Part shown: positions 1 through 64,000 of the stretch, piece by piece | How positions within the stretch are numbered: position 1 is the first letter of the stretch | Layout: each line of letters starts with the position of its first letter | Origin: a candidate division WOR-3 bacterium | Lineage (GTDB): Bacteria; Hydrothermota; Tepidihabitantia; Tepidihabitantales; Tepidihabitantaceae | Direction of reading: 5' to 3' | DNA: 64,000 nt | NCBI GenBank assembly: GCA_024653355.1 | Contig: JANLFQ010000003.1 | Location: 74,944 to 138,943 of the forward strand | The notes under the pieces: model-generated | What the model was told of the DNA's origin: nothing | The model's input: only the letters and a program-made list of their open reading frames with translations | Database searches by the model: none | Translations under genes and position numbers: made by a program

Positions 1-1718
<1,718 letters not shown>

Positions 1719-1765
1719 CGTCAGTCTGCTTCTTCTCCTTAATTGTTTTACAATATGGAGTAAGA

Positions 1766-1885
1766 TTCCCGGCGGTGATACCGGAGGGGAAACACCTCTT
1801 CCCATTCCGAACAGAGTCGTTAAGCCCTCCAGGGCCGATGGTACTGCGCTGGTAACGGCGTGGGAGAGTAGGTCGCTGCCGGGTT
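1766..1885 (+). rRNA. rrf: 5S ribosomal RNA
   Basis: ~120 nt with 5S hallmarks (CCGGCGG 5' end, CCGAAC, GTAGT.GGG..AGAGTAGG, 3' CTGCCGGG pairing with the 5' end), followed by a T-run. Confidence 0.9.
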
Positions 1886-1907
1886 TTTTTCTTTTATAAG
1901 AATTTTC

Positions 1908-1936
1908 TTGACAAAAGGAGATTTTTTTGGTATATT
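1908..1936 (+). promoter_or_regulatory. sigma70-type promoter (TTGACA-17-TATATT) upstream of the first pilin gene
   Basis: Exact -35 TTGACA at 1908-1913, 17-nt spacer, -10 TATATT at 1931-1936. Confidence 0.5.
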
Positions 1937-2063
1937 TTTTATGAGAGCAGAGAAATGCGATGCGCTCAACTACCCTTTTTTTATTCACTCAACAAAAGGT
2001 CTGGTTGGTGCATAAGCGTTTCGTCTGGTCTCACATCCCTAAAAAGAAAGGAGGTGCAGTAAA

Positions 2064-2699
2064 ATGAAGAACCGAGGCTTTACACTGATCGAGCTACTCG
2101 TGGTGATCCTGATTATCGGTATCTTGCTCGCTTTGATCATCCCGAACTTCGTGTTGTTCCAGGAGCGTGCTCGTCGTTCTTCTGTGAAGAACAATATGCA
2201 CGTTATCCAGACCGCGCTCGAGGCTTTTGCTGTCGACCACTACGGTAACTATCCGAACGAGGATGTTTCCTGGGATCCCGGTGATGAGGCTGGTATCTGT
2301 CTGTGGTTCCCGGGTGGTGACCCAGTGGGAATCGACGGAGAACCCAAGCCGGGCAACTTCCCGGTCAATCCTTACGATGGTAAGCGCTACAACGACGAAG
2401 ACAAGGACGAGATGGACCTGAACTACGAGGACTTCTTCGGCGAACTGGAGCCGGGTCAGAACGCCCAGATTCGGGGCAACGACGAGGAGTGTCCGTACCT
2501 TGATGCCGGCGGTACACCTGAATATCCAGGTGGTATCGGTATTATGACCTATGTTCCGGGCATCGGAAACGAGACTCCTCAGGAGTACGGCATCTACGGC
2601 TTTGGTCGTGATGTCGCATATCCTATGTACGACTTGGACCCGATGGCGGACGATCCGACCGACGAAGAGTCCTGGATTTTCTTCGTCCTGCACAACTAA
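2064..2699 (+). CDS. Type IV pilin / pseudopilin-like protein with prepilin N-terminus and acidic C-terminal domain
   Basis: N-terminus MKNRGFTLIELLVVILIIGILLA (class III signal, G/F cleavage site, Glu+5); SD AAAGGAGG upstream; D/E/G/P/Y-rich C-terminal part ending FFVLHN. Confidence 0.85.
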   Translation: MKNRGFTLIELLVVILIIGILLALIIPNFVLFQERARRSSVKNNMHVIQTALEAFAVDHYGNYPNEDVSWDPGDEAGICLWFPGGDPVGIDGEPKPGNFPVNPYDGKRYNDEDKDEMDLNYEDFFGELEPGQNAQIRGNDEECPYLDAGGTPEYPGGIGIMTYVPGIGNETPQEYGIYGFGRDVAYPMYDLDPMADDPTDEESWIFFVLHN

Positions 2700-2716
2700 T
2701 ACCTCCGCAGACCTTA

Positions 2717-2748
2717 CGGGGTGGGGTTAAAGCCCCACCCCGTTTTTT
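2717..2748 (+). terminator. Intrinsic terminator after pilin gene
   Basis: Perfect 10-bp stem CGGGGTGGGG / CCCCACCCCG followed by TTTTTT. Confidence 0.75.
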
Positions 2749-2754
2749 GTTTGC

Positions 2755-2782
2755 TTGACTGGTAGATATTTGATTTTATAAT
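2755..2782 (+). promoter_or_regulatory. sigma70-type promoter (TTGACT-16-TATAAT) abutting the ABC ATPase start codon
   Basis: -35 2755-2760, -10 2777-2782; a second TATAAT at 2789-2794; ATG at 2793. Confidence 0.45.
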
Positions 2783-2792
2783 GCAGTCTATA

Positions 2793-3755
2793 ATGTCATC
2801 AGTTGTAAGAAAGCCGGTAATTGAAACGGTCCGATTGACCAAGTTTTATCGCACTGGTTTTAGGATGAAGCGGGTGCGAGCGCTGGTGGATTTAAATCTT
2901 CAAGTTGAGAAGGGGGAAATCTTCGGTTTTTTGGGACCGAATGGCGCCGGAAAGACAACAGCGATTAAAATCATCATCGGTCTCGCAAAGCCCACCCAGG
3001 GTTTTGCTACCGTCCTGGGCAAACCACCAAGAGACCACCGGGTTAAAAAGTCGGTTGGTTTTTTACCGGAGTCGCCCTATTTTTATGAATATTTGACCGC
3101 GGCAGAGTTTCTGGAATTGACCGCACAACTTTCTGGGGTGCCAAGAGGGGAATTGAAACCGCGTGTACGCGAGATGTTAAAGATGGTGCGGATGGAGCAT
3201 GCCGCCCATATTCAGATGAAGGGTTTTTCTCGGGGGATGTTGCAACGGATTGGGATTGCCCAGGCGCTAATTCACGACCCAGAGGTGGTGGTGTTGGATG
3301 AGCCAATGGGCGGGCTTGACCCGATTGGCAGGAAAGAGTTCCGGGACATTATCCTCAGCCTTAGAGACCAGGGAAAGACCGTATTTTTCTCAACCCATAT
3401 CCTCGCCGATGTGGAGATGATATGTGACCGGGTGGGTATCATTGTTGGTGGCAAGATGGTGAAGGCGGGTAGATTGAATGAAATTCTTACTTCGGAGGTG
3501 GAGGCGATTGAAGTTACGGTGAGAGGGGCGCAGGGCAAGTTCCGTAAGGCGCTGGAGCGAGTTGCACAAAAGGCATTTGATTCCGGAGAGTTTTTGATGC
3601 TTACGGTTAAGGATGATGATGATGTGGAACGGATAATGGCAATCACCCGGGAGGCCGGGGCAAAAGTTACAGCGATTGTGCCTCGTACCAAGACGCTGGA
3701 GGATTTCTTTATGAGTCAGGTAAAGTCCCTCCTTGAGGAGCGAGAAAATGTTTAA
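2793..3755 (+). CDS. ABC transporter ATP-binding protein (ABC-2/DrrA-like)
   Basis: Walker A GPNGAGKTT, ABC signature, Walker B VVVLDEPMGGLD; ORF track starts at 2781 but that ATG overlaps the -10 box, so 2793 is preferred. Confidence 0.85.
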   Translation: MSSVVRKPVIETVRLTKFYRTGFRMKRVRALVDLNLQVEKGEIFGFLGPNGAGKTTAIKIIIGLAKPTQGFATVLGKPPRDHRVKKSVGFLPESPYFYEYLTAAEFLELTAQLSGVPRGELKPRVREMLKMVRMEHAAHIQMKGFSRGMLQRIGIAQALIHDPEVVVLDEPMGGLDPIGRKEFRDIILSLRDQGKTVFFSTHILADVEMICDRVGIIVGGKMVKAGRLNEILTSEVEAIEVTVRGAQGKFRKALERVAQKAFDSGEFLMLTVKDDDDVERIMAITREAGAKVTAIVPRTKTLEDFFMSQVKSLLEERENV

Positions 3756-4515
3756 CCGGGTATTCGGTGTGGCGTTAAACACCTTTCGGGAGTCTTTGCG
3801 GGACCGGGTCCTGGTGGCTTTGATTGTTACAGCGATTGTGGTGATGGCCGGTGCAAAGGTGATTCAACCGGTGGCGATGGGTGAGGCAGATAAAATCATT
3901 AAGGATTTAGGGTTATCGGCGATTACGCTTTTCTGTGTGTTGATTGCGGTTTTGGTGGGCGGGCGAATAGTTTATCGCGAGGTGGAGAAAAGAACTATTT
4001 ACTTGATTCTGGCTCGGCCGGTAAGAAGGTTAGAGTTCATCCTGGGTAAGTATCTGGGTCTAATGGCGGTTTTGGTATTGAGTTTGTTGATAATGACCGC
4101 CGGGTTTTACCTAATCCTTTTGATTTCCCGGGTGTCGGTGACGCTTTATTTACTGTGGGCGGTTTTGATGACGGCGTTTGAGCTGGCGCTGCTCACCGCG
4201 GTGGCGGTTTTCTTTTCAACCTTTGTAACGCCGATTGCCAGTTCGGTATTTACCTTTATTATATATTTCATTGGCCATAGCACCTATTTACTTAAACAGC
4301 TGGCAGCGATGAGTCCGGTACCGGCAATAAAGTTTTTGGGCGTCGTCCTTTACTACATACTGCCCAATTTAGGAAATTTTAATATCAGGGGTGATGTTGT
4401 ATACGGTGTGCCCTTAAATCCTCAGGCTTTGGTACTTTCCGCCCTGTACGGCCTGGTCTATAGTTTGACACTTCTTTTGATTGCGGTGATGATTTTCAAC
4501 CGCAAGGATTTTTAA
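3748..4515 (+). CDS. ABC-2 family transporter permease
   Basis: Six predicted hydrophobic helices; start overlaps the ATPase stop by 8 nt. Confidence 0.75.
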   Translation: MFNRVFGVALNTFRESLRDRVLVALIVTAIVVMAGAKVIQPVAMGEADKIIKDLGLSAITLFCVLIAVLVGGRIVYREVEKRTIYLILARPVRRLEFILGKYLGLMAVLVLSLLIMTAGFYLILLISRVSVTLYLLWAVLMTAFELALLTAVAVFFSTFVTPIASSVFTFIIYFIGHSTYLLKQLAAMSPVPAIKFLGVVLYYILPNLGNFNIRGDVVYGVPLNPQALVLSALYGLVYSLTLLLIAVMIFNRKDF

Positions 4516-5406
4516 GTGAAGATTACAGAGGTTACCGCCCCGGTACCAAAGGGTCCTGGGTTGTTGATTAATATCCTGCCCGTGGTTGTGGTTGTCTGGG
4601 GGTTTGTAGGTGTCTACCTGCTTCAGTTGGCGATTGATTCCACCAGTCGAAGGCAGGGTGAAAGGTTGATGCAGGAACTTGCCTATTTTCCGTCAGGTGT
4701 GGCGTTGCGCGAGGCGGTGATTGAGTATCGGGAAATTGTTGCCGATTTTATATGGCTAACGGCGATTGACTACTACGGGCGTCATCAGGAGACGGACCGC
4801 CGTTACGAGTGGCTCGGGCACATTTTTGAGATTCTCACAACGCTTGACCCCAGGTTTGTCGGTGCCTACCACTTTGGGGCAATTACCCTTGCCTGGGATG
4901 CGCATAAACCGATTGAGGCGTTGCGGTTGCTGTTGAACGGCATGAAGGCAAATCCGCTCAACTGGCAGTTACCCTTTGATGCTGGATTCATAAATTATAT
5001 GTTGACAGGCGATTACAAGTCGGCAGCGCAACTGTTTCAGGTTGCGGCAGAGTTACCGGGTGCCTGGACCGTAGTTTCCCGGTGGGTGCCCTACATAACC
5101 GCCAAGGCGGGCGATTTTGAAACGGCACGGCAGATGTGGAAAGATTTGTATTACTCAACTGAGAACAAGAAGTTGCGGGAGTTGATAATCCGCCAGCTGC
5201 AAGTGCTGAAACTTGAAGAGGGCATCGCTCGTTTACAGGAGGCGGTTGACCAATTTTATGAAAAGGAGAAGCGACTGCCGAACAGAATTGAGGAACTGGT
5301 CAGGCAGGGGTATATCAAAGAGATTCCTGAAGAGCCCTTTGGCGGAAAGTATTTCATAGAAAACGGCAAAGTGCGTAGTACGACTCAGCCCGGTTTAATA
5401 AAATAA
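4516..5406 (+). CDS. Membrane-anchored protein with helical (TPR-like) soluble domain
   Basis: GTG start immediately after the permease stop; N-terminal TM helix LLINILPVVVVVWGFVGVYLL; no recognised catalytic motif. Confidence 0.6.
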   Translation: MKITEVTAPVPKGPGLLINILPVVVVVWGFVGVYLLQLAIDSTSRRQGERLMQELAYFPSGVALREAVIEYREIVADFIWLTAIDYYGRHQETDRRYEWLGHIFEILTTLDPRFVGAYHFGAITLAWDAHKPIEALRLLLNGMKANPLNWQLPFDAGFINYMLTGDYKSAAQLFQVAAELPGAWTVVSRWVPYITAKAGDFETARQMWKDLYYSTENKKLRELIIRQLQVLKLEEGIARLQEAVDQFYEKEKRLPNRIEELVRQGYIKEIPEEPFGGKYFIENGKVRSTTQPGLIK

Positions 5407-5428
5407 GATTGGGCGATGAAGTTTTAAC

Positions 5429-5457
5429 TTGACAAATGAGGTAAATATTTGATAATT
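5429..5457 (+). promoter_or_regulatory. sigma70-type promoter (TTGACA-17-ATAATT) for second pilin gene
   Basis: -35 5429-5434, -10 5452-5457, SD GGAG before the ATG at 5479. Confidence 0.45.
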
Positions 5458-5478
5458 ATTATCAGAACAGGAGACGAT

Positions 5479-6015
5479 ATGAACTTTAAAAATGATGGCT
5501 TTACTCTGGTTGAGCTCCTGGTAGTGATAATGATCTTAGGTGTGTTGATGGGGATGTCGGTACCGAGGTTTTCTGGTATCAGAGAGCAGGCGCGGGTTGG
5601 AGCGATGAAAATGAATCTCCACAATGTCCAGGTGGCGATTGAAACCTTTCATCAGGAGTTTGGATATTACGCCGAGGATTTCTACGAGGACGGCTATGGC
5701 TGTATTTTTCCCGGTGGGGAGTACGATGTGAGAATCGGTAAATTGCCCACTAATCCCTGGACCGGAAAAGAGATGGACCCGGATGAGTTTAATCCCGAGG
5801 AGTATGATGACATTACCGATATAAGTAATACCAGTGAATATGGTCCCAACGATGTTTCCGGTTACGACCCGGGCAATATCGTTTACAGTGTCTGGGACCC
5901 ACCGGGTTCGGCTTATCCTTTGAATTACGGGCTTGTTGGTATTGACCATAGCGGGTCTTCAATCCGCGATTATGATGCGGACGGAGATGCAATAATATTT
6001 GTGTTACACAATTAA
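5479..6015 (+). CDS. Type IV pilin / pseudopilin-like protein, acidic paralog of the 2064 gene
   Basis: MNFKNDGFTLVELLVVIMILG prepilin N-terminus; acidic D/E/Y/G-rich C-terminal region ending IIFVLHN, as in the first pilin. Confidence 0.8.
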   Translation: MNFKNDGFTLVELLVVIMILGVLMGMSVPRFSGIREQARVGAMKMNLHNVQVAIETFHQEFGYYAEDFYEDGYGCIFPGGEYDVRIGKLPTNPWTGKEMDPDEFNPEEYDDITDISNTSEYGPNDVSGYDPGNIVYSVWDPPGSAYPLNYGLVGIDHSGSSIRDYDADGDAIIFVLHN

Positions 6016-6056
6016 TGGTGGATGATATGCTTGACAGCCGATTTGATAAGTCTATA

Positions 6057-6608
6057 ATGCGTTTAGTGTTTAAGAAGGTCCGCACCGCCTCGGGTTTTAC
6101 CCTCATTGAACTTTTAGTCGTGATATCGGTCCTCGGTATCCTGATGGCTTTCTTTTTCCCGACGATGATTTCCCGGATTACAAACAACACCCGCCGTACC
6201 GCGACCATTCAGGAGATGAACGCGCTGCGCGAAGCGATTGTCGGCAATCCCGATGTGCGAGTTGGCGGGGAGATTGTTGGTACCGGTTTTAAGCAGGATG
6301 TGGGGAGACTGCCGCGGCACCTGATTGAACTTGTTACCCGTAATCCGTTTGACGGTATGTATGCGCAGGTAATGTACCTTGGCAAGGAAACACTTCCGGG
6401 CTGGGACCCGTATATTCAGAAAGGGTGGAATGGTCCTTATATTCGCGAAGACGGTCAGATGGGTTATCTTTATGATGCCTGGGGAACCCCTTATCAATAC
6501 TGGGTAGAAAACAACGAGACGCTTGGTTTAAAAAGCGCCGGTCCGGATGGTCTTTTTTATGGTCAGCCCGGAGCGGTCAAGGATGACGATATTAAGATGA
6601 GGTTTTAA
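6057..6608 (+). CDS. GspG/PulG-like pseudopilin
   Basis: Prepilin N-terminus ...SGFTLIELLVVISVLGIL; GspG-like motif DAWGTPYQY; start uncertain (ORF opens at 6015; ATG 6027 and 6057 are alternatives). Confidence 0.75.
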   Translation: MRLVFKKVRTASGFTLIELLVVISVLGILMAFFFPTMISRITNNTRRTATIQEMNALREAIVGNPDVRVGGEIVGTGFKQDVGRLPRHLIELVTRNPFDGMYAQVMYLGKETLPGWDPYIQKGWNGPYIREDGQMGYLYDAWGTPYQYWVENNETLGLKSAGPDGLFYGQPGAVKDDDIKMRF

Positions 6609-7411
6609 TGAAGAGATTGGATAAGGGCGTAACTCTCGTGGAACTTCTGGTGGTCTTGATGATTCTCAGTTTAATCTTAACGGCCGCGATTAAAACCTGG
6701 GATGTAACACTGGAAAGAGGCCGATTTGAGCAGACCCGTCAGAAACTTGACCGGCTGGCAAAAGCGATTACCGGAGACCCGGACTATGTAATTGGTGGCG
6801 TGCGCGCCGATTTCGGGTTTATTGGTGATATGGGCTGTCTACCCCGAACTCTTGCCGACCTTGCCAATCAACCGAACTGGGTTACACCCCCGGAGAGCAG
6901 CCGTTGGCGCGGACCTTATGTCAAGGCACCATTTGCCGAGTCGCCCGAGGCTTATCGAATTGACGGCTGGGGCGATTCGATTGTTTTCAACCAGGATAGT
7001 TTGTTCCTCCGCAGTTACGGTGGTGGTGGGCTTGTAACTCCAGCCCGCTGGCTCACCCGTTCTTTGGGTTACACCCGCAATGACCTTTTGTCCAATACGG
7101 TTGATGGCTGGGTGGTTGACCAAAGAGGAGAACCACCGCCCGATAGCGTGGCGCCAAGGGTAATTGTGCAACTGGAATATCCCAGAGATGGACGGACTTT
7201 CCGGGATACAACTTCAATCAGGCCGGGAACAAACGGTGCGTTTGATTTCATCGGCATTCCGCAGGGTGTGCATACATTGCGCGCGATGTTCTGGCATTAC
7301 TATCCCCCACCACCGCGTTGTGATACGGTCGTTAAGGTGCTAACGGTTTTACCGCGGGTAGGGGCAAGAGGGATTGAGGTAAGAATGAATGTAGACTGGA
7401 GTAATCCGTGA
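6608..7411 (+). CDS. Pseudopilin-like protein with C-terminal extension domain
   Basis: MKRLDKGVTLVELLVVLMIL prepilin N-terminus; ...DGWGDSIVF motif; extra ~130-aa C-terminal domain; start overlaps upstream stop (TAATG). Confidence 0.75.
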   Translation: MKRLDKGVTLVELLVVLMILSLILTAAIKTWDVTLERGRFEQTRQKLDRLAKAITGDPDYVIGGVRADFGFIGDMGCLPRTLADLANQPNWVTPPESSRWRGPYVKAPFAESPEAYRIDGWGDSIVFNQDSLFLRSYGGGGLVTPARWLTRSLGYTRNDLLSNTVDGWVVDQRGEPPPDSVAPRVIVQLEYPRDGRTFRDTTSIRPGTNGAFDFIGIPQGVHTLRAMFWHYYPPPPRCDTVVKVLTVLPRVGARGIEVRMNVDWSNP

Positions 7412-7412
7412 G

Positions 7413-8558
7413 GTGTTTATGAAAAAGCAGCACGGTTTTACTTTAATGGAACTGCTGGTGGTTTTGTTGATCATCGGCGTTTTAAGCACCGTTGCGGTCC
7501 GGACAATTGATGCGACAAGGGACCGTTCCCTTTTTGACCAGACAGCAAAGGAGATGAGGGAGCTGGTTTATGCGATGGTTGGCAACCCGGATATAATGGC
7601 TAATGGTCGGAGGGTAGATTTTGGATTTTACGGCGACATGATGCGCTTGCCGAACGATTTGAAGGAACTGGTCGAGAACACGACCGGTTCGCCTTATTGG
7701 CGTGGTCCCTATCTCCGCCGGGAGTTCTTGCAGGATACGATGGGTTATCGATTGGATGCTTGGGGAAACCCCTATACTTATGACCGGAGTACCGGTACGA
7801 TTGCCACACTGGGAAATGGCAAGTATCCGATGACGATGCGCGTTGCTGAGGCGATATCCCATTTGACTGACAACTGGGTGATGGGAAATGTTTCGGATGC
7901 CGAGAATGTTCCTCCTGGTGATAAGGCGGTAACGATTGGAATTAAGTTGTATCTCCCCAACGGCTCGTTTTATTTTACTCGACCCGACCCCGGTGGTTTT
8001 TACCAGTTTACTCCCCAGACGCACGGACCGGTGCCGATTGGCGTTCATAAAATAGTTGCCAACCGCCCCGGAGGAGATTCTATTGTGCGCTGGGTCACAG
8101 TGACGCCGCGCAGTAAAGTGATGGTGGACTTTCGGTTTACCGGTTCATTCCGCAACTACCTGGAGATGATTGGTGAGCCGCTGCTTTTCGGTGACAGTTC
8201 TGGTTTTACCATTAAGGTTGTCAACAGCGGGTCAACTGTTGACACGGTTAAATCGATAAAGTTACTTATTGCGCCGGATAGCGCCTATCTGGGTTTTTTG
8301 CGGATTTACAGCGTCACCCAGGGCGGAACGCCCCAAGAACAACAGTTTTCCCCCCGTAAGGGACAGGGGGACAGTTTAATTGTGTATCCTCCGTTTTCCA
8401 TCCAGCCCGGCAAAGCGGAGGAGGTTCAGTTCAGTTTTTACGGGTTCTGCAAGACCCCGAGTATTGCGGATTCGACGAAGGCAAACATCTACAATAAACT
8501 TTTTCGATTGAGGTTTAATGATGGTTCGGAGTTTGCCGTCACACCGGTGCGTCCGTGA
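7413..8558 (+). CDS. Pseudopilin-like protein with large C-terminal extension (candidate tip or adhesin minor pilin)
   Basis: MFMKKQHGFTLMELLVVLLIIGVL prepilin N-terminus; DAWGNPYTYD motif; ~250-aa C-terminal beta-rich extension. Confidence 0.75.
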   Translation: MFMKKQHGFTLMELLVVLLIIGVLSTVAVRTIDATRDRSLFDQTAKEMRELVYAMVGNPDIMANGRRVDFGFYGDMMRLPNDLKELVENTTGSPYWRGPYLRREFLQDTMGYRLDAWGNPYTYDRSTGTIATLGNGKYPMTMRVAEAISHLTDNWVMGNVSDAENVPPGDKAVTIGIKLYLPNGSFYFTRPDPGGFYQFTPQTHGPVPIGVHKIVANRPGGDSIVRWVTVTPRSKVMVDFRFTGSFRNYLEMIGEPLLFGDSSGFTIKVVNSGSTVDTVKSIKLLIAPDSAYLGFLRIYSVTQGGTPQEQQFSPRKGQGDSLIVYPPFSIQPGKAEEVQFSFYGFCKTPSIADSTKANIYNKLFRLRFNDGSEFAVTPVRP

Positions 8559-8579
8559 CGGCGGAAATAAGGAGGTACA

Positions 8580-10184
8580 TTGGCAACTAAGGTCTTTGGC
8601 GGGGGTGGCAAAGGCACCCTCTGTATTGATATCGGTTCCAATTCGGTAAAGTTTGTAAAGGTAGAAGGTGGCCGGGTTGTTGACTATGGTCTGAAGGAGA
8701 TCGGTGAGGCGTTTGATGTTCCCTCAATTCTCCGTGAGTTGATCAAGGATTACAAGCCGCGCGAGGTGTACACATTTGTCTCCGGTCCATCGGTCAGCGT
8801 GCGTCAGGCGCCGTTCCCCAAGATGAATCGCCGGGAATTGAAAGAGGCGATTCTTTTACGATTGGATAAATACTCGCCCTTTACCCTTGACGAGGCGATA
8901 TTCGACTTTAAGACCCTCGGACCGGTGCGCGAGGCGGGGACGATAAAAGACAACGTTATGGTTATTGCGGCCCGCAAGGACATTGTCTCCGACCACATCT
9001 CGACCCTGCGCAAGGCGGGCCTTGAACCCACGACGATCAGCGTTGTGCCGTTTGCTTTGCAGGCGGCGGTTAAGAAGTTCGGCCGGGTCAGACCGGATGA
9101 AACGGTTTGTTTGCTTGATATCGGTGCCGAGTTTACCGATATGATATTTATGAAGGGAGAACGGCTTGATTTGGCGAGGACGGTGACGACCGCGGGCAAT
9201 GCGATTACCGAAGCAATGACGGTGGCGATTACAACCGAGGAAGGGCAACTGGCACTGGACGCCTACGATGCTGAGGAGTTAAAACGCAAGTACGGAATCC
9301 CGCCGGAAGATAGTCAGGAACGGCTTCCTTCGGGCATTATGGTGAAGCGATTGTTGACCCTGCAGCGGCCCGCGCTGGAGAGATTTGTTGCCGAGATCAA
9401 CCGGTCAATTGACTATTATCGCCGGGAGTTTGGCGAACAGAAGATCGACCGTCTGCTCATCTGCGGTGGTTCGGCAGCGATGAAGGGGCTGCGGGAGTAT
9501 CTACAGACCAGTTTGGGAATTCCAACGGAGATTTTTGACCCGTTCCGGGACTTTGGCCTTTATCGCAAAGCGACCGGTCCGGAAGAGGAAATCGGCTATC
9601 GTTTGGTTGCGGCGCTGGGGTTGTACTATGACCATTCCGCGGTGGACCTTTTGCCGGTTGAAATGAAGTCCGGTCGATTCATCGCACGCGATGTACGAAT
9701 GATGACCCTGGGTGGAATAGTGTGGGTAGGCATTTTAATCCTTGGTTACATTCTGGTTGCGGGCTGGACCGGCATTTCCAGTGGCCAGGTTTCCAAGTTG
9801 CGCAACGAGATTAAAGCAACTGAGGAGCAAAACCGGGGCTATTTTGCGCTTGAGAAGGAGATTGCTGACCTTGAGGCGCGGGAGCGAGCGCTGAAGAGTG
9901 TTGTCGGCGAAGTTTTGCCGACGGTCCCGGTGCTGGGTGCCCTTTCGACGATTGTCCCGACGAATATTCAGTTGAGCAGTTTTACATTGAGCAACCGTTC
10001 CAATGTGAAAATCACCGGTGTGGTTAGCGGTGAACCGCACCTGCTTGATGTCGACCTCGCCCAGTTCTTGATTGACCTCGAACGCAGCCAGGTGTTTAAA
10101 CAGGTACAGCTGGTTTCTAAGAACCGTAGTACCCTGCAGGGGGAAGCGGTTTTAGAGTTTGAAATCCAATGTGTCACGGAGTAA
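8580..10184 (+). CDS. pilM: Type IV pilus assembly protein, PilM (actin-like ATPase) fused to PilN
   Basis: TTG start with AAGGAGG SD; N-terminal ~350 aa with PilM-like CIDIGSNSVKFV and LICGGSA motifs; then TM helix, coiled coil and a PilN-like C-terminus. Confidence 0.75.
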   Translation: MATKVFGGGGKGTLCIDIGSNSVKFVKVEGGRVVDYGLKEIGEAFDVPSILRELIKDYKPREVYTFVSGPSVSVRQAPFPKMNRRELKEAILLRLDKYSPFTLDEAIFDFKTLGPVREAGTIKDNVMVIAARKDIVSDHISTLRKAGLEPTTISVVPFALQAAVKKFGRVRPDETVCLLDIGAEFTDMIFMKGERLDLARTVTTAGNAITEAMTVAITTEEGQLALDAYDAEELKRKYGIPPEDSQERLPSGIMVKRLLTLQRPALERFVAEINRSIDYYRREFGEQKIDRLLICGGSAAMKGLREYLQTSLGIPTEIFDPFRDFGLYRKATGPEEEIGYRLVAALGLYYDHSAVDLLPVEMKSGRFIARDVRMMTLGGIVWVGILILGYILVAGWTGISSGQVSKLRNEIKATEEQNRGYFALEKEIADLEARERALKSVVGEVLPTVPVLGALSTIVPTNIQLSSFTLSNRSNVKITGVVSGEPHLLDVDLAQFLIDLERSQVFKQVQLVSKNRSTLQGEAVLEFEIQCVTE

Positions 10185-10187
10185 AAT

Positions 10188-10763
10188 ATGGGGATACTTG
10201 AAAGAAGGGTAGTTATCATTGGACTGGCAGTATATGTTGTTTTAGGTGTCGCAGCCTGGTTTTTGCTTTATCAACCGCGGATAAACGCCCGGAACAAGGC
10301 GGCGAAGGAAATCGCCGAACTGCGCAAGGAGTTGGACGATACCAAAGCCCGAATTGCCCAGATGCCGCGTTTGCGGCAGAAGAAGGCGCAACTGGAGCAG
10401 GAGATAGGTGATATCTGGGCACGCGTTGTACCTCGTTCCGAGATGTTAGGGCTTTTCCGGCGAATTTCCCAGGAGGCAGAACAGGAGCGGGTGCACTTCT
10501 TAGAGATTGTGCCGCCGGGACTGGATACACTTCTCCAGGAAGAGGGACCGAGCGCGCAGGTGAGGCCGGTGCCTTTTCTTGTGACGGTTCAGGGGCGTTA
10601 TCTTGATATCGGCCGCTACATCCAGAACCTGAACGGTTATCAGTACTTTGTGCGCGTGCCCGATGTTGACATCAATGCCCGGGATGACATAAGACCGGAG
10701 ATTGAGGCGAAACTGCTGGTGAACATCTACGTGTCCAGTCTCGCGGGTGGGGGTAATTTGTGA
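10188..10763 (+). CDS. pilO: PilO-like pilus assembly protein
   Basis: N-terminal TM helix, coiled coil, C-terminal beta domain; position directly after PilM-N. Confidence 0.6.
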   Translation: MGILERRVVIIGLAVYVVLGVAAWFLLYQPRINARNKAAKEIAELRKELDDTKARIAQMPRLRQKKAQLEQEIGDIWARVVPRSEMLGLFRRISQEAEQERVHFLEIVPPGLDTLLQEEGPSAQVRPVPFLVTVQGRYLDIGRYIQNLNGYQYFVRVPDVDINARDDIRPEIEAKLLVNIYVSSLAGGGNL

Positions 10764-11338
10764 GAAGGGTTGGTATCCTGATTGTTCTGGCCGCGGTTGT
10801 TGTGGTTGGCGGGTTTTTGCTTTTGCGTAAGCCCCAGAAGTCAACAGGGAAAAGGACGAAGAGCAAAACGGCGCAAAGTGATTCAACACAGGTTGCCGGT
10901 CAGCAAAGTGGTACGGCGGCTGTCCGCGGCGCGAAGGGAAAGACGGTTGGACGGTTGAAAGCGAAAACAAAAGAGGAGCGACTGGCAGAAAAAAAGCGGT
11001 TGCGGGAAGAAGAGAAGAAGAAGCGCCGGGAGTTGAAACGGCAAGAGCGGGAGCGGCGCCGGATGCTTAAATATGCGCGCTCAAAGCGGGGAAGCAGAAA
11101 GGCGAGCCGTAAGGGTTCCTACTATGTTGTCAAAGCGATTGTTTCGCTGGGCAGTGAAAGTTACGCTTTGATTGATAGCCGAAGGGTAAAAGTGGGCGAT
11201 GTCGTGATGGGGCGCCGAATTGTTGATATTCAACCCGACAGAATTGAGATTGAGGCTTTTGGACGAAGGAGTGTAGTCCGGGTGGGTGAGAGCATCTTAC
11301 CCACTTCCTATATTATAGAGAGGAAGCGAAGGATTTAA
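10760..11338 (+). CDS. Membrane-anchored Lys/Arg/Glu-rich protein with PilP-like C-terminal domain
   Basis: GTG start overlapping the PilO stop; TM helix, highly charged low-complexity linker, C-terminal ...IDSRRVKVGDVVMGRRIVDIQPDRIEIEA (PilP/GspC-like). Confidence 0.5.
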   Translation: MRRVGILIVLAAVVVVGGFLLLRKPQKSTGKRTKSKTAQSDSTQVAGQQSGTAAVRGAKGKTVGRLKAKTKEERLAEKKRLREEEKKKRRELKRQERERRRMLKYARSKRGSRKASRKGSYYVVKAIVSLGSESYALIDSRRVKVGDVVMGRRIVDIQPDRIEIEAFGRRSVVRVGESILPTSYIIERKRRI

Positions 11339-11354
11339 ACAGGAAAGGAGCAAC

Positions 11355-11837
11355 TTGAGCGAGAAATTTTTAGCAATTTTAGCTATCGCGGTTGTTGCCC
11401 TGGGTGGTTATACCCTGTTTTTCCGAACAAATGGTGCTGGTCCGAAGATTGCTGACGGGACGGCATACACCGAAATTTCCCATATGGCGCCGGCCGAAGT
11501 GTCGCGTTCGATGCAATCTAAAGAAAAGGTCCAAGCACCGTCATCTGCCGGGGTAACATCAGCCCAGGGCGCAGCGCTGGAAACTGCTACCAGTTATGAA
11601 GAAAATGTGGTATGGGGAAGTGACCCATTCGTGCGCGACTGGGTTTTGAGTACTGAGATTGCCAATCTGAACCTTCAGGCGATTACGGTTACCCCTCACG
11701 GTGCGAGCGCCTTAATCAATGACCAGATTGTCCAAGTCGGAGATGAAATCAATCGCAAAAAAGTGGTTGATATCAAAGAGGACCAGGTAACCCTGGAGCA
11801 GGGTGGTCGAACATTTACTTTGACACTGGGGGAGTAA
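11355..11837 (+). CDS. PilP-like protein
   Basis: TTG start after AAAGGAG; N-terminal TM helix; C-terminal ...INDQIVQVGDEINRKKVVDIKEDQVTLEQGG resembles the PilP domain. Confidence 0.5.
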   Translation: MSEKFLAILAIAVVALGGYTLFFRTNGAGPKIADGTAYTEISHMAPAEVSRSMQSKEKVQAPSSAGVTSAQGAALETATSYEENVVWGSDPFVRDWVLSTEIANLNLQAITVTPHGASALINDQIVQVGDEINRKKVVDIKEDQVTLEQGGRTFTLTLGE

Positions 11838-11840
11838 CTT

Positions 11841-13442
11841 ATGAAAAATAAAACAACAGTTTTGGTTGTCATGTTCCTTGCCCTTATGGGTCTGTTAGCA
11901 GCCCAGGAGCAAATTGTCGTAAAGGATGTCGCGGTTGAAAAGTTGCTCGATGGTGTTCGGGTAACGATTGCCTGTAGCCAGACACCCAACATCAGTTCCT
12001 ATGTTTCTTATCAACCGCCGGCGCTGGTTGTCGATGTGATGGATGCGACTTCGAAGGTGGCGCAAGAGCGTATCACTTCCCGTTTCTACCCGGTGAGTGC
12101 GGTTACGGTTAAACCGAGCGATGCGACCAGCGGTGTTCGGGTAACTGTGTTTCTGCGCGATGTCGTGCGGCACCGGATTTACAACGAAGGCGGCGTGGTA
12201 ACGATTGATTTTGGAACAACACCTTTGATGCCCGCACCCGAAATCAAGAGTCAGGACCCGTTTGAGGGCAAGCCACCGCTAACGCTACTGGTTCAGGATG
12301 CTGACATTGCCAGCGTTTTGCGGATGATTGCCCGGCAGTTTGACCTCAACCTGCTGATCAGTCAGGATGTAAAGTCGATGGTGAGTGTCCGGTTGAATGA
12401 GGTGCCGCTGCGCGTTGGTGTGGAGGCGCTTTTGAAGGCGGCGGGCTGTAATATGGTGGAAGATAAGAGCGGGGTGATAATTGTAAAGCCGCTGAAGAAG
12501 CAGATGTATGGCGAGATGCAAACGCGGGTTTTTCGCCTTGACTACCTTGAAGCCAAGGATGCCAAGGAGGCGATTGCCAAGGCACTTTCGGAAAATGGAA
12601 CGGCCGAGATTGGTTTCAGCCGGGTCGGTACCAAGGCGGCAGGCGGTGAGGAGCGAAGCGGGATACTGGTGGTAACCGATGTGCCTGAGGCGCTTGATAA
12701 CATCGCACGCATAATTTCCGAACTGGACCGGCCGATGCCCCAGATTGCGATTGAGGCAAAGTTCATTGAGACCACCTATTCAAGTGAAGACCGCTACGGC
12801 ATTGACTGGACCCCAATCGCAACATTTTCTACCGAGATGCCCAAAATTAACGATGAGGTTGCAATTCCGGTGATTGTGAAAGAGATGCTTTTTGGCAAGA
12901 TATCGTTTTCTCAGTTCAGTGCCTCACTGGAGCTGCTGATGTCGCGGGGTAAATCACGGGTTCTTGCCAATCCCAGGACGGTGACGCTGGACAATCAAAC
13001 GGCGTCGATAAGTATGGGGCTGGATGTGCCAGTACGAGAAGTCCACAAAGACCCGAACACGGGAGAGATTACTTACACCTGGCGGACGCGGTCAATTCCG
13101 ATCAAGATGGATGTTACCCCCCATGTTACTTCCGATGGGATGATTACGATGCGGGTGAAACCCAGCGTTGAGGCAATTACCGGTTGGGTTGGCTCGGCCG
13201 ACGACCGCCAGCCGATTGTTGCCAAGCGGGAAGCCGAGACCCAGGTGAAAGTTGCTGAGGATGAGGTGGTGGTGATTGGCGGTTTGGTCAAGGACGAGGA
13301 GACGAAAAATGTTGGCAAGATTCCGCTCCTCGGTGACATTCCGATTATCGGGCATTTGTTTAAGAAGACATCGGTTCAGCGGAACAAGAGCGATTTGATG
13401 ATTTTTATCATCCCCCACATACTGATGCCCGAAAACGGATAG
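11841..13442 (+). CDS. pilQ: Secretin (PilQ/GspD family outer-membrane channel)
   Basis: Signal peptide; C-terminal secretin motifs VVVIGGLVKDEETKNVGKIPLLGDIPIIGHLFK...SDLMIFIIPHIL. Confidence 0.9.
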   Translation: MKNKTTVLVVMFLALMGLLAAQEQIVVKDVAVEKLLDGVRVTIACSQTPNISSYVSYQPPALVVDVMDATSKVAQERITSRFYPVSAVTVKPSDATSGVRVTVFLRDVVRHRIYNEGGVVTIDFGTTPLMPAPEIKSQDPFEGKPPLTLLVQDADIASVLRMIARQFDLNLLISQDVKSMVSVRLNEVPLRVGVEALLKAAGCNMVEDKSGVIIVKPLKKQMYGEMQTRVFRLDYLEAKDAKEAIAKALSENGTAEIGFSRVGTKAAGGEERSGILVVTDVPEALDNIARIISELDRPMPQIAIEAKFIETTYSSEDRYGIDWTPIATFSTEMPKINDEVAIPVIVKEMLFGKISFSQFSASLELLMSRGKSRVLANPRTVTLDNQTASISMGLDVPVREVHKDPNTGEITYTWRTRSIPIKMDVTPHVTSDGMITMRVKPSVEAITGWVGSADDRQPIVAKREAETQVKVAEDEVVVIGGLVKDEETKNVGKIPLLGDIPIIGHLFKKTSVQRNKSDLMIFIIPHILMPENG

Positions 13443-13487
13443 GTTAATGAATTAGGAAAAGCAGGCGGCATTGCCTTTTGCTGATGA

Positions 13488-14624
13488 ATGAATATCGACG
13501 AACTCCTGCGCTATGCAGCAAAATACGGTGCCTCTGACCTCCATATCACTGCGGGCAATCCGCCGATAATCAGGGTTAACGGCAGACTAAAGAAAATTCC
13601 CGGACCAGCACTGACGGCAGAAGATGCCCAGTTGCTGGTCTACTCTATTCTCTCGGATGAACAGCGGGCGGCGGTTGAAAGAAAACGGGAGCTGGACCTT
13701 TCTTACACCTGGGGCGAGGCTTCGCACCATTTACCGCCGGAGGCGGTAACCCTTGATTATATCAGCCCGGAGCGGGTCCGGGCAAGGGTTAATGTATTTC
13801 TTGATTTAGGTGGGGTGGGGGCGGCATTTCGCATCATACCAGCAAAAATCCGGACGCTTGATGAGTTGCCGGCGCCCGCTTCGGTGGCGGAGCTGACGCG
13901 CAGCCATTCCGGACTGGTTCTGGTTACCGGTCCGACCGGTTGTGGGAAATCGACGACGCTGGCAAGTATGATTGACCTGATCGACCAGGAACGGGCGGTA
14001 CGGATAATCACGATTGAGGACCCGATTGAGTACATCTTTCAGCCCCGGAACTGCTTGATAAGTCAGCGGGAGATTGGCACCCATTCCCGTTCATTTGCCG
14101 CCGCGCTGCGGGCGTGTCTGCGGGAAGACCCGGATGTGATTCTGGTGGGCGAGATGCGGGATTTGGAAACTATCAGTCTCGCTTTGACCGCAGCCGAGAC
14201 CGGCCATCTGGTCCTTTCTACACTCCACACGAACAATGTTGCCCAGACTGTTGACCGGGTGATTGATGTCTTTCCTGCTGACCAGCAGGAGTATGTACGG
14301 CAGATTTTTGCCAATGTGATTCGCGGTATCATATCGCAGACCTTGTTGCCCCGGAAAGATGGTAGAGGAAGGGTGGCGGCGATGGAGGTTCTGGTTGCGA
14401 CACCGGCGGTCAAAAACCTTATTCGGGAGGCAAAGACCCACCAGATACCGTCACTGGTCCAGACCGGCTCTCAGTACGGGATGCAGACAATGGACCAGTG
14501 TTTAGAGTCGCTGATGGCAGAGGGGCTTATCGCTCCGGAGGTTGCCTATGCTGTCGCCAGCGACAAGAAACTTTTCACTCCTCCAGCCAGTCCGGTTTCA
14601 CCGCCCGGTCCGAAAGGGCAGTGA
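13488..14624 (+). CDS. pilT: Type IV pilus retraction ATPase PilT
   Basis: GASDLHIT, Walker A GPTGCGKST, Asp box, PilT signature AVKNLIREAKTHQIPSLVQTG. Confidence 0.9.
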   Translation: MNIDELLRYAAKYGASDLHITAGNPPIIRVNGRLKKIPGPALTAEDAQLLVYSILSDEQRAAVERKRELDLSYTWGEASHHLPPEAVTLDYISPERVRARVNVFLDLGGVGAAFRIIPAKIRTLDELPAPASVAELTRSHSGLVLVTGPTGCGKSTTLASMIDLIDQERAVRIITIEDPIEYIFQPRNCLISQREIGTHSRSFAAALRACLREDPDVILVGEMRDLETISLALTAAETGHLVLSTLHTNNVAQTVDRVIDVFPADQQEYVRQIFANVIRGIISQTLLPRKDGRGRVAAMEVLVATPAVKNLIREAKTHQIPSLVQTGSQYGMQTMDQCLESLMAEGLIAPEVAYAVASDKKLFTPPASPVSPPGPKGQ

Positions 14625-15421
14625 TTTACTTATTAACGCTAATTTTGGGTCTGGTTTTTGGTAGTTTTTTTAATGTTTGTATCTGGCGCATTCCGCGCGG
14701 TGAGTCAATAAATTATCCGCCTTCGCGCTGTCCGCGCTGCGGAAAACGCATCCGGTTTTACGACAACATCCCGGTAGTCAGCTTTTTAATTCTCCGGGGC
14801 CGGTGTCGGGATTGTGGTAAACCGATCGCAATTCGTTATCCACTTGTTGAACTTTTGAGCGGGCTCCTTTTCCTGTTAACCTATATCCGCTTTGGGCTCA
14901 ATCCGGCAATTCTGCGCCCGCTAACTTTTATCGGGTTTCTCGTCATTCTTGCCGGTATTGACATTGACCACAAGATACTGCCCTTCAGACTTTCGTTATC
15001 CGGCCTGATTCTGGGGATAATTTTTTCTTTCATCCCTCTGTTTCAGTTCAACATTGAAAAGGCTTTCTGGGGTGGTGTCATCGGCGCCGTGTTTGTGCTC
15101 TTTGCCTGGGCACTCTGGCGGTTTGTGCTGGCGAAGCCGTTTCGCCGTCTCGGGGTAAAAAGGGCAGAAGGGATGGGCTGGGGCGATTTGCCCTTTGCGG
15201 CGATGATTGGTGTTTATGTGGGACCAAAAGGTATGGTGGTGGCGCTGGCGGTGGCGGTGGTTAGCGGTGTGATAGCAGGGGTTTTGGGCCGCATCTGGGG
15301 CAAGACAAAGGCGGGTACTGAGGTGCCCTTTGGTCCATTTTTAGCCCTGGGCGGGCTGGTAGGGTTGTACTGGGGTGAGATGCTGTTTGACCTTTATCTG
15401 CGGGCGATAGGTTTAGCATAA
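14621..15421 (+). CDS. pilD: Prepilin peptidase (A24 family, PilD/GspO)
   Basis: Membrane protein with zinc-binding CPRCG..CRDCG pairs and A24 motifs; GTG start at 14621 overlaps the pilT stop (GTGA); the ORF-track start at 14498 is in another frame over pilT. Confidence 0.85.
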   Translation: MIYLLTLILGLVFGSFFNVCIWRIPRGESINYPPSRCPRCGKRIRFYDNIPVVSFLILRGRCRDCGKPIAIRYPLVELLSGLLFLLTYIRFGLNPAILRPLTFIGFLVILAGIDIDHKILPFRLSLSGLILGIIFSFIPLFQFNIEKAFWGGVIGAVFVLFAWALWRFVLAKPFRRLGVKRAEGMGWGDLPFAAMIGVYVGPKGMVVALAVAVVSGVIAGVLGRIWGKTKAGTEVPFGPFLALGGLVGLYWGEMLFDLYLRAIGLA

Positions 15422-15437
15422 ATGGTAGATTAATAAA

Positions 15438-15471
15438 GCCGGGGAGGCGATTTTACCTCCCCGGCTGTTTT
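15438..15471. terminator. Intrinsic terminator between convergent pilD and the OmpA-family gene
   Basis: 10-bp stem GCCGGGGAGG / CCTCCCCGGC followed by TGTTTTAT. Confidence 0.7.
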
Positions 15472-15485
15472 ATCTCAGAGCCGAT

Positions 15486-17420
15486 TTACTGGCGAATGAC
15501 AAACTCGACGCGGCGGTTGAGTTGTCTGCCTTCTTCGGTGTCGTTAGAGGCGATGGGACGCGATTCGCCGTAGCCCTTGGCGCTGAGCCGTTTCGGGTCA
15601 ATGCCACCGTACTGCACCAGGAAGTTCATCACTGAGTAGGCGCGTTTCTCGGAGAGAATCTGGTTTGCCTTTTCCGAGCCGATGTTGTCGGTATGTCCCT
15701 GAATCTCCACGATGATGTCCGGGTTGTCTTTCATAATCTGGGCGGCTTCCATCAGTGCCGGATAGGATTCGGTGCGCAGTGTCGCCTTGCCAAACTCAAA
15801 GTAGACACCTTTGAGCGTGAGCACCATACCCTTGGCAACCAGTTCAAAGGTCCGGGTGGTGGTTTCGCCTTTGGTGATTGCAAAACTGCTGGTTTGAGGC
15901 AGATAGCCCGGGACTTCAACCTTCACCTCGTAGGAGCCAACAGGCAGTTCCATCTCGAATTCGCCGGTTGTCGCATCGGTTGAAAGCGAGGGCCGTTCGC
16001 CCTGCAGGAATGAGATGGTGGCGGCTAACGGTGCGCCGCTCTGTTTATCAACAACCTTGCCTTTGAACACGCCCTTCATCTCAAGTGAGGAGAGGGCGAA
16101 GTTCAGTTTGGTCACGCCACCGTCTTCAACTTCGACCGCCCGTTCCTCCGGGAAGTAACCTTCTTTTTCCACCCGGACCACAACCAGCCCTGCCGGCACA
16201 TTGTCGGAGCGGAAAAATCCGGTTGTCGGGTTGGAGGTTACCGGTGGAATGTTGGTGGCGATAAATGAGATTGTTGCCTCAAGCGGTTTGCCGTTGTAGG
16301 CGTCAGAAACTCTGCCGGCAACCGTGCCGTAGGGCACGAGCGGCTTCAGTTTGAAGGTGTAGGTGGCATAGCCCTTATCCGGTATGACAAGGGGTACCGC
16401 TTCCGGGATATAGCCTTCGCGGGAGGCTTCAACCACGACCACACCAGCGGGCAGTTTTTCGAGGAAGAAGGTGCCGTTTTCCGGGTCGGTTTTAAGTGCT
16501 GGCAGCCGGCGCTTGATAAATCGGATTTTTGCCTCAAGTGGCATACCAGAGCGGGCGTCTTCAACTTTGCCCACCAGCCTGCCCCAAGGCTTTTCGGGCG
16601 GCTTCGGGAAAGGCGAGACGAAACTCAGCCCGAAGATACCTTCGTAGTCGGGAACCGCATCGGTTAAACCAAGTTCAACGCCGCCGTTCAGGTGCAACAC
16701 GCCCATCTTAATTCGGACACCGGGTGTGATTCGGGCGCGCGGTGTATAATCCTTACCCCAGAGTGCGGAAAATCCGGCGCTGGCGTCCGCTTCTGATGTT
16801 GCTTCTACAAACAGGTCAATGGCGTTGCTTGCCATTTCGATGCCGATGCCGGCGAAGTTCTCTTTTTCGCCCGACAGGGTCTGGCCATAGTTAAACATCA
16901 AGGTGGGTAAGGTTTTGTGCAGTTCCCAGAAGCGTAATGAGAGCAGTCCCCGCCAGGAGTTTTTATCTGATGCCAATCGGTCGAGAAAGCCGTCGGTCTC
17001 CTTGAAGTTGTAGGTACTCTTGGGCATTACCCAGGTGCCGAGCGCTGCGACCTTAACCACCGGTAGAAATGGAATTGACAGTTTTGCGCCGAGAATCTGT
17101 CCCTGCCAGTCGTAGAACAGGGCGTTGGGATTGGTGCGAAAGTCAATAACGCCAACAAGCGAGCCGAACAGTTCGCAGAACGGGTAGGGCGCATAGTTCA
17201 TCTCCATTCCGTAGAGCGGTCCCCGGTACAGGGTGACATTTTCGCCCAGATTGGCACGGAGAAACATCCAGCGGGTCGCGAACACCAGGGCACCGTCTTC
17301 TTCAACCCGGGCGTCCTGGATGCGGAAAAGACCCCGACCCCCACCGAGCGCAGGGTCGGCATACAAGCCGGTAAAGAAAACGGTTGCGAACAGGGTTAGG
17401 GAGAGGACAACTTTTTTCAT
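15486..17420 (-). CDS. OmpA-family outer-membrane protein with three CarboxypepD_reg-like repeats
   Basis: Signal peptide; three repeats of G.V.D..SG.PL.A.I.F; C-terminal OmpA domain (...NRRVEFVI). Confidence 0.85.
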   Translation of the reverse strand: MKKVVLSLTLFATVFFTGLYADPALGGGRGLFRIQDARVEEDGALVFATRWMFLRANLGENVTLYRGPLYGMEMNYAPYPFCELFGSLVGVIDFRTNPNALFYDWQGQILGAKLSIPFLPVVKVAALGTWVMPKSTYNFKETDGFLDRLASDKNSWRGLLSLRFWELHKTLPTLMFNYGQTLSGEKENFAGIGIEMASNAIDLFVEATSEADASAGFSALWGKDYTPRARITPGVRIKMGVLHLNGGVELGLTDAVPDYEGIFGLSFVSPFPKPPEKPWGRLVGKVEDARSGMPLEAKIRFIKRRLPALKTDPENGTFFLEKLPAGVVVVEASREGYIPEAVPLVIPDKGYATYTFKLKPLVPYGTVAGRVSDAYNGKPLEATISFIATNIPPVTSNPTTGFFRSDNVPAGLVVVRVEKEGYFPEERAVEVEDGGVTKLNFALSSLEMKGVFKGKVVDKQSGAPLAATISFLQGERPSLSTDATTGEFEMELPVGSYEVKVEVPGYLPQTSSFAITKGETTTRTFELVAKGMVLTLKGVYFEFGKATLRTESYPALMEAAQIMKDNPDIIVEIQGHTDNIGSEKANQILSEKRAYSVMNFLVQYGGIDPKRLSAKGYGESRPIASNDTEEGRQLNRRVEFVIRQ

Positions 17421-17565
17421 ATACTTCCTCCTCTTTTTAGTGCTTATGTTTTGCGGAGGAGTTCCTTTTTACCCCTCCGTTCCGTAAGTGCCATTATTAA
17501 AATAATATACAAATTCGGTCCGGTGTCAAACTGTTCGTTTTCTTGACAACCAAACTTAATCTCTT

Positions 17566-18300
17566 ATGGTTAGTAAATTTATGGAACAGCCAAGGGCACA
17601 AAAAAGGGTAATTTCAATTGTATTAAGCGGGTTTTTACTCATCGGCGTAATTGCCATTTTTTTGTTTTTAAACAGGTATTTGGGCCGCTACTTCCGCAAT
17701 CCTGAAGAGTTGCGTGTTCTGGTGAAAAACTGGGGGTTATGGGCGCCCTTGGGGATTGTGGTTTTACAACTTATTCAGATTGTGTTTGCACCCCTGCCTG
17801 GTAACTTGATGGCGTTTGCCGGTGGTTATGTCCTTGGTTTCTGGCCCACGATTGTCTGGCTGGTTATCGGGGTTTTAATCGGTGCCACAGTTGCCTTTTT
17901 TATTGCAAGGGTTTCGGGCCGGCAACTGCTGAAGATGTTTGTGCCCGAAGATACACTGGCGCGGTTTGACTCGCTGGTTGTGCGCAAGGGCGTTTTCTAC
18001 ATTTTTTTGTTAATCCTTGTGCCCAATCCGCTTGGCGACTGGGTTTACTATCTTGCGGGTTTGACCAAGATGCCGTTGTTCTTATTCCTTTCCCTTGTCT
18101 TTATCGCCCGGCTTCCGAGTAACATTCTGGAGTGCTGGGTTGGTGCGAGTGCGGTTAGGTTCGGGTACAGGGAGTGGGCGATTTTGGGCGTGATTGCTTT
18201 GATATTTACCGCAGTTTATCTTACAAATCAGAAACGGATTGAGAAACTTCTCCAGCGGGTGGCTGAGAAAGGGAGTAACAAAAGCGCGGCAGGAGATTGA
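17566..18300 (+). CDS. TVP38/TMEM64 (DedA-related) family membrane protein
   Basis: Multi-pass membrane protein with ...VFAPLPGNLMAFAGGYVLGFW motif; true start may be ATG 17581. Confidence 0.75.
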   Translation: MVSKFMEQPRAQKRVISIVLSGFLLIGVIAIFLFLNRYLGRYFRNPEELRVLVKNWGLWAPLGIVVLQLIQIVFAPLPGNLMAFAGGYVLGFWPTIVWLVIGVLIGATVAFFIARVSGRQLLKMFVPEDTLARFDSLVVRKGVFYIFLLILVPNPLGDWVYYLAGLTKMPLFLFLSLVFIARLPSNILECWVGASAVRFGYREWAILGVIALIFTAVYLTNQKRIEKLLQRVAEKGSNKSAAGD

Positions 18301-18811
18301 GTTGTTTATCGGTTGAACTCGCTCACCGTTTATCGCTTCTATTCTGACAGGGATAGGAGTTAACGGAAACCACCGCTGACACTGCTGAACCATAAAAAGA
18401 GAGGTGTTAGCGTCAAAAGAGTAAGCGGATTTGCTGATGATAAAGCGGTGCCTCTTCCGATAAGTCTCAGAATTTAAAGCGGATAGGGTGGGGGAAAGCG
18501 TTCAGCAGGTGAATCGATAAGCGAATCAGGGAACGACTCCCAGAGCGGTTCCCAGAGTGGCATACCGAGACCTTATCAGGGTTATGTCAGGATATAAAGC
18601 CCGATTCAAATAAGTAATGATTTTTAATAGTGTTAGCATCACAAAGATTTGGGAAATGGCGGGCGCCGATATTAACTCTGGTTGAGTCAGGCTTATCAGA
18701 ATAAAAGTTAAGTTATTTTGGGAACGAACTGCTGTGACCGGGGTTAATTATATTTTCCAGTAATCTCATCCTGTTGACAGTTGATGATAACTATTTATTC
18801 TACATAGGAAG

Positions 18812-20149
18812 ATGTTGCAGAAGGTGCTGGTTGCCAATCGGGGCGAGATTGCCCTGCGGATTGTGCGGGGTTGTGCTGACCTCGGGATAAAGAGTGTGGT
18901 TGTTTATTCGGAGGCAGACCGGGAGGCGTTGCCGGTTCTGATTGCCGAGGAGAAGATGTGCATCGGTCCGGCAGCGGCAAGCGGTTCTTATCTTAACTTC
19001 TCCCGGGTGTTATCGGTAGCCCTGGTTAAAGGTTGCGATGCGGTTCATCCCGGTTACGGTTTTCTTTCCGAAAACGCCGACTTTGCGGAGGCGGTTATCG
19101 CTTCAGGTTTGATTTTTGTGGGACCAAAACCGGATACGATCCGGCTCCTGGGCGATAAGATGATGGCGCGGCAGCGAATGAAGGCGGCAGGTGTGCCGGT
19201 TGTACCGGGTTCGGATGGTGCACTGGCGGATTTCCGTTCCGCGATTAAACTGGCAAAGGAGATTGGTTTCCCGGTTTTGCTCAAGGCAGCGGCAGGCGGT
19301 GGTGGTAAAGGGATGCGGGTCATCAACGATGAAAGCGAGATGGAAGCGGGTTGGAATTTGTGCCAGGGTGAGGCGCGGGCATCTTTTGGCGATGACCGGT
19401 TGTATCTGGAAAAGTACATCACCAACGCCCGGCATATTGAAGTGCAGATTCTTGCCGATAACAAGGGGAACTGTGTGAGTCTGGGAGAACGGGACTGTTC
19501 TGCACAGCGCCGGCATCAGAAGTTACTTGAAGAGAGTCCGGCGCCAGGGATTACGGCCGAGTTGAGGCAGAAGTTGGGTGACTGGGCAAAGCGGGCAGCA
19601 CAGGCGGCGGGTTATGTGAGCGCGGGCACGGTTGAGTTCATCTGTGATGAGTCCGGAAGCTGCTACTTTATGGAGATGAACGCCCGGCTTCAGGTTGAGC
19701 ATCCGGTGACAGAGATGGTTACCGGTGTTGATATTGTTGGTGAGCAGTTGAAAATCGCCGGGGGCGAGAGGTTACACATCAAGGAACAGCCTGATTGGCC
19801 AAGAGGTCATGCGATTGAATGCCGGATTTATGCCGAGGACCCGGATGACGATTTTAAACCTTCCCCGGGACTGGTCACCGACCTTGTCTTTCCCGGGGGT
19901 CCGGGGGTTAGAGTTGACAGTTATATCTATCCGGGTTATCGGGTGCCACCGTTTTACGACCCGCTCGTTGCCAAAATCGTTGCCTGGGGTCGGGACCGGG
20001 AGGAAGCGGTGCGACGGATGGAGCGGGCGCTGGCAGAGACAACTATTGGCGGGATTGCGACGACGATTGAGTTCCACCGGCGGTTGCTGTCAAGTCCGCG
20101 ATTCCGCAAAGGTAATTTGACAACAACATTGCTGGACGATGTTTGGTAA
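18812..20149 (+). CDS. accC: Biotin carboxylase (acetyl-CoA carboxylase subunit)
   Basis: MLQKVLVANRGEIALRIVR..., ATP-grasp motifs, 445 aa. Confidence 0.92.
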   Translation: MLQKVLVANRGEIALRIVRGCADLGIKSVVVYSEADREALPVLIAEEKMCIGPAAASGSYLNFSRVLSVALVKGCDAVHPGYGFLSENADFAEAVIASGLIFVGPKPDTIRLLGDKMMARQRMKAAGVPVVPGSDGALADFRSAIKLAKEIGFPVLLKAAAGGGGKGMRVINDESEMEAGWNLCQGEARASFGDDRLYLEKYITNARHIEVQILADNKGNCVSLGERDCSAQRRHQKLLEESPAPGITAELRQKLGDWAKRAAQAAGYVSAGTVEFICDESGSCYFMEMNARLQVEHPVTEMVTGVDIVGEQLKIAGGERLHIKEQPDWPRGHAIECRIYAEDPDDDFKPSPGLVTDLVFPGGPGVRVDSYIYPGYRVPPFYDPLVAKIVAWGRDREEAVRRMERALAETTIGGIATTIEFHRRLLSSPRFRKGNLTTTLLDDVW

Positions 20150-20243
20150 GGAAGTTGTCCGAAACCGCCGCCGGCTAATATCGTAAGATGGGGAAGGTTA
20201 ATTACATCGGCTGGTAAGAACTGCCCTTCGGTGAAGATGGTTC

Positions 20244-20271
20244 TTGACCACAATTGGGCGTTTTCTATAAT
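20244..20271 (+). promoter_or_regulatory. sigma70-type promoter (TTGACC-16-TATAAT) abutting the valS start
   Basis: -35 20244-20249, -10 20266-20271, ATG at 20280. Confidence 0.45.
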
Positions 20272-20279
20272 TGAGGATA

Positions 20280-22901
20280 ATGTCGGAAGAGAATCATACC
20301 AATTTCCCACCCCGCTATGACCCGAAACCGGTTGAGGAAAAGTGGTACCGGTTCTGGGAGGAGAACGGGTTTTTTACCGCAAATCCTGAATCACCGAAGC
20401 CAAAGTTTTCGATTGTAATTCCCCCGCCCAATGTGACCGGCTCATTGCATATGGGGCACGCCCTGGACAACACTTTGCCTGATATCCTGATTCGGCGGAA
20501 AAAGATGCAGGGGTTTGAAACGCTCTGGCTACCGGGAACCGACCATGCCGGCATCGGCACGCAGGTCAAGGTTGAGCAGATGCTGGCGAAGGAGGGCAAG
20601 ACCCGATTTGACCTCGGACGGGAGGAGTTTCTGCGGCGTGCCTGGGAGTGGAAGGAGAAGTACGGGAATGAGATTGTGAAACAGTTGCGGCGCTTGGGAT
20701 GTTGTCTTGATTGGAGCCGGTTTCGCTTCACCCTTGATGAGGTGTGTGCCCGGGCGGTGCGCGAGGCTTTTGTCCGCTATTATGAAAAGGGGTTGATCTA
20801 CCGCGGTCTGCGGATTGTTAACTGGTGTCCGCGCTGCCGGACCGCACTCTCGGATTTAGAGGTTAAGTATCAGGAGGAAAAGAGCCAGTTGTGGTATATC
20901 CGTTATCCGTATGCCGATGGCACGGGCGGTGTGACCGTCGCGACCACCCGACCGGAGACGATGCTCGGTGATACCGCGGTGGCGGTCAATCCCGAAGACA
21001 AGCGTTATCAGGCGGTGGTGGGAAAGATGCTGCGCCTTCCCTTGACAGAACGGCTGATTCCCATCGTGGCGGATGAAGCGGTAGAGATGGATTTTGGGAC
21101 CGGGGCGGTCAAGGTAACACCAGCCCATGACCCGGTTGACTTTGAAATCGGGGAACGGCACGGGCTGGCGCGGCTCAAGGTGATTGACGATGATGGTAAG
21201 ATGACAGCGCTGGTGCCGGCAAAGTATCAGGGGATGACGCGGGAAGAGTGTCGCCGGGCAGTGGTGGAAGACCTTAAAGAGCAGGGGCTGCTGGAGAAGA
21301 TTGAGGATTATGAGCATGCGGTTGGGACCTGTGACCGGTGTGGCACCGCGATTGAACCGCTGGCGAGTGAGCAGTGGTTTGTGAAAATGAAGCCGCTTGC
21401 TGAGCCGGCAATCAGGGTTGTAGAGGAGGGCAAGGTCCGTTTTTATCCGGAACGGTGGAACAAGGTTTATCTTGACTGGATGCGTAATGTTAAGGACTGG
21501 TGCATTTCCCGGCAGTTGTGGTGGGGGCATCGGATTCCGGTCTGGTACTGTGATTGCGGGAAGGTTATCGTTGCCCGCGAGGACCCGGTTGAATGTCCGG
21601 ACTGTCATAGTAAGAGTTTGCGCCAGGATGAGGATGTCCTTGACACCTGGTTTTCTTCTGCCCTCTGGCCCTTTGCCACGATGGGCTGGCCCGAAGAGAC
21701 GATTGATTATCGGACATTCTTTCCCACGGACTTTTTGACCACCGACCCGGACATCATCTTTCGCTGGGAGGCGCGGATGATTTTCTCCAGTCTGGAGTTT
21801 ACGGGTCGAATTCCATTTGTTGATGTTTACATTCACTCAACCGTTTTAGACAAAACCGGCGCCCGGATGAGCCGTTCCAAAGGAGTTGGTGTTGACCCGC
21901 TGGAGATTATTGAGCATTACGGGACCGATGCCTGTCGGTTTACCATCGCCTATCTGGAAAGTCAGTCCCAGAGTTATCGGTTGTGGAACGAACGGTTTGA
22001 ACTGGGCAGGAATTTTGCCAATAAGGTATGGAACGCATGCCGGTTAGTGGCACCGCATATCACCGGCATCAATAGCGTGTTTTTGGACCCGAACGAATTG
22101 ACGGCACTGGACAACTGGGTGGTGATGCGGTTCAACGAAACCCTGGAGCGGGTGGATAAGGGCATAGACAGTTACACATTTTCCACCGTGGCGCAAGCGC
22201 TTTACGACTTTTTCTGGCACGACCTGTGTGATTGGTATCTGGAGTTTGCCAAACGCCGTTTGAAAGCCCAAGACAACACGGTTAAAGCGGTGCTATATCA
22301 TCTCTTTCGGGGTTCGTTGCAAATGCTGCATCCGATTATGCCCTTCATTACCGAGGAGTTGTGGCACAGATTGGAGATGGGCGGCAGGTCAATTCTTGAA
22401 TCCTCCTGGCCCAAACCCCTACCGGCAAAATCGGACACGCTCTGGTTGGTGGAACGGATGCGAGATGTTATCGGTGGTATCCGGCAGGTGCGGGCGGAGA
22501 TGCGCGTGCCGGCAAAGAGCACCGTAGAGTGCATTGTGAATACCGGGAACGAAGAACTGGCGAAATTCCTTAAAGAGCAGGAGTTGTTAATCTGTGAACT
22601 GGCAAAGGTGAGCACGGTAAAGTTCGGTTCGACGCGTCCCCGAGGTTCGGCGGTGATTGTGTTTTCCGATTGTGAGATTTATGTGCCGCTTTCCGGTGTG
22701 GTTGATGTTGAGAAGGAACTGGAACGGTTAAGGCGGGAAGTTGGGGAACTCGAGAGGTTAATCGCTGAGATTGACCGGCGGCTTGGTAATCCCGATTTCC
22801 TGGAACGGGCAAAAAATGAGGTTATTGAGCGGGAGCAGGCGCGGCGGGAGGAGTTTGCGGCGCGGCGGGAGCGGCTGAAGAGGATTCTGGAGGTTTATTA
22901 A
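20280..22901 (+). CDS. valS: Valine--tRNA ligase
   Basis: Class I HMGH motif (PPPNVTGSLHMGHA), KMSKS-type motif, C-terminal coiled coil; 874 aa. Confidence 0.93.
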   Translation: MSEENHTNFPPRYDPKPVEEKWYRFWEENGFFTANPESPKPKFSIVIPPPNVTGSLHMGHALDNTLPDILIRRKKMQGFETLWLPGTDHAGIGTQVKVEQMLAKEGKTRFDLGREEFLRRAWEWKEKYGNEIVKQLRRLGCCLDWSRFRFTLDEVCARAVREAFVRYYEKGLIYRGLRIVNWCPRCRTALSDLEVKYQEEKSQLWYIRYPYADGTGGVTVATTRPETMLGDTAVAVNPEDKRYQAVVGKMLRLPLTERLIPIVADEAVEMDFGTGAVKVTPAHDPVDFEIGERHGLARLKVIDDDGKMTALVPAKYQGMTREECRRAVVEDLKEQGLLEKIEDYEHAVGTCDRCGTAIEPLASEQWFVKMKPLAEPAIRVVEEGKVRFYPERWNKVYLDWMRNVKDWCISRQLWWGHRIPVWYCDCGKVIVAREDPVECPDCHSKSLRQDEDVLDTWFSSALWPFATMGWPEETIDYRTFFPTDFLTTDPDIIFRWEARMIFSSLEFTGRIPFVDVYIHSTVLDKTGARMSRSKGVGVDPLEIIEHYGTDACRFTIAYLESQSQSYRLWNERFELGRNFANKVWNACRLVAPHITGINSVFLDPNELTALDNWVVMRFNETLERVDKGIDSYTFSTVAQALYDFFWHDLCDWYLEFAKRRLKAQDNTVKAVLYHLFRGSLQMLHPIMPFITEELWHRLEMGGRSILESSWPKPLPAKSDTLWLVERMRDVIGGIRQVRAEMRVPAKSTVECIVNTGNEELAKFLKEQELLICELAKVSTVKFGSTRPRGSAVIVFSDCEIYVPLSGVVDVEKELERLRREVGELERLIAEIDRRLGNPDFLERAKNEVIEREQARREEFAARRERLKRILEVY

Positions 22902-22902
22902 G

Positions 22903-23460
22903 ATGAGGGGGGTATTGTCCAGTTTGGGCTGGATTGCTTTTTTAGCACTGGCGGTTCTGGTTTTACTTTTCTACAATGTGAGTTATCTGCCCCAGCAAGG
23001 GCGGGTCGCACGGTTGCAACAGGAAATCAGTATGTGGACGCAACAGGTAACAGAACTCACCGACAGTCTCCAGCGCCTGACCAGCGTTTCCGATACGATT
23101 TTCAATCGAACCTTCCGCTTTGATGAACTGTTTGTCAGTGCGGAGAGTTTGGTTCTGTCTCCCCAGGGTAAGTTGCTGTTGCGTGATGTCGCACCGCAGT
23201 TGAAGGCGCTGGATGTTAATTTTGTGATTATCGGGCACACCGATGGTGCAAAGCCACCTGTTGGTTCCCCTTATCGTACGGGCTGGGAATATTCCGCCGC
23301 TGCTGCCGCGGCGGTCGCCAACGAACTAATAACCCTTGGGGTTGGCGCTGAGCGACTTCTGGTCTGTGGTGCGGGCGATACCAAACCGCTGGTGAAAAAG
23401 GGTTCGGCAGATGCGAGGTTGTTGAATCGTCGGGTGGAGATTGCGGTCCGAAGCCGATGA
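22903..23460 (+). CDS. OmpA/MotB-like domain membrane protein
   Basis: N-terminal TM helix plus coiled coil; C-terminal OmpA-like domain (...LLNRRVEIAVRS). Confidence 0.7.
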   Translation: MRGVLSSLGWIAFLALAVLVLLFYNVSYLPQQGRVARLQQEISMWTQQVTELTDSLQRLTSVSDTIFNRTFRFDELFVSAESLVLSPQGKLLLRDVAPQLKALDVNFVIIGHTDGAKPPVGSPYRTGWEYSAAAAAAVANELITLGVGAERLLVCGAGDTKPLVKKGSADARLLNRRVEIAVRSR

Positions 23461-23897
23461 CCGCGACAGTCGCCTTAATCCTGCTTGTAGCAGCACCCGA
23501 CTCTGCTTTGCCTCTGGGTCAGGATTCACTTGCAACTCATAAGGTTCTGAACAAGTCGCCGGGTCGAGCGGTACTTTACTCCTTGCTGTTGCCGGGCGGA
23601 GGGCAGATTTACACCCGAAATTACTGGAAGGCAGCGATAATCGCTCCGGCAGAGGTGGCACTCGGTTATCTTTCCTATTCAGAACATATGAAGGCAAGAG
23701 AAGGCTGGGCACGGCAGGATACAGTAGCCTATCTTCAGCACCGGGACCGGAGGAACACCTTCTTATGGTGGACCGGTGCGGTGGTCGTATTCTCAATGGC
23801 GGATGCCTATGTTTCGGCGCAGATGTTTGGGTTTGATGAGGAGATGCGGTTGAGTCTGGGCTTGAACCGTGTCGGTATCCAACTGGCAATTCGATAA
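23457..23897 (+). CDS. DUF5683-like membrane protein
   Basis: ...SLLLPGGGQIYTRNYWKAAII... and LWWTGAVVVFSMADAYVSA; ATGA overlap with the upstream gene. Confidence 0.55.
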   Translation: MTATVALILLVAAPDSALPLGQDSLATHKVLNKSPGRAVLYSLLLPGGGQIYTRNYWKAAIIAPAEVALGYLSYSEHMKAREGWARQDTVAYLQHRDRRNTFLWWTGAVVVFSMADAYVSAQMFGFDEEMRLSLGLNRVGIQLAIR

Positions 23898-24589
23898 TGG
23901 GTAACTTTTTAGCCGCGGCAGGTAGATTTGACCCTGGCTGGCTAATCTCCACGCCGTTAAGTAGTTCCGATTTGACAGGAGGCGCGGATTCTCCGGTAAC
24001 CGCCTGGGGGCTTGCTTACTGCCATGGTAATCGCTTGGAGTCGATTCGTGTTCCCAGGGGTTTTGAAATGCCAAATGAGTTTGCCCGGCTGGCGGAAATC
24101 AAGACCGATATGGCGTTGTTTTATCTCCATGAGCAGTCTGAACTTGCCAGTCCGCGACTGGTTCAACCTTTTGTGCGCCGGGAAGCAGGTTTAAACTGGG
24201 CATTCTGCCATATTGGTACGATAAGACAGCCCGAGCGCCTGTTTCGCCCGACGCGCGCTCCAGACAGTTCGGACCAGAGTGAACTCTTTTTTATGCATCT
24301 CATCGACCATTTTGTTGCTGAAGACCCGGTCGACTCAATCCAGTCGATTTTATCACATCTTACTGATGAACCAGAACTTTCTTTTGTTATGATGTCTCCG
24401 GATATGATGGTTGTCACACACTGGGTAAAAGATGCCGCACAGGACAGTTTCAAGTTGTGGCTGGGTAAAGGCGAACTGTTACGGATATTTACCTCTTTTC
24501 CGCCTTTTGAAATTCCAGGTGTCGACTGGAGTGAGTTGGCAAATCATTCGGTTACGATTATCTTTCGGGAGCGGCGTGCGGTCGGTTAG
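23897..24589 (+). CDS. Hypothetical protein
   Basis: 230-aa ORF, translationally coupled (TAATG) to the upstream gene, followed by a terminator; no motif recognised. Confidence 0.5.
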   Translation: MGNFLAAAGRFDPGWLISTPLSSSDLTGGADSPVTAWGLAYCHGNRLESIRVPRGFEMPNEFARLAEIKTDMALFYLHEQSELASPRLVQPFVRREAGLNWAFCHIGTIRQPERLFRPTRAPDSSDQSELFFMHLIDHFVAEDPVDSIQSILSHLTDEPELSFVMMSPDMMVVTHWVKDAAQDSFKLWLGKGELLRIFTSFPPFEIPGVDWSELANHSVTIIFRERRAVG

Positions 24590-24603
24590 TAATGAAAAGA
24601 GAA

Positions 24604-24645
24604 AACCCTCAGGCTGCCGGGGGAGGTTTCTGCCTGAGGGTTTCT
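24604..24645 (+). terminator. Intrinsic terminator
   Basis: Stem CCCTCAGGC / GCCTGAGGG followed by TTTCTCT. Confidence 0.6.
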
Positions 24646-24861
24646 CTCCACCCCCCTGCCTAACTGCGCCCCTCAATTGTCCCGGTTGTAAATATACACC
24701 TTTTGTGCCGCCGGCTTTTGGTTACGGACTGAGCGTTTACTACTTTGAAATACGATGGTTAAAGAGTTAGCGTTTAAACCGTGGTTTTACAAGGCGAGTG
24801 CGACAGGATAGCAAAGTAAATAAGAGCAAAGTTTAATTTATTGGAAATTAGCGAAGTTGTG

Positions 24862-25971
24862 TTACTGGTGCCGGCGGGTCTTGGTTCCGAACTCAACCAG
24901 CTCTCTAAACCCTTTGGGGTCAAACGCTGAAGAGATGGCGGTTTCGTAGGTGACCTTGCCCGCGCGGTAAAGTTCAGCCAGATAGGCGTCAAAAGAGATA
25001 CTACCTTCGGCGCTGCTGGTTTGAATGGCTGAAGGCAGGTGTTCGATTTTACGCTCCCGGATAAGGTTGCGGACCGCTGGAGTTGCCATCATCACCTCGT
25101 AACAACCGATTCGACCTTTACCCTCGGCACGGAGTAAGAGGCGCTGGGAGAAGATGGCGAGAAGGGAGATGGAGAACTGGATACGAATCTGGTCCCGGAT
25201 TTCCGGTGGGAAGATGTCGATAAACCGGGTAACGGTTTCCGGTGCGTTGGTGGTGTGGAGGGTGCCAATGACAAGGTGGCCCGATTCAGCAGCCCAGATT
25301 GTTGCTTCGGCGGTGGCGAGGTCACGAATTTCGGCAACCAGAATCACATTGGGGTTGGAACGTAACCCCTTCATAATCGCTTCCCGGAAGCTGGAAACAT
25401 CAACTCCAACCTCGCGCTGGGTGATAATACCCTTTTTGTGGTCGTGAACGAATTCAATCGGGTCTTCAATTGTCAAAACATGGCGCGGGCTTTCAAGGAT
25501 GTAATCAACAAAGGTCGCCTGAGTGGTTGTTTTTCCCATTCCCGTAGGACCGGTTACGAGAATTAAACCGTGAGGACGGTCAAGGAGCGACTTGATGCGC
25601 GGTATGAGATGGGTGGGTACAAACAGTTCTTCGAATGAGAGTATGCGCCGCGGGATGAGACGAAGGGCGAGCCCGAAATACCCCTTCTGTTTATAGACTG
25701 CAACCCGGAACCGAGCCATATTCTTAAAGTTAAGAGCAAAGTCACCACCGCCACCGTTGTCAATCTGGGCGCGCAGATGGCGCAGGTCCTTGGTGGCGAT
25801 GTTTTTGAAACTTTCCGTTTTCTCCGGAGTCAGGACCGGGTAACCTTCAATTGACTGCAGAAATCCATCGATACGAAATGTTGGCGGGCGCCCCACCGTG
25901 AGATGGAGGTCGGATGCGTTCCGGCGAATGCACTCCGCAAGGAGTGTCTCAAAGAATTCTTCGTCCGACAT
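24862..25971 (-). CDS. PilT/PilU-family twitching-motility ATPase (second copy)
   Basis: Walker A GPTGMGKTT, PilT signature AVRNLIRERKIEHLPSAIQTS; minus-strand TTGACA-16-TATAAT ends 10 nt before the ATG. Confidence 0.88.
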   Translation of the reverse strand: MSDEEFFETLLAECIRRNASDLHLTVGRPPTFRIDGFLQSIEGYPVLTPEKTESFKNIATKDLRHLRAQIDNGGGGDFALNFKNMARFRVAVYKQKGYFGLALRLIPRRILSFEELFVPTHLIPRIKSLLDRPHGLILVTGPTGMGKTTTQATFVDYILESPRHVLTIEDPIEFVHDHKKGIITQREVGVDVSSFREAIMKGLRSNPNVILVAEIRDLATAEATIWAAESGHLVIGTLHTTNAPETVTRFIDIFPPEIRDQIRIQFSISLLAIFSQRLLLRAEGKGRIGCYEVMMATPAVRNLIRERKIEHLPSAIQTSSAEGSISFDAYLAELYRAGKVTYETAISSAFDPKGFRELVEFGTKTRRHQ

Positions 25972-26100
25972 CGCTAATCGTATTATACCCCCCTGAACCC
26001 ATCTGTCAAGCAGATGTCACATTCAAATATGGGGGCAATTTTAGCCGAACGGGCATCAATTCTGATTTGATTTAAGTTGGAAAGTAATGTTAATTTGTTC

Positions 26101-26130
26101 TTGACAGGCAGGGGCGATGGTTTTATATTA
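26101..26130 (+). promoter_or_regulatory. sigma70-type promoter for tRNA-Gly
   Basis: TTGACA at 26101-26106, ~17-18 nt spacer, TATATT/ATATTA. Confidence 0.5.
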
Positions 26131-26140
26131 AAACGGGATT

Positions 26141-26211
26141 GCGGCCATAGCTCAGGGGTAGAGCCCCGGCTTCCCAAGCCGGTTACACGGGTTCGATTCC
26201 CGTTGGCCGCT
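26141..26211 (+). tRNA. tRNA-Gly (anticodon CCC)
   Basis: Cloverleaf: acceptor GCGGCCA/TGGCCGC, anticodon loop TTCCCAA, T-loop TTCGATT, discriminator U; CCA not encoded. Confidence 0.9.
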
Positions 26212-26269
26212 TTGTTTATTCAAACAGGGTTAAGCGTAATGGCAGGGTAGAAAGTGAGGTAAGAAAAAA

Positions 26270-26575
26270 ATGGTGCGTATTGTTGTTTTGCTTTTAACTC
26301 TTTTGATTGTCGGTTGTGGCAGTAAGGACCCGCTTGCTAATGTAAAAAAGGGATATCCGGGGGCGAGCGAATATCTTGTCTGGAAGAATTATCTTTTGAT
26401 TCGTTATCCATTTGACAGTACAGCAGGAGCACAGCGGGCTGTGATATTACAGAAGGTCGGTAACAACTGGACTCATCTGGCACAGAGCGAACAGGGGTTC
26501 AACAGCCTGCGTGAGGTCGTCACCTATATACCGGAAATCGACGAATCCGGAGTGGCGGCATTTAAGTTGAGGTAG
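26270..26575 (+). CDS. Small lipoprotein
   Basis: Lipobox LLIVGCGS after a hydrophobic signal; SD upstream. Confidence 0.6.
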   Translation: MVRIVVLLLTLLIVGCGSKDPLANVKKGYPGASEYLVWKNYLLIRYPFDSTAGAQRAVILQKVGNNWTHLAQSEQGFNSLREVVTYIPEIDESGVAAFKLR

Positions 26576-26579
26576 AAAC

Positions 26580-26990
26580 ATGCCCTGGTATGGTTTTATT
26601 CATCCAATAATGGCGCTGGGGACTTTTGTATACGGGCTTTTTATCGGACAGGTTAGTATGACAAAACTTGATGACTGGGATTTTCCCCTGCGTCGGGTGA
26701 AAAAGCGGACCCTGATTTATTTTGTTTTCACTGCAATCACCGGGATATGCGGGTTGATGGTCAACACGATTTTCCGAAGTCAAGGTCGTGGTGTGGTAAT
26801 TTTTGCTCATATGCCTCTGGGGATTGCGACCGTGTTAGCGGCTTTTCTCGCCGTAATTGTTACGATGGGTAAGAGAAAGCCCGGAGAACTACCCCAGAGT
26901 ATGAGGTGGCATCCGATACTGGTGGTGATAAGTCTGGCACTTATTTTGACAATGGGTTTCACCGCACTGTTAAAAGTTTTGAAAGTCTAA
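26580..26990 (+). CDS. Small integral membrane protein
   Basis: Four predicted TM helices; tightly spaced after the lipoprotein gene. Confidence 0.55.
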   Translation: MPWYGFIHPIMALGTFVYGLFIGQVSMTKLDDWDFPLRRVKKRTLIYFVFTAITGICGLMVNTIFRSQGRGVVIFAHMPLGIATVLAAFLAVIVTMGKRKPGELPQSMRWHPILVVISLALILTMGFTALLKVLKV

Positions 26991-26996
26991 CAGTTT

Positions 26997-27731
26997 TTGA
27001 ATCCAATCCGAAACCAGAAAAAAATCGCCCCAATCTTTTGGATTTTAAAAAAGGCGTATTCAGGGTTGAATGCGCCGGTTAAAAGGATGCCGGATAAGAG
27101 TCCCTGGTGGGTGCTTATCAGTGCGGTTCTTTCTACCCGGACCCGGGATAATGTAACTTTAGAAGCGGTGGAGCGGTTGCGCGTGCGGGCGCCGGATGCT
27201 CATACGCTTGGCCGATTAAGTCCGGCTGAGGTCGCCAGAGTAATCTATCCAGTGGGATTTTACCGAACGAAGGCAAAGAAACTGGTGAAACTGGCACAGA
27301 AGATTGAAGATGAACACCAGGGTCAAGTCCCCAATTCGTTTGAGGAGCTGGTAAAGTTGCCCGCTGTCGGACCCAAGGTGGCGAATATCGTACTGGCTCA
27401 GGGGTTTGGGATTCCAGCGATAGCGGTTGATACCCATGTGCACCGCATTGCAAACCGACTCGGACTGGTTCGGACAAAAAAGCCGGCGGAGACCGAAAAG
27501 CGACTGTGTGAAATAGTGCCGGTCAGGTTCTGGCGAGAATGGAACCGGTTGTTTGTCGCGCTGGGACAAACGGTCTGTTTGCCGCGTAAGCCACTTTGCC
27601 AACAATGCCCGCTGAATTCTATCTGTCTTAAGCGGGGGACCAGAGCCGGGAAAGGACAACGCGGTAGGCGGGGTGGTAATTTTCTACATAAGTTGTCGAG
27701 TGCCGAGGCGGATGCTGGGGCTGGGCGATAA
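26997..27731 (+). CDS. nth: Endonuclease III (DNA glycosylase / AP lyase)
   Basis: HhH-GPD motif (...LVKLPAVGPKVANIVL...VDTHVHRIANRLG) and 4Fe-4S cluster C-x6-C-x2-C-x5-C; basic C-terminal tail. Confidence 0.88.
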   Translation: MNPIRNQKKIAPIFWILKKAYSGLNAPVKRMPDKSPWWVLISAVLSTRTRDNVTLEAVERLRVRAPDAHTLGRLSPAEVARVIYPVGFYRTKAKKLVKLAQKIEDEHQGQVPNSFEELVKLPAVGPKVANIVLAQGFGIPAIAVDTHVHRIANRLGLVRTKKPAETEKRLCEIVPVRFWREWNRLFVALGQTVCLPRKPLCQQCPLNSICLKRGTRAGKGQRGRRGGNFLHKLSSAEADAGAGR

Positions 27732-28128
27732 TCGTTTGGAACCGCTTCGCCTCCTGGGGTAGGGCGCTCTGGCACCATTTTAAAGCGGTATGGAGTCGGG
27801 AAGTTAGCAGTTCAGGTTGTGGTGTAAAATTTTGGGCGGTATAAACCAGTGCCTGGAAAAGGCGTTCGGTTTTGGTTACTGAGCCGACAATTGAGGCAAG
27901 GTTAACCCGCACGAGCAGCCCATCAGGGTCGACCGGTTCCACTTCAGCGCCGATTTTTGCCGATACTGCAAGAGCGACTTCGCGGTAAAGGTTCTCCTGT
28001 TCTTTCTTTTTGTCGATTAAAAGGTGGCCCGGTCCAAAAACACCCTGAAAGATGAGTTTGTAGATGTCTTCGGCTTTAAGTAATGGGTAGTGGCCCAGAT
28101 GCCAGTTGAGGATATCAATCAGGTGCAT
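27628..28128 (-). CDS. Hypothetical protein
   Basis: 166-aa ORF; its 3' end overlaps the nth 3' end by ~100 bp on the opposite strand, so its true extent is uncertain. Confidence 0.4.
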   Translation of the reverse strand: MHLIDILNWHLGHYPLLKAEDIYKLIFQGVFGPGHLLIDKKKEQENLYREVALAVSAKIGAEVEPVDPDGLLVRVNLASIVGSVTKTERLFQALVYTAQNFTPQPELLTSRLHTALKWCQSALPQEAKRFQTIIAQPQHPPRHSTTYVENYHPAYRVVLSRLWSPA

Positions 28129-28130
28129 TA

Positions 28131-28697
28131 TTACGCCGGCAGGTCAAACGAACTTTTTTCAACTCTGTTCGGGAAGATAAGTTCGATGATTTCAATTAGA
28201 ATGCCAAACAGGGCACCAAATAGCGCACCGATAGTAAATTGGTAGGTAAGCAGGTTACGGTGAAACTCCTGACCGGTGTGGAACTGAAAAAGCAGGACAA
28301 CGGTTAGATGAGCCAAACCCACGACGAGTGCCATAATGAGAAATTTGCCGAGCCGGATGCGGTGAAGGAGTTTGAACAGGTAGCCGGCGATGATGAACGA
28401 TAAACCTACCGGTGTTGCCCAGAGTGCGGCACGAATCGCCGCTGCGGTGCGTAATGGTGGTGTCAGGGCGAGTTGAACGAAAAATAGTAATACGACCATC
28501 AGTAGCGCATAACTCAGACCCCGTAGTTGGACCGCGGCGTAAATTAAACCACCTGCCAAGCCCAGGATGATTAATGGAAGCATCGGGAAATTGGTAATCC
28601 GGCGGGCAGCGAGAAACATCCGACAGAGCACGCTCGCGCCGAGTCCGGCAATAATATAGGCAAAGGTCCAGAGCGTCTCCCGGGTTGCTTTTGTCAT
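28131..28697 (-). CDS. Integral membrane protein
   Basis: Five to six hydrophobic helices. Confidence 0.55.
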   Translation of the reverse strand: MTKATRETLWTFAYIIAGLGASVLCRMFLAARRITNFPMLPLIILGLAGGLIYAAVQLRGLSYALLMVVLLFFVQLALTPPLRTAAAIRAALWATPVGLSFIIAGYLFKLLHRIRLGKFLIMALVVGLAHLTVVLLFQFHTGQEFHRNLLTYQFTIGALFGALFGILIEIIELIFPNRVEKSSFDLPA

Positions 28698-28741
28698 AAA
28701 ATATCATCGGGTATTAAGCGCTGATGTCAAGAATACCGCGG

Positions 28742-28770
28742 TTGACAAATAGATGGGATTGGTCATTATA
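28742..28770 (+). promoter_or_regulatory. sigma70-type promoter (TTGACA-17-ATTATA) abutting the serpin start
   Basis: -35 28742-28747, -10 28765-28770, ATG at 28778. Confidence 0.45.
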
Positions 28771-28777
28771 TTCAGGT

Positions 28778-29974
28778 ATGAACACCATCATTTTGATTGT
28801 CAGTCTTTTCTTATCCGCTTCGCGAGGAGCGGAAACCGGGGTAATTGATGCAGAGCTGGTTTCAGCAAAGAACGAGTTTGGGTTCAAGGTTCTTTCAGCA
28901 CTTGTCAGTACAGCGCCGCAGGAAAATGTGTTTATCTCGCCTTACAGTATTGCCACTGCTTTGACAATGACCTATAATGGTGCTGCCGGTTCCACCCGTA
29001 CCGCAATGGGGGCAACGCTTGGTGTTGGTGGTTTAGAGGTTCAGCGGCTTAACACCGGAGAAAAATTTCTTGCTGCAAGATTGCAGAGTGCTAAACCGGG
29101 TCTGGAACTGTTGATTGCTAACTCGCTCTGGGCGAGGAAAGGGGTGGCGTTTAATTCCGCTTTTTTGAACACTAACAAGGAGTTTTATCAGGCGGTGGTG
29201 GCGACGATTGATTTCAATAGCCCGGATGCAGCGAAAAAGATTAACCAATGGGTAAAGGATAAGACAAAAGGGAAAATCGACAAGGTCGTTGACCGGATTA
29301 AACCTGAGGCGGTGCTCTTTTTAATCAATGCGGTTTTCTTTAAGGGCAGATGGCAGGAGAAGTTCGACCCCAGGAACAGTCAGGATGATAAATTTTATCC
29401 GGATGATGCCCAACCGGTGCTTGTGAAGATGATGATGCGTTCGGGTAAATTCCGCTATCTGGAAACCGCGGAGTTTCAGGCGGTGGAGTTGCCTTACGAT
29501 GAGGGCAAGGTTAGTATGCTGATATTTTTACCGGCCCGCGGTAAACTGGACAGTTTGATTTCCCATCTGTCATCTTCCACCTGGCAGGAGTGGTGGAGCA
29601 GATTTCGGTCACGGGAGGGAACGGTTTGGTTGCCACGCTTCAAAATGGAGTATGAGAAGAGTTTAAAAGAGGTTTTAACAGAATTGGGGATGGGCGTGGC
29701 GTTTGACCTGAATCAGGCCGATTTTTCTTTAATGGGTAAAGGCGGTCCGGGTTTTGCCATCGGTGATGTGAAGCATAAGAGTTTTGTTGAAGTCAATGAA
29801 GAGGGCACGGAGGCGGCTGCGGTGACATCGGTGGAAATGGTTCTTGCGTCGGTACCTCCGCAACCTCGTTTTGAGATGGTTATCAATCGACCTTTCCTCT
29901 TCGCAATCCAGGATAATGAAACCGGCACAATTTTATTTCTCGGTGCAATGCGAAACCCCGCAGCGCATAATTAA
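28778..29974 (+). CDS. Serpin-family serine protease inhibitor, secreted
   Basis: Signal peptide MNTIILIVSLFLSA; serpin C-terminal motifs (...FVEVNEEGTEAAAVT... reactive-centre loop, ...NRPFLFAIQDNETGTILFLGAMRNP). Confidence 0.85.
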   Translation: MNTIILIVSLFLSASRGAETGVIDAELVSAKNEFGFKVLSALVSTAPQENVFISPYSIATALTMTYNGAAGSTRTAMGATLGVGGLEVQRLNTGEKFLAARLQSAKPGLELLIANSLWARKGVAFNSAFLNTNKEFYQAVVATIDFNSPDAAKKINQWVKDKTKGKIDKVVDRIKPEAVLFLINAVFFKGRWQEKFDPRNSQDDKFYPDDAQPVLVKMMMRSGKFRYLETAEFQAVELPYDEGKVSMLIFLPARGKLDSLISHLSSSTWQEWWSRFRSREGTVWLPRFKMEYEKSLKEVLTELGMGVAFDLNQADFSLMGKGGPGFAIGDVKHKSFVEVNEEGTEAAAVTSVEMVLASVPPQPRFEMVINRPFLFAIQDNETGTILFLGAMRNPAAHN

Positions 29975-30756
29975 AGGTACATCTCAGGACGGCGGTCTAA
30001 AATAATATCGTTGCGGGCAGTGACATTTTTGTTGAGAGCCTGACCGGGGTTTATTTCGACTATTTTTAAAGCTTCCTTATCGGCACTGGCACGGTATAAC
30101 AGGGTGCCGTCGGGTGCGACAATCTGACTTTGACCCGTAAATTGCATCTTTTTGGCGCCGAGTTGTTCTACACCGATTCGGTTGGCAAGGAGCCAGAACA
30201 TCCGATTTTCTTGAGCGCGAGTTACGGTCATTGTCTGGGCGTAGTTGAGGATAAGATTTGCCGGATGACACACAATCTGGGCACCGCGCAGGGCAAGGGT
30301 GCGGGCGCTTTCCGGAAAGAAGTAGTCAAAACAGACCAGCATACCGATTCGCACACTACCAAGATTGAACACCGGGAAAGGAAGGTCACCAGGGTCAAAG
30401 AGGTCTTTCTCGTCCGCAAAGAGGTGAACCTTACGATATATGTGGACATTGCCGCTCTCGGTAACAAGCAGTGCTGAGTTGTAGATTTTGCTACCCGCGG
30501 CTTCAGCAATTCCCAGGACGATGTTGATGCTGTGTTGCAAACAGAAGTTGATGATTTTGTTACAGGAGGGGCCATTCGGTACTGGTTCGGCAAACCGGGC
30601 GAGCTGCTCGCGGCTGGAAAAGAGATAGCCAGTTAGACAAAGTTCGGGCAGCACAATGAGGTCTGCCTTGATGCGGCTGAGACGGTGGAAAATTCGTGCC
30701 AAATTCGTTTCGACCAACAAATGCTCAGGGGAAAATTGGTAGATTCCAACGCGCAT
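29971..30756 (-). CDS. Carbon-nitrogen hydrolase (nitrilase superfamily)
   Basis: E-K-C triad context including ...GMLVCFDYFFPE... Confidence 0.8.
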   Translation of the reverse strand: MRVGIYQFSPEHLLVETNLARIFHRLSRIKADLIVLPELCLTGYLFSSREQLARFAEPVPNGPSCNKIINFCLQHSINIVLGIAEAAGSKIYNSALLVTESGNVHIYRKVHLFADEKDLFDPGDLPFPVFNLGSVRIGMLVCFDYFFPESARTLALRGAQIVCHPANLILNYAQTMTVTRAQENRMFWLLANRIGVEQLGAKKMQFTGQSQIVAPDGTLLYRASADKEALKIVEINPGQALNKNVTARNDIILDRRPEMYL

Positions 30757-30917
30757 CAGATTATTTAGTGCTACAATAAGAGAGTACTTTTTTCCTTTGC
30801 CCTGTCAAGAAACCCTTGCCCTGGTAGTAGTTTTATAAAATAATCCAATCAATTTATAACTGTTAATATTACAGAAAGATAGGCAACTGTCGCAGTGAAT
30901 AAAGGGTTGTCGCACAT

Positions 30918-30946
30918 TTGACTGATATTACTATTTTTGCTATAAT
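30918..30946 (+). promoter_or_regulatory. sigma70-type promoter (TTGACT-17-TATAAT) abutting the kinase/EBP start
   Basis: -35 30918-30923, -10 30941-30946, ATG at 30954; direct repeat TGTCGCA at 30888 and 30908 just upstream. Confidence 0.5.
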
Positions 30947-30953
30947 TCACACA

Positions 30954-33900
30954 ATGACGCAGCGGGGAAGTGGTGAAAATTTACAATTTTCTCAACCCGT
31001 TGGTGACCGGTATTACATTGAAGAAATCCTTGGTGGAGGAGAAACTACTGAGGTTTATCGGGTTCGCGACATTGTTACGGGCCGGTACCTCGCGCTGAAA
31101 ACGGTACGTAGCGGGTGTCCTGAAGAAGAAAATGTAAGATTAAGCCGGGAATTTTTTTACCTTTCCCAAATTTCTCATCCCGGTGTGGTGGCGGTTCACG
31201 ACTATGGCAGAATTACGGATGGTCGAGCCTATTTCACAATGGAGTATATCCCCGGAGTGCCGATAACCCGCTATTTTGGTGGTGGTTACGACCCGCGCTT
31301 AAACGATGTCATTGTGCAGATTCTTTTGGCACTGGATGCAATCCACGCCCAGGGAATGATACACTGCGATTTAAAACCCGAGCATATTCTGGTTGTTGAG
31401 GACGAGGGGAAATTCAGCGTCAAACTGCTCGATTTTGGGTTTGCCGAGGATTTTTGTATCGTAGGTCCGAAAAATGGAAAAGGCACACCTGGTTATGTAG
31501 CACCCGAGATACTGAAAGGGGTTGATTCTGATGTGCGGGCTGACCTTTACGCATTAGGGATGGTTATTTACGAGACATTAACGGGTATTGGTCCAGGAAG
31601 AGGGGCGGACCTTCTTGATTGGCTGAGGAAACAGCAACAAGGTGATTTTGCACCCCCTCGTTCCTTCAATTCTGATATCCCGGATAAACTGGACCGACTG
31701 GTGATGAAACTGATTAGCCCGCGTCCGGAGCAGCGACCGGCATCGGCACAAGCGGCCATTGAGGAGTTGATTGGCGAGAACTTGTCTAATGTTGCATTGC
31801 CGGCGTTGCGGCGGGACATAATGGCTTCCGGGTTTGTTGCCCGGGAAGAGATTCTTCAAAAGTTAAAAGAGATTTTGCGATTTGTTGCTGATGGTCAGTC
31901 GAGTGTGGTTTGTATTTCCGGTGACCGGGGTGTGGGTAAGAGCCGGCTGCTTGCTGAGTTCAAATTTTATGCAGAAATGGAGGGAGCATCGGTATTCTCT
32001 TTCGAGCCCGTGTCGCTCAACGCCCGTTCTCAGTCGCTTATCGAGGCGCTGGTTGGGCTCTTGCGTAGCTACGGCCATACCGGAGCACCATTAATTTCGG
32101 TGGATGCGGGCAGGGAGAGTAACTACCGTTTGTTTGAGTGGGTAACTCAACGATTGAAACTGGTGGCAAACTCCCATCGGATAAAACACAGTTTGGTAAT
32201 TATTGTGGATGACTTTGAACTTTTTGACCCGACAAGTCTGGATTTACTCCGTTACCTGGCGTTGGGGGTTGATACGGAACGGGTGATGCTCGTGGTGACC
32301 GGGCTGAAAGAAAAACGCTTTCTGGATACGATTGATGGGATTAAGCACCGTGCTAATTTTCAACACATCGTTATTCCACCTTTTAAACGGGATGAGGTTA
32401 AAGAACTGGTGCTTTCCATATTAGGAAAGGTGCAGGATGTTGAACCTTTGATAGACTGGCTGTTTGAATTTACCGGCGGTAACCCGCTCTGGGTGGTGGA
32501 AACAATTTATGAGTTGATTGAAGATAAAATTTTGGTTAGAGAAATGTCGGGATGGAATCTGGCTAAAGACCGGCTGGCGGCTTTCCGCCCGCCACCATCA
32601 ATTAGTGATACAATCCGCCAGCGCGTTGAATCGTTAACCCCGGAGGAAAAATCGGTCCTGGAGATTGCGGCAGCGGCTGCAGGGCCTTTTACTCTTAAGT
32701 TGGTGCGGGCGGCGCTTAACCTTGAAGAGAAGGTTTTATTTAAGGCGATTAACCGACTCAAGGGGCTTGGTTTTCTCAGGGCGTTCCGTGCCGCATGCCC
32801 GGAAGACAAATTCAGTTTTTCTCCGGGCTGGGTTCTCTCAAGTAAGATTCTCGAAAGCGTAATAGTTGAACGGCTGTCGGTTGAGGAACGGCGTGAGAAC
32901 CATCGTAAAGTGGCGCTGGCTCTGGAGTTGCTTTATCCAGAACGAGTACCGGAGATGGTTTTTGACCTGGCACACCACTGGACACTTGCTGGTGTGCGGG
33001 ACCGGGCTTATGACTACTCACTTCGCGCCGGGGCAAGAGCTAGGGAGTGGTTGCTCTTCGAGCAGGCGCTGGCGTTTTATGAAAACGCACTCAGCCTTTC
33101 AGCCGGTTTGATTACGGCGCGGGAGCGTGTTGGTTTGTTGGAGAAGGTTGGTGAACTGCGGGAACTGACCGGCAGATTTGCTGAGGCGATTGACATATAT
33201 CGTCAGGGTATGGGGCTGGCGGTTGCTGAATCGGAACTTGCCCGGGATAAAAAGTTTCTTGCCCGATTTCTGCGTCGGCTCGGGCTGGTGTATCAAAAAC
33301 AGGGGCTGGTAGCGGATGCGATAAACCTTTTGAATCAATCGCTTCATTTATTATCGGAAGACAGTTTGGAGCGGGCACGGCTTCTTGCCGACCTTGGTTG
33401 GTCCTATTGCGGGTCAGGAGATTTTAGCCATGCGGAGGAGGTTTTGACCACTGCTCTGCAACTGGCAGAAAAATTGAAGTCAACTGTGACCGTTGAAGCC
33501 AATCGGCTGGTGGGTTTGATACTTTACTACTTTGCGGTTCTTGCCTGGGCAAAATACGATTTTGTGCTGGCATTGCAGCTGGCGGAGCGAGCGCTGGATG
33601 TTTTTGAGCGTTTAGAAGAAGAGATAATGAAAGCAACGGTGAGTCAGTTTATAGCAACGCTTTACACTCGCCGGGGAGAAGCGGAAAAGGCAAAGGAGTT
33701 TTATCAGCGGGCTGTTGCGTGCCAGCGCCGGGCGGGTGCGGTTTATTATCTGCTTACATCGTTACAGGGGTTAGGTTTACTGTCTCTTGATGAGGGCGAG
33801 TGGAACCAGGCAGAGCAGTATTTCAAAGAGGCGCTGAAGATCGCGGAGCAAGTAGGCAACCTATCCGACCAAGTTAATCTCTATACGATGCTGGGTGGAG

Positions 33901-36203
33901 TATATGATGTCAAAGGTTTATGGTCTTTAGCACACGATTTTTATGGACGAGCCCGGACAATTGTTGAACAAGATGAAGGTAAGATTGGCTTTCGCACCCG
34001 ATTTGCTCTTCTGTGCAATATCGCTTTGCTACGGGCTAAACAGGGTGAACTTGGAGCGGCAGAAGAGTATATCGCCCAGGCAGCAAAGGTAATTGAAGGG
34101 GTTGACGATTCGTATTTACAATTTAATCTGTTGGTAAACCAGGCTGAGGTTGCTTTACGGGCAGAGCGGTTGGAACGGGCAAAGGGATTCCTTGTCAGAG
34201 CATTCTGGATTGTGGCCAGGGAGCCGGACTGGCGCAAACTGGCAAAACTGTACATCCTTTCAAGCCGGCTCCGTCTTGCTGCCGGTGACAGTCATCGGGC
34301 GCACTATGCGGCAAGCAGGGCGCTAACCTTGCTTCGGGACTATCCATCTTCACTGGAGTTCGCCATCGCCCTACGGTGTTCGGGATTGGCAAAGTGCAAA
34401 CTTGACCAGATGGAAAAGGGGCAGGCGGAGTTGAGACGCAGTATTGAAATCCTTCGGCAGTTAGGTGTTAAGTATGAACTGGCGCTTTCGCTGAGTGCGC
34501 CGGCTAAGAGTTTGACTGGGGAAAGCCGCGTCTCGGGTTTGAAGGTGCCGATTACCAGTCGGCAGGTTTCCCGGGAGGAGTTCAACGAGATAAAGTTGAA
34601 TTTGAAGGAGGCGATTGGGTATTTTCAGGAGTTGGGAGCGAAGCCAGAGGCACAGGAGTGCGAACAACTTCTGGATACGCTGGATCAGGCGTTTGGCGTT
34701 TTGCAGTTAAAGGCGCAGGAGCGGAGTGAGTACCTGAAGGTCTTTTACCAGTTGAGTGAACTTTTAAATCTGGGATTGAGTCGTGAAGACTTCCTTGACC
34801 GGGTACTTGATTTAGTGCTTTCAGTTACCAAGGCAGAGAGGGGATTAATATTTTTTATCCATGGTAACCGGCTAATCCCGGTTGCAGCCCGGGATATTGA
34901 CCATCGGACCCTTGAGGATGCAACCGCGGTTTCGCAAACGGTTTTACGCAAGGTCAAGCGGCGGGGTGAACCTTTAATCAGTGCCGATGCGCTTGCTGAC
35001 CCGAGACTCAACAGTTTTAACAGCGTTCTATTAAACAAAATTCGCTCGCTTCTGTGTGTGCCGCTTATCGTAGAAGGTAAGGTGATTGGTACAATCTACC
35101 TTGACTCCCGAATTACATCCCATCTATTTTTAGAAGAGGACCGAAGTTTGCTGCTGGCGGTGGCGAATCTCCTGGCTGCAACGATTGACCGCTCAACAAC
35201 CTTCCGGGAACTGCAGGAACAGATTTCAGATATTCGTGAAGGCATTTTAGTTGACGCGGCAACCGGTTTATTTCTGGGTAGGTCTAAAGCAATGCGACAG
35301 GTTTATCAGGTTATTGACCGGATTGCACCGACAGATTGCACGGTGTTACTGACCGGTGAGACTGGCACCGGCAAGGGTGTTCTGGCACGGCTGATTCATC
35401 AACGGAGCGGGCGTAAAGACAACAAGTTTGTTGCGGTGAACTGCGGAACTTTGCCCGAGACTTTGTTTGAATCTGAACTGTTCGGTCATGCCCGGGGTAG
35501 TTTTACCGGTGCGGTCAAGGATAAGGTCGGTATTTTTGAAACCGCACATGGGGGAACGATTTTCCTCGACGAGATTACCAACACCACCCTGACAATCCAG
35601 GCGAAACTTCTGCAGGTGCTGGAGGAAAAGGTGATTCGGCGGGTAGGCGAAACCGAACCCCGAATGGTTGATGTCCGTCTGATTTGTGCTACAAATAAAA
35701 ACCTTGCCGAAGAGGTAAAAGCGGGTAGATTTCGAGAAGACCTCTACTATCGGATGAATGTTGTGGCGATAGAGGTGCCGCCGCTCAGGGAAAGGGTCGG
35801 CGACATACCTCACCTTGCCGACTATTTTCTGCACAGTTATGCGACACAGTTGAATAAACCTATACTGGGGTTTGAAGATGATGTGATTGCCGCCTTTACT
35901 CAGTACCACTGGCCCGGTAATGTCCGGGAACTTCAAAATACGATTGAAAGGGCGGTGATAATGACCCAGAACCGCCGAATTTCGCTTGCCGATGTGGGCA
36001 AACCATTCACCGATATGCAGATTACCCCAGAGTTTCCCGGAAATAAGAAACGGACAATTGACAAGGAGCAGGTGGTCAACGCATTAAAAGAAACAAACGG
36101 GAACATCACTCGAGCCGCGGAACGCCTTTCAACCCACAGGCGCCAACTCCAAAGGCTTATAAAACGATACAAAATAGACCTTGACAGCCTGCGGCAGGCG
36201 TAG
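30954..36203 (+). CDS. Multidomain regulator: Ser/Thr protein kinase, STAND/AAA NTPase, TPR repeats, GAF, sigma54-interaction AAA+ domain and Fis-type HTH
   Basis: Kinase motifs (GGGETTEVYRV, ALK, HCDLKPEH, DFGFA, GTPGYVAPE); P-loop GDRGVGKSRLL with Walker B IIVDDFELFD; long TPR region; GAF; EBP motifs GETGTGKG, ESELFGHARGSFTGA, C-terminal HTH; one uninterrupted ORF. Confidence 0.85.
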   Translation: MTQRGSGENLQFSQPVGDRYYIEEILGGGETTEVYRVRDIVTGRYLALKTVRSGCPEEENVRLSREFFYLSQISHPGVVAVHDYGRITDGRAYFTMEYIPGVPITRYFGGGYDPRLNDVIVQILLALDAIHAQGMIHCDLKPEHILVVEDEGKFSVKLLDFGFAEDFCIVGPKNGKGTPGYVAPEILKGVDSDVRADLYALGMVIYETLTGIGPGRGADLLDWLRKQQQGDFAPPRSFNSDIPDKLDRLVMKLISPRPEQRPASAQAAIEELIGENLSNVALPALRRDIMASGFVAREEILQKLKEILRFVADGQSSVVCISGDRGVGKSRLLAEFKFYAEMEGASVFSFEPVSLNARSQSLIEALVGLLRSYGHTGAPLISVDAGRESNYRLFEWVTQRLKLVANSHRIKHSLVIIVDDFELFDPTSLDLLRYLALGVDTERVMLVVTGLKEKRFLDTIDGIKHRANFQHIVIPPFKRDEVKELVLSILGKVQDVEPLIDWLFEFTGGNPLWVVETIYELIEDKILVREMSGWNLAKDRLAAFRPPPSISDTIRQRVESLTPEEKSVLEIAAAAAGPFTLKLVRAALNLEEKVLFKAINRLKGLGFLRAFRAACPEDKFSFSPGWVLSSKILESVIVERLSVEERRENHRKVALALELLYPERVPEMVFDLAHHWTLAGVRDRAYDYSLRAGARAREWLLFEQALAFYENALSLSAGLITARERVGLLEKVGELRELTGRFAEAIDIYRQGMGLAVAESELARDKKFLARFLRRLGLVYQKQGLVADAINLLNQSLHLLSEDSLERARLLADLGWSYCGSGDFSHAEEVLTTALQLAEKLKSTVTVEANRLVGLILYYFAVLAWAKYDFVLALQLAERALDVFERLEEEIMKATVSQFIATLYTRRGEAEKAKEFYQRAVACQRRAGAVYYLLTSLQGLGLLSLDEGEWNQAEQYFKEALKIAEQVGNLSDQVNLYTMLGGVYDVKGLWSLAHDFYGRARTIVEQDEGKIGFRTRFALLCNIALLRAKQGELGAAEEYIAQAAKVIEGVDDSYLQFNLLVNQAEVALRAERLERAKGFLVRAFWIVAREPDWRKLAKLYILSSRLRLAAGDSHRAHYAASRALTLLRDYPSSLEFAIALRCSGLAKCKLDQMEKGQAELRRSIEILRQLGVKYELALSLSAPAKSLTGESRVSGLKVPITSRQVSREEFNEIKLNLKEAIGYFQELGAKPEAQECEQLLDTLDQAFGVLQLKAQERSEYLKVFYQLSELLNLGLSREDFLDRVLDLVLSVTKAERGLIFFIHGNRLIPVAARDIDHRTLEDATAVSQTVLRKVKRRGEPLISADALADPRLNSFNSVLLNKIRSLLCVPLIVEGKVIGTIYLDSRITSHLFLEEDRSLLLAVANLLAATIDRSTTFRELQEQISDIREGILVDAATGLFLGRSKAMRQVYQVIDRIAPTDCTVLLTGETGTGKGVLARLIHQRSGRKDNKFVAVNCGTLPETLFESELFGHARGSFTGAVKDKVGIFETAHGGTIFLDEITNTTLTIQAKLLQVLEEKVIRRVGETEPRMVDVRLICATNKNLAEEVKAGRFREDLYYRMNVVAIEVPPLRERVGDIPHLADYFLHSYATQLNKPILGFEDDVIAAFTQYHWPGNVRELQNTIERAVIMTQNRRISLADVGKPFTDMQITPEFPGNKKRTIDKEQVVNALKETNGNITRAAERLSTHRRQLQRLIKRYKIDLDSLRQA

Positions 36204-36358
36204 CCGTCTTACCCCAATTTCTAAGTTATTATTTTTTGAATAGTTGTAGGGTTGAATTCAAAAGGTGCGACAATTTTGTTTTGTCATTGTTGTGAATAAA
36301 AAGCTGGGTGGATATTATAAGTTACAATTCTGCGATAGTTATAATAAGCATAAAAATG

Positions 36359-36374
36359 TGGCATTGTTATTGCA
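36359..36374 (+). promoter_or_regulatory. sigma54 (RpoN) -24/-12 promoter
   Basis: TGGCAT-N5-TTGCA, with GG and GC 12 nt apart as in the consensus TGGCAC-N5-TTGCA; located ~150 bp downstream of the EBP gene. Confidence 0.65.
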
Positions 36375-36432
36375 ATTATAAAAGTTAGTTTGGATTAATT
36401 AGGTCAGGTTCTTTATATAAAAAGGAGGAAGC

Positions 36433-36489
36433 AATGGACGGCATCGTTCCGATTCTCCCACCCCCGCGGCCTGCGCCACCGGTGAAGTA
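36433..36489 (+). CDS. Small ORF, 18 aa, proline-rich (MDGIVPILPPPRPAPPVK)
   Basis: AAGGAGG 5 nt upstream of the ATG; polyproline stretch; below the ORF-track length cutoff. Confidence 0.35.
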
Positions 36490-36509
36490 GGTGCACAGGC
36501 GTTAAATTG

Positions 36510-36545
36510 TCCTCAGCCCGCAATGCGGGCTGAGGATTTTATTTA
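36510..36545 (+). terminator. Intrinsic terminator
   Basis: 11-bp stem CCTCAGCCCGC / GCGGGCTGAGG, loop AAT, followed by ATTTTATTTAT. Confidence 0.75.
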
Positions 36546-37469
36546 TCGGGATTCGTAAAATGTTTTTCCCCAGAAGGCGACCTTTTTTATCAAACCTTCT
36601 TTGACCATTTTTTCGAGTACCGGCTTTATCTCACGGGCAGGAATTCCGAGGGAACGGCAGAGGTCTTCTTCGGTTACAGGTCTATTCTGCACTACGGCAA
36701 GGACCGCTTTCTGGCTGTTGCCGTGGAATTTTCTCTGTCTCTTTTTAATCGGTGAGAAGGCGATTTCGGCTTCAGGTCCAAAGAGCAGTTTCACCTGGTT
36801 CAGGTCGTCCATTGTTAGGGGCAGGGCGTCTTTTTCTGCTGGCGGCCGCACCACAGTGTTCAGGTGGACCCGGTCCGGCTTTATTTCATAGGCAAGCCGG
36901 CGAAGTTTCATCAGATGTTCAGGAGAGTCGTTAACTCCTTTTACCAGCATAATTTCCAGCCACAACTTTCCTTTATAGTAACGACGAAATGTCTTGAGCC
37001 CCTGAACAATTTTTTCAACCTTTAAGTCTGGATGACACCGGTTAACGCGATGAAATGTTTTCTGGTCTGCGGCATCAAGGCTGGGAACGACCAAGTCCGC
37101 CGGGTACAGGTCGTGGCGGACCTTCGGGTCCAACAAAAGGGTTGAATTGGTGATGACCGCTACCGGGATTTTGAACTCGGCTTTGAGAAGGCGGATGAGT
37201 TTTCCAATGTCTTTGTTTAGGGTGGGTTCGCCTTCGCCGGAAAAGGTGAGATAGTCAATCCGATGTTGAGCAACTGCGGTGCGCACTTCCTTGAGAATTT
37301 CATCTATCGGGTAGAATGAGCGGCGTGCTAAGGTGAGTTTAGTTGTTCTGCCACACTGGCAGTAGATGCAGTTCAGGGTGCAGGTTTTCTTCGGGATAAT
37401 GTTTAATCCCAAAGAAAGCCCGAGACGTCGGGAAGGTACCGGGCCATAAACATAATTTTTGATTATCAT
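36543..37469 (-). CDS. Radical SAM domain protein with C-terminal winged-helix-like region
   Basis: N-terminus YGPVPSRRLGLSLGLNI...CTLNCIYCQCG (CxxxCxxC cluster); C-terminal ~80 aa helical. Confidence 0.8.
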   Translation of the reverse strand: MIIKNYVYGPVPSRRLGLSLGLNIIPKKTCTLNCIYCQCGRTTKLTLARRSFYPIDEILKEVRTAVAQHRIDYLTFSGEGEPTLNKDIGKLIRLLKAEFKIPVAVITNSTLLLDPKVRHDLYPADLVVPSLDAADQKTFHRVNRCHPDLKVEKIVQGLKTFRRYYKGKLWLEIMLVKGVNDSPEHLMKLRRLAYEIKPDRVHLNTVVRPPAEKDALPLTMDDLNQVKLLFGPEAEIAFSPIKKRQRKFHGNSQKAVLAVVQNRPVTEEDLCRSLGIPAREIKPVLEKMVKEGLIKKVAFWGKTFYESR

Positions 37470-40400
37470 CTTTTGACCAGTTTACAGGTATTTTTTGTCC
37501 TGGGCAAGTGGGGTGCGGCACCGGTCGTAAGATGAATGAAGTAGATGCCAGGAGGCAAGGTATTGCCCTGTGTGTCGGTCCCGTCCCAAGTACAGGCATA
37601 CCAGCCGGCGGGTTGCTTTTCTTGCACGATTGTTTTAATCTTCCTGCCACTGACATCAAAAAGAGTTAAAGAGACATCGGAATTTTGAGCAATGGAGTAG
37701 AAAATGGTGGTGCGGTTCCGGCAGGGGTTTGGGAAAACGCGAAGCAGATGTGCCGAATCCGGAGCAGGATGGGTGAGTGATTCAACGGTTGTGACCTGGA
37801 TGTCATCAAGGTAAAAACCCTCGCCGGTTTTGCCGTCACCGTCGGAGACAAAGAGAAATTTAATCTGAACCGATTCGCCGGCAGGATATGAGGAAAGGTC
37901 GAAACTTTCTTTAAGCCAGGTTGAGGTCAAACCCATTTTTTCTTCAGATAGGGCACCACCAGTTCCGATAAAGTAAAGGGTGTCTTCCCGGTTAGGGGTA
38001 ATTAATATGACATACAAACCATCCACACCGTAAATCGGCAATGAGAACCATCGGTAGAATGTCAAAGCGGCAAATGGGGGCAAAGCAAAGCGGGGTGAGA
38101 GTAACCAGTACGAGGCGCGGTCAGGATAAGTGCCGGTTTCATTACCTGCATAGCAGGCAAAAGATGGGCTGTGGAATCTCCGGGTTGAGAGTGACCAGGA
38201 CCCGTTCTCACCACCGGTTGTCCAGGTGCCGAAACCGGAATCAAAATCGGTATAGATGCCAAGGGTATTGGAGGCGATTGTCAATGTGTCACTGGTAAGG
38301 TGCCGATTTGCGGTGATGTTTACACCAAGTTGAAACCGACCGGTGCCGACAAACCGGGCCGGGGTTAAAGACCAGACAGTTTCTCCGGGCGCGATATCGG
38401 GAAAGATTAAACCCGGGGTTATTATTTGGGGCAACAGGGTTTCGGGTCGAGGCAGAAAAATGGTTCCAGATGGCTGGGTTGCAGATGCCAAACCCGAGTT
38501 GGTAAGTTTAATAAACAGGTTAACGGTGTCCGGATAGGAGATGGTTGTTAAGTAGCTGACAAGTCGCAGTACAGGTGTACCGATTTGCAGGGTGAGCGGC
38601 AGGGAAAGGCGGAAACCGATGGGTTCGGTAAATGTCAGGATGCAGGGAACAGTTTGACCGTTGCGGCTAAGGGTGCTACAGCGGAAGCTGAATGAGGTTA
38701 AGACCGTTTCGCTTTGCGGTTGCAGGGCAGGGATAGAAACGGCTTTGTTTGTAAAGATAACAAAGGGTGAGGTTGTTGAAATTGAACAGCGGACCGGATT
38801 GGTTTGCAGAGTGCCGGTGTTGGCGATGGTCAGATGAAGGCGATAGGTTTGACCCGGTGAAAGGAATTGGGTGGTTTCGGCTTCAGGAGTGATAAGTCGG
38901 TAACCGGTAACCGAAAGGGTAGGTTGGCTAAATACCGGAATGGAATCTTCAAGCGGCAGGTGATTGGATGCGGTGATGATAATGCGGACAGTTGAGGTGC
39001 TGGAGAGTGTAATTGGCAGACAAAGGGTGCCTGCGGTTGAAGTTCTGCCCCGGGCAAGGAGCGTAGAGTTCTGGATAACTGTGACCCGGGCACCGGTAAC
39101 CGGTCCCGCAGGGTCTTGAACTGCAAGCCAGACAGAGTTTTCACCCACGGTCAGATGGGAAGGTTTGCTTACAGTCAGCGGAATCGGGGTGGCGGTGAAG
39201 ATGAGCATTGCCGGGTCACCTAAGAGGTTAAGGCAGTACTGATGCCAGCGATAAACATTGGGTTCAAAACTGTAAGGAGCAAAGAAAAGTTTGGTGCGGG
39301 CAAGAATTTCACCGATACGAGGCTCGGCGTGGCCGAACAGCTCCTTAAAGAATCGGAAATCAAACCGGTCCGAGTAACCGAATCCCGGGTTACCAGGCGA
39401 ACCCCAACCATACGAGGAGTTACCGATGAACGCTACCGCACCGCCCTGCGGATTACGGATAAAATGTTCTGCGATGGCGTCAAGGTCAAAGGCGTTGGTC
39501 CAGCACCCGATTGAGTAGCCGATGCCGGCACGGCTGAAGTTGATGAGCCCATCAACATCCTGGTTGCGCAGGGTGGCACCGCGGGCAAGGCTCAGGGCGT
39601 TGAACCAGCCGTGACCGCAGTGGTTGAAGAAGTTAAAACCACTGTTGAGCAGGGCACAGGCGGTATCAACGGTAACCGTCATCCGGGACTCGTACAGTTT
39701 GTGAATCGGTCCGTATCCAACGGGAAGTGCCTGAGCAGCGATTCGTTCTTTGGCAATGGCTTCGTCGGTATAAGGCTCATCCCAGAGGATTGCAGCGGAG
39801 AAAAGCGTGCGGGTTTGATAGTCGTATGTCCTGCCCAACTCATAGGCGATTAGTTTGTCCACATAGGCGCGTGCCTGCTCCGGGGTGTTTACCGGCACCC
39901 TGCCAACATAGATATCAGGATAAAGGTCAACGCTGTCTTCGGTTTCACCGAACACGCCGTCGCCATCCGCGTCCCAGTTGCCATCAAGGCAGGAGTAGTA
40001 AAAGTCACAGGGCAACGAGTCTTCGCGGGGATGAAGCCCGGCTGAGCAAGCCAGCGCAAACGCCTTGCGTACCGGGACAATGTCAACATCTCCGCCCAGC
40101 AAGAGGTATTTTAAGCCGGAGTCCTGGGCGCACTGTTGCAAATAGTTCCTTAATTTTTCTGCCGGGTCCTGGCCCTGATAAACTGAGGTTATCCATTCAA
40201 TTGCTCGACAGCCGGTGTTGAAGCCTGTTTGCTGACGCCAGCGGGCAAGAGGCGCAAAAACGGTGTCCATTGTTTGGGAGGTGACGATGAGGTACTCCAG
40301 GGGTCCGGTTTCTGCCCATTCCGCAGTCGATTGGAACTTGTGTTCAAAGGCGAGATTCACCTTTTTGATGAGCCGGACCCGGTTTTGTTCGGGTAACAGT

Positions 40401-40846
40401 TGCAAAGGGAAGATAAGGAGCGAGGCAACTGGTTTACCCCGCATATACCCCTGATTCGTAATAACGCAGACCGATTCCGGATAGGGGTTTGAAAAATCGA
40501 TAAGGGGCGGTTTCCCACTTAATTTTTGTGCCGGTAGAGAAAGGATGTTCGGGGGTGGAACATAAGCAAGATTAAAACTACCGGGCAAAGTTTCGTATTC
40601 AACACTAACCGTTTTAATACCGGCGAGACGGGTGTTAGGAGGCAGCAAAATGTTAATTGGCTTTACGGGCAGGGCAGGGTTATTGGGTGGAGTCGCAATC
40701 TCAGCATCGGGCAGGTTGAACAAAGTTCCGTTCTCGGTGATGGACAATTGCAAATCGGCATGGGAAAAAGTGAAGGTGTGGACAACGGTTTGTGCGGTTG
40801 TGTCAATGAAGAGGCAAAAAAGAAGAAGGAGAAGGTGAGCCGCCAT
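37466..40846 (-). CDS. Large secreted peptidase C25 (gingipain)-like protein with T9SS C-terminal sorting domain
   Basis: Signal peptide; candidate catalytic His/Cys context (FFNHCGHGWF, GYSIGCWTNAF); C-terminal ...LTLFDVSGRKIKTIV...PPGIYFIHL typical of a T9SS CTD; family assignment tentative. Confidence 0.6.
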   Translation of the reverse strand: MAAHLLLLLFCLFIDTTAQTVVHTFTFSHADLQLSITENGTLFNLPDAEIATPPNNPALPVKPINILLPPNTRLAGIKTVSVEYETLPGSFNLAYVPPPNILSLPAQKLSGKPPLIDFSNPYPESVCVITNQGYMRGKPVASLLIFPLQLLPEQNRVRLIKKVNLAFEHKFQSTAEWAETGPLEYLIVTSQTMDTVFAPLARWRQQTGFNTGCRAIEWITSVYQGQDPAEKLRNYLQQCAQDSGLKYLLLGGDVDIVPVRKAFALACSAGLHPREDSLPCDFYYSCLDGNWDADGDGVFGETEDSVDLYPDIYVGRVPVNTPEQARAYVDKLIAYELGRTYDYQTRTLFSAAILWDEPYTDEAIAKERIAAQALPVGYGPIHKLYESRMTVTVDTACALLNSGFNFFNHCGHGWFNALSLARGATLRNQDVDGLINFSRAGIGYSIGCWTNAFDLDAIAEHFIRNPQGGAVAFIGNSSYGWGSPGNPGFGYSDRFDFRFFKELFGHAEPRIGEILARTKLFFAPYSFEPNVYRWHQYCLNLLGDPAMLIFTATPIPLTVSKPSHLTVGENSVWLAVQDPAGPVTGARVTVIQNSTLLARGRTSTAGTLCLPITLSSTSTVRIIITASNHLPLEDSIPVFSQPTLSVTGYRLITPEAETTQFLSPGQTYRLHLTIANTGTLQTNPVRCSISTTSPFVIFTNKAVSIPALQPQSETVLTSFSFRCSTLSRNGQTVPCILTFTEPIGFRLSLPLTLQIGTPVLRLVSYLTTISYPDTVNLFIKLTNSGLASATQPSGTIFLPRPETLLPQIITPGLIFPDIAPGETVWSLTPARFVGTGRFQLGVNITANRHLTSDTLTIASNTLGIYTDFDSGFGTWTTGGENGSWSLSTRRFHSPSFACYAGNETGTYPDRASYWLLSPRFALPPFAALTFYRWFSLPIYGVDGLYVILITPNREDTLYFIGTGGALSEEKMGLTSTWLKESFDLSSYPAGESVQIKFLFVSDGDGKTGEGFYLDDIQVTTVESLTHPAPDSAHLLRVFPNPCRNRTTIFYSIAQNSDVSLTLFDVSGRKIKTIVQEKQPAGWYACTWDGTDTQGNTLPPGIYFIHLTTGAAPHLPRTKNTCKLVKR

Positions 40847-40851
40847 AACCG

Positions 40852-42228
40852 TTAATTCTCTGCCTGTTGTTTCAGATAGGTCTTGAGGTACTCCAAGCCC
40901 TCTTCTTTCGTTTTGATTTTGCCTTCAACCTGCAGGTCTTCAAGTTCCTGTAAGATGACCTTAAACACCGGACCGGGCTTTAACCCGAGAGCAATCAGGT
41001 CGTCACCGGTGACCAGCCGCTTGATTTTCGCTTTGGCTTCTTCGGCGCGCTTCTGGGCAATCATTCGGGTGATGGTTGCTTCAAGATGGTTTGTCCTGCC
41101 CGCGGTTGCCCAGCCATCGGCATAACAGAGAACCATTAAGCCCAATGCTTCTTCTCCCAGGTCGCGGAAAAAACGCCGGATTGCCCGTTCCGAAAGGTCG
41201 GGTGCGGTGGCAAGAAGGTGCAGGCGCATATGCTCCTTAACCAGGGTGCGGACGATTTTGGTTTGAGCGCGGGCAAGACGCAGCCGCTCGTGACAGATTT
41301 TGACGGTCAGTTTTGCGCCCAGACTGTCGTGGCCATAAAAGTGCATCTCACCAGACTCGTTGACAAAGCGGGTGTGGGGTTTGGCGATGTCGTGGAGCAG
41401 TCCGCCCAGTTTCAGCAGTGCGGCATGAAAAGGCAGCGCGAAATATTGCTGCCACTCGGGCAGGAAACGGGAGAAGAACCCGGGCTGGGAAATCAACTCT
41501 TCGATTTTTTCCACGGTGCGGAAGGTGTGCGACTTCAACTCTTCATCTTGCAAGAGGGGCGAAAGTTCGGGCATAATCTCCTCAAGGCGGTGCAGTTCGG
41601 CAAGTTTTATCAGATAAGAAACCGAACGGTTGGCTTCCAGGATACGGAGAAACTCCATGCCGATTCTCTCCGGCGCGGTATTTTTTAATGTGATGTCCTG
41701 TGCCTGTTCATAAACAGAGGGATGAACTGTGCAGTTGAGTTCCAGCGCCAGCCGCAGGGCGCGCAGCAAGCGCAGCGGGTCAAGGGCGAGCGATTGGTTC
41801 GATACGGGCCGAATCAATTTCTGCTTGAGGTCCGCTCTGCCGCCGAAGGGGTCAATAAGGGTATTTCCCTCGGGCAGTTCACAGGCGATAGCGTTCAGGG
41901 TGAAGTCGCGGCGTTTGAGGTCGTCAATGATAGTCAAGTTGCCAATGCCGTTGAAGTCAAGAGTGATTTTCTTGCGGTAAACAACCCGGGCTTCATCGTC
42001 CTTCTCTGATAAAACGACCAGTTTCCCTCGAACGGCGCGGGCAAACTCCCGGGCAAACTCGACCCCGGAACCGGAAACGGCAAAGTCAAAGTCGGCGGGT
42101 TCTCGCCCGAGCAGCAAATCCCGAATTGCGCCACCCACCAGAAACAGCCGGCGCGCGCCTTTAACCTTCAGGAGTCGGAGATAAATACTGCCTAAATTGT
42201 GTAGCGCCGGTTTGATATCGATATCCAC
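40852..42228 (-). CDS. tRNA nucleotidyltransferase (CCA-adding) / poly(A) polymerase family protein with HD domain
   Basis: Head-domain motif LVGGAIRDLLLGREPADFDFAV; HD domain in the C-terminal half. Confidence 0.8.
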   Translation of the reverse strand: MDIDIKPALHNLGSIYLRLLKVKGARRLFLVGGAIRDLLLGREPADFDFAVSGSGVEFAREFARAVRGKLVVLSEKDDEARVVYRKKITLDFNGIGNLTIIDDLKRRDFTLNAIACELPEGNTLIDPFGGRADLKQKLIRPVSNQSLALDPLRLLRALRLALELNCTVHPSVYEQAQDITLKNTAPERIGMEFLRILEANRSVSYLIKLAELHRLEEIMPELSPLLQDEELKSHTFRTVEKIEELISQPGFFSRFLPEWQQYFALPFHAALLKLGGLLHDIAKPHTRFVNESGEMHFYGHDSLGAKLTVKICHERLRLARAQTKIVRTLVKEHMRLHLLATAPDLSERAIRRFFRDLGEEALGLMVLCYADGWATAGRTNHLEATITRMIAQKRAEEAKAKIKRLVTGDDLIALGLKPGPVFKVILQELEDLQVEGKIKTKEEGLEYLKTYLKQQAEN

Positions 42229-42281
42229 TATTTCAGCATAACAGGAGAGAATGCAGGGTCAAGTTTGCTAATCGGAATTGC

Positions 42282-42309
42282 TTGACTTGCGACCGGGCAG
42301 GGTTAATTT
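42282..42309 (+). promoter_or_regulatory. sigma70-type promoter (TTGACT-16-TAATTT)
   Basis: -35 42282-42287, -10 42304-42309; SD AAAGGAGG before ATG 42336. Confidence 0.4.
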
Positions 42310-42335
42310 TTAATCTGTTCCCGAAAGGAGGCGTT

Positions 42336-42626
42336 ATGGTATTTCAAATTTTTGCCCGCGAGGGTTGTGTGACCTGTGCTAAAGCCCAGCAGGTCCTGGC
42401 ACGGTTTGGTGTTCCCGTAGAGGTGCGCTATGTTGATGGGCCAAGCGCGACACCGGAAAACCTTGCCGATTTAGCCTATTTTGACTGGACCGACACACCG
42501 CCGCTGGTGGTTGTTACCGAAGGGGATAAGGTTTTACAGCGCTGGGACGGTAACGACATCGCCGATACGAGCCGTTCCTGGCACCAGACCGTTGAACGCT
42601 GGCTTGAATCCCAGCGTCAAAAGTAA
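42336..42626 (+). CDS. Glutaredoxin/NrdH-like thioredoxin-fold protein
   Basis: CVTC active-site motif near the N-terminus; SD AAAGGAGG; ORF-track start at 42282 is a TTG coinciding with the -35 box. Confidence 0.7.
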   Translation: MVFQIFAREGCVTCAKAQQVLARFGVPVEVRYVDGPSATPENLADLAYFDWTDTPPLVVVTEGDKVLQRWDGNDIADTSRSWHQTVERWLESQRQK

Positions 42627-42676
42627 CGGCTGCGGGTCAAAGACCTGCCAGTCCGGGCTATTTACCTCTCCGCCCG

Positions 42677-43102
42677 CTAACGGTTCAGCGAATCAAACAG
42701 CGTGGGCAGGCTGATGATGCCGAGCACGGCGAGGACGCTGATTACAATCAGCGATAGGGCAACCGCAACCAGCGAGACAATCATCATAATCCCGCTGATG
42801 ATGAAGTAGAGTTTCAGTTTGCCGGTAAATTCGGCGAGCGCCTGCGGGTCGCCTTTTTCGGCATACTCCTGCGCCTTATTGCCCGCACCGTTCAGGATAA
42901 CCCCCATCCAGATGGGCAGCCAAGCCCAGATGATACCGAACAGGGTTAACGCCTGCAGGATGCCGGCAACAATCTGGACAATGCCCAGAAGTTTGAGCCA
43001 GCCCTTCATTCCGCGGACATTTTGCTGTACGGTGTTGTTCGGAACTGCAGTTGTTACGCTACTTTCCAAGTTTCCTCCTGTTTTTACGATAAGATAAGAC
43101 AA
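42677..43102 (-). CDS. Small integral membrane protein
   Basis: Three to four TM helices; an internal TTG preceded by AGGAGG may be the true start. Confidence 0.5.
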   Translation of the reverse strand: MSYLIVKTGGNLESSVTTAVPNNTVQQNVRGMKGWLKLLGIVQIVAGILQALTLFGIIWAWLPIWMGVILNGAGNKAQEYAEKGDPQALAEFTGKLKLYFIISGIMMIVSLVAVALSLIVISVLAVLGIISLPTLFDSLNR

Positions 43103-43126
43103 AATTGTAAAGGGTCAAGCCCGACT

Positions 43127-44788
43127 TTATTTAAATCGGAACCGGCTCTTAAAATGGCGCAGGGTTAAATCCCGACCATACACCACTTCCACCGGCGGTA
43201 TTGAATCGCGGTGCTGATAGAGCAGTTTTATCGCCTCGGCAGCGGCAAACAAATCCTGGTCCTCATAGGCAAGCCGGGGCACGGCAGCACGGACGAAGTT
43301 GTTGCGCGGTGCCGGGCTGTTTTCCAGTCCAAAGGCGTAAACGCCCAGTTCACACAACCGGTGGCCCGCGACCAGAAGCAGGGCAACAAAGCCGATGCCC
43401 GGATAATCTTCGTCCCGGGCATCAGGGAAAAAGCGGTCGATATCGATATAGACCGCATGACCGCCGGCGGGCTTGAGTACCGGCACGCCATCAGCGCTCA
43501 ACCGTTCGGCAAAGCGCTGTACCTGTCCAATCCGGCTTGCAAGATAGTCCGGGTTGACAACGGTGCGCAAACCTTCGGCAACCGCTTTGAGGTCTCTGCC
43601 TGCCAGTCCACCATAGGTTGGGTGTCCTTCAACAAGAATCTGATAATCGGTGAGTTTTTCGAGGAGTTCGGGATAGCGGCGCACAAATAGACCATCAGGC
43701 CGAATCAGCAGGGCACCACCGATATTCACCAGCCCATCCTTTTTCAGGCTGATGTGAAACCCGTCAACATATTGAAACATCTCCTGGACGATTTCGGCGA
43801 TGGTTTTGCGCTCATAGCCCGGTTCACGGTTGTGAATAAAATAGGCGTTTTCGGCAAATCGGCAGGCATCGAAGAAAAACGGGATGTTGTGTTCGGCGGT
43901 CAGGGCGCGAACGGCGCGGATGTTTGCCATTGAAACCGGTTGGCCACCGCCCGTGTTGTTGGTAATTGTCAGATAGACCAGAGGGATACGTTCGGGCATT
44001 GTATCAAGGAGCAGTTTTAACTCTTCAAGGTTGATGTTGCCCCGAAAAGGAAAACTCTCGTCGTTGTTGCGGTGCTCATCACAATTAAGGTTCAGGGGGA
44101 CAAAGTTACTGTCCGCAATGTTCGCCTCGGTCGTGTCAAAATGGCCATTACTGGGGATGAGGTAACAGGGCGCGGCATTGTGCCGGCGCTCGATTCGGCT
44201 CAGGGCAACTTTGATGCGGGCAAAAAGCCCGTTTTGGTCCGGCAGACTATTCAGCACGGTAGCGAGAGGGGTGTGGTTTTCCGAAGAAAGACGACGGGCA
44301 AGGTTGGAAAAAAGTGCGTGCTCGGCGGCTCTGCCCTGGTGAAATATGAAGAGCGTCTGAATGGGCCGATTTAAATCCTGGCGCCAGACATCACCAAAGG
44401 TTTTGGCCAGTTGCTCATTCAACTGATAATAGCCCTCGTTTGAGCCGTAAGCCTCATCGCCCAGTAGCAGTTGTGCCCACTGCTCCATCGTCATCGTGGT
44501 TGTGCCCGAATCGGAAAGCAAATCACAGCCCGGTAACAGGTGCGCCGGATAGAGAAACGGGTTCAACCCGATATTAGTTACCAGTTCAGCGCGGGCTTTG
44601 ACCGAGTGGAGCGGACAGGCAGAAGTGCCAAACTGGGCTTTTGCCTCAGCACAGTGGTGGCTGGTGTTGGAGCGAAAACGGACCGCGGCGTTGCGATAGG
44701 CGCGGGGTGTAAAGTATCGGCCGGGTTGGGCTCTTTTTTTCTCGAGTTCCTCAAACAACCGGACAAAGAAAAAGAGTTTATCGGTCAT
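43127..44788 (-). CDS. Tryptophanase / tyrosine phenol-lyase family (beta-eliminating lyase, PLP-dependent)
   Basis: Family motifs ...LNPFL...LLSDSGT..., PLP-lysine context HISLKKDGLVNIGGALL, GHPTYGGLAGRD; ORF ~80 aa longer than typical, so start uncertain. Confidence 0.75.
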   Translation of the reverse strand: MTDKLFFFVRLFEELEKKRAQPGRYFTPRAYRNAAVRFRSNTSHHCAEAKAQFGTSACPLHSVKARAELVTNIGLNPFLYPAHLLPGCDLLSDSGTTTMTMEQWAQLLLGDEAYGSNEGYYQLNEQLAKTFGDVWRQDLNRPIQTLFIFHQGRAAEHALFSNLARRLSSENHTPLATVLNSLPDQNGLFARIKVALSRIERRHNAAPCYLIPSNGHFDTTEANIADSNFVPLNLNCDEHRNNDESFPFRGNINLEELKLLLDTMPERIPLVYLTITNNTGGGQPVSMANIRAVRALTAEHNIPFFFDACRFAENAYFIHNREPGYERKTIAEIVQEMFQYVDGFHISLKKDGLVNIGGALLIRPDGLFVRRYPELLEKLTDYQILVEGHPTYGGLAGRDLKAVAEGLRTVVNPDYLASRIGQVQRFAERLSADGVPVLKPAGGHAVYIDIDRFFPDARDEDYPGIGFVALLLVAGHRLCELGVYAFGLENSPAPRNNFVRAAVPRLAYEDQDLFAAAEAIKLLYQHRDSIPPVEVVYGRDLTLRHFKSRFRFK

Positions 44789-44843
44789 TGAAGAACTAAA
44801 TTACCCCACATCAGGCTAAAGTCAAGGAGAAAAGAGGTGCGGT

Positions 44844-47156
44844 TTAGCGGGTGATGAGCACCTTAACCGTCGCTTTGCCGGGCACCTCTTTCATTGGCTG
44901 GATAAAGTAGACCCCAGGTGCAAGATGCCGGATGTCATTAACACCGGGCTGGAGATTGAGCACCTTCCGGCCGGAGATGTCAAAGAGAACACCGGTCTCA
45001 TTCCCGGGTAAAGACAGAGTGTAACGCACGACGGTTGGAATTAACCGGTCCTTAGAATTGCCCGCAATCTCGGGTGCGAGTCCAACAACGGTTGTGTCAC
45101 GGATGAAACAAACAACCGAACTGTTCGGTACCGCAACATAAACCCGGCGCTGGCTCGGGCTATGGACAATTGTTGCGGGATAATGGGGCAAATCGATAAC
45201 GGTAACGACCGAATCGGCACGGCAGTCAAACACCTTGACACTCTTACCATAGCGAAATGTGCCGTAAAGATAACCGGTGAGCGAATCGTAAACGATTTGA
45301 CTCAGTCTCGAGCCAATCGGGACCGAGTCTTCAATGCGGGGCCCGCTCGGGTTAATCACATAGAACTGGCTACCGGCTCCGCAGTAAAGCCGGTTGCGAA
45401 ATTGATTGTAGAACATCAAATCCGGTCCATACGGGAGCGGCAGAAAAGAGCGGATGGTGTGGGTGGAACAGTCAACAAAAAACAGTCCGTTGAGGTTCTC
45501 AACAGCACAGGCAAGGGCATTATCTTCCGGCAGATGGCAGACCGATAACGGTTTGCCACCCAATCCAATATGGGCGATTACCCGTCGGGTAACGACATCA
45601 AGCGCCACCAGTGAATACTGGTCAAAGATGGCGGATAGGTAAAGCCGGTGCAAAATCGGGAGATAACTGAGTATGCAGGGGTCCGCGCCGGCATATACCC
45701 AATCGATGACTGAATCCCAGGCACAGTTGATTATCGCAATGTCCTCAGACAGTGCGCAAAATAGGTGGTTCAGGTCTGGCGCATAAATTGCGCTGTTCGG
45801 TGTATCGTACAACGGTATTGTCTTACGCACCGTTTCGGCAGGACAGTCAATTGACACGATGGCGGTTTCTGATGGGATGAGGGCATAGAGGCGATTGCTT
45901 TCGGTAATGGGGATGATTTCTGAAGGGGCAGCGGGCAGTTTTATCGGGTTGTGGATGGTGCCGGTTGCGGCGTTTACGGGCATAATTTCATTTTGTTCGG
46001 TGCTGGCACAATAAACCCGTTCGGTACCCGAAAGATAGGCAAGGAGGTTTACCGGGAATATGGTGGGAACCTCCTTTACCACCTCACTGGTGCGGGCGTT
46101 GTATATCACCACCTGATGGCTATTGAGTTCCGCAGCATAGATTAAGTTGGCACGCGGGTTATAGCCCAGCCCCGCAGGATAGGAGCCGGGCGTCGGAATA
46201 ATCCGCACCACCTCATTGGTGACACCGTCAACAACGGCGATGTTATCAGTGGAACTCAAGGCGATGTAAACGAGGTTGTCAAGGGAGTCAAAAGTTAGCC
46301 CCCGCTGGTTTGTATTGAGGTAAATCCAGCGGATTAAAGTGTCGGCAAGGGCGTCGTAAACGCCAAACCAGTTACCATCCCAGTCGGCACAGTAAAACTT
46401 ATTACTGACGGTGTTCAGGCACATCAACCTCGGTCCATAACCAGCAAGAAGCCAGCGAATCACGGTATCCCGGTCGCAGTCAACAACGGTGATGTCCTCA
46501 TCGTAATCCTCCGCGATGTAAAGCCGGTTGGTGAGATGGTTGTAAAGCACGCCATAAGGTCCGGCACCGGAATAAAAGGTTTTAATCACACTGTCGGTTG
46601 AACAGTCAATTACCGCCACATCATCATTCTCCATCACGCAGTAAACCTTATTCACCCGATAGGCGCAGGTGATGTTATCACTATAGTATGGGAGGGCAAT
46701 CGTTCGGATTACAACTTCGCTGTCGCAATCCACGACCCAGACCGTTCGATAACCAACACAGTATATCCGGTTGAGGTTGGGGTTGTAGGTCAGGTCATAG
46801 CCGTAACCAGGCAGTTGAACAGTTCGGAGAACACGGTTGGCAGCGGCGTCAATTACAACCAACTGATTACCGCTCAGGATGTAAAGTTTATTATCCACTG
46901 GGTTGTAGGAAAAATTTCCAGCGTTGTCCGGCAGTTGAATTGAAGCGATTTTCCGGTTGGTGGTGCCATCAAGGACGCAGATAAGTGGGCTATTACTGCC
47001 GAAGATGAATACGGTGTTGTTGTTCGGGTTGTAAAAGATTCGGTTGGGATTTGCGGGAGCGGCAAACGAATCGGGCAGATAAACGGTCTTCTCCAGCCAC
47101 TGGGCGGAAACCGGTGTCGCCATCAGGGCGATGAGACAAAAAAACCACCGGCGCAT
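44844..47156 (-). CDS. YVTN-type beta-propeller repeat protein with T9SS C-terminal sorting domain
   Basis: Signal peptide; repeated ...N.VYVA... beta-propeller blades; C-terminal ...VLFDISGRKVLNL...APGVYFIQP. Confidence 0.75.
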   Translation of the reverse strand: MRRWFFCLIALMATPVSAQWLEKTVYLPDSFAAPANPNRIFYNPNNNTVFIFGSNSPLICVLDGTTNRKIASIQLPDNAGNFSYNPVDNKLYILSGNQLVVIDAAANRVLRTVQLPGYGYDLTYNPNLNRIYCVGYRTVWVVDCDSEVVIRTIALPYYSDNITCAYRVNKVYCVMENDDVAVIDCSTDSVIKTFYSGAGPYGVLYNHLTNRLYIAEDYDEDITVVDCDRDTVIRWLLAGYGPRLMCLNTVSNKFYCADWDGNWFGVYDALADTLIRWIYLNTNQRGLTFDSLDNLVYIALSSTDNIAVVDGVTNEVVRIIPTPGSYPAGLGYNPRANLIYAAELNSHQVVIYNARTSEVVKEVPTIFPVNLLAYLSGTERVYCASTEQNEIMPVNAATGTIHNPIKLPAAPSEIIPITESNRLYALIPSETAIVSIDCPAETVRKTIPLYDTPNSAIYAPDLNHLFCALSEDIAIINCAWDSVIDWVYAGADPCILSYLPILHRLYLSAIFDQYSLVALDVVTRRVIAHIGLGGKPLSVCHLPEDNALACAVENLNGLFFVDCSTHTIRSFLPLPYGPDLMFYNQFRNRLYCGAGSQFYVINPSGPRIEDSVPIGSRLSQIVYDSLTGYLYGTFRYGKSVKVFDCRADSVVTVIDLPHYPATIVHSPSQRRVYVAVPNSSVVCFIRDTTVVGLAPEIAGNSKDRLIPTVVRYTLSLPGNETGVLFDISGRKVLNLQPGVNDIRHLAPGVYFIQPMKEVPGKATVKVLITR

Positions 47157-48038
47157 AACACCTCCTTTTTACGACCAGATTGTAAGGCGAATTCAGTTAA
47201 TTGTCAATTCGCCAGGCGCGGTTCAGGAGGCATAAACAAGTTCGGCATGGGTCAGGATATCCGGGGCAATTTTGTCCTCATAATGTCCTGTGTGTAGCAA
47301 GGGATAAGGTTGTAATAAACTATGTCCTTGATAAAACGGCACCGGTTTTAATAGAAGCCTTTGATGTGGTAGGGCGGTGTGTTTGGCGGCAACGGGCAAA
47401 AGAACAGCAGCCGGGCTGTTATACAATCAGGGTGCCGGGCACCTGTTTTGACGGTCCTGGACTGTTTTTGTCCGGTTCACTGCGGGTAAGACCACCCTGA
47501 GCCGCAGGTTTTTGCGGGTGAAGTGAAAAGATATTTTTGCGGAGCGAAATTTGGGCTGATTTTCAACTTAGTTTATATTCCTACTTCGGCCAAATAGCAA
47601 TTTTTATGTTATTAAATTTCTTACAAATATCCTTTTCATTTGCAAAACCACCTTTAGCAGTAGCAGAACCGATTTCAAAGGTTGTCATTTTTCGTCACAT
47701 CGGCGGAAAGCGCGTGAGTGTTTAAGAAATATATGTCTTTCATGGTATTCTATAAACTCCTCGTATACTCATCTTTTATCAGATACTTTGTTCCTTTGTA
47801 GCGATATAAGACACCATCACAATCCTAAAACAGTTGTCTGATTTTTTGAGGTCTATAAGTAGACAATACACACATAAGACTATTTCTTTCATACTAAATT
47901 AATACTTGTAAAAAGTCAAGATTTTTCTGACAATTGCCTGTTTTATTCTCAACGCCGGTAGTTTTGCCCGATAGCAAAAGGTGCCGGGTTGTTGGGAAGA
48001 GCATCGAAAGGTGAGGTATTGGGGTCTAATAGTGTAGT

Positions 48039-50588
48039 ATGAATATTGAAAGGTTTACAGAAAAGGCGCAACAGGCGCTATATGAGGCACAATCTCAGGC
48101 ACAGCGCCGGAATCATCCGGAGCTTGATGCCGAACATATCCTTTTGGCTCTTTTAGAGCAGGATGAGGGGTTGGTGCCGGAAATTCTTTCCCGGGTTGGC
48201 GCGAATCCGGCGCACATCCGGCAGCATATCGATGTGGCACTCGCGGAGAAGCCGCGGGTCTCTGCAGGCGGTCAGGTTTACATCTCGGCGCGGGCGCAAA
48301 AGGTGCTGGCAAAGGCGGAGGAGGAGGCGCGGCGGTTTAAGGATGAGTTTATTTCCACCGAGCATCTGCTTTTAGGGCTGCTTGATTTGCCGGATGGCGC
48401 GGTCGCAAGGGTCTTTAAGACTTTTGGCGTTGAGCGGGCGCGGGTGCTGGAGGTTTTGAAGAAGATGCGCGGTACGCAGCGGGTTACCGACCAGGCAGCA
48501 GAGGACCGTTACCAACCGCTGGAGAAGTTTGGCCGGGATTTGACCGCACTGGCACGGGAGGGAAAACTTGACCCGGTGATTGGCAGGGATGAGGAGATTC
48601 GCCGGGTGATGCAGGTTCTGTCAAGGAGGACGAAGAACAATCCGGTTTTGATTGGTGAGGCCGGGGTTGGTAAGACGGCGATTGTTGAGGGTCTGGCACA
48701 ACGGATTGTGAAGGGTGATGTACCGGAGAGTTTGAAGGAGCGCCGGATTGTGGCGCTGGATATGGGCGCTTTGATTGCCGGGGCGAAGTATCGGGGCGAG
48801 TTTGAGAGCCGGTTGAAGGCGGTCTTGAAGGAGGTCGCCGCTTCAGAGGGCAAGGTGATTCTTTTTATTGATGAGTTGCATCTCGTGGTGGGTGCGGGTA
48901 AGGCAGAGGGTGCGATTGATGCCGGTAATCTGTTGAAGCCGATGCTGGCAAGGGGTGAGTTGCGCTGTATTGGCGCGACCACGCTGGATGAGTATCGGGA
49001 GTACATTGAGAAGGACAAGGCGCTGGAACGAAGGTTTCAGCCGGTTTATGTTGACCAGCCCGATGTTGAGGAGACGATTTCGATTCTGCGCGGCTTGAAG
49101 GAGCGGTATGAGACCCATCACGGGGTGCGGATTGCCGATGCGGCGCTGGTTGCGGCGGCGGTGCTTTCGCACCGATACATTTCGGACCGGTTTTTGCCCG
49201 ACAAGGCGATTGACCTGGTGGATGAGGCGGCGGCAAAGTTGAAGATGGAGATTACTTCCAAGCCGGTAGAACTGGACGAGGTGGAGCGGAAGATTTTGCA
49301 ACTGGAGATGGAGCGGCTGTCTTTGAAGCGGGAGCAGGATGAGGCGTCACGGGCAAGGCTTGCCGAGATTGAGGAGGAGATTGCCAATTTGAAGGAGCGC
49401 CAGGCAACACTGAATGCGCAGTGGGAGGCGGAACGCAAGGAACTGGAGAAGCGGACGCGGTTGAAGGAGGAGATTGAGCGGGTGCAGCATGAGATTGAGG
49501 TGGCGAAGCGCAAGTACGATTTGAATCGGGCGGCAGAACTGGAGTACGGCGAACTGCTGCGCCTGAAAAAGGAGTTGAGCGAACTGGAAAAGGCGCAGCG
49601 GGGTCGCCGGCTGTTGCGCGAGGAGGTGACCGAAGAGGACATCGCCGAGGTGGTTTCGCGCTGGACCGGCATCCCGGTGAAGAATCTCCTGGAGTCGGAG
49701 CGGGAGAAGTTGTTGCGTTTGGAGGATGAGATTCACAAGCGGCTTGTGGACCAGGAGGAGGCGGTGAATGCGGTGGCGAATGCGATTCGCCGGGCACGCG
49801 CCGGCATCGCGGAGCGGAAGAAGCCGATTGGCTCGTTTATCTTCCTTGGACCGACCGGTGTCGGCAAGACCGAACTGGCAAAGAGTTTGGCGCAGGTGCT
49901 GTTTGACTCTGAAGAGGCGATGGTGCGGCTTGATATGTCGGAGTATATGGAGAAGCACACCGTGTCCCGGTTGATTGGTGCGCCCCCGGGCTATGTTGGT
50001 TTTGAAGAGGGGGGACAGTTGACCGAGGCGGTGCGGCGCCGGCCTTATCGGGTGGTTTTGCTGGACGAGATTGAGAAGGCGCACCCGGATGTGTTTAACA
50101 TCCTGTTGCAGATTCTGGACGACGGCAGATTGACCGATGGCCATGGCAGGGTGGTGGACTTCAAGAATACGGTGGTGATTATGACATCAAATCTGGGTAC
50201 CGAGATGGCGCAGGAAGGCAGGTTTGACCGTGATGAGTTGATGCGGCTTTTGCGCCGGAGTTTCCGGCCTGAGTTTTTGAACCGGGTGGACGAGATTGTG
50301 GTTTTCAAACCGCTGGGCAGAGCGGAAATAAGACAGATTGTGGATTTACAACTCGCCCGGTTAAAAAACCAGTTGACAGAACAGGGAATTGATGTTATAA
50401 TTAGTCCGGGCGTAGAGGATGTACTCGCGAAGGAAGGCTACGACCCGGAATTTGGGGCAAGGCCGTTAAAACGAGTAATCCAGAATCGCATTGAGAACCA
50501 ACTGGCTAAGTTGGTTCTGGAAAAAAGACCGGAAAAGGTCGTAATAAAGGTTGTTGACGGCGCAATTGTGGTTGCGCCTGAAACCTAA
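48039..50588 (+). CDS. clpB: ATP-dependent chaperone ClpB
   Basis: N-domain, two AAA+ modules ([15 protein letters not shown]; [15 protein letters not shown]), middle coiled coil; 849 aa. Confidence 0.95.
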
Positions 50589-50611
50589 AAATTGGTGTTT
50601 TAAAAGTTTTT

Positions 50612-50685
50612 GTCGGGAGCAGGTATCCCTCCTTCCCAACCCACCAAAAACCCCCTTGTTTCCCTGCTCCCGACACCATTTTTAT
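50612..50685 (+). terminator. Long-loop hairpin with T-run downstream of clpB (putative terminator)
   Basis: 12-bp perfect inverted repeat GTCGGGAGCAGG (50612-50623) / CCTGCTCCCGAC (50663-50674) around a C-rich 39-nt loop, then ACCATTTTTAT. Confidence 0.45.
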
Positions 50686-50763
50686 CCGTGGAAAACCGAT
50701 AAGCGGGCTTGCGGTCTGATTTCTAAATATCTAATTTTCAACAAGTTGGCGAAGATTAACCTG

Positions 50764-51129
50764 CTATGGCTCGCCGATGTTGAAAACCTGATACCGGATT
50801 GCGGTTAGAATGTCCGGGTTAAGGCCACGGGCGGTCCATTTGTCCAGCAGGACCTTTGCTGCCATTGCCAGGCTTCTGCCTGATATCTCCTGCTGGTTGG
50901 AAAGTTTCCACAGTTGCCGGGCAAAGTTCAGATAGGGCACATACAGTATTGAAGACACGCCGTTTTCGTTCAAAACCGCTTTGACCTCGGACTCCATCGT
51001 GGATATCTTCTCCATTACTATCTCATAGCGGCTCCTCATATCATCAATCTGCGCCTCCAGGGTCTGTTTTACCCGCTCCGGATTGGTTTTTATCCGATAG
51101 GCATTGGCACGCCTTTTCAGGTCTTTCAT
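50764..51129 (-). CDS. Hypothetical coiled-coil protein (121 aa)
   Basis: Minus-strand AAGGAGG 7 nt upstream of the ATG; no motif recognised. Confidence 0.55.
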   Translation of the reverse strand: MKDLKRRANAYRIKTNPERVKQTLEAQIDDMRSRYEIVMEKISTMESEVKAVLNENGVSSILYVPYLNFARQLWKLSNQQEISGRSLAMAAKVLLDKWTARGLNPDILTAIRYQVFNIGEP

Positions 51130-51966
51130 AGTTCACCTCCTTTTAAGGTTTACTTTTGCTCTGACAAACGATGTTGTGCGGAAAAGGGTTTGGCGAGTTG
51201 CCCGATAAGTTGCTCAGGGAACGGCTCCGGGAGCGGTTCCCAGGTTCAGGCTTAGAGCTACTTACCGAACCCTTTTCCATTCACTATTAGATACGCAAAT
51301 CCGGGGAAAATTAACAAAGATTTTTCGGGCTGATTTCTGCTTTACCTTGCCGATAGTTTCAAGGACGGTGTCCAGGGGTATAACTACTTATATATTAGCA
51401 GCTTATACACAGTCGGTTAAGATTGCGGTTGATTGGTTAACAGTTCAGATGCATTTAGTTTGAATCGATTTTGCGATTTTGGCGTCTAATATCTAATATA
51501 TAGATATAGTCTTAATAAAATCGGAGTTAAGTATCCGCTTATGCTGACGGTGCATTCCAAATTGGGCTCGGATGGCTTTGACAGGTAAGCGAAGCATGGT
51601 TTAAAAAGACACAAAGCAGGGTAAAAATCATAATTTGGTGATATGAGATAACACAATCGTTATCAATAAGTTATATCAGGGAGTCGACACTAAAAAATTG
51701 TAGGTTTTTTTAACTGACAATCTGTCGGTATATTAGGGAATTATTCTGACTTAAGGGCAAAATTCTTTAAAAAACTACTTTTTAGGTAGTTAAGTGTTAA
51801 AATATCAATGTGTTAATAGGATTTTTAATCTTCGACGAGAAAACAGTATATTTTATATATATATAGCCCGAGAAAGTGAGCCGGGTCTGGTAACAACCGG
51901 TGTTTTTGAGTTAACTTATTTAATTAGTGTAAGTTATTAGTTTTTTAAACCCAAAAAGGAGTAACT

Positions 51967-53370
51967 ATGGAACAGGTAAAAGTAAAAGCACAAGAACTGA
52001 ACCGTCAGTACCTGAAGGCACAGAGTATGCTAATCCAGGCAAAGTACCCGAATTCGGTGGTGAAGCAGATTTTCCAGTCTGGCAAGCTGTGCACAATCGA
52101 AGAGGATTTTAAAGAGGGGGTAACGGACAACTGTAAGTCAAAAGTTCTACCAAAAGAGGTTTATGAGAAGGAACTGGAGCAGGTTATTAATCAAGCAAAG
52201 CAAGATGGGGTGGTTATTCCGCTGGAGCGAATCGCCGTGGAAAATGGGCTGGAACAGGCAGAAAAAGAGTTGCTGATGTTGCTGTTTTTTGCCCAGTTTT
52301 ACAGTCGCAACCGGATAGAGGGTCGTGATTTGTTACGGTGGATATCGGCTGATGCGCTGGAGATGATGGACAATATGAGGCTGCTGTTGCCCGGAAGCAG
52401 GTTGCGCAAGAAAGGGTTGATTGTGGCAGCGCGCTCCCTGCGTCCTTCTGATGATTCGGTAGTGGAGCAGGAGTATAAAATTCCTGATGAGGTTTTCTGC
52501 GAAATCTGTGGCTTTCAAGAAGAGATGGCGCCGATTGGTGAAATAAAAAACGGGGAAATGGATAACGAGCCGACTGTAGAACTGCTCACAATTAAAGAGC
52601 CCAAATTGTCGTTTGACCAACTGGCTTTGCCTGAACCGACAATAAGGCAGATTGAGCAGGCGCTCTGGCAGTACAGGAATCAGGACCGTGCGTTCAACGA
52701 TTACGGCATCGGCGGAAAGATTCTCTATGGTAAGGGAACAACGATGGTTTTCTATGGTCCACCCGGCACCGGTAAAACCGCAACTGCGGAAGCGATTGCC
52801 CGGTCACTTAACAAAAAACTGGGTGTCGCGGACTATTCTAGCATCTATAGCCCCTTTGTGGGCGAGTCCGAGGCTAACATCAAAAATATTTTCGGGGAGG
52901 CAAGACGGGCAGACTGCGTTTTGGTTTTTGACGAGGCTGATGCCTGCTTTGGGGCCCGGGTTGAGGAAAAAAGAGCGGTGGACCGCTCCTTCAATCTGAT
53001 GACCAATATCATGATGCAGGAGATTGAGCGGTTTAACGGCATTTTGATTCTGACGACGAATCGGGAATTTGCCTTTGACCCGGCGTTTGACCGGCGGTTT
53101 TTGTATAAAGTGAAGTTTGATTTGCCGGACGAAAACCAGCGCGAGCAAATCTGGCGGATATTACTTAAAGATTGCACGAAGTTGAGTCCGGATGTTTCGT
53201 TTTGGGAACTTGCCCGATTGTATCCGCTTTCGGGCGGGCAAATCAAAAATGTGGTCTTGAAGGCGGTGATGAGGTGCAGCGCCGAAAACCGGGAGATTAC
53301 GATGTCGGACCTCAAAAATGTTGCGGCTGAAGAACTGGGCGAGAAAGAGAAAAAGAGGTTGGGGTTTTGA
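51967..53370 (+). CDS. AAA-family ATPase (classic AAA, PF00004-like) with ~230-aa N-terminal domain
   Basis: SD AAAAAGGAG; Walker A GPPGTGKT, Walker B VLVFDEAD, second region of homology ...ILTTNREFAFDPAFDRRF. Confidence 0.85.
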   Translation: MEQVKVKAQELNRQYLKAQSMLIQAKYPNSVVKQIFQSGKLCTIEEDFKEGVTDNCKSKVLPKEVYEKELEQVINQAKQDGVVIPLERIAVENGLEQAEKELLMLLFFAQFYSRNRIEGRDLLRWISADALEMMDNMRLLLPGSRLRKKGLIVAARSLRPSDDSVVEQEYKIPDEVFCEICGFQEEMAPIGEIKNGEMDNEPTVELLTIKEPKLSFDQLALPEPTIRQIEQALWQYRNQDRAFNDYGIGGKILYGKGTTMVFYGPPGTGKTATAEAIARSLNKKLGVADYSSIYSPFVGESEANIKNIFGEARRADCVLVFDEADACFGARVEEKRAVDRSFNLMTNIMMQEIERFNGILILTTNREFAFDPAFDRRFLYKVKFDLPDENQREQIWRILLKDCTKLSPDVSFWELARLYPLSGGQIKNVVLKAVMRCSAENREITMSDLKNVAAEELGEKEKKRLGF

Positions 53371-53446
53371 AAAGCCGGCAAGGAAAGACAGCGATAAAAG
53401 TGGCGCGGGCAGGGTAATGGTGCGAACGGCAATTAAACCGATTTTA

Positions 53447-54460
53447 CTACGAGATGCGGAACAGGGAGCGAAAGTAGGTGATGAAGAAGTAAACCGACCA
53501 GAAGAGGATGCCGATAATTATCAAGCCGCCAAGGGTTAAAATTATACCCGCAGCAACGCGCAGCCATGGCCCACCCTTTTCAACGCCGATGAGCTGACTG
53601 AAGACTGGTTCGGGTTCTTCTTCGAGCAGACTTAGTCCCTGGTTTAGCGCTTCAACGACTTCGTTTGCTTTGCCAAACAGGGTGACTTCTTCTTCCATTA
53701 CCGGCGTTTGGAGTCCGCATTTCGGGCAGGCAGGGAACTCCTGACGGACTTTGCCCTCGTATGCCCAACCGGCAATGAGCGGTTTGTTTTGCCTGATGAT
53801 TTCAAGGTAAAAGGGTTCGGGCAGGGTGATTTTTGTTGGGTTGATGGGTTGGTCACAGCGCGGGCAGTGGCAAGGCAGGCGGATTTTGACTTCCTCTTTG
53901 ACGGCTTCGTTTATCTCTTCGGGCAGGAGCGCATCAGGAAACAGGCGGACGAGCAGTTCGGCACCGGTGCTGGAGATGCCCTTGCCAATCAAAAGCCAGA
54001 TTTTGTTCAGTTCCGGGCTGGTAGCGGGCAGTTGTTTGAGCCGGCGCTGGCGTTCCAATTTGCGTGCCTGTTCCCGGCGCCGGCTCACCGTGCGCCAGAT
54101 TTCAAGTTCAAAGTTAGTGACCGCTTTTCTGCCGAAGCGGCGTTCAGATAGCGCTTCTTTCAGTTCTGGGTTTTTTTCCCGGTTTTTGGGCTCAAGCCAG
54201 AGGAGGAAAAGTTTGATTTCGTGTAGGGCGCTGCGGTCAAAAAAGAAAATCACAGGCCAGAGAAAGAGGTAGAGCGGCAGGCGAATAACCGTGGCGGCGA
54301 TGTCAAGGAAAAGTTCATCAGGGTTGCGAAATTCGCCCCGGATGAAGAACAGGCTTAAGTGGTAGAGGACGGTGACGAGGATGCCGACTGATAGCCAGAT
54401 GTTTATCAGGGGAATGACAATGGCGTAAAGTAGACTCATCGGTGCACCGGCGTAAGGCAT
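53447..54460 (-). CDS. Membrane protein with central zinc-ribbon-like CxxC pairs
   Basis: N- and C-terminal TM segments; central CHCPRCDQ ... CPKCG. Confidence 0.55.
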   Translation of the reverse strand: MPYAGAPMSLLYAIVIPLINIWLSVGILVTVLYHLSLFFIRGEFRNPDELFLDIAATVIRLPLYLFLWPVIFFFDRSALHEIKLFLLWLEPKNREKNPELKEALSERRFGRKAVTNFELEIWRTVSRRREQARKLERQRRLKQLPATSPELNKIWLLIGKGISSTGAELLVRLFPDALLPEEINEAVKEEVKIRLPCHCPRCDQPINPTKITLPEPFYLEIIRQNKPLIAGWAYEGKVRQEFPACPKCGLQTPVMEEEVTLFGKANEVVEALNQGLSLLEEEPEPVFSQLIGVEKGGPWLRVAAGIILTLGGLIIIGILFWSVYFFITYFRSLFRIS

Positions 54461-54598
54461 CTTTTCTCCCGGTTAAAGGATATGCCGTTGTTAACACCGT
54501 GTCAACAACACCGCCTGCGGTGGGCAGCAAAAAACTTGACAAGGGGCAAAATTGATGATGGTAGGGTGTCGGCGATGAAGCAAGGGGCGGTTAACTGA

Positions 54599-55471
54599 TT
54601 ATGTTTGGGCGGTTTCCGGTTCAACTTTTTTGAGGTAGGTGGTGGCGGCAAGGCGGGCAAGACGCCGGACCCGGGCGATGTAGTTCTGCCGTTCGGAGAC
54701 GCTGATTGCGCCCCGCGCTTCAAGGATGTTGAAGTAGTGGGAGCATTTTATGACGCAGTCGTAACCGGGATAGACAAGCCCGAGTTTGAGTAGCCGCTGT
54801 GCCTCCGCCTCAAAGCGGTCAAACAGCAGGCGGTGGAGTTCTATGTCGGCTTCTTCGAAGTTGTACTTTGAGAACTCTTCTTCGTTCTGGCGATAGACAT
54901 CACCCCAGGTTAACCGGTCGTTCCAGCGGACATCAAAGATGGAGTTGACATTTTGAATGAACATCGCAATCCGTTCCAAGCCATAGGTCAATTCTACCGG
55001 TATTATTTTGAGGTCGATTGAGCCGCACTGCTGGAAGTAGGTGAACTGGGTGATTTCAATGCCGTTGAGTTCTACCTGCCAGCCAAGACCCCAGGCGCCC
55101 AAAGTGGGCGATTCCCAGTCGTCTTCGGTGAAGCGGATGTCGTTTTTCTTCAAGTCGATGTTGATTGCTTCCAAACTTTTCAGGTAGCGGTCCTGGACAT
55201 CGTTGGGCGCCGGTTTGAGTATCACCTGGAGTTGCCAGAACTGTTGGACCCGTAATGGGTTCTGGGCGTATCTGCCGTCGCGCGGTCTTTTGGATGGTTC
55301 GCAATAGACGACATTCCAGGGTTTTGAGTCCAGGACGCGCAAAAAGGTTGCCGGGTTGAAGGTGCCGGCACCGACTTCGGAGTTGTAGGGCGAGAGAATC
55401 GCACAGCCCTGTTCTGCCCAGTAGTTCTGGAGCCGAAGGATGATTTCCTGGAAGGTGAGCGTTGAGGACAT
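54599..55471 (-). CDS. glyQ: Glycine--tRNA ligase alpha subunit
   Basis: [23 protein letters not shown]...; ~290 aa, typical of GlyQ. Confidence 0.92.
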
Positions 55472-56017
55472 TTATAAACCGAGTTGGCCCGCGATGCACT
55501 GCATCGCCTGGAGGCAGACGGTTAAAAACTCTTCAAGGGAGAGCCCGAGTGCGGAGCAGGTTTGAATCTGTTCGCGGTTGGCACCAGCAGCGAACCGCTT
55601 GTCTTTGAAGCGGCGCAGGACGAAGTCGGTGTCAACATTGGCGAGTTTTTTGGTCGGGTGCATCAGGGCGGCGGCAACAATTAGACCGGTTACCGGGTCG
55701 GTGGCGACAATCGCTTTGTCCAGAAGGGAAACCGGCGGCACATTGCCGGAATGGGCTTTCACCGCCTGGACGATTTCCGGGTCAACGCCATGGTTGGCAA
55801 GGGTCTGGGCGGCAATCAGGGAATGGCTTGTGGGGTCGCCTTTGGTCTGTTCGTAGTCAAGGTCGTGCAGGAGTCCAGCAAGTCCCCACTTTTCTTCGTC
55901 CTGGTTCAGGCGCCGGGCAAGGGCACGCAGGCAGGCTTCAGTCGCCAGCATATGCTTGATTAAGTTCTGGTTCTTCACCGAACTGGTAACCATTTGCCAG
56001 GCGGTTTCACGGTCCAA
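55472..56017 (-). CDS. HD/HDIG-domain phosphohydrolase
   Basis: H...HD motif (...LAGLLHDLDYEQTKG...) in 181 aa; stop abuts the glyQ start. Confidence 0.7.
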   Translation of the reverse strand: MDRETAWQMVTSSVKNQNLIKHMLATEACLRALARRLNQDEEKWGLAGLLHDLDYEQTKGDPTSHSLIAAQTLANHGVDPEIVQAVKAHSGNVPPVSLLDKAIVATDPVTGLIVAAALMHPTKKLANVDTDFVLRRFKDKRFAAGANREQIQTCSALGLSLEEFLTVCLQAMQCIAGQLGL

Positions 56018-56078
56018 GGTGTCCTCCTTTTTATTTTAGATTATATTGGTGGTGGTGCTGGTGTCAATTGTGCGTGTG

Positions 56079-56106
56079 TTGACAGGGAAAAAGTTTAGAT
56101 TATTAT
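56079..56106 (+). promoter_or_regulatory. sigma70-type promoter for tRNA-Asp
   Basis: TTGACA 56079-56084, 16-nt spacer, TATTAT 56101-56106. Confidence 0.45.
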
Positions 56107-56115
56107 TAGTTATTC

Positions 56116-56191
56116 GGGCCCGTAGTGTAGCCTGGTTTAACACGTCGCCCTGTCACGGCGAAGATCGCCAGTTCAAATCTGGTCGGGCCCG
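56116..56191 (+). tRNA. tRNA-Asp (anticodon GTC)
   Basis: Acceptor GGGCCCG/CGGGCCC, anticodon loop CTGTCAC, T-loop TTCAAAT, discriminator G. Confidence 0.9.
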
Positions 56192-56201
56192 TTGAATTTT
56201 G

Positions 56202-57008
56202 ATGAAGTTTTTTCTCCCCCTTTTTTTATTCACCGGACTGTTGCTGGCGGTTGAGCCCAAGCCGGAGTATCAACTGGAACTGAAGGTGCAGCAGTTTGGT
56301 GCCGGGTTGCTGAACGGTGACCATCGCACGCTTTACCGGCTGTTTGTGCCGGTGTTCCGGCGCGAAGTGGAATTCAGCCGGTTTGATTCGGCAGTTCAGG
56401 TTTGGCGCCAGGGAAGAAGGTTGGTCCGGATAAAGGGGAAGGTGATTGACACCCGCGGGCTGGGAGGGCACGCTTCAATCTATGCCTATTTTGATGGGGC
56501 GGAAGATTACGAGTATCTTTACCAGAGCTGGATTTATGCCGATTCGGGCTGGGAACTCGCCTGGGTTTCAGGGATTTTGAATCAGTCTTTTCAGTATGGC
56601 AGGAGTGAGACTTTAGCGATGCGGGCGGTGGCGCGATTGGCGCTGGAGTTTTTGCTTTCGGATGAAGGTCGGGGCTGGCTCAAACTGGGCAGGGTTGGTT
56701 TGCCGGAGACGATTGTGGTTGTGCAGCACAATCGGATTGAGGAGGCGCCGCTAAATATCAAGGGGCATACCGTTGTCTGGCAGAGTCCGGAGGCAATTAA
56801 GGAGAAGCCGGTTTTTCCATTTATGCCGCTTTACTGTGAGTTCGGGATGGTGCGGGTTTTTGGTTCGGTGGCGCTGGTGGCGCTGGATTTCAAACCCTGG
56901 CCCTATTATCAAGGGCGCCGGGTGCTGAAACAGCGCCGGGGAATGGAGATTTATTTGAAGAAACAGGGTGAAGGCTGGCAAATCCATTCGGTTGGTAAGC
57001 GCTGGTAG
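56202..57008 (+). CDS. Hypothetical secreted protein
   Basis: Signal-peptide-like N-terminus MKFFLPLFLFTGLLLA; directly after tRNA-Asp. Confidence 0.55.
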   Translation: MKFFLPLFLFTGLLLAVEPKPEYQLELKVQQFGAGLLNGDHRTLYRLFVPVFRREVEFSRFDSAVQVWRQGRRLVRIKGKVIDTRGLGGHASIYAYFDGAEDYEYLYQSWIYADSGWELAWVSGILNQSFQYGRSETLAMRAVARLALEFLLSDEGRGWLKLGRVGLPETIVVVQHNRIEEAPLNIKGHTVVWQSPEAIKEKPVFPFMPLYCEFGMVRVFGSVALVALDFKPWPYYQGRRVLKQRRGMEIYLKKQGEGWQIHSVGKRW

Positions 57009-57009
57009 G

Positions 57010-58995
57010 ATGAGGAGAAGTTTGATAGAGCGAATGAGAGCGGCGGGGCAGAGGTTGTTCTGTCGCACCGGGTTGCTGGTGCTGGCAGGTTTTTTTGTTT
57101 TTTGTCCAGGACCGGATAAGACGCCACCCAGGGTGCGTATCGGTTTTCCAACAGCAGGTGATACGGTTTCGGGCGTTGTCACGGTGACAATCTATGCGAC
57201 CGATAATCGACGGGTTGAGCAGGTTGACTTTTTTGTTGACGATTCGTTGCGGGGCACAGCGGCACGGGTCAGAGATTCGGTTTTTGCGTTTAACTGGGAT
57301 GTGTCAGATTTAGTTGCGGGTAGTGAGCATACAGTTTTTGCGGTCGGTTATGACCGGGCTGGTAATTGCGACAGTTCAGAGGTGGTTGAACTGGTAACAT
57401 ACCCCTGGTCGGGAAGGCATCATCAGGGCAGGGTTGGAAGTGACGAGGTGTGGGCAGCAGGAGACAATCCCCATTATGTTTATGGCGATTTGATGGTTGA
57501 GGCGGTGATAACGATTGAGCCCGGGGTTGAGGTTCGACTGGCACCTGATGCCCGGATTGTGGTGGGAAGTGGAACTGGTGGTGGGTTAAGAGCCGAGGCT
57601 ACGGCACGGCAGCCAATCCGGTTTTTGAACGCAGTTGAAGGCGAGCGCTGGCAGGGGCTATGGTTTTTGAACAATGCCCGGTCTGCGGACTGTATTTTAA
57701 AGAACTGTATTATTGAACAGTGCCGGGGTGCGCTGTTGACGGTGAAAGATGCACGGGTTAAGGTGGAGAACTGTTCGCTGCGTAGTTGTGATGGGGAAGG
57801 GGTGGTTGCGCAAGGAAGGGCTTTTGCCCGTTTCAGCGGTAATGTGATTACCGATTGTAGCGGTTTTCCAATGGTGGTTGATGCCTCAGCCGCCGGAACG
57901 GTCGGCGATAACAACACCTTGCTCAACAACGATTCCAATTTTGTCCAGATTCGGGGTGGCGACTTTTTAGTGTCGGGCATCTGGGCAAATCAAGGGGTGC
58001 CTTATTTTGTGACCGGCACGGTGACAGTTGCCGGTGATTCGAGCCCGATTTTGACCATCGCTCCGGGCTGTTCTTTGCTTTTTGCCGACTCGGTGCGTTT
58101 TCGTATCGGAACAGGCAAGCCGGGCAGGCTGGTTGCTGATGGCACTTATGGTTTGATTACCTTTACCGGTTTTAATGGTTACTGGCAGGGGTTTGAGTTC
58201 TGGAATGCAACCCAGAGCCAGACGCTGTTGAAGAGTTGTGTTGTTGACCGGGGAGGTAAGAATGGGGTGGCGGCGATAATCAGTTATGTGCCGATAAACA
58301 TTGTCGGTAGCAATATTACCAACAGTGCGGCAGCCGGGATTTACCTGTTCAACTGCGGGTTTAATCAGTTCGGGTTCAATACGATTACCGGTTGCGCCCT
58401 TGCGCCTTTGCGGATTGAGGCGCCTTTTGTGGGGAGTTTAGGCTCGGGTAATCGGTTTTATGAGAACGGCAATAACTGGATTGATGTGGTTGCCGGTATA
58501 ATCACAAACGATGCGGTTTGGCTCAATCATCAGGCGCCGTACCGGGTTAGCGGCATAATTGGGGTCGGTTCAAGTTTTAGCCCGATGCTGTCAATCGGAC
58601 CAGGGGTGACAGTAATTTTTGGCAGCAATTCCGGTTTGGTAATAGGTGAAGTTGGTCCCGGTAAACTGGTGGCGATTGGCGAGGGCGACTCAATACTGTT
58701 TACCGGAGACAGCGCCAAGCCCGGAGCATGGCGGGGAATTGATTTCGGGACGCTGGGCGGACAGGGTTCGATTCTGGACCGGTGCCGGATAGTTTATGGC
58801 GGTGGCGGTGGTGCGCTGGGAATTGTTACGGTGCGCAACTGCAGTCCATCGATAATCAATAACGAAATCGCCTATTCGGGGAAGTATTGTATCGCCCTGT
58901 TCAACAGTCCCTTAGACCCGGATTTTTTGCGCCGCAACAACTGGCTGCACGATTGGAACGAGGAGTGCGACGATATTTACGACAGCGGTCCGTGA
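57010..58995 (+). CDS. Right-handed parallel beta-helix repeat protein with N-terminal Ig-like domain (secreted or lipoprotein)
   Basis: Signal/lipobox ...LLVLAGFFVFC; Ig-like VTVTIYATDNRRVEQVDFFVD; repeated beta-helix N..G/I..N turns; start 57010 or 57034. Confidence 0.7.
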   Translation: MRRSLIERMRAAGQRLFCRTGLLVLAGFFVFCPGPDKTPPRVRIGFPTAGDTVSGVVTVTIYATDNRRVEQVDFFVDDSLRGTAARVRDSVFAFNWDVSDLVAGSEHTVFAVGYDRAGNCDSSEVVELVTYPWSGRHHQGRVGSDEVWAAGDNPHYVYGDLMVEAVITIEPGVEVRLAPDARIVVGSGTGGGLRAEATARQPIRFLNAVEGERWQGLWFLNNARSADCILKNCIIEQCRGALLTVKDARVKVENCSLRSCDGEGVVAQGRAFARFSGNVITDCSGFPMVVDASAAGTVGDNNTLLNNDSNFVQIRGGDFLVSGIWANQGVPYFVTGTVTVAGDSSPILTIAPGCSLLFADSVRFRIGTGKPGRLVADGTYGLITFTGFNGYWQGFEFWNATQSQTLLKSCVVDRGGKNGVAAIISYVPINIVGSNITNSAAAGIYLFNCGFNQFGFNTITGCALAPLRIEAPFVGSLGSGNRFYENGNNWIDVVAGIITNDAVWLNHQAPYRVSGIIGVGSSFSPMLSIGPGVTVIFGSNSGLVIGEVGPGKLVAIGEGDSILFTGDSAKPGAWRGIDFGTLGGQGSILDRCRIVYGGGGGALGIVTVRNCSPSIINNEIAYSGKYCIALFNSPLDPDFLRRNNWLHDWNEECDDIYDSGP

Positions 58996-60270
58996 TTACA
59001 GTTCGCCGATAATCTCTTCGTAAAGCCCGAGCAGGTCGTTTTCAATTGCCTGAATCTCTACTATGCTGCGCGCCAGTTTTTGCTGGTTTTCCATGCTGTT
59101 GAGCGGCAGATGGGCAGCGGCAATCCCTTCCAGTTTGCCGATGATTGCCCGGTTGCGTGCCATCGCTTCATCAAGGAGGGCGGTTTTTTCTGGTAGCGCC
59201 TCTTTCATATCTTCCAGGAGCCGGTTGGCGCTTTCTTTGCTGGAAATCAGGCTCCAGACCAGCCGGTAGAAATGGTTGGTGGCAATATCAGCGCCCTCGG
59301 GACACATTGGAAATTGGCTTAACTTTTTTAAGATGATGTCGTAGGCTTCAAGTCCGGAGTGCCAGCCTGAGTCGGTGGATGCCAGACCCTGTTCCAGTGC
59401 CTTGTCAAGGACAGCGGTTAACAGGTCAGCAGGGTCCGGGCTGACTTTGCCCCGACATTTTACTTCATAAACCGCCTGAACCTTTTCCAGAGTGAGCGGT
59501 TGCTCCTGACCGGTGCCGATGGTGTAGCCGTAGATTGTGGAGTCGGGGGCATTAAATCGGGCGGCAATACCCCAGAGATAAGGATTTTGCGACCAGCCTC
59601 CCCAGACAAGTACCGCTTCGCCACGATTCAGGGCGTCTTTGAGCAAAGGGAGAAGCGCAGAAGACTTCTCATCAGCGGTTTCTTTATTTTCTGCGGAACG
59701 CCAGAGCTGTTTCACCGATAGTCCGGTAAGATTTTCCAGGTCTTCAAGATAGATTTCTGCGGTACCGTTATAACCCCAGGAGGCGCAATCTTCTTCTAAT
59801 ACATTGATTGAAAAGCTTTCGGTGGTGAGTCCGGCAAGCCAGTCGTAATAGCCGGTTTGACCAAAGTGTGCCATTATGTCTTCAAGCGCTTTTGCCAGAC
59901 TGGCAGAGTAGCGCCGCGCAATGGGTATGAATTCCAGTTGGCTGGCTTTTACCTCAAGGTTGATTTCTTTGCCGTCCCGCAACACGACCAGTTTTACGGT
60001 GCCGGTCTTGTCTTTTGCTCCGGCAATAGCCTGGTTCAGGTCGCTAAGGTCCGCGATGGGGTTTTCGTCATAGCTGATGATGACATCGCCCACTTTTAAA
60101 CCAGCAAGCTGGGCACCGGTTTTCGCCGGTACTTTCCAGACTTCCGGTTTGTCCATCACTGTGTAAGTGCTGCCCAGGGGCGTACCCTGAGGAGTGGAAC
60201 GACAGCCTATTAGCAATATACCACCAGCGGCGAATATCAATAGGGTTGAGGCTAAAACTGTTTTCTTCAT
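58996..60270 (-). CDS. Lipoprotein with PDZ domain
   Basis: Lipobox LLIGC; PDZ-like ...AGLKVGDVIISYDENPIADLSDLNQAI... Confidence 0.6.
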   Translation of the reverse strand: MKKTVLASTLLIFAAGGILLIGCRSTPQGTPLGSTYTVMDKPEVWKVPAKTGAQLAGLKVGDVIISYDENPIADLSDLNQAIAGAKDKTGTVKLVVLRDGKEINLEVKASQLEFIPIARRYSASLAKALEDIMAHFGQTGYYDWLAGLTTESFSINVLEEDCASWGYNGTAEIYLEDLENLTGLSVKQLWRSAENKETADEKSSALLPLLKDALNRGEAVLVWGGWSQNPYLWGIAARFNAPDSTIYGYTIGTGQEQPLTLEKVQAVYEVKCRGKVSPDPADLLTAVLDKALEQGLASTDSGWHSGLEAYDIILKKLSQFPMCPEGADIATNHFYRLVWSLISSKESANRLLEDMKEALPEKTALLDEAMARNRAIIGKLEGIAAAHLPLNSMENQQKLARSIVEIQAIENDLLGLYEEIIGEL

Positions 60271-60285
60271 CTCGCCTCCTTTGGC

Positions 60286-61314
60286 TTATTCTGGTTTGGA
60301 CGCTGTTATGGGCTCACCGGGCACAGATGCTGCCTCAACAGTTACGGTGAGTTCTGCCAGCGCCTGCGCCAAGTCTTTTAACTGGACCGCATTCAGTCCA
60401 TCCATAGCGATGCCGGACCAGATTTTACGGGCAAATGTGCCGGCGGAATAACATATCCGAACATCGGTGAACCCGATCTCTTCAAGCGTCTGTTTCATCG
60501 TTGCGCTGGTGAAGTGTTCCAGTTCGTACCAGGAACCGCCGGTGATGCGAGACTGGTTGCGCTCGAGAAACTCCAGCCCGATTTCGGGCGCCTGGGTCGG
60601 AATGGAACCGAGCCGTTCAATCAGGTCTTTAAGGCGGCGAAACTCCTCTTTCATCTCCGGTGTGGGCGAGAATTTAACAAGGTAACTTCGTTCCCAGGGC
60701 GGGCTGGAGTGCTTTAACACATAATGATAACCAAGCGCATCATCGGTTTCACTGACAAATACGCTTTCGATTACGCCTTTGCTGTTCTCGGCGAAAGTTT
60801 CAAAATAAACCCGGAGTTTGCCGCCCGGTTTTAAGACCCGGAAGATTTCGCGTAGCGCTTGATATGGGTCCGGCGTCTGTTCAATCGCGGTGGCAGCGGT
60901 GACGCCATCAAACGATTCGTCCGGGAATTCGAGGTTAAGGGCGGACATTTTTCTCACGGTAACATTTTTTAACCCGAGCCGCTCGGCGTTGGTTTTGGCG
61001 TTGGCAACCCGGCGTTCAGCAGCGTCGATGCCGGTTACCGATTCAAAGAAGGGCGCAATACGGAGCAGAGGCCAGCCATCGCCACAACCAATGTCAAGGA
61101 CCTGACGGGCGGGGTTGATATGAACAACAAAGTCCCGGATTAACGCTTCGTCAACGAAATGGCTTTCCTGGGTAAGGTCCTGGGGAACATCAAGGACCGG
61201 TAGCGCACCGGCAACTTTTTCCAATCTTTCATAAGTCTGCTCGGCGCTGTTTGATTCAACCGGTTTTACTTCATTAACAATCCAGGTTTCAATAACAGTG
61301 TATTTTTTGGGCAT
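60286..61314 (-). CDS. Class I SAM-dependent methyltransferase
   Basis: Motif I VLDIGCGDGWPL, post-I acidic residue; N-terminal ~100-aa extra domain. Confidence 0.8.
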   Translation of the reverse strand: MPKKYTVIETWIVNEVKPVESNSAEQTYERLEKVAGALPVLDVPQDLTQESHFVDEALIRDFVVHINPARQVLDIGCGDGWPLLRIAPFFESVTGIDAAERRVANAKTNAERLGLKNVTVRKMSALNLEFPDESFDGVTAATAIEQTPDPYQALREIFRVLKPGGKLRVYFETFAENSKGVIESVFVSETDDALGYHYVLKHSSPPWERSYLVKFSPTPEMKEEFRRLKDLIERLGSIPTQAPEIGLEFLERNQSRITGGSWYELEHFTSATMKQTLEEIGFTDVRICYSAGTFARKIWSGIAMDGLNAVQLKDLAQALAELTVTVEAASVPGEPITASKPE

Positions 61315-61372
61315 AAGCGGAGTTATAATAATCTACTATCCGCTGTTGTCAAGATAATTTGACAGTGGGGTA

Positions 61373-62182
61373 TTAGCGTGGTTTGCACCGCGGCGGTAGA
61401 TAGGCGGTGTCGGAACGGACAAATACCGGAACAGCGCGTTCTACCGCCGAACCAAAAACACCCAGCCCGCCCCAGAGATGGGTTGATTCAGGCACACTTT
61501 GACCACCGGCAACTAAACCACCCGCGGCAACCCAGTTAAAGTAGTTGGTATCCAGCGCCCAGAGATGAAGGGTGCAGGGTTTGGGTGGTGAGTCCGGCGG
61601 GGGCGCAACTAGATACAAGAAGAACATCCGGGCGACTTTGACCCGGGTGGAGTCGTAGTTCGGGGCAAAGGAATCGTTGGGAACGAGCAGGTCGATGTAG
61701 AAGGTGTCGCCGAATTCAATCCGATGGAAAGCCATATAGTAACCACGACAGTGCTGACTTCGGGTCCACACCATTGAGTCGTTGATTGATACCGTGTCAC
61801 CGGGACGGGGAAAGTTAATTTCAAACCCGCCCGGAACAACGGTTCTTCCGGTAACGGTGTCAAAATCAGGATGGGTGACGGCGATGTAGAATGTGTCACC
61901 CTCGTTTACGAAGACCGCTTCCTGAGTCTGATACAGGTCTTCGTTAACATAGAAGAGTTGCCATGCGCCATTTCTGGACCAGACCCGGGCAGAGGCATTA
62001 AGGAAGATGGGATTGTAGGGCTCATTCACCTTATAGGAGCGGTTGACTTTTGCCCGGACTGGTGCTATGCCGTTATGGAGCAGGCAGTGGATGCACATCC
62101 GGGGTTCAAACTTTTCACCGGGTGGTGTTTCGCAGGCGAGAAACAGGAGAACGAAGATAAAGAGTCCGGTGCAGTAGCGCAT
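61373..62182 (-). CDS. DUF4249-like lipoprotein
   Basis: Start at MRYCTGLFIFVLLFLAC (lipobox) rather than the longer ORF-track call, whose upstream part overlaps the receptor gene; stop/start spaced 1 nt from the receptor gene. Confidence 0.55.
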   Translation of the reverse strand: MRYCTGLFIFVLLFLACETPPGEKFEPRMCIHCLLHNGIAPVRAKVNRSYKVNEPYNPIFLNASARVWSRNGAWQLFYVNEDLYQTQEAVFVNEGDTFYIAVTHPDFDTVTGRTVVPGGFEINFPRPGDTVSINDSMVWTRSQHCRGYYMAFHRIEFGDTFYIDLLVPNDSFAPNYDSTRVKVARMFFLYLVAPPPDSPPKPCTLHLWALDTNYFNWVAAGGLVAGGQSVPESTHLWGGLGVFGSAVERAVPVFVRSDTAYLPPRCKPR

Positions 62183-62183
62183 A

Positions 62184-64000
62184 TCAGAATTTTGCCTTGA
62201 ATCCAAGTGTGGGCAGGATGGGCAACATATTAACCTGATGGCGTTCCAGAAGGCCTGTAGGGGAAACATCCCAGTAGTAGAGGAGAACGTTTTTCGCATT
62301 GTAGAGGTTGATGACATCAAGGAAGAAACTGAGTTCAAATGGACCGACTCGGTTGGGCACGTTTGTTTCCAAGCCGAGGTCAAGACGGTGGTAAATCGGA
62401 TAACGGAAGGCGTCGCGTGGACCGTTGATGAATTCCCAACGCTGTTCGGTACCACCGCCTGGTTTTTCGACCTGTTTCGGGTAGTAGCCGATGATGCCGG
62501 CGTAGGGTAAACCGCTGCCCAGAGTCCAGCGGAAAGTCAGGTCGATGTGCGGTAGAACCAGAACGGTGACGACAAGGTTTAGGTTGTGGCGCCGGTCGTA
62601 ATGGGGGAAGTAGGTTGTACCTTGAGTTGAGCGCCTGGTCCACATAAAGGAGTAGGCAAGCCAGCCGCTGATGTTACCAGCGGTTTTACGCAACAGAAGT
62701 TCGGTTCCGCACGAGTAGCCGTCGGCAAAAAGAAGCGATTCCGGCGGGGTGAAGAAGTCGCCGTAGCGGGTTTCAAGGAGGTTGTTGTAATCTTTGTAAT
62801 ACGCTTCCAGCTGAATGGTGATGTTATGACTGAACCATCGTTCAATTCCGGCGATGTAGTGATAGGCAGTTGGGGTTTTACGATTTTTCGGCACCGGTAC
62901 CCACACATCGTAGATGGAGAGAACCGGTTCGGTTGAATTTAAGGTGATAAGGGGCTGGGTGAATCTACCGAGGGCGATGTTGAGAGCGGTGTTTTTCTCG
63001 GGGCGGAATTTGATGCCCAAACGGGGTTCAGGCTCAAGACGGTTGCCGTTGGAGTAGTAGGAAATGCGCCAGCCGGGTTTAAGGAAAAGTTTTTCGGGCA
63101 GGATTTCCCACTTGTCTTCAAGGTAGAGGGCGAGCGGAAACAGGGTGTCGGGGAAATTGAAGTTGAAGGTGTCAAAGCGGATGTTCATTCCCATCCGATT
63201 TGCCTGTGCCTCAAGGCCGAAATTCAGGGTGTGCCTGTCCGCCGGGTAAGCGGTGAAGTCTGCCTTTAAGGTCCAGCTGGTGAGGTCGGTTTTCATCGTG
63301 ACATCGCTCGTGTTGGCGAAGTCAACATCAAACCGGGAGAAGAAGTTGCTCCAGGCAAACATCAATTCACCGTAGATAATCGGGGTTAATATTGCGTTCC
63401 CGCGCAATGAGATGCCGCGGTTGCCCCAGGGCAGTTTTGCCTTGAAGGTGTTGGGGTTTGCTGGGTCCCAGAAAGATAGGACATCTTCGGCTGCCAGACC
63501 AGCAAGGCTAAAACGGTAATCTTCGCTCGGGAGGTAGTTAACTTTTCCCATCAGGTCATAGAAGTAGTAACCCAAGCCCTTGACATCGAAAATCTTCAAC
63601 ATTAAATCGGGCAGGTAGGTGCGCCGACCAGCGATGAGGAAGGAGCCGTGCGGAAGCGGTCCTTCGGCAAGCGCTTTGGCGGCGATGACCGAAACTGAGC
63701 CGGAACCGGTGTAATTTTTGGAGTTGCCCTCGCGGGTGGTGACATCAAGAACCGAGGAGAGTCTGCCGCCGTACTTTGCGCCAAATCCACCGGCAAGGAG
63801 GGTGACCTCAGAAACCGCTTCCGGCACAAAAGGTGAAAATATGCCAAACAGATGGGATGGGTTGTAAACGGTGATACCATCAAGGAGGATGAGGTTCTGG
63901 TCAGGTGAGCCACCGCGGATATATAGTTTGTTCGAGAAGTCAGAGACGGTGATTACACCCGGCAGAAGCTGGACGGTGCGGAATAAATCCACCTCACCGC
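62184..64000 (-). CDS. TonB-dependent receptor-like outer-membrane beta-barrel, C-terminal part (gene start beyond window end)
   Basis: Alternating beta-strand pattern with aromatic girdle, C-terminal ...LGFKAKF (terminal Phe); ORF open to the window edge. Confidence 0.7.
   Translation of the reverse strand, partial: GEVDLFRTVQLLPGVITVSDFSNKLYIRGGSPDQNLILLDGITVYNPSHLFGIFSPFVPEAVSEVTLLAGGFGAKYGGRLSSVLDVTTREGNSKNYTGSGSVSVIAAKALAEGPLPHGSFLIAGRRTYLPDLMLKIFDVKGLGYYFYDLMGKVNYLPSEDYRFSLAGLAAEDVLSFWDPANPNTFKAKLPWGNRGISLRGNAILTPIIYGELMFAWSNFFSRFDVDFANTSDVTMKTDLTSWTLKADFTAYPADRHTLNFGLEAQANRMGMNIRFDTFNFNFPDTLFPLALYLEDKWEILPEKLFLKPGWRISYYSNGNRLEPEPRLGIKFRPEKNTALNIALGRFTQPLITLNSTEPVLSIYDVWVPVPKNRKTPTAYHYIAGIERWFSHNITIQLEAYYKDYNNLLETRYGDFFTPPESLLFADGYSCGTELLLRKTAGNISGWLAYSFMWTRRSTQGTTYFPHYDRRHNLNLVVTVLVLPHIDLTFRWTLGSGLPYAGIIGYYPKQVEKPGGGTEQRWEFINGPRDAFRYPIYHRLDLGLETNVPNRVGPFELSFFLDVINLYNAKNVLLYYWDVSPTGLLERHQVNMLPILPTLGFKAKF

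Follow-up and report, generated by a model that had tools for sequence, protein, structure and literature searches.

An apparent regulator-plus-peptide module of candidate division WOR-3, in which a giant sigma-54 activator gene adjoins a proline-rich micropeptide gene: possibly a peptide signalling system

The RRNPPA systems pair a cytoplasmic TPR receptor with a propeptide encoded beside it, and the propeptides may be Sec-dependent, tandemly duplicated or leaderless (PMC10075063, PMC11343458, PMC10518010); the tandemly duplicated form is described in PMC11343458 and the leaderless one in PMC10518010. These systems have been described as limited to the Bacillota and their mobile elements (PMC10075063, PMC9765709). 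Members of the group are Rap-Phr, PlcR-PapR, NprR-NprX, Rgg-SHP, ComR-ComS, RopB-LCP and AimR-AimP; receptors of the RRNPP type have 250-500 residues and carry an XRE-type HTH or a phosphatase domain. Small genes beside sigma-54 activators are known in another form, the sigma-54-dependent small RNA, with CrcZ beside cbrB and Qrr beside luxO as precedents (PMC6296734, PMC8043402). Small proline-rich ORFs are also known from arrest peptides of the RAPP type, in which the arrest core is a C-terminal R-[AG]-P-[PG] with an essential arginine, and for which AAPP serves as the comparison motif (PMC12992588).

Here we describe a locus of a candidate division WOR-3 bacterium, within an analysed stretch of 64,000 nucleotides (the window), in which the gene of a giant sigma-54 activator adjoins a micropeptide gene. 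The two together resemble a regulator-plus-peptide module of a new sort, which may serve in peptide signalling, because the peptide gene is conserved, has its own predicted sigma-54 promoter, and encodes a proline-rich peptide that recurs in secreted multi-copy precursors of sister lineages. As in the RRNPP(A) systems, a cytoplasmic TPR-sensor regulator is adjoined by a tiny peptide gene that it apparently controls, the peptides are lineage-specific, and three encoding styles occur (with a Sec signal, tandemly duplicated, and leaderless). Unlike in those systems, the regulator is a sigma-54 AAA+ protein of about 1750 residues with kinase-like, STAND, GAF and HTH_8 domains, the host is a diderm member of WOR-3, and export, processing, re-import and binding of the peptide are hypothetical. 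When membership of the RRNPPA superfamily was tested, the activator fell outside it, given its 1749 residues and its weak Rgg_C and AimR scores. By our analysis the module may work like an RRNPP(A) system but is not a member of that group.

A preliminary description of this DNA had proposed a unit of its own, about 160 nt long and made up of a promoter, a Shine-Dalgarno sequence, a tiny proline-rich ORF and a terminator, with no other forward-strand gene behind it and with the gene of a sigma-54 activator beside it. All of this was borne out. The four elements were found on the forward strand (Table 1), and the predicted transcript runs for about 160 nt, from roughly 36385 to 36545. There is no forward-strand gene behind the terminator, the next gene being convergent, and the product of the adjoining gene has a Sigma54_activat domain (6e-72), an HTH_8 domain and a GSFTGA loop. 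The micro-ORF is without annotation in the source assembly. Its predicted product, MDGIVPILPPPRPAPPVK, or (M)DGIVPILPPPRPAPPVK with the N-terminal methionine bracketed, is a single "DG-hydrophobic-polyproline" unit, that is, an acidic residue, glycine, a hydrophobic residue and polyproline. It is leaderless and has no export signal, and neither an exporter nor an Opp-type importer was found near its gene.

Table 1. Positions of the predicted features of the module and its surroundings in the window
Feature	Position	Strand	Details
Two direct TGTCGCA boxes	30888-30894, 30908-30914	+	20 nt apart; abut the -35 element of the activator promoter; presumed HTH_8 sites
Sigma-70-type promoter of the activator gene	30918-30946	+	TTGACT 30918-30923, 17-nt spacer, TATAAT 30941-30946
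Giant sigma-54 activator (bEBP), 1749 aa	30954-36203	+	identified by Pfam and NCBIfam domains and motifs
TGCGACA box (reverse complement of TGTCGCA)	36266-36272	+	candidate upstream activating sequence, about 115 nt ahead of the predicted transcription start
Sigma-54 promoter TGGCATTGTTATTGCA (TGGCAT-N5-TTGCA)	36359-36374	+	-24 element TGGCAT, -12 element TTGCA
Predicted transcription start	near 36385	+	predicted transcript of about 160 nt
Shine-Dalgarno sequence AAGGAGG	36422-36428	+	5 nt ahead of the ATG
Micro-ORF, 18 codons and stop, encoding MDGIVPILPPPRPAPPVK	36434-36490	+	ATG 36434, TAG 36488-36490
Intrinsic terminator	36510-36545	+	perfect 13-bp GC-rich stem 36510-36522/36524-36536, then T-rich tail TTTTATTTAT
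Radical SAM gene	36543-37469	-	convergent; next gene after the terminator

The promoter has its GG at 36360-61 and its GC at 36372-73, with a spacing of 10 nt, and agrees with the consensus TGGCAC-N5-TTGCW at 10 of 11 positions. The 64 kb contain no second exact match to TGGCAY-N5-TTGCW, against a chance expectation of 0.15 matches, and the promoter is also the only intergenic match in the window to TGGCAC-N5-TTGCA with at most one mismatch. At least one match to TGGCAY-N5-TTGCW occurred in 13 of 100 shuffled sequences, and taken singly the promoter match in the window is only weakly significant. The arrangement rises far above chance because the whole of it is kept in orthologous loci. Within the terminator the centre base, 36523, is unpaired, so that the loop has 1 nt; the terminator scan scored it as a loop of 3 nt. 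We did not find rpoN within the 64-kb window, nor any other pairing there of a box with a sigma-54 promoter, and the peptide gene is the sole sigma-54 target visible near the boxes.

In domain order, as assigned with Pfam and NCBIfam, the activator consists of a Ser/Thr-kinase-like region, an AAA_16 STAND NTPase, TPR_12/MalT-like TPR repeats, GAF, the sigma-54 AAA+ domain and HTH_8. The AAA+ domain has, besides its GSFTGA loop, a Walker A motif (GETGTGK) and a Walker B motif, and no transmembrane segment was found in the protein. The start that gives 1749 residues is the one annotated in GCA_037481955.1; the TTG at 30918, taken as the ORF start in a program-made list, belongs instead to the -35 element of the activator promoter. 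The search for homologues gave about 180 of them; more than 100 are full-length, and those with a source name are mostly labelled WOR-3. The kinase-like N terminus, the AAA_16 STAND NTPase and the MalT-like TPR recall MalT, the STAND regulators of the AfsR/LAL type and the TOMM kinase/cyclase fusion TIGR03903, whose members also sit beside small peptide genes. Unlike in these proteins, the output here is a sigma-54 AAA+ domain with HTH_8, and the activator's score against TIGR03903, 166 bits, is far under the cutoff of 706. In PADLOC only domain-level matches were obtained, to PD-T4-6 and RtcR for the kinase and AAA+ regions, and no defence system is implied by them.

The TPR region of the window activator scored 21.5 bits against Rgg_C (cutoff 27) and gave E = 0.13 against AimR, and one activator homologue matches RNPP_C over 70 residues. 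This similarity to RNPP_C, Rgg_C and AimR is weak and typical of generic cross-hits among TPR proteins. By sequence, the closest solved relatives of the TPR_12 array are peptide-binding TPRs, those of kinesin light chain and LGN.

The TGTCGCA 7-mer occurs 16 times in the 64 kb, counting both strands. In 10 of 12 orthologous loci a pair of boxes lies just upstream of the TTGACT/A -35 element of the activator gene, and the TTGAC(T/A)...TATAAT promoter itself is kept in orthologues. All 12 loci have at least one GCGACA/TGTCGC box between the stop codon of the activator and the start codon of the peptide, upstream of the peptide promoter, and two of them (L014 and L104) have TGTCGC-N7-GCGACA palindromes in this interval. 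We presume that the TGTCGCA/TGCGACA boxes are binding sites of the activator's HTH_8 domain. PspF-PspA offers a similar arrangement, in that a dedicated activator has essentially one adjacent sigma-54 target, which may feed back on it, and in that activator boxes at the activator's own sigma-70 promoter suggest autoregulation. In that pair the product that binds and controls the activator is PspA, a coiled-coil protein of 222 aa that docks on the AAA+ domain, whereas the product here would be a polyproline peptide of 12-18 residues, exported in several lineages.

The preliminary description had suggested looking in related genomes for co-conservation of the unit with the activator gene, and the comparison upheld it. 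We compared 15 distinct loci, mostly from WOR-3, whose activators are 32-95% identical to that of the window. In all 15 the activator gene is followed, after 190-470 nt and in the same orientation, by a gene for a proline-rich peptide. The other neighbours change between loci: a radical SAM gene is confined to the window-like subclade, and the remaining loci have a gene for a PKD protein, for UvrB, for an amidohydrolase or for a VWA protein. A 28%-identical activator homologue outside the clade was found to have neither the peptide gene nor the boxes. A GG-N10-GC promoter was present in 12 of the 14 loci scanned (match of at least 7/11 between -130 and -20, with shuffles as control), 30-71 nt ahead of the peptide start codon and on the sense strand only; its score was reached by no more than 5% of shuffles in 10 of these 12. 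The two exceptions are L137, which has GT instead of GC at -12, and L141, which has a sigma-70-like promoter.

Leaderless orthologous ORFs of 16-20 aa were found in 10 further distinct loci, 4 of which came from a pattern that imposed the conserved codons. AAGGAGG or AAAGGAGG precedes every leaderless ORF and a hairpin follows each on the 3' side; in the hairpin of L005 a C:G pair has become T:A, a compensatory change. A scan of metagenomes with the pattern ATGGAYGG-N13-22-PPPxPAPP codons, which gives no measure of abundance, returned mostly chance matches in long GC-rich ORFs; among the matches listed, 5 of 120 stretches were true. Taken together, the aligned loci show that the putative promoter, Shine-Dalgarno sequence, ORF and terminator are conserved, that the gene is linked to the activator, and that the box motif is shared.

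Among the nine codons of the micro-ORF that are invariant at the amino acid level, the numbers of variable columns at codon positions 1, 2 and 3 are 0, 0 and 8, and this result is unchanged if only the six loci found by synteny are used. All indels among the orthologous micro-ORFs are in frame. The 5' UTR varies between 23 and 56 nt and has about 51% identity among loci, and the 3' spacer is not conserved. Nucleotide identity is 0.51-0.57 in the UTRs vs 0.70 in the ORF, a difference that discriminates only mildly in short AT-rich stretches, so that the argument is carried by the codon-position statistics. Given variation confined to third positions, in-frame indels and unconserved UTRs, these alignments indicate that selection is on the peptide and not on the RNA.

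In sister lineages the unit occurs in ordinary protein genes. Sec signal peptides with AxA-type cleavage sites were found in five lineages (L136 and L138 to L141), in which the homologues are 49-648 aa in length. In three of them the signal peptide is followed by tandem units: six copies of DGIIIPPRPKPGPS in L136, five of DGIVIPPKPGPP in L138 and four of DGIPHPPKPVPP in L139. The amino acids of the copies are identical within each protein and the synonymous sites differ, with 12 of 14, 8 of 12 and 9 of 12 third positions, respectively, varying between copies. The protein of L141 has a signal peptide and one unit, and in that of L140, which has 648 aa in total, a signal peptide and a single unit stand at the head of a T9SS cargo protein. 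The peptides are uniform within one genome and different between lineages, and they are nearly neutral, not cationic. Neighbours of the module often encode T9SS-secreted proteins, namely C25 peptidase, CHU_C and PKD proteins. The shared box motif and the secreted single- and multi-copy versions, neither of which the preliminary description had mentioned, point to the unit itself as a functional product in its own right, plausibly a signal or ligand.

We propose the following mechanism. The cytoplasmic kinase-STAND-TPR-GAF activator would bind TGTCGCA/TGCGACA boxes through its C-terminal HTH_8 domain and, from the box or boxes about 115 nt upstream, would switch on the sigma-54 promoter, and the resulting transcript would yield the peptide of 18 residues. 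Boxes of this kind also lie at the activator's sigma-70 promoter, where they would provide autoregulation. The activator would in turn recognise the peptide, most plausibly with its TPR region, as its own cognate signal or as a ligand for feedback. This would close an autoinduction or feedback loop similar to those of the RRNPP/Rgg-type cassettes of Firmicutes, here with a sigma-54 activator as receptor and a diderm candidate phylum as host. For the signal reading speak the uniformity of the peptides within a genome and their divergence between lineages, the peptide-binding TPRs among the closest solved relatives of the sensor, the weak RNPP_C, Rgg_C and AimR matches, and the encoding styles shared with the RRNPPA systems. 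Activator binding to the boxes, sigma-54 dependence of transcription and, above all, the ligand or signal role of the peptide are what we infer here. That the locus contains an activator-linked, sigma-54-driven, peptide-coding micro-gene appears very probable. The complete explanation, an activator-controlled micropeptide gene whose product is the cognate signal or feedback ligand of the activator, is quite possible and is offered tentatively; the signalling or feedback role in itself is likewise conceivable, and we put it forward with reserve.

The best-surviving alternative is that the activator senses some other cue, by way of its GAF, TPR or kinase region, and that the peptide acts elsewhere as an effector, with no feedback. 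In lineages with a signal peptide its site of action would be the envelope or the cell exterior, and it might there inhibit microbes or competitors, serve as a polyproline-II ligand of a periplasmic or surface protein, or be a protease decoy. The signal peptides in five lineages, the fusion of a unit to T9SS cargo and the frequently T9SS-secreted neighbours argue for such a role, as does the lack of any other visible sigma-54 target near the boxes. Insects, too, typically make their proline-rich antimicrobial peptides, apidaecin among them, from multi-copy precursors. Secretin and OmpA mark the host as a diderm, so that a 13-18-mer exported by the Sec route would end up in the periplasm, and signalling between cells is then not straightforward. 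For the L140 unit, which is part of a 648-aa secreted protein, an extracytoplasmic role, be it structural or as an effector, is at least as good a fit. Against an effector stand the leaderless versions, which have no route out of the cell and yet contain a unit under strong selection, the near neutrality of the peptides, and the strict one-to-one linkage with the regulator amid changing neighbours, which is more typical of receptor-ligand pairs. We consider a pure effector role rather unlikely.

The preliminary description had also raised the possibility of a translation-sensing leader or arrest peptide, in which the polyproline ORF stalls ribosomes and reports on EF-P, prolyl-tRNA or Sec status, so that the act of translation is what matters. 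PPP and PAPP runs do depend on EF-P, and the RAPP-type arrest peptides (ApdA, ApdP, SecM-like) resemble the present family in being small proline-rich ORFs, some with a signal peptide, with xAPP near the C terminus and sensitivity to EF-P. PAPP near the C terminus is invariant in the window clade, but the residue ahead of it varies (R/L/A/I/S), so that the motif is P-A-P-P and not R-A-P-P, and the arginine at -3 that defines RAPP is missing. On the definition of that motif (PMC12992588) an RAPP arrest peptide was ruled out. The PPP run is itself absent from many family members, which have IPPKPGPP, PHPPKPVPP or VPPSPLPVPP instead. No downstream co-transcribed gene that could be regulated exists in the window, where the strong terminator is followed by the convergent gene, and the same holds in most orthologous loci. 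Arrays of four to six identical units would make no sense for a stalling sensor. The leader reading, which we judge very unlikely, was not sustained.

A RiPP precursor modified by the convergent radical SAM enzyme, with the enzyme's C-terminal winged helix as a possible peptide-recognition element, is suggested by the tail-to-tail position of the two genes in the window and in five further loci (L004, L005, L012, L013 and L095). The radical SAM gene is, however, absent from L014, L104 and L135 to L141, all of which have the peptide gene, and it shares an operon with a C25 peptidase gene rather than with the peptide gene. The enzyme has no SPASM domain and reached no cutoff of a RiPP-maturase model, while the peptide has neither a leader region nor the Cys, Ser, Thr or Trp residues that are usually targeted. 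The link was ruled out on synteny, as there is no obligate co-occurrence, and we regard the RiPP reading as highly improbable. PADLOC gave viperin-like matches at the sub-family level for the radical SAM protein; these imply no defence system.

Least credible of all is a base-pairing or protein-sequestering RNA of the Qrr, CrcZ or GlmY type with an incidental or secondary ORF (the preliminary description had drawn the analogy with Qrr and GlmY/GlmZ): the genomic logic is that of CrcZ-CbrB, Qrr-LuxO and GlmY-GlrR, with an activator gene, then a -24/-12 promoter preceded by boxes, and a short transcript that ends at a terminator, but here the UTRs are unconserved, the ORF is under selection at the amino acid level with variation confined to third codon positions, the homologues are longer secreted proteins, and an Rfam scan of positions 35800-37000 at E up to 10 gave only sub-threshold matches, the best being NsiR1 with 26 bits vs a 39-bit cutoff and covering only the terminator hairpin. 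Of the dual-function RNA and micropeptide once suggested for this transcript, the micropeptide half is upheld by the third-position variation, the in-frame indels and the units in longer secreted proteins, and the RNA half is not, given the unconserved UTRs and the lack of an Rfam match.

The preferred reading therefore stays that of an activator-controlled micropeptide gene with a possible signal or feedback role for its product. In a stronger version, which we consider doubtful, the giant activator senses its own lineage-specific polyproline peptide and drives an autoinduction loop in the uncultured diderm phylum WOR-3; no earlier peptide-pheromone/receptor system would then have a sigma-54 enhancer-binding protein as its basis, and no earlier RRNPP-like cassette would come from outside the Gram-positives. 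Searches of Pfam and NCBIfam yielded no family for the window peptide duplicated to a 36-mer, the 20-aa L135 peptide or the 139-aa L136 repeat protein, the sole match being a spurious one to the 9-residue Hap4 motif. A search of a database of 5.8 billion proteins with the L136 repeat protein gave no homologue at E <= 1e-3, and nothing relevant was found in the literature on sigma-54 with proline-rich small ORFs, on WOR-3 with sigma-54, or on kinase-STAND-TPR activators. The module thus matches no family in Rfam, Pfam or NCBIfam, and no published description of it was found.

The locus adds an unannotated, deeply conserved micropeptide family, its members of 16-20 codons missed by gene callers, in a candidate phylum without a cultured model. 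Giant sigma-54 activators of the kinase-STAND-TPR-GAF type are widespread but uncharacterised, and the locus gives this class a concrete target, promoter and DNA box. Given its small size the module could be reconstituted in E. coli, which makes the question of its function directly testable. Even if the peptide is an effector, a new family of secreted polyproline peptides would be defined. If it is a ligand, peptide-receptor signalling of the Firmicutes type would have evolved also on a sigma-54 scaffold in diderms, and the three forms of peptide gene (leaderless, Sec-dependent, tandemly duplicated) would have arisen in both settings.

Comparison of the loci shows a micro-gene that is linked to an activator, has a sigma-54-type promoter and a conserved box, and encodes a short peptide unit under purifying selection; the unit is predicted to be exported in several lineages. 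In the window, the promoter, AAGGAGG sequence, 18-codon ORF and terminator of the preliminary description were all present as described; the source-assembly annotation of this WOR-3 MAG has no gene at the micro-ORF. The promoter is the sole exact match to TGGCAY-N5-TTGCW in 64 kb, where 0.15 are expected, and the sole intergenic match in the window to TGGCAC-N5-TTGCA with at most one mismatch. Because 13% of shuffles hold at least one exact match to the former pattern, the match on its own is suggestive rather than decisive. The rpoN gene was not found in the 64-kb window.

Coordinates of the micro-ORF transcription unit, the activator gene and associated features in the window
Feature	Position	Strand	Remarks
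Two TGTCGCA boxes	30888 and 30908	+	20 nt apart; abut -35 of activator promoter
Sigma-70 promoter of activator, TTGACT-17-TATAAT	-35 at 30918	+	Called perfect
Activator, 1749 aa	30954-36203	+	Kinase-like, AAA_16 STAND, TPR, GAF, sigma-54 AAA+, HTH_8, in that order
TGCGACA box	36266-36272	+	~115 nt 5' of predicted transcription start
Sigma-54 promoter TGGCATTGTTATTGCA	36359-36374	+	GG and GC spaced 10 nt
Shine-Dalgarno AAGGAGG	36422-36428	+	
Micro-ORF, 18 codons, encoding MDGIVPILPPPRPAPPVK	ATG 36434 to TAG 36488-36490	+	
Terminator	36510-36536	+	3' of micro-ORF; perfect 13-bp GC-rich hairpin, then T-run
Radical SAM protein (308 aa, C-terminal winged helix) and C25 peptidase (1126 aa)	36543-40846	-	Convergent to micro-ORF

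The activator belongs to a large family of the same architecture, whose source-named members are mostly labelled WOR-3 in a protein search. Its start at ATG 30954 agrees with the source-assembly annotation; the TTG given as start in a mechanical ORF list is the -35 hexamer of its promoter. The protein has the GSFTGA loop, and no transmembrane segment was found in it. In the kinase-like domain (30954-31800), VAIK-type Lys, DFG and APE are retained and the catalytic loop is HCDLKPEH, versus HRDLKPxN, in which the Arg as well as the metal-binding Asn are replaced; the domain may represent a pseudokinase or an atypical kinase.

Scanning genomes with the activator protein gave two relatives, 95% and 81% identical. 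Both retain the promoter, Shine-Dalgarno sequence, ORF and terminator, with ORF changes that are synonymous or in frame and one compensatory change in the terminator stem. We also compared homologue contigs with activators 67, 63, 56, 50, 46, 44, 42, 40, 37, 32 and 28% identical, and a metagenome pattern scan added at least four further usable loci; 15 of the approximately 180 family members were inspected. The co-conservation anticipated for related genomes is borne out: down to 32% identity, a gene for a proline-rich peptide sits 190-470 nt 3' of the activator gene, and on its strand, in every inspected locus. Next to the 28% homologue, whose genome is GC-rich and apparently not part of the WOR-3 clade, an unrelated operon occupies the place of the peptide gene. 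The other neighbours differ among loci (radical SAM/C25, PKD protein, UvrB, amidohydrolase, VWA protein), so it is the activator, rather than the radical SAM gene, that the peptide gene accompanies.

In the window, the radical SAM and C25 genes overlap by 4 nt and are thus co-operonic, and the C25 peptidase (gingipain/PorU-like) ends in a T9SS sorting tail. The radical SAM protein has sub-threshold matches to MoaA, NCBIfam viperin_w_prok (2e-10) and PADLOC pVip (9e-13), and its odd pairing with C25 is also kept in three other loci (L012, L013 and L095). Directly 5' of the activator gene (28724-30756) are two genes, one for a serpin (416 aa, +) and, divergently oriented, one for a C-N hydrolase (261 aa, -). 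The hydrolase gene has the same place in L012, L013, L137 and L138, so that its synteny reaches deeper than the radical SAM gene's. In the distant locus L141 (222-2440), a pair of paralogous 66-aa ORFs (MNRP[RK]PVLTTYELEQVANI...) lies directly 5' of the giant activator gene, together with another sigma-54 activator, of the response-regulator type.

Twelve of 14 loci have, 30-71 nt 5' of the start codon, a GG-N10-GC element in which 7 or more of the 11 consensus positions match. These elements lie on the sense strand, the antisense being essentially empty, and in 10 of the 12 the observed score is reached by at most 5% of per-locus shuffles. The exceptions are L137, with TGGTAT-N5-ATGTA (GT at -12), and L141, with a sigma-70-like TTGACA-18-TAGAAT. 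Conservation across loci rules out a chance origin of the promoter-ORF arrangement. The box, TGTCGCA or its reverse complement TGCGACA, occurs 16 times in 64 kb on both strands, with three copies in the ~320 nt of intergenic DNA flanking the activator gene, far above the ~0.08 expected. Two boxes and a -35 are arranged alike in 10 of the 12 orthologous loci, all 12 have at least one box 5' of the peptide promoter, and L014 and L104 contain TGTCGC-N7-GCGACA palindromes. The simplest inference is that the box is the site of the activator's HTH_8 domain, predicted to serve both autoregulation and as enhancer of the peptide promoter. Two more TGCGACA copies in the 3' activator coding region (35293 and 35840, +; ~1.1 and 0.5 kb 5' of the sigma-54 promoter) may be remote enhancers or may have arisen by chance.

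The peptides of ten leaderless loci, which lack a Sec signal peptide, have the consensus M-D-G-x(2-4)-P-[ILV]-[LY]-PPP-x-PAPP-x(1-3). Over their nine amino-acid-invariant codons, variable columns at positions 1/2/3 number 0/0/8; four of these loci came from a pattern in which the conserved codons were fixed in advance, and the six found by synteny alone also give 0/0/8. Length differences are whole codons. The 5' UTR ranges from 23 to 56 nt, neither the 5' nor the 3' UTR is conserved, and an Rfam search of the micro-ORF region gave no match. Of the dual-function sRNA/micropeptide first proposed, the micropeptide stands on this third-position-only variation, and the sRNA is rejected, as there is no conservation independent of the coding frame. 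More distant leaderless peptides are MMGTPFPIPPMPLPITPPPY (L135) and MFGVFVPPSPLPVPPK (L137). Pfam and NCBIfam have no family for the window peptide, the L135 peptide or the L136 repeat protein, and the last has no detectable homologue among 5.8 billion proteins (E <= 1e-3).

In L136, L138 and L139, whose activators are 42-46% identical, the equivalently placed gene codes for a Sec signal peptide, cleavable at an AxA-type site, and then for six, five and four tandem units, respectively: DGIIIPPRPKPGPS(W), DGIVIPPKPGPP(R/K) and DGIPHPPKPVPP, with short hydrophobic-acidic spacers between the units. The final unit of L138, DGIVIPPKPGPPK-stop, almost superimposes on M-DGIVPILPPPRPAPPVK-stop of the window. 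Within one gene the units are identical or nearly so in amino acids and differ at 12/14, 8/12 and 9/12 third positions, a signature of selection on every copy. L141 has a signal peptide and a single unit, DPTNALPPPTQPLPLPAPPQ. In L140 (7028-8974), the gene-caller start at 7175 is too late; an in-frame ATG lies at 7028, 30 nt 3' of a 10/11 sigma-54 promoter, and a start there puts a signal peptide and the unit EIPSPPQPLPPPW ahead of a 600-aa T9SS cargo protein. The L136 spacers (8792-9211; PSW-LADGT) resemble W-acidic motifs bound by kinesin-light-chain TPRs, the nearest solved relatives by sequence of the activator TPR region; this may be a coincidence.

The activator would bind the boxes and remodel the sigma-54 holoenzyme at the promoter, and the ~160-nt transcript would be translated, probably with the help of EF-P at PPP and PAPP. 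Our favoured, though tentative, reading is that the peptide may be the cognate signal or feedback ligand of the activator, because the one-to-one linkage survives deep divergence, because the peptide is uniform inside a genome and different between lineages, and because the sensor is a TPR_12 array whose nearest solved relatives by sequence are peptide-binding TPRs, with weak matches to RNPP_C, Rgg_C and AimR. A further reason is the close parallel with the propeptides of the RRNPPA quorum-sensing cassettes of Bacillota, which lie adjacent to their receptors and are Sec-dependent, tandemly duplicated or leaderless (PMC10075063; PMC11343458; PMC10518010). Against a signal or ligand, an export signal is missing from the window peptide, no transporter gene lies near the micro-ORF, and the host cell is diderm, as follows from a type IV pilus/T2SS-like cluster (6608-14624; two N-methyl pseudopilins, a PilM-PilN fusion, secretin and T2SSE ATPase) and OmpA-family genes (15486-17420 and 22903-23460). 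The main rival, which we consider somewhat less likely, is that the peptide serves purely as an effector, in the envelope or extracellularly; the L140 fusion to a T9SS cargo fits it, as do the frequent T9SS neighbours. An arrest peptide, or the translation-sensing leader suggested earlier, is rejected: no gene lies 3' to be regulated, P-A-P-P lacks the essential Arg of the RAPP arrest motif, and tandem arrays are hard to square with a stalling sensor. A RiPP precursor is dismissed, the radical SAM gene being missing from more than half of the loci.

We found no description of the module in Rfam, Pfam, NCBIfam or the searchable literature. With its TPR regulator and adjacent propeptide it would work like RRNPPA cassettes, yet it is not a member of that group; it likewise resembles CrcZ and Qrr in having a short sigma-54 transcript next to a sigma-54 activator, but does not belong to that family. 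Should a sigma-54 activator turn out to have this peptide as its ligand, the module would approach something categorically new.
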